Both the position numbers and the translations under genes were made by a program. From a virus (lineage: Duplodnaviria; Caudoviricetes), in IMG/VR virus record IMGVR_UViG_3300037461_000505, positions 1-43,506 of that record: a stretch of 43,506 bases of DNA, one strand, 5' to 3'. The notes under the pieces were generated by a model, which was not told the origin of the DNA, ran no database searches, and was given only the letters and a program-made list of their open reading frames with translations. Below are positions 1 to 43,506 of this stretch, one piece after another (the stretch's first letter is position 1; each line of letters opens with the position of its first letter).

Positions 1-89
1 CAATAATTTTTCCTGATACAGGTGTAAGAACTGGATTCAAGGCAGCCTTGCAAGTAGTTCTTGATTCCATGAAAGAGAATGGATACTAA
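1..89 (+). CDS. 3' part of a small hypothetical protein that spans the circular junction (starts at 43410)
   Basis: The last base (g43506) plus ca(1-2) gives GCA. The frame stays open (AIIFPDTGVRTGFKAALQVVLDSMKENGY) to TAA at 87-89, just before the ATG at 93. Confidence 0.75.
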   Translation, partial: IIFPDTGVRTGFKAALQVVLDSMKENGY

Positions 90-92
90 CCT

Positions 93-941
93 ATGAAGCT
101 AACAGAACTCCTGAAAGCTAGCAACCTAAAGAAACCTAACCACAGTATTCTTCTCTATGGCCCACCAAAGACAGGTAAAACCCGCCTCGTAGGAACAGCA
201 GCTAAGATCAAAGAGCTAGATCGTATCTACTGGATTGACCTAGAGAATGGCTCTGAGACACTCTTGCATATGGGCCTAACAGAAGAAGAGATGGGAAAGA
301 TCGAGTTGATTCGTATCCCTGACACAAGAGAGACACCAAGAGGATGTGAGACAGTTCTTAAGATGTTCTCTTCAAAAGAGGATATTCGTATCTGCTCCCT
401 GCATGGTAAGGTTAATTGTGTAGAATGCAAGACAAACAAAGAGGAAGGAGAAACAATATTCAATCTACGAAAATGTACTCACAAAGATCTAGTAATCATT
501 GACAGCGGTAGCCAACTAGGAGACAGCAGCCTGGCTATGGCCTGCCTGGGAAAGAGTGGAGATTATAAGCCAGGCTGGGATGAGTATGGTCTAAGCAATA
601 AGTGGCTAGGAGATATCCTCTCAGTAATCCAGCAGGCTACTTTCACTAACTTCGTAGTCATCACCCATGAGATGATTATCGAAGAAGAAATAAACGGGAT
701 AAAGAGAGATAAGATTATCCCACTTATGGGAACCAGAGCATTCTGTGGTAAGGTAGCTAAGTATTTTGGGACTGTAGTTTATACAGAGTTGAAGCTAGGG
801 AAGCACGCAGCGGGTAGTAGCAGTACATACAAAGCGAATCACATAACTGGAAGTAGAGTAAATGTAAAGATTGAGAATGCTAAAGAGCCAACTATGAGAG
901 CAATTCTAATTGAAGGAGGAATTCTTAAAGAAGAAAATTAA
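93..941 (+). CDS. Sak4-like / AAA_24 P-loop ATPase (single-strand annealing recombinase)
   Basis: Walker A LLYGPPKTGKT, IDLENG, Walker B VIIDSGSQL, VVITHE. Lies between a PD-(D/E)XK exonuclease (41365) and an SSB-like gene, the usual Sak4 context. Confidence 0.8.
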   Translation: MKLTELLKASNLKKPNHSILLYGPPKTGKTRLVGTAAKIKELDRIYWIDLENGSETLLHMGLTEEEMGKIELIRIPDTRETPRGCETVLKMFSSKEDIRICSLHGKVNCVECKTNKEEGETIFNLRKCTHKDLVIIDSGSQLGDSSLAMACLGKSGDYKPGWDEYGLSNKWLGDILSVIQQATFTNFVVITHEMIIEEEINGIKRDKIIPLMGTRAFCGKVAKYFGTVVYTELKLGKHAAGSSSTYKANHITGSRVNVKIENAKEPTMRAILIEGGILKEEN

Positions 942-974
942 TACACACTTACACAGTAACGAATACACAGTTTT

Positions 975-1103
975 GAGATGATAGGTGTAGAGAGCGAAGA
1001 GAGCAAGCGTGCTAGGCCTGAACAAGGGGCGGCGCATAGCTGATTTAACAATATACTTAGGTAAAACATCAGCGCAATCGGACTAAAAACAGCCTATCAT
1101 CTC
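975..1103 (+). ncRNA. candidate structured RNA or cis element (multi-stem, closed by an 11-bp helix)
   Basis: GAGATGATAGG (975-985) is the exact reverse complement of CCTATCATCTC (1093-1103). Internal stems AGCA/TGCT, CCT/AGG and GCTGAT/ATCAGC. Sits in a 190-bp gap in a tightly packed operon. Strand is assumed from the flanking genes. Confidence 0.45.
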
Positions 1104-1132
1104 TACCAAATATATTATATAAAGGAAATACC

Positions 1133-1603
1133 ATGTCTGAGAATACCCTGCTTGACCTTGAAAACATGCTGGAAGAAACCCTTGATGCTATCCCGGATAT
1201 GCCGGATTATGTCACGCCCCCTGCAGGTGAGTACGTTCTGGAAGTCAAAGATAGTATCATCGACAAATACACGACAAAGAAGGAACCTGACGTTGAGAAG
1301 CAGCGCCTAAAGAATACCTACTCCATTGTTGAGACTATCTCTACGGCTACAAAAGAAGAGCCTGTCCCAGATGGTTCTCTCTTCACAGAAACCTTCATGG
1401 CTACTACTGATGGTCTTGGTTATTACAAGAAGCGTATTTGCTCCATCATGGGCGTAACAGATACTGCTGGAGTTTCTCTCTCTGATATGATGAATAGTGT
1501 AAAGGGTATGCAGTTCAATGCCCGCCTCACTATTAAGAAATCGAAGGGAGCGGATGGCACAGAGTATGAGAATGTGCAAATCCGAGTTGTTCCACAGAAG
1601 TAA
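1133..1603 (+). CDS. putative single-stranded DNA-binding protein (DUF669-like OB fold)
   Basis: PPAGEYVLEV near the N-terminus and GTEYENVQI at the C-terminus, typical of Sak4-associated SSBs. Strong RBS (AAGGAAA). Follows the ATPase. Confidence 0.6.
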   Translation: MSENTLLDLENMLEETLDAIPDMPDYVTPPAGEYVLEVKDSIIDKYTTKKEPDVEKQRLKNTYSIVETISTATKEEPVPDGSLFTETFMATTDGLGYYKKRICSIMGVTDTAGVSLSDMMNSVKGMQFNARLTIKKSKGADGTEYENVQIRVVPQK

Positions 1604-1617
1604 GATAGAGTAAAAAC

Positions 1618-1661
1618 TTAGGGCATTGTCCTTCACAAGATGGCAGTGCCCTAAAATTTTT
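1618..1661 (+). terminator. Rho-independent terminator after the SSB gene
   Basis: TTAGGGCATTGTC...GGCAGTGCCCTAA stem followed by AATTTTT. Confidence 0.65.
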
Positions 1662-1682
1662 GTTCTAAGAAAGAGAAGAAGC

Positions 1683-1940
1683 ATGGCCACGAAACCACAA
1701 GAAATAGCAAGGAAAGAAAACTGGATTATTTTTACTCTCAAGGGTACAGACTCTTTCGCTGCTTGGATTATTCTTACATTAAGAGATCTGAAACTTACGA
1801 ATAAAAGAAGCGAGAGATCAGAACTATTAGAGTTGGAGAATAACCTGAGAACTCTCCGCTCAACTGTTTACTTTATAATCTGTAATATCAAGAATCTCCA
1901 GAAGTTTAGAAAAGAGGAAAGAGAGAAGGAAAAGGCATGA
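1683..1940 (+). CDS. hypothetical basic protein
   Basis: ORF 1626..1940. The ATG at 1683 lies downstream of the terminator hairpin and is the likelier start. ATGA overlap with the next gene. Confidence 0.6.
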   Translation: MATKPQEIARKENWIIFTLKGTDSFAAWIILTLRDLKLTNKRSERSELLELENNLRTLRSTVYFIICNIKNLQKFRKEEREKEKA

Positions 1941-2338
1941 ACAGTAATCAAAACACTCTAAAAGAATTAAGAACTGTAAGCTTTCTTTATGATAATCTAA
2001 GAGAGCCCTTTCCTATACCAGTAGGTAGAATACATCTACTAGGAAAGGGGGAGATTGAAAGCAGAGATAATTATGACGATGATATGCTGCCTTCCTTGAA
2101 ATACTGTAGCCATAAAGACGAGATATTAAAAATAGTGAGGAACGCAACTGAACCTCTTACTGCTGACTATATAAAGCAAGAAGTAGGAATTTGCACAGAG
2201 ACTGCAAGAAGGGCACTAAGGAAATTAAGATCAGAGGGATTAGTATCGTCTAGGAAAGTTGAAACAATAAAAAAGGGACACCCCGCAATATTCTGGATCG
2301 CAGAAAGAAAGGTAAAAGAAAATGAAAATTCTCGTTAA
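1937..2338 (+). CDS. winged-helix/HTH DNA-binding protein, putative transcription regulator
   Basis: C-terminal ILKIVRNATEPLTADYIKQEVGICTETARRALRKLRSEGLV fits a wHTH pattern. Confidence 0.65.
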   Translation: MNSNQNTLKELRTVSFLYDNLREPFPIPVGRIHLLGKGEIESRDNYDDDMLPSLKYCSHKDEILKIVRNATEPLTADYIKQEVGICTETARRALRKLRSEGLVSSRKVETIKKGHPAIFWIAERKVKENENSR

Positions 2339-4631
2339 TTACCACAAAAGTGATCAGAGTCACTTAGGTATTCTCCAATACCATCTGCGTGCTAGAAACC
2401 TCCAAGCTGTTGCCACTAACCTAGAATTCTCAGCAGGAGAGCTAGTGGCCAAGGCACAGAATAGTAAGTGCGCTGCTATCCTACTGGCTAATCCTGATAC
2501 TCTACAACACTGTGTCCCAGGTACCAGGCCCTCTCTTGACCTCTACAGAGGAAGTCTCCTTAACTTCTCTGTCCCTACAATCGTCTGCAATACCCTCACA
2601 CACACGACAAGCATAGACCACGGCTCTTGGCTCTTAGGTAAGGACCTAGATAAGTTTCTAACACTGCAACAAGCATATAAGGTTCCATTCTCTTATTGCT
2701 TAGTGGAGACACAAGGAGCCTTTGAGGAGGCATACGAGGATCTCAAGGAGGCTGTCTGTATTAGCTATGACATTGAAACAAAGAACTTTCCAAGAGAGGA
2801 TGGAAAAGAGAATGAGGGTGAGCATACTCTTATTACTTGTGTTTCTTATACTGCTATCTCTAAAGATGGGACACTCAAAACCTTTGTGGTTCCTTTTATA
2901 GATTTCGGGCAGAACCATTACCTCTCCTCTATTGATTACGAGAATGCCCTTCAGTTCATGCGGGATGTCAATCATTTAGATATTCCAAAGGTAATGCATA
3001 ATGGTCTATATGACGCTCTCCACAGTATAGCCTACCACGCAGAACCTATCCATTGGACCCTTGATACAATGGCAATGGCTCACGCAGAGTTCTCCTCCCT
3101 CCCTAAAACATTGGACTTCGTAGCTTCTATCACACTTCCTGATTATATGCAGTGGAAGCCAGAAGCTGAGGCATCAGCTAAACAGAAAGATATACACGCT
3201 TACTGGAACTACAATGCGAAAGATACATGGTATACTGCAAGAATTCTTCTCCACTACCTTAGGAATCTGCCTGCTTATGCTCGCAGAAACTACGCTACTC
3301 TTTTTCCTCTTGTTTATCCCTCTCTCTATGGTGCTTATGAGGGGTTAAAGATTGACCAGGAGAAGAGGAAAGAGTTACGACAGAAGGCGCAGGAGAAAGT
3401 AGATAGCAGTCTCAAAGAACTTCGAGTAATGCTTGCTAACGAAAACTTCAATCCGGGAAGTTATAGACATGTGCAGCAATACGTCTATGATATCTTCGGA
3501 GCAGTTGATCCGCACATAGGACAGAAACGTGACCCTACAACAGGCAGAAGAACTCGCATGGTTAGAGGAACGGATGAAAAGAATCTGTCAGCAGTCGGAG
3601 AACAGCATCCTCTCCTCCTACGAGTTACCTCTGCTATTCTGGATTACAGAGGGGCACAAAAAGCTATTGGTACATACTTCGACTTTGACCAACTCAATGG
3701 AAGACTTCTATGGAGTCTTAATCCATTCGGGACAGATAGTGGAAGAATGTCCTGCTCCTCCTCTTCCTTCTGGTGTGGAACTCAGGTACAGAATATACCT
3801 TATTATGCAAAAGAAATGCTTGTCGCAGACGAGGGCTATACACTAGTAGAGTTTGACAACAGCCAGAGTGAAGCGAGATGTACCGCATACCTGGCACAGG
3901 ATGTTGCTCTTATAGAAGCACTAGAGAATCCTCTGCAGGATTTCTATCGCAGTCTTGGCACTCTCTTCTTTGGTATTCCTTATGGAGAAGTAACAACAGA
4001 ACTTAGAAATGCAGTTCTGAAGAGAATTGTGCATGGTACTAACTATGTCATGGGAGCGCAGACCTTCATTGATAATGCTGGAGTGAAGAAGCTCCTAGAG
4101 GGAGCGGCCTTACTTGGGATACATGTTACACTTGATAAGAAACCACCTCCAGGATATATAACACTCAAGGCTTTCGCTACTATGCTTTTAGAAAGCTATC
4201 ATAATCCTTTCTTCCGTGTAAGGGAGTGGTATAAGGAAGTAGTTCAGGAAGTATCCTCTACCCACATGCTAGTGTCTCCTCTGGGATATACGAGGAGATT
4301 CTTCGGAGACATAAACAAAGACCATAACCTGATGCGTAGTGCTGTAGCTCATGCCCCACAAAACTTGAGTGTGATGATTCTTAACAAGGGCTTGATGAAG
4401 TTCTGGAAAAGGGTGAAGAGTTCAGGAGGTAAAGTAAGATTCAAAGCGCAGATTCATGATAGTATCTTCGCTCAGATTCATAACTCGATCTTGCTAGAAA
4501 CAATCCCGTTAATTCAGCAAGACCTTTATAATCCCATTAAGGTTCATGGCAGGACTCTAGTAATTCCAGTAGATTACAAGCATGGACAGTCTTGGGGTAA
4601 GATGACAGAAGTTAAAACTAAGAGAGGATAA
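2322..4631 (+). CDS. polA: family A DNA polymerase with 3'-5' exonuclease and a degenerate N-terminal UDG-like domain
   Basis: ExoI YDIET, ExoII HNGLYD, ExoIII YNAKD. GTDSGRMS, motif A FDNSQSEAR, motif B RNAVLKRIVHGTNY, motif C QIHDS. Confidence 0.95.
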   Translation: MKILVNYHKSDQSHLGILQYHLRARNLQAVATNLEFSAGELVAKAQNSKCAAILLANPDTLQHCVPGTRPSLDLYRGSLLNFSVPTIVCNTLTHTTSIDHGSWLLGKDLDKFLTLQQAYKVPFSYCLVETQGAFEEAYEDLKEAVCISYDIETKNFPREDGKENEGEHTLITCVSYTAISKDGTLKTFVVPFIDFGQNHYLSSIDYENALQFMRDVNHLDIPKVMHNGLYDALHSIAYHAEPIHWTLDTMAMAHAEFSSLPKTLDFVASITLPDYMQWKPEAEASAKQKDIHAYWNYNAKDTWYTARILLHYLRNLPAYARRNYATLFPLVYPSLYGAYEGLKIDQEKRKELRQKAQEKVDSSLKELRVMLANENFNPGSYRHVQQYVYDIFGAVDPHIGQKRDPTTGRRTRMVRGTDEKNLSAVGEQHPLLLRVTSAILDYRGAQKAIGTYFDFDQLNGRLLWSLNPFGTDSGRMSCSSSSFWCGTQVQNIPYYAKEMLVADEGYTLVEFDNSQSEARCTAYLAQDVALIEALENPLQDFYRSLGTLFFGIPYGEVTTELRNAVLKRIVHGTNYVMGAQTFIDNAGVKKLLEGAALLGIHVTLDKKPPPGYITLKAFATMLLESYHNPFFRVREWYKEVVQEVSSTHMLVSPLGYTRRFFGDINKDHNLMRSAVAHAPQNLSVMILNKGLMKFWKRVKSSGGKVRFKAQIHDSIFAQIHNSILLETIPLIQQDLYNPIKVHGRTLVIPVDYKHGQSWGKMTEVKTKRG

Positions 4632-4686
4632 GGTGATGCTATGTGCAACATAAAAAATAAAGGAAGTAGAACTTCAGGAGAGTAAG

Positions 4687-5907
4687 ATGAGGTTCTTCGA
4701 TAATTACTTCAAATATGTAGGAGCAAGCGAAGCACCAGCAATTTATCATAGATGGTCAGCTATCTCTATGTTGGGAGCTTTACTATGTAGAAGCACATGG
4801 CTCCCATTTGGGCATGGTAAAATATACCCTAACCAATATCTTATGTTAATGGGTTCTCCAGGAACCAGAAAGGGGACAGCCATTGGAATTGCAGAGAATC
4901 TTCTCAGGGACTTAGGTTATACAAGATTCGCACCTGATAGGCTTTCAAAAGAGAGGTTCCTAATTGAACTTAAACCAAGAGATTTAGACACACTTGACGC
5001 AGATTTAGAATCCTTAGTAATAGATTCCCCAGCTGAAATTTATGTCATAGCAGATGAGTTCGCAGACTTCGTAGGACAAGGGGGTATGGAATTCATGACA
5101 ATGCTTACAAAGCTGTGGGATAATAAACAAAGATATGAGCACCCTAAGATACACGGAAAAAGTATCATCATTGACAGACCAACAGTAAATATTCTCGCAG
5201 GAAATACAGCACAAGGTTTAGCTCTTTCCATTCCAACAGAAGCCCTAGGTAATGGCTTTATGTCTAGGATTATCTTTATACACTCAGAGCCAACAGGAAG
5301 GAAGATAACATTCCCTATGGCTATAGGAGACCATGCAAATGAAACCTTACTGACACAGCTAAGAGAGATAGATGAAAATGTAAAAGGCCCTATGGATATC
5401 TCAGAGGAAGCTAGGGTTATCTTAGATAGGATGTACAAAGAGTATGGAGGAGTAGATGATCCTAGATTCAAACACTACGGCACACGCAGATTCACACACT
5501 TATTAAAGCTCTGTATTATTTTGGCAGCCTCAGATATACGCTTAGAGATAACAGCAGAGGATGCACTCAACGCTAATACGCTCTTATATTACACAGAACT
5601 AAGAATGCCCAAAGCCTTAGGAGAGTATGGTAAAAGCAAGTATTCTGATGTTAGTCATGATATCCTAGAAAGTCTTAGTTCAGCCGTTAAGCCTCTCACA
5701 ATGAATGAAATATTTAAGCTTGTTAGCAAAGACTTGACCAAGATCACAGAGCTGGCGGATATCTTAAAGAACTTATTAGCGGCAGAGAAGATTCAGATTG
5801 TTAATGTAAGAGGAAAGCAAGGATATATGACAAGAGTTAATGAGACTAAGAGATGGGACCCTTCCTTATTGAATGAAAGCTTTCTAACTGAAGAGGAGTT
5901 ATTTTGA
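4687..5907 (+). CDS. DUF3987-like AAA+ ATPase, putative replicative helicase (no primase domain visible)
   Basis: Walker A GSPGTRKGTA, Walker B IADEF, GFMSRIIF (arginine-finger region), C-terminal wHTH-like segment. Directly follows the polymerase. Confidence 0.7.
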   Translation: MRFFDNYFKYVGASEAPAIYHRWSAISMLGALLCRSTWLPFGHGKIYPNQYLMLMGSPGTRKGTAIGIAENLLRDLGYTRFAPDRLSKERFLIELKPRDLDTLDADLESLVIDSPAEIYVIADEFADFVGQGGMEFMTMLTKLWDNKQRYEHPKIHGKSIIIDRPTVNILAGNTAQGLALSIPTEALGNGFMSRIIFIHSEPTGRKITFPMAIGDHANETLLTQLREIDENVKGPMDISEEARVILDRMYKEYGGVDDPRFKHYGTRRFTHLLKLCIILAASDIRLEITAEDALNANTLLYYTELRMPKALGEYGKSKYSDVSHDILESLSSAVKPLTMNEIFKLVSKDLTKITELADILKNLLAAEKIQIVNVRGKQGYMTRVNETKRWDPSLLNESFLTEEELF

Positions 5908-5908
5908 T

Positions 5909-6265
5909 ATGAATGAGAAAGCAAGCAAAGCAACTGATCCTTGTGATTTAGAAAGACAAATACTAGATCCTAATATAGCCAAGAATGAGGCAGAGTGGTG
6001 GGCTGGGAGAAGAATACAAGAGCTAGAAGAAGAAGCTAAGAGAACAGAGCAATTCATAATCGCTAATGATATTTATATTAGTGAGCTTCGTGCTAGACTA
6101 AAACTTCTAGAGGCTTGTATAGCTGCTGATGATACGCTTATCAGCATACTCAAGAATGAATTAAAAGATATCAGTGAAGCGTTAAATGATCCACGTGTTG
6201 ATGTAACAATTACTATGGTTGATAAGATCAAAGAGTTACAAGGAGAAAGGAAGAAGCATGACTGA
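5909..6265 (+). CDS. hypothetical coiled-coil protein
   Basis: RBS GAGGAG, abuts the neighbouring genes, heptad-rich sequence. Confidence 0.65.
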   Translation: MNEKASKATDPCDLERQILDPNIAKNEAEWWAGRRIQELEEEAKRTEQFIIANDIYISELRARLKLLEACIAADDTLISILKNELKDISEALNDPRVDVTITMVDKIKELQGERKKHD

Positions 6266-6521
6266 GAAAGTAAGAGACTACCGAGAAGCACCAAGACCTA
6301 ATCACCCAGATGCTATGGATGCCAGTGAGCTTAAGAGGATAGAATTCACAGGCATCAGAAAGAACAATCTCGACCGCTCTGTGGAGTGTTGGCTTATGGG
6401 AGAGCTTAGATTCTATGTGTCAGAGATGGAATATGCCTTAGATCAAGATAGTTTTGCTAGGAAATATGAAGAGGTTTTTTCGTTGTATAAGGTTGAGCAA
6501 TTACCAATGAAAGGAAACTAA
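6258..6521 (+). CDS. hypothetical protein
   Basis: ORF 6219..6521. The ATG at 6258 follows AAGGAAG and overlaps the end of the upstream gene. Confidence 0.65.
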   Translation: MTEKVRDYREAPRPNHPDAMDASELKRIEFTGIRKNNLDRSVECWLMGELRFYVSEMEYALDQDSFARKYEEVFSLYKVEQLPMKGN

Positions 6522-6524
6522 GAA

Positions 6525-7262
6525 ATGAATGAAAACAACTATTCCCTGCTGAGCTACAATGAACTCCAACTTCTCATTGATGATGGGATTATTGCTAAAG
6601 CTAAGCCTGAGCATGTCAATAGTGCAAGCATTGATATCCAACTTGGTAAGACAATCTTAATTGAGAGGCCTGATCCATTCCTATATGTGAACGGAGAGTA
6701 CAGGAGAGTAAGCCTAAAGAATCGAGAGCAACTTAATATGATTCCTTGGGACTTGGAGCGAGAAGGACCTTATATTATGAGCCCAGGAGAATTCATCTTA
6801 GCTCATAGTGTAGAGGTCTTCCACCTTCCTAATAACATCAGTGCAGAGTACAAACTCAAGAGCAGTATGGCTAGAATTGGCTTAGATCATCTCAATGCAG
6901 GATGGTGTGATGCAGGATGGCATGGCTCAGTTCTTACATTAGAACTCAAAAATCAAAATAGGAGCCATGAAATTATCTTGGAGAGTGGAATTCTTATTGG
7001 ACAGGTTATCTTCTTCTTGCATAATGAAGTACCTACAGGGAAGGATTACTCTACAAGAGGTAGGTACAATAATGACAAGAGTGTGAGTGGCTCTAAGGCG
7101 AAGGATAGAAGTATTATCTTTGGGGATAAAATAGAAGATAGCCTTCAAGAAGAGTATGATGAACAGCATCCAGCAGGGGAAACTTTGGAAGATGAACCTA
7201 AGAGGATCCTTGATATCTCTGAGGTGCGTCTTATGATTGAATCCCTTAATAATGATAGGTAA
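6525..7262 (+). CDS. dcd: dCTP deaminase (trimeric dUTPase superfamily) with an acidic C-terminal extension
   Basis: NSASIDIQLG, PGEFILAHSVE, KSSMARIGL, AGWCDAGWHG, LTLELKN, IGQVIF, GRY motifs. Confidence 0.88.
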   Translation: MNENNYSLLSYNELQLLIDDGIIAKAKPEHVNSASIDIQLGKTILIERPDPFLYVNGEYRRVSLKNREQLNMIPWDLEREGPYIMSPGEFILAHSVEVFHLPNNISAEYKLKSSMARIGLDHLNAGWCDAGWHGSVLTLELKNQNRSHEIILESGILIGQVIFFLHNEVPTGKDYSTRGRYNNDKSVSGSKAKDRSIIFGDKIEDSLQEEYDEQHPAGETLEDEPKRILDISEVRLMIESLNNDR

Positions 7263-7269
7263 TAAGAGA

Positions 7270-7815
7270 ATGCGAAATACAATTGATGTAATGATTGATC
7301 TTGAAACAGTAGGGAAGATGGCAGGCTGTGGAATTCTTAGTATTGGAGCCTGCACTTTTGATGTTAAGAGCGTCTTCAACGAAAACATTTCCCAGATTTC
7401 TTGTCTGAATGCTGGTTTAGTGGAAGATCCTGAAACTCTTAGTTGGTGGAGTAAGCAGCCACGAGAGGTTCATAATGCAGCATTTAGTGGAGAGGTTTCT
7501 CTTATTAAAGTTCTAGGAGACTTCTCCGACTGGCTCAGGACTCTCGGATATCCTAAAGATAAGGTATATGTCTGGGGAAATAGCGCTAAATTCGATCTTG
7601 GAATTCTTGAAGCAGCTTATGCCACAGTAGGAATTGACTATCCGATTGATTACAAGAATGAAAGATGCTACAGGACTCTCAAGAATCTTTACTATGACAT
7701 CAAAGCGGAGAAGTTTGAGGGGCAGAAACATAATGCTCTGCATGATGCAATTCATCAAGCTAGACACGCTTCAGCAATACTAAAGAAACACTTCTCCGTA
7801 ATTAAGGCTCTGTAA
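7270..7815 (+). CDS. DEDDh 3'-5' exonuclease (Rv2179c/DUF5051-like)
   Basis: VMIDLET, VWGNSAKFD, RCYRTL, HNALHDA. The ORF opens at 7237; the ATG at 7270 avoids overlap. Confidence 0.85.
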   Translation: MRNTIDVMIDLETVGKMAGCGILSIGACTFDVKSVFNENISQISCLNAGLVEDPETLSWWSKQPREVHNAAFSGEVSLIKVLGDFSDWLRTLGYPKDKVYVWGNSAKFDLGILEAAYATVGIDYPIDYKNERCYRTLKNLYYDIKAEKFEGQKHNALHDAIHQARHASAILKKHFSVIKAL

Positions 7816-7835
7816 TTAAGGCTTTGTAGAAAAAG

Positions 7836-7872
7836 AAAAACCTCCTAATCTTAATCGACTAGGAGGTTTTTT
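7836..7872. terminator. bidirectional Rho-independent terminator between the convergent arms
   Basis: AAAAACCTCCTA-N12-TAGGAGGTTTTT with A- and T-tracts on both sides, at the convergence point. Confidence 0.9.
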
Positions 7873-7886
7873 ATTGCCTCAAGAAA

Positions 7887-8174
7887 TCAGATAATACCCT
7901 CTACTGCAATCTTGATTTCTTCGAGATCAGCTGCGGTAGCACCCTGCCCGGCTGCGATCAATTCATCGATACGAGCTGTGAGGGCAGTAACAGCATCAGT
8001 AACCTGCTGCTTCTCGGCTGCAATAGTTTCAAGAACTTCTTCTTTTGTTGCCATTATTAGATCTCCTAGGTTAGCTTCTATATTAGACAGCAATTTTACT
8101 AGTACTGTATCCACGCTGTCTAAATGGATATGTACTTCCTTCATTGTTATATTAACCCTCATTAGAATTCCCAA
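7887..8174 (-). CDS. hypothetical helical protein (possible internal start at MATKEEV)
   Basis: Last ORF of the late arm. Ala/Glu-rich amphipathic C-terminal half. Confidence 0.65.
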   Translation of the reverse strand: MGILMRVNITMKEVHIHLDSVDTVLVKLLSNIEANLGDLIMATKEEVLETIAAEKQQVTDAVTALTARIDELIAAGQGATAADLEEIKIAVEGII

Positions 8175-8380
8175 CCTGCATAATGATGAACAGCTGGTTC
8201 TAGTAATTGCACAGTAATAGTTTTATCGTCAGTCATATCATGTAGGATCTCACCATCTGTAGTCCATTTGTCAGGAACAAGACAATCAAATACATATTTA
8301 TCTGATACTGGTAAAAGATAATAATAACTAATATCTGGAATAATCTCATCCACAGCAGGAATATAAATAACCCGTCTCAT
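8162..8380 (-). CDS. hypothetical protein
   Basis: RBS AAGGAG, overlaps the upstream stop. Confidence 0.6.
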   Translation of the reverse strand: MRRVIYIPAVDEIIPDISYYYLLPVSDKYVFDCLVPDKWTTDGEILHDMTDDKTITVQLLEPAVHHYAGWEF

Positions 8381-8655
8381 TTTACTTTCTCCTTCTGTGG
8401 TTTAGTTATGGGTTTGCCTTCTTTAATTAATTCAGCAGAAGTTTTTATAGTTTCTCCAGCTTTTGTATAAGTCACAGTACCATCTGATTTAACTTCCTTC
8501 AACTTCTCCTGGATTCCAGGCAGAAAGGTTGCTGGAATGGTGTTGTCGATCCAGTAATCTACTTTCAGTTTAGTGCCATCCTTTCCACGAAAGATTGCTT
8601 TTTGCGGTACTGCACAATGATTTTGTAACGTTGCTAGAATATTAATTTGACTCAT
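8377..8655 (-). CDS. hypothetical protein (possible tail fibre-associated factor)
   Basis: ATGA overlap with the fibre gene stop. Confidence 0.6.
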   Translation of the reverse strand: MSQINILATLQNHCAVPQKAIFRGKDGTKLKVDYWIDNTIPATFLPGIQEKLKEVKSDGTVTYTKAGETIKTSAELIKEGKPITKPQKEKVK

Positions 8656-10676
8656 GATGTCACCTGCTGCATTTGTGCGTCGGTTAGAGGAGCGTTCCAG
8701 ATATGGACTTCACCGATGTTGCCGGAGATTTGCGCCGCACCTGTTTGGGAGCATCCAACGTACATCGTAGTTGATGCTCCCATTGACCCATCAAATACCG
8801 CGGAAACTCCAAGATTTCCATCAGCACACATCCTTAAATCAGGCCCCCACCTAGACGCACGTTTTCTGTTACCTGTCAGTAGAGATACCCCGGTTGCAGT
8901 TGCGGTGTTTGTAGCATCCCATAGTTCTCCTGAATCTCGCGCAGTCAAATTACCAAACCTCAGCATTCTAGCATTGGCGTCTCCAGCAAGCACGACGTAG
9001 CCTGATACTGTTATTGGTACGAATGATTGTACGGAGCACAACGCCGTGCCCTGCGTCACATCAAACGCACTCGCGTAACTAAGTACATCCGCATTCCGTG
9101 TCACAGCCGCTGTAGTCGTCAGTATCGGACTTGTACGCCACGCTCCATTCTCATCCTGGCAGCAATCGACCTCGATCACATCACCAGACGTTCCCATCTT
9201 CAGACCGACAGTAGGATTGGCTCCAACATCAGAAGTCAGTGAGACAGGAACCCACGTATCTGTCACGAGTGACGAAGTAATGTCCGTCCAGCCAGTGCCG
9301 CCGTTCCTTGTGAGACTGACTGTTCCTGAGCCTGAGATACGCTTGATCCAGGCGGAGAATGTGCGGCTGCCTGTTGCTGCTGTCAGGAGTTGTAAAAGCG
9401 TTGCATCGTCTGCTGTGGCTGTCAGGCGGCTCGCACTGTCGGCGATGTTGTCGAGGCCGGTGGTTGTGGTGACTTGGATGGCGGCTTCTTTGACGCTAAC
9501 GTTATCAATAAACGCATATTTTCCAACAGTTACTCCAGAAGAAAAATAAACGAATAAATACATTGTTGCGTGGGTTGCCACGAAGCTAATTGTTCGACTT
9601 ACTGTCCCACTCAATACAACATACCCTAATGATAGGTTTGATGCTCCTGAACCTACACCAAACTGAAGATTTGCATCTCCTGTAATGTGGTCTAGTGTTA
9701 ATGTATATGTCTTACCTACTGTACAGGCAATAGGAGTAGACGCCCCAGCAAAGGCGCCTCCCGGCGTTACTATCTTCAATCTGTTAGTGTCAACAGAAAT
9801 AGTTGCGCCCGCTTGTGCAGTCCACCCCGCTGTGTCAGTAGTAAATGTTCCGTTTGAAATCAATTCCGCTGATCCACCTAGTTGTGGGTTAACCCACAAA
9901 TATGACGTGTAGGCAATGTTTTCCACCATCCCACGTAACTGCCTCCCCCAGAAGCAGTTATTCACCCTACTAGGCTCAGCGTTATACCCTTCCAACGTCG
10001 CAGCAGAAATCGCGCTGCCGTCTTTGTTGGTGTTGAGCCACTTGCAGCCATCTACGCCGGCACCGTGGAAGGGAGCGGAGAGAACACCGACGCTGACGTA
10101 TTCACTGGCGGTTTGGTCGGCTTGGCCGGAGACAACCTCGACTTGAATATCAACAAGTGTGGCCACTGATGCGGTGATAATAAACGTCCCCGCAGTGCAG
10201 GTCTTGGTGACTTCTGTTCGCCCCCCAGCAGAAGCAGTGAGCGTTCCTGACGCACCTGATGTACCTGAGAAAGTCGCCGTTCCAGTACCAGCACCCATGC
10301 TGAACGTGACTGTTTCTGCACGAACAAGGGTTACGGTATTCGTTGCCGCAACAGCAAGAGTGGCGCTGGTTGCCGCTACGCGGTTCCGCACCAACCTCGC
10401 ACCAGTAAACCTCACACACCCACTCGGAATATTGAGATTCAGCTTCCCTTCATTGTCGAAGCCCCAAGCTGCCGTAGCTTGTGTGAATGTCGGCGTGCTG
10501 GTTCCCCTTGTTGGAACGATCGTATTTTTCAGCGGTAGGTATAGATTAGAGTTTACGATACTAGGAAAAATTCCTCCACTATTTAATAAATTAACTCCGC
10601 TATTGAGAATTGAGTTAACCTCACTAGCACCTATATAAGCCTTCTGGATGACGCCAGTACCAGCTACTAGAGGCAT
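8652..10676 (-). CDS. tail fibre/spike protein with carbohydrate-binding and LamG-like jelly-roll domains
   Basis: Thr/Ala/Gly/Ser-rich beta protein. CBM-like ELISNGTFTTDTAGW...GKTYTLT...FIDNVSVKE; QDENG..TSPILTTTAAVTRNAD; C-terminal GNIGEVHIWNAPLTDAQMQQ (LamG-like). Confidence 0.75.
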   Translation of the reverse strand: MPLVAGTGVIQKAYIGASEVNSILNSGVNLLNSGGIFPSIVNSNLYLPLKNTIVPTRGTSTPTFTQATAAWGFDNEGKLNLNIPSGCVRFTGARLVRNRVAATSATLAVAATNTVTLVRAETVTFSMGAGTGTATFSGTSGASGTLTASAGGRTEVTKTCTAGTFIITASVATLVDIQVEVVSGQADQTASEYVSVGVLSAPFHGAGVDGCKWLNTNKDGSAISAATLEGYNAEPSRVNNCFWGRQLRGMVENIAYTSYLWVNPQLGGSAELISNGTFTTDTAGWTAQAGATISVDTNRLKIVTPGGAFAGASTPIACTVGKTYTLTLDHITGDANLQFGVGSGASNLSLGYVVLSGTVSRTISFVATHATMYLFVYFSSGVTVGKYAFIDNVSVKEAAIQVTTTTGLDNIADSASRLTATADDATLLQLLTAATGSRTFSAWIKRISGSGTVSLTRNGGTGWTDITSSLVTDTWVPVSLTSDVGANPTVGLKMGTSGDVIEVDCCQDENGAWRTSPILTTTAAVTRNADVLSYASAFDVTQGTALCSVQSFVPITVSGYVVLAGDANARMLRFGNLTARDSGELWDATNTATATGVSLLTGNRKRASRWGPDLRMCADGNLGVSAVFDGSMGASTTMYVGCSQTGAAQISGNIGEVHIWNAPLTDAQMQQVTS

Positions 10677-10680
10677 AGTA

Positions 10681-10878
10681 TTAACCTACGATAATATAAA
10701 GAGTGTTTGCATTAGGAGTTAGGGCATTGTATTGAGCTTGTGTAACCTTCACCATAGATGTAGGAGTACCAGTCTGAGCTACAACCGCTCCTGCACTACT
10801 AGTAACACTTAAGAACTCGTTCTCAGCTTGCTCATCGCTGAGATTATTGATACCTAGAATCAAGTCTCTGATACTCAT
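10681..10878 (-). CDS. small tail fibre-associated protein
   Basis: C-terminal VTQAQYNALTPNANTLYII motif, common in short phage fibre-linker proteins that precede a fibre gene. Confidence 0.7.
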   Translation of the reverse strand: MSIRDLILGINNLSDEQAENEFLSVTSSAGAVVAQTGTPTSMVKVTQAQYNALTPNANTLYIIVG

Positions 10879-10925
10879 TTTGTTGCTCCTTTGTGATGAT
10901 AGAAATAAAATATTACTTACGACCT

Positions 10926-11579
10926 CTAGTTGGAATACTCTCCAATTGATCCAAATCTATTTCTTTGATAATGGAAATCTATATCTGTTAATACAACATT
11001 TGCATTATGATTATCGGCTGCATCTGAGCTAGCTAATCTTGTAAGCTTCCAAGGAATCTGAGCGCTCTTTCCATAGCCTGTCATATCAATAGAACCAAAT
11101 CCAACAACAACACTTCTCTTTACATTATTAGGATTAGCTATGGTGATTGTTGCTAACGTAGTATAAACACCATAGTTGTTTACGAATTCACCATTCACAT
11201 TGGCAATATCATACTCTAGTTTCCATCTAGTATTGGCAACCGCTGCTGTGGGAAAGCGTAAATGTAAATGCGGTCTTACCTCTGTTCCCTCTATCCAACC
11301 ATGAGGCATTTGAGCTGTAGCAGCTAATACATTATCTGTGTTTCCTGCAAATAGCCGCATTCCAGTGTCTGGGTCAATAGAAGCTTCATTAGCTGCTCCT
11401 GCTGGATTAATACCAGCTGCATTAAAGTTAAGATCTTCCCAGGTTCCTCCTGCCTCATTAGCAGCTAGATAAGTAACATCAGATACAAAACCTAATGCTT
11501 CTAGCGCCTCTTTGAAAGTGTCATCAGCTGTAATATCATCCATTGAGCGGACTAGAACTACTACATCTCTCATACTCAT
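10926..11579 (-). CDS. putative virion structural protein (beta-sandwich)
   Basis: QMPHGWIEGTEVRPHLH motif. N-terminus resembles that of the 65-aa neighbour. Located in the late arm. Confidence 0.65.
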   Translation of the reverse strand: MSMRDVVVLVRSMDDITADDTFKEALEALGFVSDVTYLAANEAGGTWEDLNFNAAGINPAGAANEASIDPDTGMRLFAGNTDNVLAATAQMPHGWIEGTEVRPHLHLRFPTAAVANTRWKLEYDIANVNGEFVNNYGVYTTLATITIANPNNVKRSVVVGFGSIDMTGYGKSAQIPWKLTRLASSDAADNHNANVVLTDIDFHYQRNRFGSIGEYSN

Positions 11580-11593
11580 GTTATATCCTTATC

Positions 11594-12697
11594 TTACTTA
11601 AGGGTAGAGCGTATAAGTTTAGCAATATTTGTATCATAAAGCCCTAGAGGGAAAGCTGTATAGGCTCCACTATCTCCACTGTCTCCTAGTGTTTTCATAT
11701 ACTGAACAGCTCTGGCTTCTGCTTCTCCTGCCGTTCTTTTATAGAGATCTTTCTGTAGATCTTTGAAGACAGTCTCATCATCTACTTGGAGTCTTTGATT
11801 CCTAGATTGAGATAGCATACTAGAGAATTCTGGAGCATCTAATACAGATTCAAAATTAGCACCCTTCTGAAAGCCGCCTCGTTGCTGAATTGCATGTTGA
11901 ATCTCATGTAACATATTACTAAGAAGCTCGTTACCATCCTTTATCCCTTTTGTAGTGTACCTAATTTCTTCAGGCAGATCTTTATGTGGATGCAAGTAGG
12001 CAGCCTTCAATCCAGAAGCTTTCTGCTCTGCTGTGAGAGGCCTTATCTTAATATTCTTAAGGTCTGGCATTGCCTCAAAAAGCTCTGGATGATCTATCAT
12101 ATCACCTAAAACCCAATCTGCACTAGCCTTCCCGGGTGGTGGCTTACTATTAAACTTGGCTGCAGCATCACTTATCACAGCCCTTAGTTTATTATCAACA
12201 GGCCCTCTGTATACCCCTGTATCCTTGTATACATCGACAGGCTTAAGACCTCTCTGTAGTCTTTCAAGAGCTATATTTATAAGACCTGCATTCCTAATAA
12301 GATTCGCAGGAACTATCGTAGCTTCAGCATTTTTAATACTACCACCTCCCCCAGTGAGAGAAGAGATAGCATCAGCTGCACCAATGGGACCACTAAGTAA
12401 TGCAGTAGGGTCTTGTAGACCAATAGCTGAAAGTGCTGCTGTAAGCGTGGGATTCTTAGCAGCGACACTTGCCACCTTTCCTACTGCTCTCCCTGCCATA
12501 GGAGCCATAGCCCCAGCAGTGAGAAGACCTTCTACAATCTCCTTCTCACGCTGGCCACTAGAACTCTCACGCATAACACTCTTCTCTTCATCCTTACCTA
12601 AGAAAGGAGTGTTAGTCTCTGTGAAGAATTTGGGTAATTCATCCGAGATAATCCTAAAAGCCTTAGATAAGAAGTTCTCTTCTTCATTAGCGGCCAT
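11594..12697 (-). CDS. LPD23-like domain / zincin metallopeptidase protein
   Basis: TGVYRGPVDNKLRAVISD...LGDMIDHPELFEAMPDLKNIKI...LHEIQHAIQ..GGF..GAN...YKRTAGEAEARAVQ: HExxH plus a downstream Glu, as in large-polyvalent-protein domain 23. Confidence 0.75.
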   Translation of the reverse strand: MAANEEENFLSKAFRIISDELPKFFTETNTPFLGKDEEKSVMRESSSGQREKEIVEGLLTAGAMAPMAGRAVGKVASVAAKNPTLTAALSAIGLQDPTALLSGPIGAADAISSLTGGGGSIKNAEATIVPANLIRNAGLINIALERLQRGLKPVDVYKDTGVYRGPVDNKLRAVISDAAAKFNSKPPPGKASADWVLGDMIDHPELFEAMPDLKNIKIRPLTAEQKASGLKAAYLHPHKDLPEEIRYTTKGIKDGNELLSNMLHEIQHAIQQRGGFQKGANFESVLDAPEFSSMLSQSRNQRLQVDDETVFKDLQKDLYKRTAGEAEARAVQYMKTLGDSGDSGAYTAFPLGLYDTNIAKLIRSTLK

Positions 12698-12714
12698 CTC
12701 TTTCTCCTTTCTTA

Positions 12715-15700
12715 CTAGTCCAAGTCATTGATCATTTTACTGAAAGGACTGTTAGGTTTCAAGTAATTTCTTACAGTGTGGGAAGTTGGATTCTCTGTTT
12801 GTCCTATAGCTGTATTAACAGCACTTCTCCAGCCAGAGGGAGTTCCAGTCTTCATATACTCTTGACCAAGACTTTCCACAATCTCTGGTGTAAGATTCCC
12901 GCCTCGAATATAGCTCTTGAGAGTCTGTGTTACTTTCTGCCTAGCCTCTCTATCAATGGAACTATAGAAGGTATCCAGGTGATATACCTCTCTGTTTTTA
13001 GCTTCCTCGATTGGCCGTACTCCCATCATCCTAGAAAGAACACTCTTAACTGTCCATACCTCTTCAGGACCTGCCATGATATTACCCTTAGAGGTAATGG
13101 AAGTTCCTGTTAAAAGCTCAGACATTCTAGCTACTGGACGGGAGATAGACTGTAAGGAGAGAGCCTCCATCATCGCCCTTCCTGCATTAGCATCTGCATT
13201 GAAAGCAGCACTTACTACTCTATCTCCTGCAGCAAGTGCTTGTCCTAGAATATTAACCGCAGGAATTGCATTGATACCACTAGTGAAGGGGTCAGGAATT
13301 CTAGGGTTAATATCACCACGAGAAGTAATAGAAGGACCAAGATTCGCAGGCAAGCCGTAGATTACTGTATTAGCCAACCAATTAGGAAGAGCACGATAGG
13401 TGCCTGTTATAAGATCCACATTCTGCTCAGAGAAATGTTCTCCTATCTGCTCTGAGACGAGCTTGAAACCGGGCAGAGAAGAAGCACCGAAAATACTACT
13501 TTGCAGAAGAAGGGTTTTAGCCAGAGCGGCCCAGTTCCTATGCTCTACTACACGATAGATATTCTGGGCCATTGTAAGCATATAAGTCTGGAAGAGGCCC
13601 ATGGCTACTCCCAGAGTACCCTGAAACATGACAGGTCTCTGTGTAGAAGAATAATTACCGATAGCCTTATCCATGAAATCCCTGGCAAAGGTCATAATAC
13701 CAGCCTTGCTAATTCCAGGATATGCCTCCTTAGCTATGTAAGCTCCAGTAATGAAAGCCTGTTCTCTTGTGATAGTCTCCGCTAAGTCAGCAGGTTTCAC
13801 CAACATTTGCAGAAGTTTATCACTCATACTATCAGCCAATTTATCAGAAGCTGAACGGAGAGGACTAAGCTTATTTAAGAATCTCTCTGTTGCTGAGATA
13901 ATACCAGGCTGGAGACTACGTGATTGTGAAAGAGATTCCGTAGCTTCCGAGACAAGAGGCTTAAACATACCATCGGCTTCTGCTTCTTTCATCAAAAGCT
14001 TACCTTCGGCACTACCTCTCCACCTAGTGGAATTATACATAGTCTCAATTACTGCGAACTTTGCATTAGGATCTAAGACACCATCCATATACATAGCTTC
14101 CATCTTCCTACCCATAGCGAGAGAGGTAAGAATAGGCATTGAAAGCATGTTAACTATTGGGTGTGCAAGCTCTGCAAAGCGAAGCATAACTGTAGCAGCC
14201 ATACCATTACTGATAGCCAGAAGTCTAGGAGTCATGTTAGGGCTCTGAGAGATCTGTTGTACATGGTATACCTCCTTAGCTAGATGTTCATCCATACTTT
14301 CGAAAGGCCAAGCGACTCCCTTAGCTTTGGCTTGTGCCATAAGCTTCTCGTAGTCTGCATCACTAGCTATTTTACCTTTACCTAGGAAGTTCTTACCTCC
14401 CTCAAGTACTGGAAGAAAAAGATCTGAGAGCTTAGAGAAGGTATAGTTAAACATCCCTCCTGTTAATTCTGAGGCTTTCTGCCACATCTCACTCTGGTTA
14501 GTACTAGGCAAGCCCATCAAGGTATTCCTGATGATAGTACCAGCATCATGCGGTTTCTGTAGTTGCTTCTGTGTGATATCGAGAGGCTGGTCCCTGAATC
14601 CTTTCTGGCTTCTATATGAGATATCATCAAGCCGGGCCATAACATCTGAGAGCTGCGCGTCCATAAGACTGCGAACACCATAGCCTACGTAGTGGTCATA
14701 GCCATTAGCCAGATCTACTAGAACATCAGTGTTCGTAGAAACAATAGCAGGAGCACTAGCTCCAGAATGCAAAGAAGCAGAATCCGCTGATCCCATAAAA
14801 ATGTTATCGTGTCTTCCTTGTGCGATGTTATAGAGACGTTGATCACTCTTATCTACGATCTCGTACCTTCTACCAAGTTCCCCTGGCTTAAGTTTAGAGA
14901 TGAAAGCATTAACAGCAGTTTGCAGTTCTCCCTCTGTTTTTCCAAACAAAAGCGTTGTTTTATCCTCATGAAGGTCCCACACATACTTAATGTGATTCCC
15001 TCTAGGATTGAATGGAGGAACCCAGAAGCCTATATCATTCACAGGAGGACGACCGTAGAGAGTATCTAAGGTTTTCCTCATCTCGTAGAACTCTCGGCCA
15101 GCACCGCTCATGGCTTGAATTGCATTCTGTACATCTGCATCTACTACCTGAAACGTCTTCCCTTCATATTCTACAGGAATCATGTTACGCTTCATGCCTG
15201 TTACTTTGCCATTAGCGTCTTTGATCTTAATCCAAGGAGTTACTTCATCTTGTACAAAGAATCCGCCATTCTTGAACTCCCTATAACCTTTCAATCCTGC
15301 ATTCACTTTCATAGCAGTTGAAAGTTCTAGAGTCTTTACTTGATCCTTAGCTATAGCATTGAAATAGGGCTTCATTGGCTCCCAGATCTTTGCTACTTGC
15401 TTGTTGATAAGCTCAACAGTGTCCTTTCCAAGATAAGTTATAACACCACCAAGAGCTCCTAAATCCCTGAGAGCCTGATCAGCAGACAAGAACATCCTAC
15501 CACTAATAGCTGAGTCAGTGATATCAGTTAGGCCACTACGAAGAATACTGAGTCTTGCCTTGTTATCTAAGCTGCTAAGGTGATTTCCCACAGCCCTAGC
15601 AGTCTCAGATTTGGAACCTACCATGAATGCGTCTTTGATACTATCATCGGCGAAGTCGAGTTCTCGCTTCATGAGAGAGGCTTTAAGCTCCGCCATTGGG

Positions 15701-18342
15701 ACTTTGTTGAGATTCGTATTAAGTGCGAGTGCCCTCTCTTTGTTAGCCAGATGCATCGAGATATTAGCAGCCTCACTATAAGTACTAATTGGCTTGTTAA
15801 GGAAAAGGATATCCTTTACACCTGAGGCAGCGTAAGCTTGGACTGTCTCCAGTGGGATATTCGTAAGAAGAGACATAGTCTCAAAAGGAACACCTTGGGC
15901 CATAAGAGAGCTAAGCTGGGCATTCTTCTGTGCAACAAGAGTGTCAAAGATTCCCAAGCCATCTACAACATTGGCTTCCTTGCTTGAGAGGGTTTTAATA
16001 CTTTCTTTGATATCAGTACCAGTAAGGACTTCTGTTACTGTATGGCCACTAGGTTGCATACCTGTAGAAACAGTAGGCTTACCTGCTATGATACGAGAAG
16101 GAACATCCAGAACAATCTCAGCTTCTCCTCCAGCCTTGCCTCCAAAGGATAAGAAAGCCCCAACAATCTCATCTTTGTGAACACGATACAAAGAAACACC
16201 CTTACTACTACCAGCAAAACTTAAAGCTACTTGATAGTCAGGTGTATAGGATTCTCCAGCAGAGTGTCCCCTAGCCTGCCCTCGCATTCCACGATATAAG
16301 TAAGTATAACCCTCACTGTCGTACTTAAGATTAGCTTTAAGGGCCTGTGTTTCTTTAGAGTTTATAATCTCTTCTGCATACTGTGCTAGCTTTGACTTCT
16401 CATGACCATATAATTCCATAGCCTGCTTGAAAGGCGTACCACTTTTTAGGGCATCTTGAAGATTATCAGAGCCCCATTTGAGAGCCTGCTCCTCACTAAG
16501 ATTCCTTTGCGGAATATGCTTACTGCCAGGCTGAAGCCTCCTAAGTTCTTCAATACCATTACGAAGAGGCCACATCTGATCCATAGAGAAGCTCTTGGCT
16601 AAGGATCTAGCACCCTCACTAAGAGAGTTCCCATTATCCATGAGATCTACAGTTCTTCTAGTAGGACCCCTAAGGAAAGCTGTCATCTCATCGAGAGCTT
16701 TACTGCTAATACCTTTCACCGCAGGAGCACTGCCAGCACCAATAGTGACAGTCTTAGTAACTGTATTAGTGATAACTTTTTCAAGAACCTTCTCATTTAC
16801 TTTCGAGAAGTTGGGCATGTCCTTACTAAGAACCACTTTCAGATTCGTAGTGAAATCTACATTCCCTGCTGTTACTTCCTTCTGAATCCTAGCATTAATA
16901 GCTTGAAGAGCTGAAACATCATCAGGACTTACAGCAATAAAGCCTTTAGCGAAGGTCTCTGCGTCAAGTTCATCATAGTATTTCAATGTACGCAAGAAGT
17001 CAGCATCTACATAAGAGGTAGTAGATGCAGCATTCTCAAGTGTCTGGTCATAGCGAGGAATAAGATGCCACTGACTAGTTAATCCTTTAGTAAGATCTTC
17101 TTCACTCTTTACTAGATCCGCTGCCGTGCCATAATACTTCATGTCAGTAGATAGCATGAAAGCATCAAAGCGTGGAGAGTAGACCATTGTTACAGCTTTA
17201 TCCTTAGTAGGATCCTTGATACCTTTCGTGGTCAGCGGGATAGGAGCCTCTTCTGGAGCCTTTCCTAGTCCTGTAGGGATTTCTTTGGTACTATCTACTA
17301 AACCTTTAGATTCCTTGAATGTGAAAGAGAGGTCCTCTTTAGCTGTAGCAAAGCGAATCTTATCTACGCCCGCAAATCTTTGAGGATTAGTAGCTATCAT
17401 CTCCATGATAACCTTCTTATCCGCTTCCTCCATTAGGCGCATCTCTGGAGAAAACATATTATTCAGGTCAATTGCTAAGGCCGCTTTCTCTTTTAGAATA
17501 TAAGTGTCCAGCATATTCTTTGTGAGAGGATTAATGAGGTTCGTGGGATCATCAACACTGAAAGGCCGGACTTCTTGAGAGGCAAGCATATCCTCCCAGT
17601 TATCTATGTTATGGGTTCTTTTGGTTATAGCTTCATTAAGGCTATCTACGGTGCTGATTTCCTTTTGTCCTAGGCGAACAGTAGCCTCAGCTGTCTGCTC
17701 TGCGCCCATCTTAACACCTTTTACAACTGCTCTATCTGCAATATGACCTAAAGGACCGCCAATAGCCATCCCAAGAATCATAGACTTCGTGAAGTTCTCT
17801 ACGGGATTCTTGACATAATCCTCCATGAACGGGTGAGCATTCATAGTGAGGAGCATAGCAGCATCGAAGGCTACGTTATCAATCGCAACATTAGCTAGAC
17901 CTGCTGTATATAAACCTCTGACAGCACTCTTATAATCCTTAGAGTGCGCACCTAGGTTTACGAAAGCCTCTGCAATCTTAGTCTTCTGCGCTACTTGGCC
18001 AGCCTCTGAGAAGAAGTTAACTCCGCTTACTCCAGCCCTAGCAGCCTGCATACCCTTGACAGCCAGGCCCATAGGCACAAGCATACCTCCTACGAAAGAG
18101 GCTGTATGGATAGTATCTGGGTGCTCATTATACACACGGAGAGCGTTGCTGTCAATCCTAGAAAGGAGATCCTCTGTTGAGGTTTCTAGGCTAGCAGGTG
18201 TGAGAGAGTTCCAAGTAGAAGCCGCGAAATCCGCTACTGATGCTACAATGCCTCCTACGATGTCTGAGCCAAGAGAGGCTTGCTCATCGTATTTGGCAAT
18301 GAGATCAGTAGAAATTTCCGAGGAGAAGTCTTCAGTTATCAT
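12715..18342 (-). CDS. large internal virion (ejection) protein with an inserted ADP-ribosyltransferase domain
   Basis: 1875 aa, last of three genes after the nozzle. Hydrophobic N-terminal helices. C-terminal NYS...RP.MFQG..G...GLFQTY as in large podophage ejection proteins. Internal LYRG...ESYT...GEAEIV. Confidence 0.8.
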   Translation of the reverse strand: MITEDFSSEISTDLIAKYDEQASLGSDIVGGIVASVADFAASTWNSLTPASLETSTEDLLSRIDSNALRVYNEHPDTIHTASFVGGMLVPMGLAVKGMQAARAGVSGVNFFSEAGQVAQKTKIAEAFVNLGAHSKDYKSAVRGLYTAGLANVAIDNVAFDAAMLLTMNAHPFMEDYVKNPVENFTKSMILGMAIGGPLGHIADRAVVKGVKMGAEQTAEATVRLGQKEISTVDSLNEAITKRTHNIDNWEDMLASQEVRPFSVDDPTNLINPLTKNMLDTYILKEKAALAIDLNNMFSPEMRLMEEADKKVIMEMIATNPQRFAGVDKIRFATAKEDLSFTFKESKGLVDSTKEIPTGLGKAPEEAPIPLTTKGIKDPTKDKAVTMVYSPRFDAFMLSTDMKYYGTAADLVKSEEDLTKGLTSQWHLIPRYDQTLENAASTTSYVDADFLRTLKYYDELDAETFAKGFIAVSPDDVSALQAINARIQKEVTAGNVDFTTNLKVVLSKDMPNFSKVNEKVLEKVITNTVTKTVTIGAGSAPAVKGISSKALDEMTAFLRGPTRRTVDLMDNGNSLSEGARSLAKSFSMDQMWPLRNGIEELRRLQPGSKHIPQRNLSEEQALKWGSDNLQDALKSGTPFKQAMELYGHEKSKLAQYAEEIINSKETQALKANLKYDSEGYTYLYRGMRGQARGHSAGESYTPDYQVALSFAGSSKGVSLYRVHKDEIVGAFLSFGGKAGGEAEIVLDVPSRIIAGKPTVSTGMQPSGHTVTEVLTGTDIKESIKTLSSKEANVVDGLGIFDTLVAQKNAQLSSLMAQGVPFETMSLLTNIPLETVQAYAASGVKDILFLNKPISTYSEAANISMHLANKERALALNTNLNKVPMAELKASLMKRELDFADDSIKDAFMVGSKSETARAVGNHLSSLDNKARLSILRSGLTDITDSAISGRMFLSADQALRDLGALGGVITYLGKDTVELINKQVAKIWEPMKPYFNAIAKDQVKTLELSTAMKVNAGLKGYREFKNGGFFVQDEVTPWIKIKDANGKVTGMKRNMIPVEYEGKTFQVVDADVQNAIQAMSGAGREFYEMRKTLDTLYGRPPVNDIGFWVPPFNPRGNHIKYVWDLHEDKTTLLFGKTEGELQTAVNAFISKLKPGELGRRYEIVDKSDQRLYNIAQGRHDNIFMGSADSASLHSGASAPAIVSTNTDVLVDLANGYDHYVGYGVRSLMDAQLSDVMARLDDISYRSQKGFRDQPLDITQKQLQKPHDAGTIIRNTLMGLPSTNQSEMWQKASELTGGMFNYTFSKLSDLFLPVLEGGKNFLGKGKIASDADYEKLMAQAKAKGVAWPFESMDEHLAKEVYHVQQISQSPNMTPRLLAISNGMAATVMLRFAELAHPIVNMLSMPILTSLAMGRKMEAMYMDGVLDPNAKFAVIETMYNSTRWRGSAEGKLLMKEAEADGMFKPLVSEATESLSQSRSLQPGIISATERFLNKLSPLRSASDKLADSMSDKLLQMLVKPADLAETITREQAFITGAYIAKEAYPGISKAGIMTFARDFMDKAIGNYSSTQRPVMFQGTLGVAMGLFQTYMLTMAQNIYRVVEHRNWAALAKTLLLQSSIFGASSLPGFKLVSEQIGEHFSEQNVDLITGTYRALPNWLANTVIYGLPANLGPSITSRGDINPRIPDPFTSGINAIPAVNILGQALAAGDRVVSAAFNADANAGRAMMEALSLQSISRPVARMSELLTGTSITSKGNIMAGPEEVWTVKSVLSRMMGVRPIEEAKNREVYHLDTFYSSIDREARQKVTQTLKSYIRGGNLTPEIVESLGQEYMKTGTPSGWRSAVNTAIGQTENPTSHTVRNYLKPNSPFSKMINDLD

Positions 18343-18343
18343 C

Positions 18344-20005
18344 TTATCTAAATCCCATAGTGAATGCTGTGGGGTTAATATCTAGTATATCTGGGTCTGC
18401 TTCTAAAGGAATGTTCTTACCATTTGCACTGTAGGGATCCGTAGAATCAAACAGTTTACCTAAACCACCAGAGAAACTGCTTCTACTGAGTTTCAACTGA
18501 GATTGTAGAGTGGTAAGGTCAATATTTCCGTACAGGCCTTTGTTATTCTTCTCTGCATAAGATTTAGCAGCATCATTAAGAAACTGCATTCTCTGTGCTT
18601 TCAACTCTCTAGGGGCCTTATTCACATACTCATCCATGAGAGTCTTTACTGAGACAGGACCTGGCTTAGCTGTCTGAATGCTATCAAGAAGGACTGCTAC
18701 TTCAGGATTAGAGCGAAGAGTAATATCACCATTCCACTTATCAACATCATTAAGAGTGTCATTCGTACGTTTTTTGTTAAGAACCTGTTCTGTTACCAAA
18801 GTACGGAATTGTTTCTTCTTCTCTTCGCCAATCTTACCAGTATCCATCAAGCTCATCTTCGTGTAATCACTAAGAACGGCTGCATACTTAGGATCCTTAA
18901 CTGCCAGAGTCTTCATACTATCCACAAAGAACTGCTCTGTGTTTACCAAATTATAGGCATAAGTAATCTCGGCCTTAGCATCTCTCTCATTCTGGCCTGT
19001 TAATTCTGAATGCATTTTAGGGGCTATTTGCAGAGCAGCTTTATTATTGGAGTAAGCTAGGGGAAGAAGTTGATCATTAGTGAAATTAGGACTAAGAATG
19101 GCCATAACATCTGGATTCTTAGTCTTCATTGCCACAAGACCTACACCTGCAGCTTTGGTTGGGTCATTCTCTACACCAGGAACCAGATAGGAGATAGCCT
19201 TAACGGAATCAGCGGGAATAGTGAGAGCAATCTGCTCTACCATCTCTTGTTGCTTGTCATCTCTTCCAAGACGCTTCTGGATATTCGCATTAGTTACTGC
19301 CATGAAACCTTTGAGAGTGGCCTCCATACTCTGAATCGTTGGATTCTCTAGGACGAGTCTTCTACTTAGCTCCAGAGCTTTAGTCTGAGCTTTCTCGAAC
19401 TGCTGTCTAACAACACGAGTTTCGTTAGAATCAACCAGATGCTGTCCCCACTCAGGAGAAGCTCTGTCAAGTCTTTCTGCGTTAGCGAGAGCTGCCTCAA
19501 GTCCTGGAAGACCCACCTGACTCTCAGCAAGTTCCCGAGTCTTCTTCATGATCTCAGATGAAGTTGAAGCTACAGATGCCTGAAGACTAATAAGACCCGC
19601 CTGCTGCTCTAAAGGCTTATCTGCTAGCTTACTAATAGAATCCATCTGAGCACGGACACCCTCAAAGATGCTATCTGAGATCTGATTATTTACTTGTTGG
19701 ACAGGCTGAATCTGGGTGTTAGCTTGCTGTGCTGGCCCCCCACTATTGATGAAGATAGCGTTAGGATTAGCATCCTTTACGCTTTGTACATTAGTATAGA
19801 GAGGATTAGCCTTAGTTTGTACCTTAGGCTTAGGATCATCAAAGTAATCCCCAGGAAGGTCTACAAATCCTTCATCTACTGTCTTAGGTACATACTTATT
19901 ATCTTGAACTCGCATCTTCTCAATGAGATTATCAAGTCCTGCTTGATTCTCCATTCTGTCTCTTTGAGCAACTTGATCAGCTAGGATCTCTTCTAAAGTA
20001 GCCAT
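18344..20005 (-). CDS. internal virion (ejection) protein
   Basis: Helical Gln/Ala-rich protein in the middle of the ejection triplet. The ORF opens at 20026; the ATG at 20005 has RBS GAGAGG. Confidence 0.65.
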   Translation of the reverse strand: MATLEEILADQVAQRDRMENQAGLDNLIEKMRVQDNKYVPKTVDEGFVDLPGDYFDDPKPKVQTKANPLYTNVQSVKDANPNAIFINSGGPAQQANTQIQPVQQVNNQISDSIFEGVRAQMDSISKLADKPLEQQAGLISLQASVASTSSEIMKKTRELAESQVGLPGLEAALANAERLDRASPEWGQHLVDSNETRVVRQQFEKAQTKALELSRRLVLENPTIQSMEATLKGFMAVTNANIQKRLGRDDKQQEMVEQIALTIPADSVKAISYLVPGVENDPTKAAGVGLVAMKTKNPDVMAILSPNFTNDQLLPLAYSNNKAALQIAPKMHSELTGQNERDAKAEITYAYNLVNTEQFFVDSMKTLAVKDPKYAAVLSDYTKMSLMDTGKIGEEKKKQFRTLVTEQVLNKKRTNDTLNDVDKWNGDITLRSNPEVAVLLDSIQTAKPGPVSVKTLMDEYVNKAPRELKAQRMQFLNDAAKSYAEKNNKGLYGNIDLTTLQSQLKLSRSSFSGGLGKLFDSTDPYSANGKNIPLEADPDILDINPTAFTMGFR

Positions 20006-20019
20006 AGTTTTATCCTCTC

Positions 20020-20925
20020 TTACCACTCATAACCAGCGAAGTCTTCGGCAGCTTGTTGATTACTGATACTGCTGTAAGGATTAACATATCCAGGATTCTG
20101 AAGATCATAGGGTATGTATTGGTAATCACTTGCACCGGATACTGAAGAGAAAGGACTTCCACTACTACCCTGAGAAGAAGGAGTCACATTTCTTGTTGTT
20201 GTAGTACTATTAGGAGGAGTAGCCCCAACTCCTTGAGAACTGCTACTAGCGGAAGAAGTACTAAGACCCTGAGAACTGCTAGTGCTTTTAGAGGTTGATT
20301 CCCGAAGAAGTTCAAGAGCTTTAAGATAATCAGTGGTCCCGCTATTATCAATACGAGTCAGGGCCTCTAACGTATTAGATAAGTTTGCTGCGATATTTCC
20401 GTAAGAAGTAGCTTGCTGAGCACCGAGAGCACCCGCTGACTGAGCACTATTCTGTGCTAGCTGCTGAGAGAGAAGCCCTTGCATAGAAGAAGCTGAGGTT
20501 CCAGCTCCTTGAATAGCAGCCATAATAGACGGCATCTGGGATTCCATGCTCTTCTGTAGATTCTGCTGCATGAGCATATTCGCATCTCTGAACGCAGCTT
20601 CTTTCGTATAATTACTCATGAGGCTGCCAACCTCACCTTGCACAGCTTGCCTTCTATTTAATTGAGCTTGATAATTAGGATTACCATTTACTCCTGTTTG
20701 AATAAAGGCAAGGAGAGAGGCGAGAGCTTCTGGATTAGAAATACCAGAGAAGCTCTCAGATTCTGATTGTGAGTTCTGAGTCCCAAAAGAGCTTTGATTA
20801 CTAACACTATTCTGAGTAGAGGGAACAAAGCCTTCAGTGTTAGTATTCTGAATCTCATTAAAACCACTCCTCATATTACTGCTGCCAGTAGAAGGACCCC
20901 ACGTTCTATTTGATGCGATAGCCAT
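20020..20925 (-). CDS. internal virion (pilot/ejection) protein
   Basis: Ser/Gln/Ala/Gly-rich low-complexity protein directly after the nozzle gene. RBS AGGAG. Confidence 0.65.
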   Translation of the reverse strand: MAIASNRTWGPSTGSSNMRSGFNEIQNTNTEGFVPSTQNSVSNQSSFGTQNSQSESESFSGISNPEALASLLAFIQTGVNGNPNYQAQLNRRQAVQGEVGSLMSNYTKEAAFRDANMLMQQNLQKSMESQMPSIMAAIQGAGTSASSMQGLLSQQLAQNSAQSAGALGAQQATSYGNIAANLSNTLEALTRIDNSGTTDYLKALELLRESTSKSTSSSQGLSTSSASSSSQGVGATPPNSTTTTRNVTPSSQGSSGSPFSSVSGASDYQYIPYDLQNPGYVNPYSSISNQQAAEDFAGYEW

Positions 20926-20940
20926 AATGTATTCTCCTAG

Positions 20941-23900
20941 TTATCTTCTGCTGCTAAGTGTACCACGGTATTCAATGTATTGTATATCGTAGTTTCCAGA
21001 GATTTCGATTGTGTGCCACCTTGCAGCAATATGGCCAAAGCAGTTCATGTTTAGTACGTCAGTGTAGGTATAGAGTTGCTCTATATCTTTATCTAGAGTT
21101 AGACCATTAAGTGTACCAGCTAACTTTATGGTTCCTGTAGAGGGAAGCCTAAAATGAACCCGGACTTCTTCGAGATAAGTGTAGCCCTGCCTAAAGTATC
21201 CAATCTTCCCGTAACGCATGAAGGATTCTAAAGGTTTAGCATCCATATTGTAAATGAAACCATCATTTACTAGGATACCCATATCTACACCAAGATTACT
21301 ATAGGGTACTACATCCCCACTAGCTGAGTTAAACGGACTATAATCAAGGAGAGTTTGGAACTCAGCCTTCATCTTACCCCACTTCTTGAGGGCAGTATCT
21401 AGGACTAAGGCTCCCACATAAGTTGGATAATAAGGAGCTGGGATGCCATCTTGCATTAAGAAAGTAGCACCTGGATAGGTATATCCGAAGTCTACCGGAG
21501 TTAGAACAGAGGGAGCTGATATCTGATTATAGTTGGGGCCTTGAAGTACTAGGTTATATCCTGCCTGTGGATCATTCGTCACATAGGCAGGCTCTCCTGG
21601 ATCAGTAGTAGCTTCATACCAGGTTACATTACTTTGATACGCAGTCATTGTGAGGGGGATATCTATATCTGCTAGGTCCCCATTCCACATACTTGTTATA
21701 CTCTCACCCCCTATTGTATACCAGAATTCATAAGTAGTATATTCTATATTTACATAGGGAATACCCGCCTCACTTATTATTACCTCTGTATGATCTCCCG
21801 TACTCATCAGGGGTTCACCTGGAATTTTATAGTTAGGATCTATAACACGGAGAGTAGAATTGCTTATGTAAGGAGCAGAAGGAGGACCTGCCGGGGGTTC
21901 TTCTATTCTCCATATATAGATAGCCTCAAATCTGGTAGGATTGGGCGCATAAACCCCTACAGTAGTGTGTGAGTAGGTATACTTACTTAAACCGCTATAA
22001 TACTCAGGAACCTCTAAAGCGTGGATATAGGCCTCATTTAATAACCTCGCAAAGATTTGGTATGCATCATTAGGGCTGTTTCCGAGATAAGATCTATTAC
22101 CAGTAAAATCTATATCAGGTCCAGTAGATACCCCAAAAATATCATCTGTGGGTTTCATACTAGCTACGAAGTGCTGAATCTTGATAATAGGTCTAATAGT
22201 ACCTATCGTTGTACTTCTTTTAATTCTGAGAGCTTTCTTGAGTGTCTTCGTTAAGGTATAAATAGCATAATTAGTTCCAACCCCACTAAAAGTATTCCCA
22301 CTATTCACAGAGCTAGCTGCGGTAGGCATATCCAAAATTTCTTCTGTACACTCAAGAGAACTGCCATAAGCATTCACATTATCGTAAACAGTGCCTTCGA
22401 TTTTGGTGGCAACGTAGGCATTCATTGCCGCAGTAATCTCGGGGAATATTCCTGTATCATCTGTTCTGAATCTAAGTCCTGTAATTGCCCCTTCTTCTAC
22501 AGGGCTAGGAGAAACAGCATCGAAGATAGCCTTATTTGCATTCTGAATAAGAGAGAGATTCGCCCACTCTAATTCTTGTGCGTTAGCATAAGCTAGAAGG
22601 GTAGTATCCATCACTCCAAGCCAGGCTGTCCCAGCTGCAATAGAACCATAGCCTCTATATCCCAGATCATCCATGTGATCAGGATAGGTAGGGGTTACGG
22701 CATGATAATAATTATTAAGTACTAAATCTTTAGCGTTTACAGCAATCGCACCTATAGTAGCATCTACTTTATTATTAGAATTAGGTACATGAGCTCCTAC
22801 ATTATTTACTACATAATCATTCATAGGAGTTACTTGATTAGCGAATGTTCCCTTACCCGTGGGTCTCCACACTAAATACATGTCATCATCATAAGGAGGA
22901 TCATTCTCTCGCTTATTATCAATGTAGGCAGGCATAGGTACAGTACCATCTACTGGATCTACTATATATACATCAGAAGGCACAATCAAGCCTGGCCAAT
23001 TAAGACCATTTACGAGAATATTAAGATTAAGAGAACGAACAACGTTAAGAGTCGCACTAACAAGTCCATCAATAATCCTATTATTCGTTACACAAATAAA
23101 GAGATAGCGGCCATTCAGAAAGTCTAAGTAGATGCTACTACCAGTAAGTATAGGATCAAATTCAACCCTAGGAACTGCATGAACACTACGAACAACAGGA
23201 CTCACTCCAGTATCTGACTCTCTAAGAAAGTCATAGATCTCCGGGATAATATCTTCGAATTGATGCACTTTGCTAAGAGCGTTATAGCTCCCAATCTTCT
23301 TAATGCCTGTGTTCGTATAAGCGTATTGCTCCATCTCTGTGATAGAGTTAGTTACTTCTTTAGAGGTCCTAATACCAGCTGTATCTGTGATAGTTGTAGC
23401 TTCCCAGATCATTGTGGTACTCTGGATATAGCGTACGCCTACAATACCTTTAGTGGTATAGATTACGAAGTTATCTCCTTGGCTCTTTACGGTTACAATT
23501 CTACCTAGGATGCCGTTGAAGATAGCATTCCCTGCCATAGTGACAAGAGAGGGGGTAAAATCAGAGAGAAGGAGAGGATTAGACCAAGCTATGCTATTCG
23601 CAGAATCCCAGAATGCAAGAGAGGAGTTAGCCCGAAAAATTCCTATCTGTCCTGCCATATTAAGGAAACTAGGAACTACAGCAGTGAAGGTGAGAGTCAC
23701 ACCAGTTCCTGTCACTGTGTAATCAGTATTTGCCAGCTTCTGATAAGAAGCCTCACCTTGTCTATAAAGATAGAGAACATTTTTAATAATACAGTATGTC
23801 CATTCTTTGATAGCAGGACTGGTAGGAGCCGTCATAGCAACTCCCTGAATCCAATTAGCTCCCGCTACACTAGTAGATTCAGTATACCAGATACCATCAT

Positions 23901-24192
23901 CACACAAGGCGATGATAAGATTAACGTAATTAGCTAATTGAAACAAGAATACTTTGTCACAATGATGCAAGGTTTGATCTAAAGCGTCAATGTCAAGCTG
24001 AGAGTTCGCGCCGAAGTAGCTCCTATACCCGTATGAGGTAGGGATGAAATTATATCCTTCATAGGCTACGATTGGAGGTGGATCTTCTGGATCATCCTCC
24101 CTTCCTGTATAGCGCAAATTCTCCATCACAGAATTAGGATCTGTAACAAAGAAGCTTTTCGTTACATCTATTCTCTTAGTTTTCTGTGGCAT
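20941..24192 (-). CDS. tail nozzle / stabilisation protein (P22 gp10 / T7 gp12 analogue) with a large central insert
   Basis: N-terminal YNFIPTSYGY and propeller-like repeats (SIAWS, FVIYT..GI). Lies between the adaptor and the ejection genes. Confidence 0.65.
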   Translation of the reverse strand: MPQKTKRIDVTKSFFVTDPNSVMENLRYTGREDDPEDPPPIVAYEGYNFIPTSYGYRSYFGANSQLDIDALDQTLHHCDKVFLFQLANYVNLIIALCDDGIWYTESTSVAGANWIQGVAMTAPTSPAIKEWTYCIIKNVLYLYRQGEASYQKLANTDYTVTGTGVTLTFTAVVPSFLNMAGQIGIFRANSSLAFWDSANSIAWSNPLLLSDFTPSLVTMAGNAIFNGILGRIVTVKSQGDNFVIYTTKGIVGVRYIQSTTMIWEATTITDTAGIRTSKEVTNSITEMEQYAYTNTGIKKIGSYNALSKVHQFEDIIPEIYDFLRESDTGVSPVVRSVHAVPRVEFDPILTGSSIYLDFLNGRYLFICVTNNRIIDGLVSATLNVVRSLNLNILVNGLNWPGLIVPSDVYIVDPVDGTVPMPAYIDNKRENDPPYDDDMYLVWRPTGKGTFANQVTPMNDYVVNNVGAHVPNSNNKVDATIGAIAVNAKDLVLNNYYHAVTPTYPDHMDDLGYRGYGSIAAGTAWLGVMDTTLLAYANAQELEWANLSLIQNANKAIFDAVSPSPVEEGAITGLRFRTDDTGIFPEITAAMNAYVATKIEGTVYDNVNAYGSSLECTEEILDMPTAASSVNSGNTFSGVGTNYAIYTLTKTLKKALRIKRSTTIGTIRPIIKIQHFVASMKPTDDIFGVSTGPDIDFTGNRSYLGNSPNDAYQIFARLLNEAYIHALEVPEYYSGLSKYTYSHTTVGVYAPNPTRFEAIYIWRIEEPPAGPPSAPYISNSTLRVIDPNYKIPGEPLMSTGDHTEVIISEAGIPYVNIEYTTYEFWYTIGGESITSMWNGDLADIDIPLTMTAYQSNVTWYEATTDPGEPAYVTNDPQAGYNLVLQGPNYNQISAPSVLTPVDFGYTYPGATFLMQDGIPAPYYPTYVGALVLDTALKKWGKMKAEFQTLLDYSPFNSASGDVVPYSNLGVDMGILVNDGFIYNMDAKPLESFMRYGKIGYFRQGYTYLEEVRVHFRLPSTGTIKLAGTLNGLTLDKDIEQLYTYTDVLNMNCFGHIAARWHTIEISGNYDIQYIEYRGTLSSRR

Positions 24193-24607
24193 TTCTATTA
24201 TCCTTCATTTCTACATCTATATTATCAGCATTGGGTATTACATCAAAAGATATTACTTTACCCTTAAAGTAACCCGTGAAATACGGAATCCACTGTGCAG
24301 TTTTTCTGTCTACTGGAACGAATTGTTTTAGTCGTACCACCTTTCGGGGAAGATTCTTTACCCATATAACATGAGGTACAGGAAACCATCCTAGGAATTT
24401 CACACCGTATGCTTTTCTAATAGCTAAATACCCACCATACTTATCCCATCGCCATAAAGCATATGACCAACAGTTCCCTCTAAGGGAATCAGGATATACT
24501 CTATTACCCAGATAGGACAAAGCAACGACTACACACATAAGTGCCATAGCTATCCCCCAGACACCTAGACTTATACTATGTATAACGAAGTGTATTACAG
24601 ATCTCAC
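24176..24607 (-). CDS. membrane-anchored protein with a Cys/His motif pair; candidate lysis enzyme
   Basis: N-terminal hydrophobic segment, GNCWSYA and PHVIWV, RBS AAGGAGG. Confidence 0.55.
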   Translation of the reverse strand: MRSVIHFVIHSISLGVWGIAMALMCVVVALSYLGNRVYPDSLRGNCWSYALWRWDKYGGYLAIRKAYGVKFLGWFPVPHVIWVKNLPRKVVRLKQFVPVDRKTAQWIPYFTGYFKGKVISFDVIPNADNIDVEMKDNRNATEN

Positions 24608-24619
24608 GGAAATACCTCC

Positions 24620-24952
24620 TTATGGAGTATTTACCTCTTTTGCTTTGTTACCGTAATTGAGATCGGAATCTATCATCCAAGACTCATTACTTTTACGTCT
24701 TTCTACTGCTCTTCTATCTGATGTGGGACAAGAACTACAAGCTTCGAGTCTCCCTTCGATATTAGATATTCTCTCTTTGGCCTTAGAAGATACAGCTTTA
24801 ATAGCATCTCGTATTTCTTGATTAGAGTCATAAAGTTCTTTAATTGCCTTCTGCATTTCGCGCTGTCTCATAAGACCCTCAGCGAAAGCTATAATCCCTA
24901 TCACACAAAAGAGACTAAATATAATAATAGTACCCCAAGGAATAGAATTCAT
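24620..24952 (-). CDS. membrane protein with an N-terminal TM helix and coiled coil (holin- or spanin-like candidate)
   Basis: TIIIFSLFCVIGIIAFA TM segment followed by a charged coiled coil. Confidence 0.6.
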   Translation of the reverse strand: MNSIPWGTIIIFSLFCVIGIIAFAEGLMRQREMQKAIKELYDSNQEIRDAIKAVSSKAKERISNIEGRLEACSSCPTSDRRAVERRKSNESWMIDSDLNYGNKAKEVNTP

Positions 24953-25389
24953 CGTTTTCCCCTCCCTGATTCTCTATCAATTCTATTCTCAAGTTTTGTT
25001 AATTCCTGTAGGAAACGGGTCTCTAATCTAGCTTCCATCCTATTAGCATCAGAAGCCCTGAAGCGATCAGAGGTTGCAGCTACATTTCCAGCCATAAGAG
25101 AGTCCATTGCTTTCTCTTGGGCTTTAAGACGCTCTAAAGCGGCTGGAATCTGCTCGATATACTGACTCCTCTGTGCGGCAAGAACTGTCAGCTCAGAAAC
25201 TTTATTGTTAAGAGAGATTAAAGATGTTCCTGCAGCAATTACACAGGTTGTTAATCCTCCAGTAATAACATGATTCCAATTGATTTGTCCTGTTTCAGAA
25301 TCTCGCAAGACTGCGGGCAGAGCCATAGCGAAGTCTATACTAGACAATCCTCGTACTTTCTGTAGGAATGGGGTAAGATCAATATCCAT
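24949..25389 (-). CDS. membrane-associated coiled-coil protein (lysis cassette candidate)
   Basis: Weakly hydrophobic VITGGLTTCVIAAGTSLISL segment plus a coiled-coil C-terminus. ATGA overlap with the next gene. Confidence 0.55.
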   Translation of the reverse strand: MDIDLTPFLQKVRGLSSIDFAMALPAVLRDSETGQINWNHVITGGLTTCVIAAGTSLISLNNKVSELTVLAAQRSQYIEQIPAALERLKAQEKAMDSLMAGNVAATSDRFRASDANRMEARLETRFLQELTKLENRIDRESGRGKR

Positions 25390-25400
25390 ATTTGTATTTT

Positions 25401-25997
25401 TTACCTCGCTACCGCTAGAATAGAATCCTCTAAATCATTTCGAAACATCTTATATGACTCTGTGCCCGTTGAAAGGTAGGCCCTGAAACTATTATCATCC
25501 CCGATTGTTTTGAAGATTCTGGCAGCCGCTAAATCAATGATAGTCCAGGGCATGATTTCCAGCATCCAATGCTCACCTAGATCGCTTAGAACTGGAGCAT
25601 ATTGATAATAACCTACCTCTAAAGCAGGGGTAAGCTCTTTGAGAGTGTAAGTCAAGGAATTTCCAGCTACATAATAGGTATCAGGTTGCATGATACCACC
25701 AGGAGTGAAAATTTTATCCGCGGAGATTGGCTGTAAATACCTAAGAACTGCTGTGGGTTTTACATACTTGAACTTACGAAACCTAGTAACTACTGGAACA
25801 ATTAGGTTATTGAACGTGATTGTATCCCCATAGAGTGTTGCATCTATGGGGATAGTGGTTTCTACGAGATCATTAGCAAAGGAGGCTTTTATAGTGCATT
25901 CTGCCAACATAGCGTTAATAGCAGATTTAATATCAGCGAGTTTATCTGGCCTCTTTACTATCTCTGTAACAGCAGTGGCGGTCTCTGTAAAGTTCAT
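25401..25997 (-). CDS. head-tail adaptor protein
   Basis: MNFTE...KRPD...AIN N-terminus and HWML...PW.I...AA C-terminus typical of podophage adaptors. Lies between capsid and nozzle. Confidence 0.7.
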   Translation of the reverse strand: MNFTETATAVTEIVKRPDKLADIKSAINAMLAECTIKASFANDLVETTIPIDATLYGDTITFNNLIVPVVTRFRKFKYVKPTAVLRYLQPISADKIFTPGGIMQPDTYYVAGNSLTYTLKELTPALEVGYYQYAPVLSDLGEHWMLEIMPWTIIDLAAARIFKTIGDDNSFRAYLSTGTESYKMFRNDLEDSILAVAR

Positions 25998-26006
25998 AGT
26001 TTAACC

Positions 26007-26213
26007 TTATGCTTCTTCTGTCTTAGTAACAATACCAATAGAGACAAAATATTCTAGGATCTCAATATCCCTCTCATTTTCTGGAAGAAAGATATTATCA
26101 GCTTTGGTCATCAAGGCGCCCCTACTCCCTATAACACCCCTACCAGAGGTATAGACTGTTTTAGTAAAGGGTAGATCCTTCTTTTCTCTGAGAGTTTTTG
26201 AAATGGTAGACAT
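26007..26213 (-). CDS. hypothetical small virion-module protein
   Basis: RBS AAGGA, follows the capsid terminator. Confidence 0.6.
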   Translation of the reverse strand: MSTISKTLREKKDLPFTKTVYTSGRGVIGSRGALMTKADNIFLPENERDIEILEYFVSIGIVTKTEEA

Positions 26214-26226
26214 GATCTTTATCCTT

Positions 26227-26272
26227 AAAAAGAAGCTCTCCTATCCTCAATGATAGAAGATAAGAGAGCTTC
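26227..26272 (-). terminator. Rho-independent terminator after the major capsid gene
   Basis: Minus strand GAAGCTCTCTTATC...GATAGGAGAGCTTC followed by TTTTT. Confidence 0.75.
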
Positions 26273-26278
26273 AGAAGA

Positions 26279-27484
26279 TTAAGCAGCAGCAGTAAGATTA
26301 GAAACCCAAGCACAGCCAAATGGATTGATAAGCTCAACAGCAAGTTCCGAAGTAAGAGAGCCACCAACACCATCTGTACCGTTCTCAACCATCTTACCTC
26401 CACTACCATACTCTTCTGCGACCGTATCACGACCATCCATGTAAGCCAGTTTGAGAGCAGGAAGGTCAATAATGATAAGATTGCCCGCGGTAGTAGAGGT
26501 AGCCAGGCCGTTCATGAGAGGATGTTCAACCAGGTTGATCTCACCCTTATAGAACTTAAACTTCTGGAAGCGCATACCAAAGCTAGTTTCTTGCTGGGTA
26601 ATAGTAACATCACCATACTTCACAGCGATCTGATGCAGGACCTTCATGCCAACACTGTCTGCAATACCAAAGCGCATACCAGGATTGGACATGTCAGTAG
26701 AGTAAGCGAAAGCAGGGGCGCACAGAGTGACAAGCTCATCGAAGGTAGTCGTAGCGCCGGCGGCATTTGTATTAGCTGCAGCATACTGCTCCATCGCGTC
26801 GATAATACCTTGAGTAGCATGAATCGGCTGAGTTCCACTAGTATCCATCTTAGGTTGACCCCAGAGGATAGCGCTCTCGATATCAATACTATGGAACAGA
26901 GAGCAATCCTTACGGTTCTCAGCGACGTTGCTATGACCCATCTCAGCCATAGAAGCACGAGCGGTATCTGTCAGGCCCCAAGCATTACGGAAGATCTGCG
27001 TGTAGTTCGGGACATAGACGATAGACAAACTACGAGCTGCTGGGCGAGTACTACCTTCTGCAAAAGCTGTACCAATTTGAATGATATTATCGGCAGCGTT
27101 AAGAGCAGCGGCTACGACACGACCGAAAGCACGAGTAACTACAACCTCAGTAGCAGACGTTACAGAAGTAACACGATAGTTCTCACGAGTACGCGTATTG
27201 AAGAGAACTGTGCCTGCAGCCATACCAGTAGTAGAACCAACCGTGAGAGTCGTAGCACCTACAAGGTCACCCGCCGTAGAAGTCGTCTTGACGAATTCAA
27301 GGGTCTTCGAGAAGTAACCATGCGTAGAAGACTTGGCACGGCTCTTTCCACTCTGCGAAGAGAGGGTAAAGAGAGGAGCTGAGCCATTAGGAAAGAGCCG
27401 AAGCATAGTACCTGCAAAAGAGCGGGTATTGAGTTCTGCAGGATTAAAGCCATTAGTATTAAAAATACCAGAAAGAATTGCCAT
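26279..27484 (-). CDS. major capsid protein (DUF5309/SU10-like HK97 fold)
   Basis: AFAEGSTRP...NYTQIFR...TDTA and DIESAILWG motifs, biased codon usage, follows the scaffold, has its own terminator. Confidence 0.88.
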   Translation of the reverse strand: MAILSGIFNTNGFNPAELNTRSFAGTMLRLFPNGSAPLFTLSSQSGKSRAKSSTHGYFSKTLEFVKTTSTAGDLVGATTLTVGSTTGMAAGTVLFNTRTRENYRVTSVTSATEVVVTRAFGRVVAAALNAADNIIQIGTAFAEGSTRPAARSLSIVYVPNYTQIFRNAWGLTDTARASMAEMGHSNVAENRKDCSLFHSIDIESAILWGQPKMDTSGTQPIHATQGIIDAMEQYAAANTNAAGATTTFDELVTLCAPAFAYSTDMSNPGMRFGIADSVGMKVLHQIAVKYGDVTITQQETSFGMRFQKFKFYKGEINLVEHPLMNGLATSTTAGNLIIIDLPALKLAYMDGRDTVAEEYGSGGKMVENGTDGVGGSLTSELAVELINPFGCAWVSNLTAAA

Positions 27485-27500
27485 TTGTTATTCCCTTAAA

Positions 27501-28202
27501 TTATTCAGTAAGATATTTAGACCAATCCATCTCTCCACCTGGAGAATTAGAATTCGAGGTCTTAGGATTCAAAGCACTACTCAAGTCATTGATATACTGC
27601 TGAGCCGCTTTAGCTATCTCTGCTGGACTTGCATCAGGATTAGCCGCAGACATCTGTGCTGCAACACGATTAAGCTCCGCTTTTACTACAGGATGGGAGT
27701 AATTAGGGGCATTGGAGAGCTCGTTAGAAGTAAGTTGATTCTTAACTCCTTTAGCTACCTGCTTGCCCTCGAATTCTCCGCGTTGTGTTAGAAAGGTGTC
27801 TGTGAGAGAGGTGCTGTGCTCCAGAGAGGCTCTGTAAGCATTCTGTCCTACTGTTTTGATAATATCCATAAGCGCAGATACATCACCGCTGGTAGCCTTA
27901 GTGAGAACTTCAGGATTAATTCCTTTCGTGAAGTCCATCTTGCTACTAACATCTCCTAATACTTTAGGATCAAGCTTAAAAGTAGGAGCTTGGATGTCTG
28001 AGTTATTAGCAGCATTATCGAACATATTTTTGTATATGTCCATGGGATTTTGGCTGAGTGGCTCAGTTCCTGGAATTTTGCCTGTAGCGTCTACTACAGG
28101 ATTAGGAGCAGAGAGACTATCTTTTCCTGGAGTAGGTTGTTGGGATTGTCCTTCGGTTGTAGAAGTAGAAGGAGCGGAGCGAAACATATCCATAATGCCC
28201 AT
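27501..28202 (-). CDS. capsid scaffolding protein
   Basis: Disordered Pro/Ser/Gln-rich N-terminus and helical C-terminus, directly upstream of the capsid gene. Confidence 0.65.
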   Translation of the reverse strand: MGIMDMFRSAPSTSTTEGQSQQPTPGKDSLSAPNPVVDATGKIPGTEPLSQNPMDIYKNMFDNAANNSDIQAPTFKLDPKVLGDVSSKMDFTKGINPEVLTKATSGDVSALMDIIKTVGQNAYRASLEHSTSLTDTFLTQRGEFEGKQVAKGVKNQLTSNELSNAPNYSHPVVKAELNRVAAQMSAANPDASPAEIAKAAQQYINDLSSALNPKTSNSNSPGGEMDWSKYLTE

Positions 28203-28206
28203 GATA

Positions 28207-28464
28207 TTAGTCCTTATTAGTAGGTTGGTTTGAGATACTAAGTAGTGCTGCTATGGTTGAAAGCTTGCCCTGTACGAGAGCGTGCTTTTTTGCTACTTCA
28301 CTGTCTTCCCTCTCTGTGATAGAGAGAGTTGCTAGTTCGAAAAGATCTTCTCTTGCTATTGCCTTCAAATATTTGACAACAGTAGGATTAGAGAAAACAT
28401 CTACAAGAATGTCCCGTTCTGTTTTTGAGAGAGCGAGAGGTTCGAAAATATCTGCAATGTTCAT
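28207..28464 (-). CDS. small protein between portal and scaffold
   Basis: 85-aa helical ORF in the position normally filled by a small head-assembly gene in podophages. Confidence 0.65.
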   Translation of the reverse strand: MNIADIFEPLALSKTERDILVDVFSNPTVVKYLKAIAREDLFELATLSITEREDSEVAKKHALVQGKLSTIAALLSISNQPTNKD

Positions 28465-28474
28465 CTCTTATACC

Positions 28475-30463
28475 TTATGCTGGAGGTTGTTGTTGCTGGG
28501 CCTGCATGGCCATAGCTTGAGCTTGTGCTAGCTGTGCTTCAGCTTGGTTTATTGGTTGTCCTGTCCTAGGATCAACACCTTGCTGCATAGCTGTAGCATC
28601 TTGTACATTCTGCTGTATCTGTTGAGGCTGAGGAATATATTCTTTAAGACCTCGTACTCCCATAAGCTGTGCTAAGTGGGCGAACATACCAGGAAGCATT
28701 GGGCCAAGCTGTTGCTGCAGCTGTTGAGATTGTCCCAGAATCTGCATAAGCTGCACAATACCATCAGTACTGGCCATCTTAGATTTAGGAGTGTATCCAT
28801 CTGCTACACGGAAAGCTAGAACTTTGGTTTTAAGCTGCTCAATATCAATCTGGAGAGAGGTGCCATCCTTCTGCGAGACTACCTCTGTATTCTCTCCGTA
28901 TTGGAAGATATTAAGTTTAAGCGTCTCTTTGAGAGGCATGAAGACTTGGAACTCAAGAGTAAGAGCAGGCAGACGTAAGCGGGAATCGCTGCCTCCCATA
29001 GTATCTGTCCACTCTTTTACGCTTTTATTTCCTCTCTGGAACTGGCCTTGTTGTGGAGCATTAAGACCACTAAGCTCTTTACCGAAACCTACAATAGCCA
29101 TACCATCTTGGAAAGCGGCTTCTGTTCCTCTAGCATCGAAAGGAATCTGATGGTAAGCATCTCGGATACTACGAGTGTTATCAAGGCTATTGCTCTTTAC
29201 AGGAATCTTAGCAGCAGGTACTGGAGCGTTGATATCTGCACTTGAAATCAAGGAGGCGTCATAAAGAGCACGATCAGAGACAGCCCTACGAGCAGAGTTG
29301 AAGCGAATATTAAAAAGAGTTGTAGCAGCTGTCTGGAATGGGATATTGCTTTCTGCAATACTCTGGGTTTGATATCCAAGACCATCCTCCAAAGGCTGCC
29401 CGAAGAGAATAGGGAGATAATCATAAGCACTAATAATACGCTCTGCTTGTACCACTACGCTATTGTTGATGATCACAAACTTCCAAATCTGGGGAGTTTT
29501 AGATTCTGGCCCAAAAAGGAAGAAATCCGATGGCATAATACGAGCGTAGAGACGGAAGATTTCGAAGTTTCCTGTCTTTGCTATATTCTTAGTATCCTCA
29601 CTGTTCCCTGTGATGTATTGATACCAATCCATTCCATCAAGGGGCTTACGAGCAGACACATAGTCAGATACAGTAGGATGGGTCCTATAATTACAACTAC
29701 CATCAGGAGTATTATTCCCTCCACTCCCAAGAGCTTCCTTAACATTGAAAGCTTTCCCTTCAGTAGAAAGGCGATTAAGGAAACGTTTTACCTTAGTGGC
29801 TGATACTAGCTCAATATAGCCAGCGTAATCACCTTCAAGAGAGACATCACCAGGATTTACGTTATGATCCCAGACTGTGTTATATGGATCTAAGCGCTTA
29901 AGTTTAGTGTACTTCTTGGCTGTCTTATCCATCTTCTTCCCCTTCAGAAGGTCTTGAAGAAGGGAATATTGATAGATAGAAGTCCACTCAGTCTCGAGAG
30001 CTGAGAGGTTATACTTTACGCCATCACGGAAGAATAGAAGGAGCTGACGAGCGTAGCCACCAAGTGTGGCATGGTCATCTATGAGAGTCTCAAGTTGCTC
30101 CGCGAAATCTTTGTTTGAAGGATTAGAAACAATAGGAAAGATTGGATAGCCACTGAGGAATACATCAGCAAGATAGGCTACCATACTATCCACTTGGCTA
30201 ATAACTACAGGAGGTACAGTAGAGGGAAGGTTAAGTACGCCTACAGGGGTAGTAGCTGCATCAATACCCTGGCCACTTACTATGCCATTTACATCTTTGT
30301 TACTCTGATAACGAGCATAGGCGATATCAATAGCTTCCATCTTCCCTAGGTAATCAGAGAATTTCTTATGTTCTGTGATTACTCTCTGGCAATACTCTAG
30401 GATTGCTTTCTGACTTTTCTCTTTTGGGACTATTAGGGGACTCATTTCTAATTCCTGTGCCAT
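28475..30463 (-). CDS. portal protein
   Basis: 662 aa, directly after TerL. DPYNTVWD, ELSGLNAPQQGQ and a Gln-rich C-terminal barrel, as in P22-like portals. Confidence 0.85.
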   Translation of the reverse strand: MAQELEMSPLIVPKEKSQKAILEYCQRVITEHKKFSDYLGKMEAIDIAYARYQSNKDVNGIVSGQGIDAATTPVGVLNLPSTVPPVVISQVDSMVAYLADVFLSGYPIFPIVSNPSNKDFAEQLETLIDDHATLGGYARQLLLFFRDGVKYNLSALETEWTSIYQYSLLQDLLKGKKMDKTAKKYTKLKRLDPYNTVWDHNVNPGDVSLEGDYAGYIELVSATKVKRFLNRLSTEGKAFNVKEALGSGGNNTPDGSCNYRTHPTVSDYVSARKPLDGMDWYQYITGNSEDTKNIAKTGNFEIFRLYARIMPSDFFLFGPESKTPQIWKFVIINNSVVVQAERIISAYDYLPILFGQPLEDGLGYQTQSIAESNIPFQTAATTLFNIRFNSARRAVSDRALYDASLISSADINAPVPAAKIPVKSNSLDNTRSIRDAYHQIPFDARGTEAAFQDGMAIVGFGKELSGLNAPQQGQFQRGNKSVKEWTDTMGGSDSRLRLPALTLEFQVFMPLKETLKLNIFQYGENTEVVSQKDGTSLQIDIEQLKTKVLAFRVADGYTPKSKMASTDGIVQLMQILGQSQQLQQQLGPMLPGMFAHLAQLMGVRGLKEYIPQPQQIQQNVQDATAMQQGVDPRTGQPINQAEAQLAQAQAMAMQAQQQQPPA

Positions 30464-30535
30464 TTCTATTCCTCTCCTCCAAGGTTTTGTAAGAAAGAGC
30501 TATAATGAAGGTTTTATAGTTCTTAATGTTTCAAG

Positions 30536-32029
30536 TTAAAAACAAGTGTTGTTACCTACTACTGAACATGTCTCATGATCTATAATGAAGCGAGAGTTCT
30601 TTAGAGTGTAGATAAGATGCCAGTACTCATTTCGAACGTCTAAACCATAGGCTATTGCATCCATAAGGTCATCTTTATTCTTAGGTTTACCTACCTTATA
30701 AAGAGAGGCCTGCCATACGAAATCTCTGCGTGTCTCTGGGCTATGGATATAATAGGTCTGTTTGTAAAGTTCTGCAATGAAAAGACGAATGCGAGATTCT
30801 TTATGTCTTCCATGAGGCTTGAGAGGTACTACTGTTATCTCAGAGATGTTGAGTTTTTTAAGCCAGAAGGTTAACCAAAAGCCTAGGGTCATCTGATAGC
30901 CAGTATCCTCAATTCCTATGAGACAGCAATTCCACTTAAGAGCTAATTTAATTGCTTGTACAATAATCTCCTGAGGATCAAGAATTCCCTTGCATGTCTC
31001 TACTATATAACCCCTATCCCCTATTTTAAGATGGACAACAATCACATTGTCGTCACTATTATCCCGAAAACCTGCTGGATCAATTGTTATGAAAGCGCCA
31101 TCAGGATTTAGAAGATCCTCGTTTATTAAGTCACTATCAGGGATAGGATTGGGAAGTAGGGAAAGATGTGTGCTCTTAGGATCATTCATTACTTCTGCGA
31201 ACCAGATATGAGCTAAACCTAACGCTTCATCATGATAGTAAGACTCCATTAAATCTTTAAGAGAGAATAAATCCGGCCAGAGAGGTTGTCCATTCTGCAG
31301 GATAGCTCCTGTTACCATCGAAATCCAGTAGGGATTATTCTTGAGCTTATTAAGTACACAGTTATCTGAGTACATGTTACCTACATAGATAATAAGCCTT
31401 GGGCCTTTCGGGGCAATTGCCTTAAACACAGTTCCGACAAGCTCGTTGAGTAGAGTATCTCGCTCTGTAGGAGATTCATCATTCTTGCGAGTTTGGGCGT
31501 CGTCACAAAATATGAGATCCGGCCTTTCATTCTGAAGGTTAATACCGCGTACGCCTGCTGACCAACCCCTTGCAATAAGTGAGACTGTTCTTCCATGATA
31601 AGCCGCCTTCTTAGTATTTGCACTGTCAATAGCTAAAGCTTCTTCCCACTGTCCATATATGTTAGTTATGTTAGTGGAGCGTAGAATATCATGGATATCC
31701 GCTAGGAGAAGCTCAGCTAGGTCTGAGTTGGAGCAAATAATAAGGGCGAACTTTATTTTATCGTAGACAATAAGCCAGGCTATAAGAATCTTAATGAAGG
31801 TTGTCTTAGCATGGCCACGAGGGAGTCCTAGGACAAAGCGTAGAAGCTTATCGTAGTCTTCCTCTTTACGAGTGGTTACTAATTGCCAGATTGCTATATA
31901 GAAGAGCGGGAGTTTTGCTGTGCAGACTGTCGGCATACAGAGCGCAGCAAAGAAGTTAATATCAACCTTGCCACGCTCGTATGCTTCAGATATTGAGACA
32001 TTTACTTCATTAGAAGAGTATAAAGACAT
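30536..32029 (-). CDS. terL: terminase large subunit
   Basis: Walker A LPRGHAKT, RG...RPDLIFCDD (Walker B), YVGN, nuclease IDPAG and DDLMDA. Confidence 0.93.
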   Translation of the reverse strand: MSLYSSNEVNVSISEAYERGKVDINFFAALCMPTVCTAKLPLFYIAIWQLVTTRKEEDYDKLLRFVLGLPRGHAKTTFIKILIAWLIVYDKIKFALIICSNSDLAELLLADIHDILRSTNITNIYGQWEEALAIDSANTKKAAYHGRTVSLIARGWSAGVRGINLQNERPDLIFCDDAQTRKNDESPTERDTLLNELVGTVFKAIAPKGPRLIIYVGNMYSDNCVLNKLKNNPYWISMVTGAILQNGQPLWPDLFSLKDLMESYYHDEALGLAHIWFAEVMNDPKSTHLSLLPNPIPDSDLINEDLLNPDGAFITIDPAGFRDNSDDNVIVVHLKIGDRGYIVETCKGILDPQEIIVQAIKLALKWNCCLIGIEDTGYQMTLGFWLTFWLKKLNISEITVVPLKPHGRHKESRIRLFIAELYKQTYYIHSPETRRDFVWQASLYKVGKPKNKDDLMDAIAYGLDVRNEYWHLIYTLKNSRFIIDHETCSVVGNNTCF

Positions 32030-32089
32030 AACTAGAGACCTTAATAAAATAGAAAAGGCAGAAAATAGCGGTTTCTTGTTCGCTTGTAG

Positions 32090-32123
32090 AAGAAAAGCGG
32101 TGGGAGAAAACGGCCTTCGGCCT
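32090..32123 (-). repeat. dispersed motif copy 1: AAGGCCGAAGGCC-N10-ACCGCTTT
   Basis: The reverse complement of this stretch matches 38070-38099 in both blocks with identical 10-nt spacing. Confidence 0.75.
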
Positions 32124-32125
32124 TC

Positions 32126-32743
32126 CTAAGCTCTAGCCATAGCTAGCTCAAAATCCTCCAGTGTATTTACTTCTTCGTATTTCCTTTCTGTAAAGCTTTG
32201 AGGAATTTCTTCTGTAATTCTAGGAATTCTTGCTGACTCATCTTGATTCTCCTTCATATCTCGGAATAGATTAATAACCCCTGTAGAAGTGAGAGGGGCT
32301 AGGTTTAAATTATTTACACTGAGAACTTCTTGCTCTCTTGTCATGCAAAGCTCAGGAAGAGCATGATTAGGAATAGAAATTTGGATGATATTCTGGGTGA
32401 TAGCTTGGCCTTCAATAATGGGATTAAGGCGAGCTTTTACTTTCTCCTGTCTTTCAGAGACAACCCGGAGAGCATTCGTAAGGTCTCTCATTTCTGCAAT
32501 AGAAGAGAGTTCCATTATACGCTCTAGGAGCGTGTGTTCTGCTGCCTGATATTTAGCACCTAGGCTTATGTCCTCCCCACTTTCCTTATCTGCATCAGCT
32601 TGCTTACTTGCAAGAATATTCTGGAATTCTTGGTTCGTCTTTGCAAGTTGAGAGATATAAGCAGGGGTGCAGCCTACAATTGTGGCGACATTAGCGGGTT
32701 TCAGGCCGTTTGCTAGGAGAGAGGCTATACGTTCAAGGTTCAT
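32126..32743 (-). CDS. terS: putative terminase small subunit (N-terminal HTH)
   Basis: IASLLANGLKPANVATIVGCTPAYISQL HTH, directly upstream of TerL. Confidence 0.7.
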   Translation of the reverse strand: MNLERIASLLANGLKPANVATIVGCTPAYISQLAKTNQEFQNILASKQADADKESGEDISLGAKYQAAEHTLLERIMELSSIAEMRDLTNALRVVSERQEKVKARLNPIIEGQAITQNIIQISIPNHALPELCMTREQEVLSVNNLNLAPLTSTGVINLFRDMKENQDESARIPRITEEIPQSFTERKYEEVNTLEDFELAMARA

Positions 32744-32779
32744 GTCATTACCTTTGGATATTATGTACTGTTAGGGAGA

Positions 32780-32808
32780 AGTATAGGGGAAAGGGAGGGA
32801 GAAAGCAA
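32780..32808 (-). promoter_or_regulatory. sigma70-type promoter for the packaging/structural operon
   Basis: Minus strand TTGCTT-17 bp-TATACT, 37 bp upstream of the terS start. Confidence 0.6.
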
Positions 32809-32933
32809 GTGTTTTTAGGGGATTTTTCAGGGAGCGTACCTAAGGGGATTTAGAATATTAAAGAGCGTAAAGCGTGAAAAAGTTTAGGAAAATTTTTCTA
32901 GGGTCATTGATAGGCGCCGGATTCTCCGGACCT

Positions 32934-32955
32934 AAAAAAAGCCGGCACCCCGGCC
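32934..32955 (-). terminator. Rho-independent terminator (second of a tandem pair)
   Basis: Minus strand GGCCGGGGTGCCGGCTTTTTTT. Confidence 0.7.
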
Positions 32956-32971
32956 TTGCTTTCTTACAGAC

Positions 32972-33000
32972 AAAAGAAAACCCCGCATGAAGCGGGGCTT
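32972..33000 (-). terminator. Rho-independent terminator after the 73-aa gene
   Basis: Minus strand AAGCCCCGCTTCATGCGGGGTTTTCTTTT. Confidence 0.85.
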
Positions 33001-33027
33001 GGTGTTGGCTTGCTTGTTTGCTTGCTT

Positions 33028-33249
33028 TTAACCAGTAATACTCAGTTTGATCTCATAGAACAGCATATTAGAGTCCAAGTGATTATGCTTGGCTAGATCA
33101 GAAACCATATTTTGAGCATAAGTTTCTGCCTCTTCAATGGTGCTTAATTCTACACTCGCTGCAATTAGCGTATTAGATTTGTACGTGCTCCACTCTGCTG
33201 CGGTTAGAGACATCTTAACACTGATACGGAAACGATATGCCTTGTTCAT
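33028..33249 (-). CDS. hypothetical protein (monocistronic)
   Basis: RBS GAGGA, with its own promoter and terminator. Confidence 0.7.
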   Translation of the reverse strand: MNKAYRFRISVKMSLTAAEWSTYKSNTLIAASVELSTIEEAETYAQNMVSDLAKHNHLDSNMLFYEIKLSITG

Positions 33250-33296
33250 CTCTTTTCCTCTCGCTTTAGAATCCTAGACTGCTAGGCCATGATTGA

Positions 33297-33325
33297 ATTC
33301 TCTCATAGTTATAATAGGATGTCAA
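33297..33325 (-). promoter_or_regulatory. sigma70-type promoter
   Basis: Minus strand TTGACA-17 bp-GAGAAT with TG in the extended -10 position. Confidence 0.5.
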
Positions 33326-33338
33326 TACCCTAGACAAT

Positions 33339-33365
33339 AAAAAACCCGCTTGTTTAAGGCGGGTT
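33339..33365 (-). terminator. Rho-independent terminator after the 194-aa gene
   Basis: Minus strand AACCCGCCTTAAACAAGCGGGTTTTTT. Confidence 0.85.
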
Positions 33366-33386
33366 CTATATGCTACAAATCAGATC

Positions 33387-33971
33387 TTACATGTCGTCAA
33401 GAGCGTCACCTGCCTGCGCTGCGTCCTCCAAGGCTACGAGAGCACGTTCAAACCTTGTACTCTGTTCCGCAGTGAGAGTTCCTGTAAAGTCCATTAGATA
33501 CATAAGGAACTTCGCTTTCTTGTCGTCAGGTTGCAAGGACAAGCCCGCTTTGTTCTTGGCAAGATCGAAGACAGCAGCTTGGACTTTCTCACTCTTCTTA
33601 GTACTCGGCAACCAAGCCTTGAATGCAGCCAAGAACTCACGATTCGCGGCGAGTGCATCCCCTTTATTGCCGCCCTCAATGAGTTCTTCAAGAGTGCTAG
33701 CGATACTAAGACCGGGTTTCAGTTGCGCAGTACCAGCGACTAGCTTATTGCGTGCGGCGGCTTTAACAGCGGCAAGGATAGCATCAAAGGTCCATTGTGC
33801 CTTATCATCAGCATAGACCGGAAAACCGTCATCATCCGTGCTCTTAGGTTCGACAGCGAAACCCAACTCTGAAAGCAAGGGATAGAATACTTCAACCTTG
33901 CCTTGCGCTACGTATTGGCTTTTACCATCAACTACGTCCTTCTTGCTAACTTCCATATTGTACGATTTCAT
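33387..33971 (-). CDS. hypothetical protein, probably highly expressed early (monocistronic)
   Basis: 194-aa Ala/Lys-rich ORF, RBS AGGAAG, own promoter and terminator. Confidence 0.8.
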   Translation of the reverse strand: MKSYNMEVSKKDVVDGKSQYVAQGKVEVFYPLLSELGFAVEPKSTDDDGFPVYADDKAQWTFDAILAAVKAAARNKLVAGTAQLKPGLSIASTLEELIEGGNKGDALAANREFLAAFKAWLPSTKKSEKVQAAVFDLAKNKAGLSLQPDDKKAKFLMYLMDFTGTLTAEQSTRFERALVALEDAAQAGDALDDM

Positions 33972-34038
33972 TTTTGCTTCCTGCCTTTCTAGTTTGGTTT
34001 AGGTTCTGAAGGCTGGCTTTTCTTAGCCAGTGATTGCA

Positions 34039-34066
34039 ATTCTACTCCTTTCCTGCGGCTTGTCAA
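34039..34066 (-). promoter_or_regulatory. sigma70-type leftward promoter
   Basis: Minus strand TTGACA-16 bp-TAGAAT. Confidence 0.7.
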
Positions 34067-34178
34067 GCGTTTTTTCTACTTATAAGAAAAGAAATATAAG
34101 AAAGTTTCAGGGAAGGAAATCAAAAAACCAGTGCAAAACTCCAATAACCAGTGAAAACTCCCTCAATTTGACCCCTTC

Positions 34179-34418
34179 CCGTTCCGGTGTTGCATAAAAA
34201 CCACACCCTATCCATAGAATATAACCCTTATACTCTACAAAGTCTATAGATAATGTATGGGTATAGTCTTAAAATTTATTTAAAAAATTTGAATACCCTT
34301 AACTTTAGACACTAAGAGATACTTTCTTCTGTTTCCATAAGACATAATACCTTCTCCCCATATAATACAAGGTCACATTCTATGCAAATGTGTGGTTTTT
34401 TTACCACAACCGCAACGG
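34179..34418. repeat. ~54-bp imperfect inverted repeat around an AT-rich core; putative replication origin
   Basis: Arm 34179-34232 aligns with the reverse complement of 34366-34418 (CCGTT.CGG, AAAAACCACAC, CATAGAAT, CCTT.TA). Core contains TTAAAATTTATTTAAAAAATTT. Confidence 0.75.
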
Positions 34419-34484
34419 ACACCCCCCTAAACATATGATTTTTCACCACTTTTTGGATTTTTCACCACTTTTTCAATTTCCCTC

Positions 34485-34513
34485 TTGCCTTTTCCCTCCC
34501 ACCATGCTACACT
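34485..34513 (+). promoter_or_regulatory. sigma70-type rightward early promoter
   Basis: TTGCCT-17 bp-TACACT with extended -10 TG. Confidence 0.65.
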
Positions 34514-34564
34514 CAAACAGTGACAGCTCACTACGTTCGCTATAAACAGCAAGGAGAATATAAG

Positions 34565-34831
34565 ATGACTATCAACATTAAACCCGGTGATTCTTTCATA
34601 ACTTTTGATACAAATGATCCTGATAGTATCAAGGAGCACAAAGCGAAAATAGTATCTAAGAGAATAATCACGGGGACAGGAAAAGACGAGTTCTATCATC
34701 CTACTTTTTGCTTCCCATTAGAAATGAAGGATGAACTAAAGGCAATTCTAGTTATCAGAGCAAAACTGAAGAAAGATTATGATGACAGTATATCCCTTGT
34801 ATATCAGCTAATAAACAAATACTCTAAATAG
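34565..34831 (+). CDS. hypothetical early protein
   Basis: ORF 34520..34831. The ATG at 34565 has RBS AAGGAG. Confidence 0.7.
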   Translation: MTINIKPGDSFITFDTNDPDSIKEHKAKIVSKRIITGTGKDEFYHPTFCFPLEMKDELKAILVIRAKLKKDYDDSISLVYQLINKYSK

Positions 34832-34846
34832 CAAGGAGCGCATAAT

Positions 34847-35140
34847 ATGAAACCCTCAATAATCCAAGAAAGAAACGCAAAACAAGACCTTAAAATACAA
34901 GCTGCTCTTTTTGATCGCTTCTCTCTTTTCAATCCTGATTTTCAAGAACCTTGCAAAATTGAAAAGAAACAAAAAAAGCATTACTATAGAGGGAAAGTTG
35001 AACCCTTGCATAGAATAGTATATATGATCGCTACAGGGCGTGAATTAGAAAAGAATAAAAGGGTAATAAGAAAATGCGGCAATAATCAATGCTCTGAAGT
35101 TTCGCATCTATATGACGACGATTTTATAAATTATCTTTAA
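34847..35140 (+). CDS. degenerate HNH-endonuclease-like protein
   Basis: LHRIVYMIATG...VIRKCGNNQCSEVSHL matches the HR..Y...G...V.H.CDN..C.NP.HL pattern but lacks the catalytic His and one Asn. Confidence 0.65.
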   Translation: MKPSIIQERNAKQDLKIQAALFDRFSLFNPDFQEPCKIEKKQKKHYYRGKVEPLHRIVYMIATGRELEKNKRVIRKCGNNQCSEVSHLYDDDFINYL

Positions 35141-35163
35141 TTCAAAATCTAAAGGAAACTAAA

Positions 35164-36084
35164 ATGTCTAAAATCTCGCAAATCAAAAAACGCTTCTCTC
35201 TTTCTTATAACTGCAAAACACATTCCCTAGGATATTGCCCTATAACTGGCATTATCCTTGAACTCAAAATTCCCTCTCTTCCTCCCTCAATCCTGCTAAC
35301 CTACAAGAATCCACTAGCAGATATGAGCAATGCTGTACGCTTTTTCTCTTTTCCTTACAGTGAGATAAGCAAGACAAAGATCGAAGTCATAGCCGGATGC
35401 TTGCTAACAATCCTACAGCATCATGACCTTATACAAGATAAGCTTTCAAATGTAGAAAGAAATGAGATACTCTGCACTTTTCCTACTTTCCAACTTTTCT
35501 CCCTTGCTAACTTAATAACTCTCTCATCAGCTAACAGGATAGCAAACTTCCCCATTCTCTCATTAGCAGAATGCTGCGCTTTTAGCATTCCAGAGCTGCT
35601 AAAAAACTATACGCAATGCTGCATTGAATCAAGTAAAGAAAAAAGAGAAGAAACAGTAACAGTTAGCATACAAGCTGTAGATGCTAGATTAGCTAACAAG
35701 AAAGAAATAACAAAAACTATTAATAATGACACTAAGAAGCGCATTCGCTACCTTATCTCTACAATCATCGAGACAGAAGTATTGAATCCTAAGATAGTGA
35801 CAGTGCTTAAAATAATAAGTCAAGGAAATAATATCTCTACAGCATCAAATGAAGTCAAGAATAAACTAATAGAGAAACTTGACACCCTAACTTCCTTAGA
35901 ATCAGAAGAACTTAGTAATATCCTCTTCGATAGTATGCAAATCGAAGAAAGTAAAGAAAAAGAAAGCGGCTTATCTGATATTTCTTACGGAAAAAGAAAA
36001 ACAATAAAAGAGATACTAGCAGAAAAGCAACAGCAAAAGACAATAGTGGAAAGTGAAGAAGAGGATAACAGCGATGAATTCTAA
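35164..36084 (+). CDS. hypothetical protein (306 aa)
   Basis: Long ORF, RBS AAGGAA, acidic tail ending NSDEF. Confidence 0.8.
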   Translation: MSKISQIKKRFSLSYNCKTHSLGYCPITGIILELKIPSLPPSILLTYKNPLADMSNAVRFFSFPYSEISKTKIEVIAGCLLTILQHHDLIQDKLSNVERNEILCTFPTFQLFSLANLITLSSANRIANFPILSLAECCAFSIPELLKNYTQCCIESSKEKREETVTVSIQAVDARLANKKEITKTINNDTKKRIRYLISTIIETEVLNPKIVTVLKIISQGNNISTASNEVKNKLIEKLDTLTSLESEELSNILFDSMQIEESKEKESGLSDISYGKRKTIKEILAEKQQQKTIVESEEEDNSDEF

Positions 36085-36382
36085 AACAACGGAAATAAGA
36101 GAAACGTTTGGACTAATTGATCCACTAACAGGGAAGCGATACCAGGATATACAGAATGCTTTCCTTCTTACTTTGCGGATAACTGAGCAAGATAAAATAG
36201 AAAAAAGAATAACACTCTCAACTAATAATCTCTCATTCTTCCTACACTGTGATAGCAAGGTAAAGAAAGAAATAAAAGAAAAAGGCTTCTGTGACTGTAT
36301 AGTATCCTTCCAGATTAGAACAGATATTAAGATTGCATTAGCAAGGAAACTGCAAAATATAGCAGGAAAGGAAGGAAACTAA
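36074..36382 (+). CDS. hypothetical protein
   Basis: ORF 36053..36382. The ATG at 36074 follows GAGGA. Confidence 0.65.
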   Translation: MNSKTTEIRETFGLIDPLTGKRYQDIQNAFLLTLRITEQDKIEKRITLSTNNLSFFLHCDSKVKKEIKEKGFCDCIVSFQIRTDIKIALARKLQNIAGKEGN

Positions 36383-36383
36383 A

Positions 36384-38060
36384 ATGACAAGCCTAAAAGA
36401 TATTATAGCAGCCAAGAAACTAGCCTCAGCTCCGCTGCCTTTTCTGCAACCGATAAAAGAAACAAAGGAAGAGGAGAAAATAGAAATAGAAAAAGAAACA
36501 GAAACAAAGCAAAAGGAAAAGACCTTCGCATTAAATATCATCTTGAATGAGAAGCAGCAATTAGCCAAGGAACTAGCTTTTGCAGGAAAGACATTCTGTC
36601 TCACTGGTGCAGCAGGTACAGGAAAGACAACAGCCCAACGTGAGATAGCACGCTCTCTACTTCAGCAGAATAAACTAGGTTTCCATAATTTTCGTATTCA
36701 AGGAAGTGGCGGTGAGAGATGGGAGGGGCCGTCTGTTGCTTTCGTTGCCTACACTCGGATTGCCTCAGGTAATCTTAAGAAAGCAATCCACAAAGACCCA
36801 GAATTAGCGGATATTTTCCTGCATAATGTAACAACAGTGCATAACCTTCTGGAATATGAGCCAGAATTCTATTGGAACTATGAGACAAACAAAGAAAGTA
36901 TGCGCTTTGTTCCAAGAAGAACAGCGGCTAATCCTCTTACTCTCACGCATCTTATCATTGAGGAATCCTCTCAATTAGACCTTGATCTTTGGTCTAAACT
37001 TTATGCTGCACTTCCAAGAGGAACCCAGATTATTTTTTTGGGTGATATTAACCAGCTCCAGCCAGTATTCGGTGCTTCTATCTTAAACTATGGCCTGACT
37101 CAGCTTCCTGTTGTAGAACTCACAGAAGTCTATAGGCAGAAAGAAACCTCTACTATCCTTGAGAACGCTCATAATATCCTCAATGGAAGGAAACTAAAAG
37201 AAGCAGATGATTTCAAGATTGTAAGAGGCGGAGATAAGCAATTCTCACAAGAAAAGCTCTCAACCTCTCTAGCACTCACTCTTAATAAGTGGTTCGAGAT
37301 GGGAGAATATGATCCAGAACAGGACATAGTTCTTAGTCCCTTCAATAAGCAAGCACTAGGGACAGATAATATGAACCGCTGGATATCTCAATACCTGGGA
37401 CAGAAAAGAGAAGCTGTTGTATATCATGTGGTAGCAGGAATTCAACAGCTTTATCTTGCTGTAGGGGATAAGGTATTCTACAATAAGAGAGTGGGAATTA
37501 TTAAAAGTATAAATATGAATGGGGATTATCAAGGGAAAGCTCCACTCCTGCACTCTAAAGATTTGACACGCTTCGGAAACTATATAAGCAATGGAAATAA
37601 AGAGGAAGAGGAAACAGAAGAATTCAATCTAGCAGGCTATGAGAATATAGACCTAGAAAAGATGATGGAGGAAAATAGCAAGGAGGAGCTAGTAAGACAA
37701 GCCAGTCATATAGTAACTCTCAGTATGGAGGATGACGAAGAGGAAACTCTCAGCGCAGTAGGAGACTTTAATACCCAGAAGTTCTCACTTGGCTATTGCT
37801 TAACAGTACATAAAGCACAAGGCTGTGAGTGGAGACATGTCTATATTATCCTTCATAAAGACCATAGCATCATGGCCTACAGGGAGCTTCTCTATACAGC
37901 CGTAACAAGAGCAAGTGAAAAGGTAGTTCTAATTGCCAAAGATTTCATGCTAGAGAAAGCGATAAGTACGCAAAGAATCAAAGGGAATACTCTAAAGGAT
38001 AAGATAGAATACTTTAATGCGAAGATAGCACTTGATAGTGATGTTAGGTGCTATAAATAA
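36384..38060 (+). CDS. SF1B DNA helicase (RecD2/Dda-like)
   Basis: TGAAGTGKT, IIEESS (motif II variant), GDINQL, LTEVYRQ, YCLTVHKAQGCEW, ELLYTAVTRA. Confidence 0.92.
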   Translation: MTSLKDIIAAKKLASAPLPFLQPIKETKEEEKIEIEKETETKQKEKTFALNIILNEKQQLAKELAFAGKTFCLTGAAGTGKTTAQREIARSLLQQNKLGFHNFRIQGSGGERWEGPSVAFVAYTRIASGNLKKAIHKDPELADIFLHNVTTVHNLLEYEPEFYWNYETNKESMRFVPRRTAANPLTLTHLIIEESSQLDLDLWSKLYAALPRGTQIIFLGDINQLQPVFGASILNYGLTQLPVVELTEVYRQKETSTILENAHNILNGRKLKEADDFKIVRGGDKQFSQEKLSTSLALTLNKWFEMGEYDPEQDIVLSPFNKQALGTDNMNRWISQYLGQKREAVVYHVVAGIQQLYLAVGDKVFYNKRVGIIKSINMNGDYQGKAPLLHSKDLTRFGNYISNGNKEEEETEEFNLAGYENIDLEKMMEENSKEELVRQASHIVTLSMEDDEEETLSAVGDFNTQKFSLGYCLTVHKAQGCEWRHVYIILHKDHSIMAYRELLYTAVTRASEKVVLIAKDFMLEKAISTQRIKGNTLKDKIEYFNAKIALDSDVRCYK

Positions 38061-38069
38061 TATAAAGAA

Positions 38070-38099
38070 AGGCCGAAGGCCATGTCAAACAACCGCTTT
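38070..38099 (+). repeat. dispersed motif copy 2: AAGGCCGAAGGCC-N10-ACCGCTTT
   Basis: Matches the minus-strand copy at 32090-32123. Confidence 0.75.
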
Positions 38100-38121
38100 C
38101 TTATAAAAGAAAGAACTAAAA

Positions 38122-38274
38122 ATGCGTTATGTTAAAATACAATTCTTCATAAAAGGAGAGAATATTAGGACAATTGACCTATTCGAGCATCCAAGTGATT
38201 TCAGATTAGGTGTTGTACTTAATGCTATCCTACACTTTTTCTTTATCTACGATCAGAATGGAGACAAGAAATGA
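38122..38274 (+). CDS. small hypothetical protein (50 aa, not in the ORF track)
   Basis: MRYVKIQFFIKGENIRTIDLFEHPSDFRLG... fills the gap and ends in an ATGA overlap with 38271. Confidence 0.55.
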   Translation: MRYVKIQFFIKGENIRTIDLFEHPSDFRLGVVLNAILHFFFIYDQNGDKK

Positions 38275-38468
38275 AAACCATGGCAGAAAGAATCGCTGAG
38301 AGTAGGAAATATCTCAATGAATTCAAGGCTAGGACCTCCCTTTCTTTACACGAACTTGGAGATATAGAAGATGAATTTTCAGATGAGGATGATGGTTTTA
38401 ATTATATGATAGAGGGAATCTCAAATATTCCAGATATAGACAAGGAAGGAGAGGATGATGAAGACTAG
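38271..38468 (+). CDS. small acidic hypothetical protein
   Basis: RBS GGAG, very Asp/Glu-rich C-terminal half. Confidence 0.65.
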   Translation: MKTMAERIAESRKYLNEFKARTSLSLHELGDIEDEFSDEDDGFNYMIEGISNIPDIDKEGEDDED

Positions 38469-38781
38469 AATGGAAAGCTCTAAAGAGTTCAAACTCATAG
38501 GGAAGTGGAGCGATGAACAGCAGAACTATGGAAAGAATGGAGAATCAGTAGCTGTTTTTGATATAGAAGAAGCTATAGACAGGATAGAAAAAAACACTCC
38601 AGGAACTATAGAATTAGAATACGAACTAAGCACAGCTCTTACGGAGTTGATAGAGACAGACATAGAGCCTAGAGGATTAGGAGAGATAAAGAAAAGCGTA
38701 GCCTGTATTAGTATATGCTTTGTATATTCTAGGGCCATTGTATATTGCCGCTCTAAGTTACACTTCAAAGAATTCAACTAA
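38455..38781 (+). CDS. hypothetical protein
   Basis: RBS GGAGAGG, overlaps the upstream gene. Confidence 0.65.
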   Translation: MMKTRMESSKEFKLIGKWSDEQQNYGKNGESVAVFDIEEAIDRIEKNTPGTIELEYELSTALTELIETDIEPRGLGEIKKSVACISICFVYSRAIVYCRSKLHFKEFN

Positions 38782-38803
38782 AGAAAGAGGGAGAGGAAAG
38801 AGA

Positions 38804-39091
38804 ATGAAAGTACGCTTTGAAACTACAACTCAGACAGCCCCAAATAAGAAAGAAAGAATGGTCTGTCTCGATATCTCAGAAAATATAAAAAGCATAACCT
38901 TTGAGTATCCTCTCATATATACAAGAAGTATAGAAGAGAAAATAAAGAATGCAATCTACAGCAGGTATCGTCTGCAGCATTGTATTTGCAGAGAAGAGAA
39001 GTGTGGATGTTGGAGTTCTAAGGTAACAATGGTAGCAATAGATATGGCAAATGAGAATGCAATAGCACACATTGAACTTACACAACGCTAA
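38804..39091 (+). CDS. hypothetical protein with a Cys cluster
   Basis: ORF 38720..39091, probable start at MKVRF after GAGG. HCICREEKCGC motif. Confidence 0.6.
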   Translation: MKVRFETTTQTAPNKKERMVCLDISENIKSITFEYPLIYTRSIEEKIKNAIYSRYRLQHCICREEKCGCWSSKVTMVAIDMANENAIAHIELTQR

Positions 39092-39114
39092 GATAAGAAA
39101 AAGGAGAAAGAGAG

Positions 39115-39426
39115 ATGAATAAATATCAAAGCTTTATACGGAAAGTAGAAGAACAATATAAGAAAGATACTGTGAAATACTTTGGAGCATACTTGTGCCA
39201 GAGTGCATACAACGTATATAAAAAGCACAGAGAATTTGATTGGGAGTTGATAAGATTTCAAGGAGAAATATATAATTATACAGCAAAAGATGATTCGCTC
39301 TCTTGTTATCTACATAGAATAATGGATTATAGAGTCTTTCTTGACTCTTATGATATAATGGAATACAAACTTCTTATTCTGCACAGAATGTACCAAGACG
39401 CAGAATATGATTATTGGAGTGAATAG
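39115..39426 (+). CDS. hypothetical protein
   Basis: RBS AAGGAG, Tyr-rich. Confidence 0.65.
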   Translation: MNKYQSFIRKVEEQYKKDTVKYFGAYLCQSAYNVYKKHREFDWELIRFQGEIYNYTAKDDSLSCYLHRIMDYRVFLDSYDIMEYKLLILHRMYQDAEYDYWSE

Positions 39427-39428
39427 AG

Positions 39429-39839
39429 ATGAGCATAGCAGAACTCTTAGCTAATAAAAGGAAAGCCTTAAAGCCAATAGTAACGGAGGAAATAGAGGAG
39501 GAAGGAGAGGAGATAGAAATTAGACCTCTGAAAGTTCTCAATTATGACGAGATAGACAAGAAGCTTTTCCTTGCAATATACGCTCCATACATACGAGACC
39601 CCTATAAATTCGACTGGTTTGTTTTCATAAAGTATAGGGACTTTCTATTCCCAGATGGGGCTTATGTTCTTAATACCTTCCCTCTCTTGAATATAGATGG
39701 ATTATTAGAGGTGTATCTACGATATAAGGAACCTAAAACTTTATGGGAATACACTCAGCTAACTCATATATTAAACCACATGCATTTGAATATCCCGAAG
39801 GAGTATGAAGGGGATATATATGATCTGATTGTTTCTTAG
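39429..39839 (+). CDS. hypothetical protein
   Basis: RBS GGAG. N-terminus resembles the helicase N-terminus. Confidence 0.7.
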   Translation: MSIAELLANKRKALKPIVTEEIEEEGEEIEIRPLKVLNYDEIDKKLFLAIYAPYIRDPYKFDWFVFIKYRDFLFPDGAYVLNTFPLLNIDGLLEVYLRYKEPKTLWEYTQLTHILNHMHLNIPKEYEGDIYDLIVS

Positions 39840-39853
39840 CTGGAAATTTCCCC

Positions 39854-39882
39854 TTGACACCAAAAATCCGGGATGCTAAAAT
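39854..39882 (+). promoter_or_regulatory. strong sigma70-type promoter for the recombination/replication genes
   Basis: TTGACA-17 bp-TAAAAT with extended -10 TG, in an intergenic gap. Confidence 0.85.
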
Positions 39883-39926
39883 GTACAGAACTCAAAAATC
39901 ACAACCTACTACAAAGGAACTAAGAC

Positions 39927-40238
39927 ATGACTGATAACAGCAGCACTGAGGAAGAGCTTACTTTCTCAGAAATCTACAGTTCTGTGCTTCTTAATGGAGA
40001 AGTAGTTATTACTATCCCCAAGGAAGAAGTGGAGAGAGTGAAGACTGGTCTTAAAAACACTAAGGCTAAACAATCTCTTAAAATGAAAGAAGACGGACTT
40101 ATCCCAGATAGTAGTGTCTTCACTTTTATTGAGAGGGAGAGTGAGGAAGGGGAGGATTTTATTGACCTCTCCATTCAGCTTAGTAGGAGAAGTGTTGTAA
40201 AGATCAAGAAGTTTCGTATCCCTGATCAGGAACTTTAA
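39927..40238 (+). CDS. hypothetical protein
   Basis: First gene after the promoter, RBS AAGGAA. Confidence 0.75.
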   Translation: MTDNSSTEEELTFSEIYSSVLLNGEVVITIPKEEVERVKTGLKNTKAKQSLKMKEDGLIPDSSVFTFIERESEEGEDFIDLSIQLSRRSVVKIKKFRIPDQEL

Positions 40239-40258
40239 TAGAACCAAAAGGACGCAAA

Positions 40259-40399
40259 ATGTATTCATATGAACCAGGTTACAACTACACATTATCTAGC
40301 CCGGCTTTTTATGTTCTAGACCCAGAAGGAGATGTACTTGCTGTAGTAATGTCTCAGGAAGAAGCGGAAACTCTTGTCTCTCATCTTAATAGAGGATAA
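40259..40399 (+). CDS. small hypothetical protein (46 aa, not in the ORF track)
   Basis: MYSYEPGYNYTLSSPAFYVLDPEGDVLAVVMSQEEAETLVSHLNRG, RBS AAGGA. Confidence 0.65.
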   Translation: MYSYEPGYNYTLSSPAFYVLDPEGDVLAVVMSQEEAETLVSHLNRG

Positions 40400-40405
40400 T
40401 AAGAA

Positions 40406-40585
40406 ATGCCTAACTTATCAATAGAGCAACTTCATATTATCTGCCGAGCAGTGTGGGATATTTCAGGAGAGGGAGATAATGGAGAATATTGCACTTCCAC
40501 GGATGAAGAAACAGACGCAGTAATAATGGTAATTATTTTTGAAGAACTTGCTAAAATAGAAGAAGGAAAGGGAATAGAGGAATGA
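40406..40585 (+). CDS. small acidic hypothetical protein (59 aa, not in the ORF track)
   Basis: RBS GAGG, ATGA overlap with 40582. Confidence 0.6.
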   Translation: MPNLSIEQLHIICRAVWDISGEGDNGEYCTSTDEETDAVIMVIIFEELAKIEEGKGIEE

Positions 40586-40875
40586 ATAGCGCACAACAAA
40601 CCTACAGTGAAATCTCCACTCGTATTCAGCAGCTTGAGAACCTCTCAACAGAAGACCTAAAGGGAGAGATGCAAGCCCTCAAGAAGGCTCTCATGGAAAA
40701 CACAGAAGCCTGTCTCTTGATGAAGCCGGAAGATATAGGAGAGCTTGTCAGGCACCTTGTCAAGATTACAGGAGTAGCAATTGCATCCTCTTCCACGGTT
40801 AAGAAAGAAAGGAAGACAGCGAAGAGATTGACAGCGGAAGAATTAGCAGACGCACTTAATAGTGATGAATTCTGA
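40582..40875 (+). CDS. hypothetical helical protein
   Basis: RBS GAGG, ends in NSDEF. Confidence 0.75.
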   Translation: MNSAQQTYSEISTRIQQLENLSTEDLKGEMQALKKALMENTEACLLMKPEDIGELVRHLVKITGVAIASSSTVKKERKTAKRLTAEELADALNSDEF

Positions 40876-41161
40876 GCAAAAAGAAAGAGGAAAGAAGATG
40901 CTATCATTAGTATATTCTGAAGAAGAGTTCAAAGTAATGCTTCCAGTATATAATAAGCTTATGGAGGCAAAGAATATTACAGAAGCAAAAAGATACAGAA
41001 AAACATTAGCTTCATTTATAAACATAATGCAGAACATACACAACCATCCAAATTTGCAAGTAAAGGATTGTGATATACTCCACATCAGTAAAGGTATCAA
41101 ATTAGACGCATACCCTTTTACTTCCTACTATAAGATCATTATTCAGAAAGTAGATAAATAA
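40865..41161 (+). CDS. hypothetical protein
   Basis: ORF overlapping the upstream stop, in operon context. Confidence 0.6.
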   Translation: MNSEQKERGKKMLSLVYSEEEFKVMLPVYNKLMEAKNITEAKRYRKTLASFINIMQNIHNHPNLQVKDCDILHISKGIKLDAYPFTSYYKIIIQKVDK

Positions 41162-41162
41162 C

Positions 41163-41345
41163 ATGGAAATAATAATGAACGAAACAAAAGTAACCAAGCA
41201 AGATCTCAGGCTATTCTTTGATTTTATCATCCCTCCTTCTACTTCTATTAAGAAGGAAGAAGATCAAGACTGGAGAACAATTCTATTCGAGTCAGTACTT
41301 CTTGCTTGGTATAATGAACTAGAGAAAAGACAAGACGCAGAATAA
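41163..41345 (+). CDS. hypothetical protein
   Basis: Fills the gap in the operon. Confidence 0.55.
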   Translation: MEIIMNETKVTKQDLRLFFDFIIPPSTSIKKEEDQDWRTILFESVLLAWYNELEKRQDAE

Positions 41346-41364
41346 AAAGGAAAGGAAAGTAAAG

Positions 41365-42288
41365 ATGATACGCTTAAGTGATAGCGCATTAAACACACTG
41401 CACACATGCGAGAGGAAGTTCCAACTAGAGAGACTTCTTGTTTCAGAGTTCGAGAAGAAAGATTACCCCGCTACAGTCTTAGGAAAAGCTTATGGTGCAG
41501 GATGTCAGAGTTACCTAGCCTACCAAGACAAAGAGAGGGCTATCTTCGATCTCTATATGGCCTACTATCCAGTAGAGGAAGATAATATAAGAACAGAAGA
41601 AGTGGCTATCTCAATGCTTCTAGCCTCCATCTCTACCATGGATAACATCCTCCTAGACTGGGAGGTTCTTGTATATAATGGGAAGCCAGCAATTGAATTA
41701 AGTTTCCGTCTTAATATTGATAGCACTTATTATTTCGTAGGCTACATTGATGTAGTCCTACAAAACAGATGGAATAATAGGTGTGCTGTCCTTGACGTAA
41801 AGAGTACATCTTTAAAGCTCCATGACCTCAGTCCTCTCTACCAGAACAGCGGGCAGCTCCTAGGATATAGTATAGCAATTGATGCCCTAGCTGGAGAGGA
41901 TAAAAGTGAATACGATGTCTTATATTTAGTGGGGCAACTAGGGAGTGGGAATGGCTTCTCCCCAAACATTAAATTCTTAACATTCCCTAAGACCTTACAA
42001 GATCGCCTCAATTGGTTCATCACTCTCACCTTGGATGTAGAGCACCTTAAGAATATGAGAGAAAACAACGTATTCCCGCTTCGAGGTGCTAGCTGCTTGC
42101 AGTATATGAGACCTTGTGTGCATCTGGGAACCTGTAATCTCCACGGTCTGGATGAATATAAAGAGGAAGAGGAAGATACAATTGAGTATGACTTTATCTA
42201 TGATCTAAATGACGTAATTGAGGATCATATAAAGAGGATAACACAGAATGATGGGTATAGCATTGCTGTGCAGGATGATATCTTATAA
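41365..42288 (+). CDS. PD-(D/E)XK exonuclease (Cas4/RecB-like, probable Fe-S cluster)
   Basis: N-terminal LSDSAL...CERK, GYIDVV...VLDVKS, QLLGY, and C-terminal C-x5-C-x5-C (1+3 Cys arrangement). Confidence 0.85.
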   Translation: MIRLSDSALNTLHTCERKFQLERLLVSEFEKKDYPATVLGKAYGAGCQSYLAYQDKERAIFDLYMAYYPVEEDNIRTEEVAISMLLASISTMDNILLDWEVLVYNGKPAIELSFRLNIDSTYYFVGYIDVVLQNRWNNRCAVLDVKSTSLKLHDLSPLYQNSGQLLGYSIAIDALAGEDKSEYDVLYLVGQLGSGNGFSPNIKFLTFPKTLQDRLNWFITLTLDVEHLKNMRENNVFPLRGASCLQYMRPCVHLGTCNLHGLDEYKEEEEDTIEYDFIYDLNDVIEDHIKRITQNDGYSIAVQDDIL

Positions 42289-42307
42289 CCAAGGAGAGGA
42301 AAAAACT

Positions 42308-42685
42308 ATGTATGAACCCCCACGCATAATTCTAGTAGTACCAAAAGAGGGAGAGTCTTTTCAGGATGCTATGAGCAGAGTAAAAGCAGAAGCAATAAAA
42401 GAGGGTATTTCTGCTACTCTTGATGAAAGAGGCCACAGGTATGGAGATTTCCGAGGGCACGCTCTAATAACTCGAAACCTCAAATCTACTATGCAACTCT
42501 CCAAGAATTGGGGCTCTCTTAGCGCAGATAAGAAAGAAGCTCTTGAGATGATAGCCCATAAGATAGGAAGGATTCTAAACGGAGATCCTAACTATAAGGA
42601 TAGCTGGGTAGATATTGAAGGCTATGCTCACTTAATATCACAAACACTCAAGGATCAGAAAAGAAAGAAAGGAGAAAGAGTATGA
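42308..42685 (+). CDS. DUF6378-like protein
   Basis: LDERGHRYGDF...EALEMIAHKIGRILNGDPNYKDSWVDIEGYA. The ORF opens at 42248; the ATG at 42308 has RBS GAGG. Confidence 0.75.
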   Translation: MYEPPRIILVVPKEGESFQDAMSRVKAEAIKEGISATLDERGHRYGDFRGHALITRNLKSTMQLSKNWGSLSADKKEALEMIAHKIGRILNGDPNYKDSWVDIEGYAHLISQTLKDQKRKKGERV

Positions 42686-42963
42686 ATAAACTATTTGATA
42701 CAGAACTTTTCAAACGCAAGGGAACCTTCTTCATTGTTACTGATACTCTAAAAGAGGATGAACTTCCTGCTGTGTTGGAAGCTTTCTCTAAAGTGTTTAT
42801 CTGTAAGTGTAGCTCCGATTTCGTGAATGGTAGGCTCAACTATAGTGGATACTCAGAAGAATTCGAACTAACGCCTGACTTTAGTTTAGCACCAGAATAT
42901 AAACTGATCTTTGAAAACAGAGGGGATTTAGGTATTCACTTCTCTCGTTTTGAAAAAGCTTAA
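42682..42963 (+). CDS. hypothetical protein
   Basis: RBS AAGGAG, ATGA overlap. Confidence 0.7.
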   Translation: MNKLFDTELFKRKGTFFIVTDTLKEDELPAVLEAFSKVFICKCSSDFVNGRLNYSGYSEEFELTPDFSLAPEYKLIFENRGDLGIHFSRFEKA

Positions 42964-42975
42964 AGGAGAAACAGA

Positions 42976-43383
42976 ATGGCAATCTTCCAAGAAGACTACC
43001 TGCGTGGCGTAATATATCAAAAAGAGAAAGCCGCTGTCCGAGCAAGCAATGAACTGGCAGCGCAAAACCAGAGTCTTACTATCTTCTGGAACACAAATGA
43101 TGGAAGGTGTGTTCCTCTCCCTAGTATGGATAGCAATCATATTATAAACACTGTCTCACTTCTATTACGTAGAAAGGAAGCGTTCCAAGAAGTAAAAGAT
43201 TTAGCTAATTCTAAAGGCCTCTCTATCATGGAGCCTAAAGTCCAAGGAAGGACAGTAGATAGTTGGATTACTCTGCTTCTAGAAGAACTTGATAGGAGAG
43301 TGAATGCAGAAGAAGAGAAAGCAATGGAAGCAGTGAAGAAGGCTAAGGAGAATCTTAGGACTATTCGAGACGCCTTGAAGTAA
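42976..43383 (+). CDS. hypothetical protein
   Basis: RBS AAGGAG. WNTNDGR..PL.SMDSNHIINT module, as seen in small phage proteins. Confidence 0.7.
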   Translation: MAIFQEDYLRGVIYQKEKAAVRASNELAAQNQSLTIFWNTNDGRCVPLPSMDSNHIINTVSLLLRRKEAFQEVKDLANSKGLSIMEPKVQGRTVDSWITLLLEELDRRVNAEEEKAMEAVKKAKENLRTIRDALK

Positions 43384-43409
43384 ATACACAGAAAAGAGAG
43401 GAAATAGAG

Positions 43410-43506
43410 ATGCTTATAATCACACAAGTTTTCCAAACAGAAGACGGAATAACCTTTGATACAAAGAACAAAGCACTTATCTATGCAGCTATTCAAGCAT
43501 CAGGAG
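43410..43506 (+). CDS. 5' part of the small hypothetical protein spanning the circular junction
   Basis: RBS GAGG. MLIITQVFQTEDGITFDTKNKA... stays open to the window end and continues in frame at position 1. Confidence 0.75.
   Translation, partial: MLIITQVFQTEDGITFDTKNKALIYAAIQASG

Follow-up and report, generated by a model that had tools for sequence, protein, structure and literature searches.

ADP-ribosyltransferases (ARTs) carried in the virion are known from T4 Alt and have been predicted for MuF fusions and polyvalent proteins. In other R-S-E ARTs, the arginine and the serine hold NAD+ and the glutamate stabilises an oxocarbenium-like transition state, while the residue two positions before the catalytic glutamate helps to choose the acceptor. 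The fold also occurs without catalysis, as in the VIP2-like domain of anthrax lethal factor. Passages of two papers (PMC5512222, PMC9503650) describe T4 Alt as a late-made R-S-E ART that travels in the particle and is injected along with the DNA, and supply the precedent of head-packaged phage ARTs. The first paper (Iyer et al. 2017, PMC5512222) places ART domains of the Tox-ART-HYD2 clade in polyvalent proteins and N4-like virion RNA polymerases, and a passage of the second, a 2022 survey (PMC9503650), puts ARTs in only 3% of podoviruses.

We found a candidate for such an enzyme in a stretch of viral DNA of 43,506 nucleotides, analysed at its full length (the window). It lies within a protein of 1875 residues (P0001, here called the giant), which is encoded on the minus strand at positions 12715–18342 by an open reading frame with no internal stop. 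The giant comes fourth in a late gene block that is conserved, after genes for products of 1083, 301 and 560 residues, and stands past the capsid gene and three 'structural protein' homologues. These three upstream late genes (560, 301 and 1083 residues; 18344–24192, minus strand; open reading frames with annotated neighbours) match in order ORF22, ORF21 and ORF20 of phage PaMx41, all of which are labelled 'structural protein' in the record; the PHROG label for the 1083-residue product is virion structural protein. The PaMx41 counterpart of the giant, ORF23, was likewise labelled 'structural protein' by its depositors. Several papers on anti-phage defence in Pseudomonas aeruginosa list PaMx41. 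Full-length orthologues of the giant, at 30–37% identity, are present in 18 phage records, including PaMx41, PaP2, 119X, Ph_15, Tiera and EBPR podovirus 3, and the giant matched phrog_16165 with an E value of 9e-200. A megablast search of the gene against the phage collection returned zero matches, and the titles and abstracts of the literature on ARTs in ejection or internal virion proteins yielded nothing on the family of the giant.

A Pfam scan found no family in the giant or in 26 full-length orthologues. It also found no lytic transglycosylase domain in the giant, nor in its orthologue from Ph_15, which carries that annotation. Two weak Pfam rows (DUF294_C, E 0.015; 2CompARG, E 0.12, residues 473–530) were absent from the orthologues and were treated as chance. 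No sequence relation to any solved chain in the PDB was found. Kyte–Doolittle hydropathy gave moderate peaks (1.31–1.41) and no clear transmembrane helix. The C-terminal 1105 residues (771–1875) were poorly modelled (pLDDT 61); Foldseek on this model returned generic long helical proteins alone (best E 0.13), and VIA-align returned small helical bundles and one row for the PhiM1 ejectosome, with no clear match. That row, which pairs residues 951–1285 with the PhiM1 pre-infection ejectosome (8vb2_A), is weak (Z 6.1, rmsd 5.6, 225 aligned residues) and, at rank 25, does not stand out from the unrelated helical rows of similar Z around it. Weak leads towards an N4-type relation came from a 3431-position PHROG (E 1.6e-4) and from the NCBIfam model 'PLxRFG tail-700' (17 bits against a cut-off of 100); a relation to the N4 virion RNA polymerase was rejected on an hhalign probability of 0.1% between the profile of 30 giants and N4 gp50. 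Gene order, the depositors' labels and the one weak structural row together suggest an internal virion or ejection role for the giant.

An earlier note on this DNA had proposed an R-S-E ART domain in the giant at 16100–16330, a span that corresponds to residues 671–748 and takes in all three of the motifs on which the proposal was built. Structure prediction supports the proposed fold. An AlphaFold2 model of residues 540–770 was confident (pLDDT 87, pTM 0.84), and its nearest solved folds are ARTs. The predicted ART-fold domain, delimited by AlphaFold2 and VIA-align, spans residues ~546–754 (16081–16707, minus strand) and falls into two parts. The N-terminal part is a helical subdomain with nine DSSP helices at model residues 8–132 (residues 547–671; 16330–16704, minus strand); it is poorly conserved, with large gaps and with insertions and deletions between clades, and the structural matches to C3, VIP2 and Certhrax extend over it also. 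The second part, delimited by the strands of the model, is a conserved β core (residues 679–745; 16108–16308, minus strand), in which strand 1 (YTYLYRG, model residues 140–146) is followed by strand 2 (ESYT, 158–161), a helix (PDYQVALSF), strands 3 and 4 (177–183 and 187–191), a loop and strand 5 (EAEIVL, 203–206). R684 is placed at the end of strand 1, S698 within strand 2 and E742 as the first residue of strand 5. The core is small, with five strands and just 14 residues from the arginine to the serine.

Searches with this model returned ARTs almost to the exclusion of other folds. When it was compared with 48,161 PDB chains by VIA-align, the ten best matches were all named ADP-ribosyltransferases or ART toxins, among them Certhrax, C3, VIP2, C2-I, Vis and ART2.2 (Z 5.8–6.9; 133–165 aligned residues, spanning model residues 1–221). 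All 11 chains with Z of at least 5 were ART-fold entries, the eleventh being residues 265–546 of anthrax lethal factor (Z 5.5), which we take to be its VIP2-like domain. The top match, Certhrax (Z 6.9, rmsd 4.5, 153 aligned residues), lies inside the range that the tool states unmatched models typically reach (7–8); the VIA-align support comes from the uniformity of the list and not from the score. Foldseek found no PDB match at E ≤ 0.001 (best 0.06), and its weak list consisted mostly of VahC, ExoS/T, ART2.2, C3, Vis, C2-I, CDTa and TreX/TreTu. Phage proteins named as ARTs stood among the weak BFVD matches, as did a 'minor capsid protein' and a 'head morphogenesis domain' protein, and neighbours in the ESM Atlas, taken as leads only, included viral PF03496 clusters (scores 0.77–0.82). 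On these comparisons, residues ~546–754 are predicted to take the C3/VIP2-type ADP-ribosyltransferase fold.

Sequence models, by contrast with the fold, hardly reached the domain. No ART family (PF03496, PF01129 or PF26816) was found by Pfam in the domain at E values up to 10, nor any ART family in 30 family members at E values up to 1, and a scan of the whole genome for PF03496 gave 0 candidates. NCBIfam did not find the domain, and neither did phmmer or hmmsearch profiles (alignments A2 and A3) searched against PDB sequences. An hhalign comparison with T4 ModA/ModB, for which the ModB homologue search had supplied 6 relatives, gave a match that lies below any safe threshold (probability 59%, E 9e-5, 43 columns), with R684 on the invariant R73 and S698 on the invariant S99 of the ModA/ModB alignment. 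In the greedy version, E-A-E fell over E171-Q-E173 of ModB, a section to which the alignment gives almost no confidence. The family profile reached a probability of 1.8% when compared with T4 Alt as a single sequence; the Alt relatives among the matches listed (at least 120) were all 98–100% identical to T4 Alt and thus gave no usable Alt profile.

The three motifs are present in the proposed order in the translation of 12715–18342 (minus strand). YTYLYRG occupies residues 679–685 and contains R684, the putative NAD-binding arginine (codon 16291–16293, minus strand). GESYTPDYQVALSF (residues 696–709) contains S698, the putative serine of the 'STS' position, where the motif reads S-Y-T (codon 16249–16251, minus strand). 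GGEAEIVL (residues 738–745) contains E740-A-E742 (16117–16125, minus strand), with E740 encoded at 16123–16125 and the putative catalytic E742 at 16117–16119. The bare order of such residues is not above chance, because the loose pattern R-x(10–60)-S-x(30–60)-ExE, which occurs 9 times in the giant, turned up in 99.6% of the 500 shuffles made with composition preserved (mean 12.9). A stricter version, [YFW]RG..Sx[TS]..ExE, has one occurrence in the giant and was seen in 2.2% of shuffles. What raises the motifs above chance is their conservation together with the fold.

Across 30 homologues with 22–89% identity, G678, R684, G685, S698 and E742 are invariant in the domain alignment, and in the 30 full-length giants these same five are the sole invariant columns between residues 475 and 910. 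Position 683 is tyrosine or tryptophan in 29 of the 30, and the serine motif reads S-[YFM]-[TS] across the family rather than S-T-S. Conservation peaks locally at the β core (0.59/0.51, compared with 0.28–0.46 around it). The 'ExE' reading of the earlier note survives in part: E742 is invariant (30/30), whereas position 740 varies across the family, with glutamate in 17 of 30, asparagine in 6, lysine in 2 and glycine, leucine, arginine, serine and glutamine in 1 each. A relaxed [QE]-x-E covers 17 plus 1 sequences, the other 12 having N, K, G, L, R or S. The window phage and its nine closest relatives all retain the complete E-x-E. For these alignments, a repeat protein of 1000 residues with four weak stretches (P0023) was excluded from A2 and A3 as a false positive, P0020 (434 residues) was kept in A2 and left out of A3, and the 97% identical P0025 was left out of A2 and A5.

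The idea that the domain is an inserted, swappable cassette did not hold. The segment stands at the identical place in all four phage orthologues that were aligned at full length (EBPR podovirus 3, Polaromonas phage Tiera, Pseudomonas phage Ph_15 and the window phage); it is present in 30/30 full-length giants and lies inside a long open frame in 23/23 viral contigs. Presence in the same place in every full-length orthologue and in all of those contigs rules the cassette out, and by sequence comparison the ART-like segment is a long-established, fixed part of the giant. The upstream helical half varies among orthologues by insertions and deletions. As for the linkers said to bracket the domain, both strings were located, at residues 525–544 and 754–770. 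Downstream, low pLDDT agrees with a flexible boundary: residues 755–770 (KPTVSTGMQPSGHTVT; 16033–16080, minus strand) are predicted to be disordered (pLDDT <50, model residues 216–231), and this linker is well kept among the close relatives, its GMQPSGHTVT string recurring in the nine close homologues. Upstream, only the last five residues of the Thr/Gly/Ala-rich stretch that had been read as a linker (residues 525–544; 16711–16770, minus strand) fall within the folded segment.

We judge the chances to be about even that residues ~546–754 of the giant are an active NAD-dependent mono-ADP-ribosyltransferase that travels in the virion and reaches the host cytoplasm as the DNA enters. By analogy with other R-S-E enzymes, R684 and S698 would hold NAD+ and E742 would stabilise the oxocarbenium-like transition state. 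With E740 present, the clade of the window phage may modify host proteins on arginine side chains, as do Alt and the C2, iota and VIP2 enzymes; this specificity cannot apply to all family members, because E740 is not conserved family-wide. If the giant does belong to the internal virion or ejection proteins, its enzyme would be at work ahead of all phage gene expression, probably while it remains attached to the entry conduit. Host RNA polymerase and defence proteins would be plausible targets.

The same variation at position 740 bears on what is modified. That the acceptor-choosing position two before the catalytic glutamate is free to vary (E in 17/30), that the minimal core resembles the small Rhs ART toxins TreX/TreTu in Foldseek and that the domain would adjoin the DNA conduit would all fit an active ART-fold NAD user that is not a protein-arginine transferase, either an NAD+ glycohydrolase or an enzyme that ADP-ribosylates nucleic acid or a small molecule, with the end of the entering DNA, the host's DNA or RNA, or a defence signal as candidate acceptors. 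DNA- and RNA-modifying ARTs and NADases do occur within the same two ART clades, according to a passage of the 2022 survey (PMC9503650). We nevertheless consider such an enzyme unlikely, given that the window phage and its nine closest relatives have the complete E-x-E and that the best folds are the protein-modifying C3, VIP2 and Certhrax types, with the same helical N-terminal subdomain. A degenerate ART fold, serving the structure of the virion or ejection complex without catalysis, would account for the lack of any matching ART sequence model, for the five-strand core with its short R-to-S spacing, for the presence of lethal factor itself among the fold matches (Z 5.5) and for the absence of a recognisable enzyme from the rest of the giant. 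It is quite improbable: the three active-site residues are among just five invariant columns in some 430 fast-evolving residues, and a purely structural role is disfavoured because such a domain would have no reason to keep exactly R, S and E.

The time and place of action are a further question. As the product of a late operon gene, the enzyme would be made in a cytoplasm full of NAD+, and nothing obvious would restrain an ART in the producing cell, because a Pfam search for genes that remove ADP-ribose (macro, ARH and NADAR) found none among the 45 open reading frames of the window that it covered. It might thus work on host or phage proteins during assembly and not be delivered in an active or exposed state. 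With the ART fused into a giant whose size, place in the gene order and labels in deposited records are those of a virion protein, this is a very unlikely account, and T4, according to passages of PMC5512222, makes Alt late and then injects it. That the motifs fell into this order by chance, the protein being long, and that there is no ART-related domain at all, might be argued from the loose R..S..ExE pattern in 99.6% of shuffles and from the lack of any sequence database match to ARTs. We regard this as almost certainly wrong, since the residues are invariant in 30/30 homologues, the AlphaFold2 model is confident, two independent structure searches yield ARTs nearly exclusively and the profile alignment to ModA/ModB has the R and S motifs in register.

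Genome scans found no phage RNA polymerase, in agreement with the earlier note, whose reading of the promoters as sigma70-type fared worse: promoter-like sites in 32000–43506 numbered 27, compared with 26.5 ± 4.9 in shuffles. If active, the enzyme would enter the cell ahead of gene expression and would bear on how podophages that lack an RNA polymerase seize host transcription or blunt defences. It is possible, although we would not yet count it as probable, that the podophage lineage of PaMx41, PaP2, 119X and the window phage carries an unannotated, highly divergent R-S-E ART in its DNA-ejection giant, as a tethered, first-strike variant of the principle that T4 uses with free Alt. An ART anchored at the opening of the entry channel would then precede every other phage activity in the cell, and host RNA polymerase, defence proteins or passing nucleic acid could be ADP-ribosylated before phage genes are read. 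Although Pfam, NCBIfam and sequence searches of the PDB all miss the domain, no member of the lineage, PaMx41 included, lacks it. The lineage includes the P. aeruginosa model phages PaMx41, PaP2 and 119X, and existing phage–host pairs allow direct testing.

Among known systems, the best structural matches to the phage domain are C3, VIP2, C2-I, iota and Certhrax (1r45, 1qs1, 2j3v, 5gtt and 4fk7; Z 6.5–6.9, 152–162 aligned residues), and they cover both its helical N-terminal subdomain and its β core. Shared features are an aromatic-Arg-Gly at the end of strand 1, a serine in strand 2 followed by a helix with an F-A-G-like end, and E-x-E at strand 5. The structurally aligned sequences are 8–14% identical, with no sequence-model match; the phage domain has five strands, 14 residues from R to S and S-Y-T at the serine motif, whereas the toxins have a fuller sandwich and S-T-S, and it lies mid-chain in a protein of 1875 residues, whereas they are secreted. 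The sole family reached by sequence profiles, T4 ModA/ModB (PF26816), pairs QLYRG (R73) with YLYRG and DSFT (S99) with ESYT, and consists of phage-encoded R-S-E ARTs that act on host proteins. ModA and ModB are free early proteins of 200–207 residues and not virion components, and the R-to-S spacing of ModB is 12 residues longer. T4 Alt (PF03496 and PF26846) is a capsid-packaged, arginine-specific ART, and the same mode is proposed for the giant's domain; Alt is a separate myovirus head protein of 682 residues, whereas here the ART would be an internal domain of a podovirus-type giant. In polyvalent and N4-like proteins, as proposed for the giant, an ART forms part of a virion protein that is very large and presumably injected. 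Their Tox-ART-HYD2 active site is H-Y-D, whereas the putative triad of the giant is R-S-E, and polyvalent proteins carry two or more distinct effector domains, whereas in the giant Pfam named no domain and the fold of residues 540–1875 revealed the ART domain alone, with no second one recognised. Similar to podovirus ejection proteins of the T7 gp16 type, the giant is encoded by a large late gene that follows two smaller 'structural' genes, and at residues 951–1285 it weakly resembles the PhiM1 ejectosome (8vb2).

The 1875-residue late protein encoded on the minus strand at 12715–18342, a candidate ejection protein that we call the giant, contains every motif string that an earlier note had quoted as the mark of an ADP-ribosyltransferase (ART) domain, each at its given residue number, with the two presumed linkers at residues 525–544 and 754–770. 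The Arg/Ser/Glu triad of the R-S-E clade corresponds to R684 (codon at 16291–16293), S698 (16249–16251) and E742 (16117–16119), with E740 (16123–16125) two positions before the last, all on the minus strand. The loose order R..S..ExE occurs nine times in the giant and in 99.6% of 500 shuffles, which is not above chance, and the stricter pattern [YFW]RG..Sx[TS]..ExE is found a single time, with 2.2% of shuffles also containing it. Because the bare order is at chance level, the case for an ART rests on conservation and fold, and we rejected a chance arrangement of the motifs.

In a four-way alignment with annotated phages, the domain core was free of gaps, R684, G685, S698 and E742 were invariant, and position 740 read E, E, N and E. 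Across 30 domain sequences, the invariant columns were G678, R684, G685, S698 and E742, and E658, D675, G692, E697, A706, F709 and Y719 were conserved in at least 90%. The same five were the sole invariant columns between D475 and S910 in 30 full-length giants, and the domain core forms a local conservation peak inside the otherwise fast-evolving middle region of the protein. The E-x-E element proposed earlier held in part: E742 was present in all 30 sequences, and GGEAE is kept both here and in the nine relatives closest to this phage, but position 740 was E in 17, N in six, K in two, and G, L, R, S or Q in one each. As a separate observation, the disordered stretch at residues 755–770 (window 16033–16080, ..GMQPSGHTVT) is conserved as well as the domain in the nine closest homologues, which is unusual for a mere linker; this stretch may serve in processing or docking.

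Searching with tblastn, we found 19 phage records that match the giant, including EBPR podovirus 3, Polaromonas phage Tiera and Pseudomonas phages PaMx41/33/35/43/46/32, PaP2, 119X and Ph_15. Eighteen have 30–37% identity and cover 80% or more of its length; the match of the nineteenth, Aeromonas phage P5, is limited to residues 1556–1833. An exhaustive search of residues 540–770 against 1.84 billion representative proteins gave 23 matches at E ≤ 0.001: one is a 434-residue protein, another, a 1000-residue repeat protein, was judged a false positive and left out, and 21 are giants of 1738–1957 residues matched at residues ~525–800. Eight further, closer giants at 56–97% identity came from a word-based search. 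In the viral contig collection, the domain match lies within an open frame no shorter than 1581 residues at all 23 confirmed loci; these frames start 500–629 residues upstream of the match and run past the fetched flank. From these searches, the domain is known in one architecture only. This phage did not acquire it as an insertion of its own, and the idea of an inserted or swappable cassette is refuted.

An AlphaFold2 model of residues 540–770, built with the 30-sequence alignment, had a pLDDT of 87 and a pTM of 0.84. In this model, in which residue 1 is residue 540 of the giant, nine helices (model residues 8–132) precede a strand ending in R684-G685 (140–146), a strand containing S698 (158–161), a helix (164–171), two strands (177–183 and 187–191), a loop, a strand starting with E742 (203–206) and a disordered tail (216–231). 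An ART-like fold is predicted with high model confidence, and the invariant R, S and E are modelled at the catalytic strand positions of R-S-E enzymes. In the Foldseek comparison suggested in the earlier note, the best E value was 0.06 and no PDB match reached 0.001, but the weak PDB list consists mostly of R-S-E ARTs (VahC, ExoS/ExoT, ART2.2, VsdC, TreX/TreTu, C3, Vis, C2-I and CDTa; the visible non-ART exceptions are a DUF305 fragment and GRK2).

Using VIA-align, which is independent of Foldseek, we compared the domain model with all 48,161 representative chains and obtained 67 chains at Z ≥ 2, 11 at Z ≥ 5 and none at 8, scores that alone prove little because models that lack a true match often reach a best Z of 7–8. 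The ten best rows were all ARTs: Certhrax (Z 6.9, 153 aligned residues), CPILE-a (6.8, 162), C3bot2 (6.8, 152), the Listeria ART-ARH toxin (6.6, 143), VIP2 (6.6, 157), C2-I (6.5, 157), C3stau2 (6.4, 147), full-length Certhrax (6.3, 165), Vis (6.1, 145) and ART2.2 (5.8, 133). Next came residues 265–546 of anthrax lethal factor, an inactive domain that resembles VIP2. HopU1, C3larvin, SpvB, ExoS and an ART toxin/immunity pair of Serratia type also stood in these rows. The support that VIA-align lends to the predicted fold lies in one fold family at the top of the list and in matches over the whole domain (model residues 1–221). A BFVD search returned three matches at E ≤ 0.001, two of them unnamed pieces of ~920 residues (32% and 19% identity) that are probably orthologous giants; weaker rows included several phage proteins named 'ADP ribosyltransferase', together with one called 'minor capsid protein' and another with the label 'head morphogenesis domain'. 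Neighbours in the ESM Atlas include viral PF03496 clusters (scores 0.77–0.82), which serve as leads only. As a predicted fold with invariant residues, the proposed ART domain is supported.

At the profile level, hhalign aligned the family with an eight-sequence ModA/ModB alignment over 43 columns (probability 59%, E 9e-5; 60.5% with the domain core alone), placing YLYRG on QLYRG (R73) and ESYT on DSFT (S99), both of which are invariant in the Mod alignment. Greedy alignment puts E740-A-E742 on ModB E171-Q-E173 with nearly zero confidence in that stretch. The single T4 Alt sequence gave no match to the family profile (probability 1.8%).

The window spans an entire phage-like record of 43,506 bases. 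In its minus-strand late block, the giant is accompanied, among the window ORFs scanned, by both terminase subunits (small and large), a portal, a major capsid protein of SU10 type and several large proteins without assignment. The major capsid protein (26279–27484, minus strand) matches Pfam SU10_MCP (E 7e-36), and the 662-residue portal (28475–30463, minus strand) matches SU10_portal weakly (27.9 bits, just below the cut-off of 30), which together point to a head module of SU10 type. Four small minus-strand ORFs (143, 110, 146 and 198 residues; 24176–25997) between the capsid gene and the 1083-residue gene have no family matches; PaMx41 is annotated with holin, endolysin and spanins at the equivalent position, and the four are possibly a lysis cassette. 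Two adjoining GC-rich, terminator-like hairpins with T-runs (32938–33000, minus strand) occupy part of the gap from 32743 to 33387, a short way upstream of the gene for the small terminase. The plus strand carries a replication block with family A DNA polymerase, primase/helicase, exonucleases, a Dda-like helicase and a dCTP deaminase-like gene (6525–7262; PF22769, E 1e-28); neither the last nor a small plus-strand ORF with a weak HNH_3 match (34847–35140; E 5e-4, below cut-off) bears on the ART finding. No macro, ARH or NADAR genes were seen among the window ORFs scanned. None of these ORFs matched an RNA polymerase family, in agreement with the earlier note. As to its further claim of sigma70-type promoters, sigma70-like sites in 32000–43506 were no commoner than in shuffles (27 versus 26.5 ± 4.9), so the argument built on them is not established.

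We infer that the giant is an ejection protein, mainly from its context. The genes for the 1083-, 301- and 560-residue proteins and the giant follow the order of PaMx41 ORF20–23, all four of which the depositors call 'structural protein' and whose neighbours they call 'hypothetical', and the relatives with described morphology are podoviruses (PMC9959647 and PMC12747347). A well-modelled helical/beta region (residues 951–1285; window 14488–15492) aligned with the PhiM1 pre-infection ejectosome chain 8vb2_A (Z 6.1, rmsd 5.6, 225 aligned, rank 25), the sole long alignment in the VIA-align list for the C-terminal model and not significant by itself. We found no PDB sequence match to the giant, no Pfam domain in it or 26 orthologues, and no hhalign match between its family profile and N4 gp50. 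The model of residues 771–1875 was poor (pLDDT 61, and under 50 over the most conserved block, ~1560–1700). The orthologues include the Ph_15 protein (CDS 2968–8517) annotated 'ejection protein peptidoglycan transglycosylase', a label left unsupported by the absence of Pfam domains; likewise unsupported is 'portal protein' for its 305-residue neighbour (CDS 286–1203), as the true portal homologue in the window is the 662-residue protein. Conservation in the giant is highest at residues ~1520–1875 (window 12718–13780), especially 1551–1600 (mean column conservation 0.80), with the invariant run Q1568-R-P-x-x-F-Q-G...G-L-F-Q-T-Y, yet AlphaFold2 gives this block a pLDDT under 50. It weakly matches NCBIfam 'PLxRFG tail-700' (17 bits, where the cut-off is 100) and a PHROG of 3431 positions that has no known function, and may be a packaging/ejection module common to giant phage proteins.

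By the known chemistry of the clade, R684 and S698 would bind NAD+, E742 would promote cleavage of the nicotinamide–ribose bond and transfer of ADP-ribose, and the presence of E740 would make protein arginine the acceptor in this phage's clade. Position 740 varies freely across the family, which favours a somewhat unlikely alternative, in which the enzyme is active but uses a different acceptor or works as an NADase. That the fold is catalytically dead and purely structural is improbable, since exactly the catalytic triad is invariant. From its context and the precedent of T4 Alt (in excerpts of PMC5512222 and PMC9503650), the giant would be packed into the particle and exit together with the DNA, and the ART would then reach cytoplasmic NAD+ and host targets ahead of phage gene expression; an ART that instead works during late infection, in the cell that makes the particles, is about as improbable as a dead fold.

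Phage ARTs that are packaged in the head or injected are already well established (PMC5512222 and PMC9503650). A 2022 survey (excerpts of PMC9503650) reports ARTs in 3% of podoviruses, and its genome list takes in PaMx41 and EBPR podoviruses. PaMx41 appears once in part of the supplement, in that list, an indication, though no proof, that the giant's domain was not called as an ART. No published description of an ART domain in giants was found in the literature searched, mostly outside subscription journals. Enzymatic cargo on ejection proteins is topical, as a 2025 preprint shows that ejection protein Gp15 of ICP3 can double as an anti-CBASS factor. What is new here is a predicted, divergent R-S-E ART, invisible to databases and fixed within a giant late protein across a whole podophage lineage. 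In excerpts of PMC5512222, the ARTs of polyvalent proteins and of N4-like virion polymerases belong to the H-Y-D type, whereas the domain predicted in the giant is of the R-S-E type.
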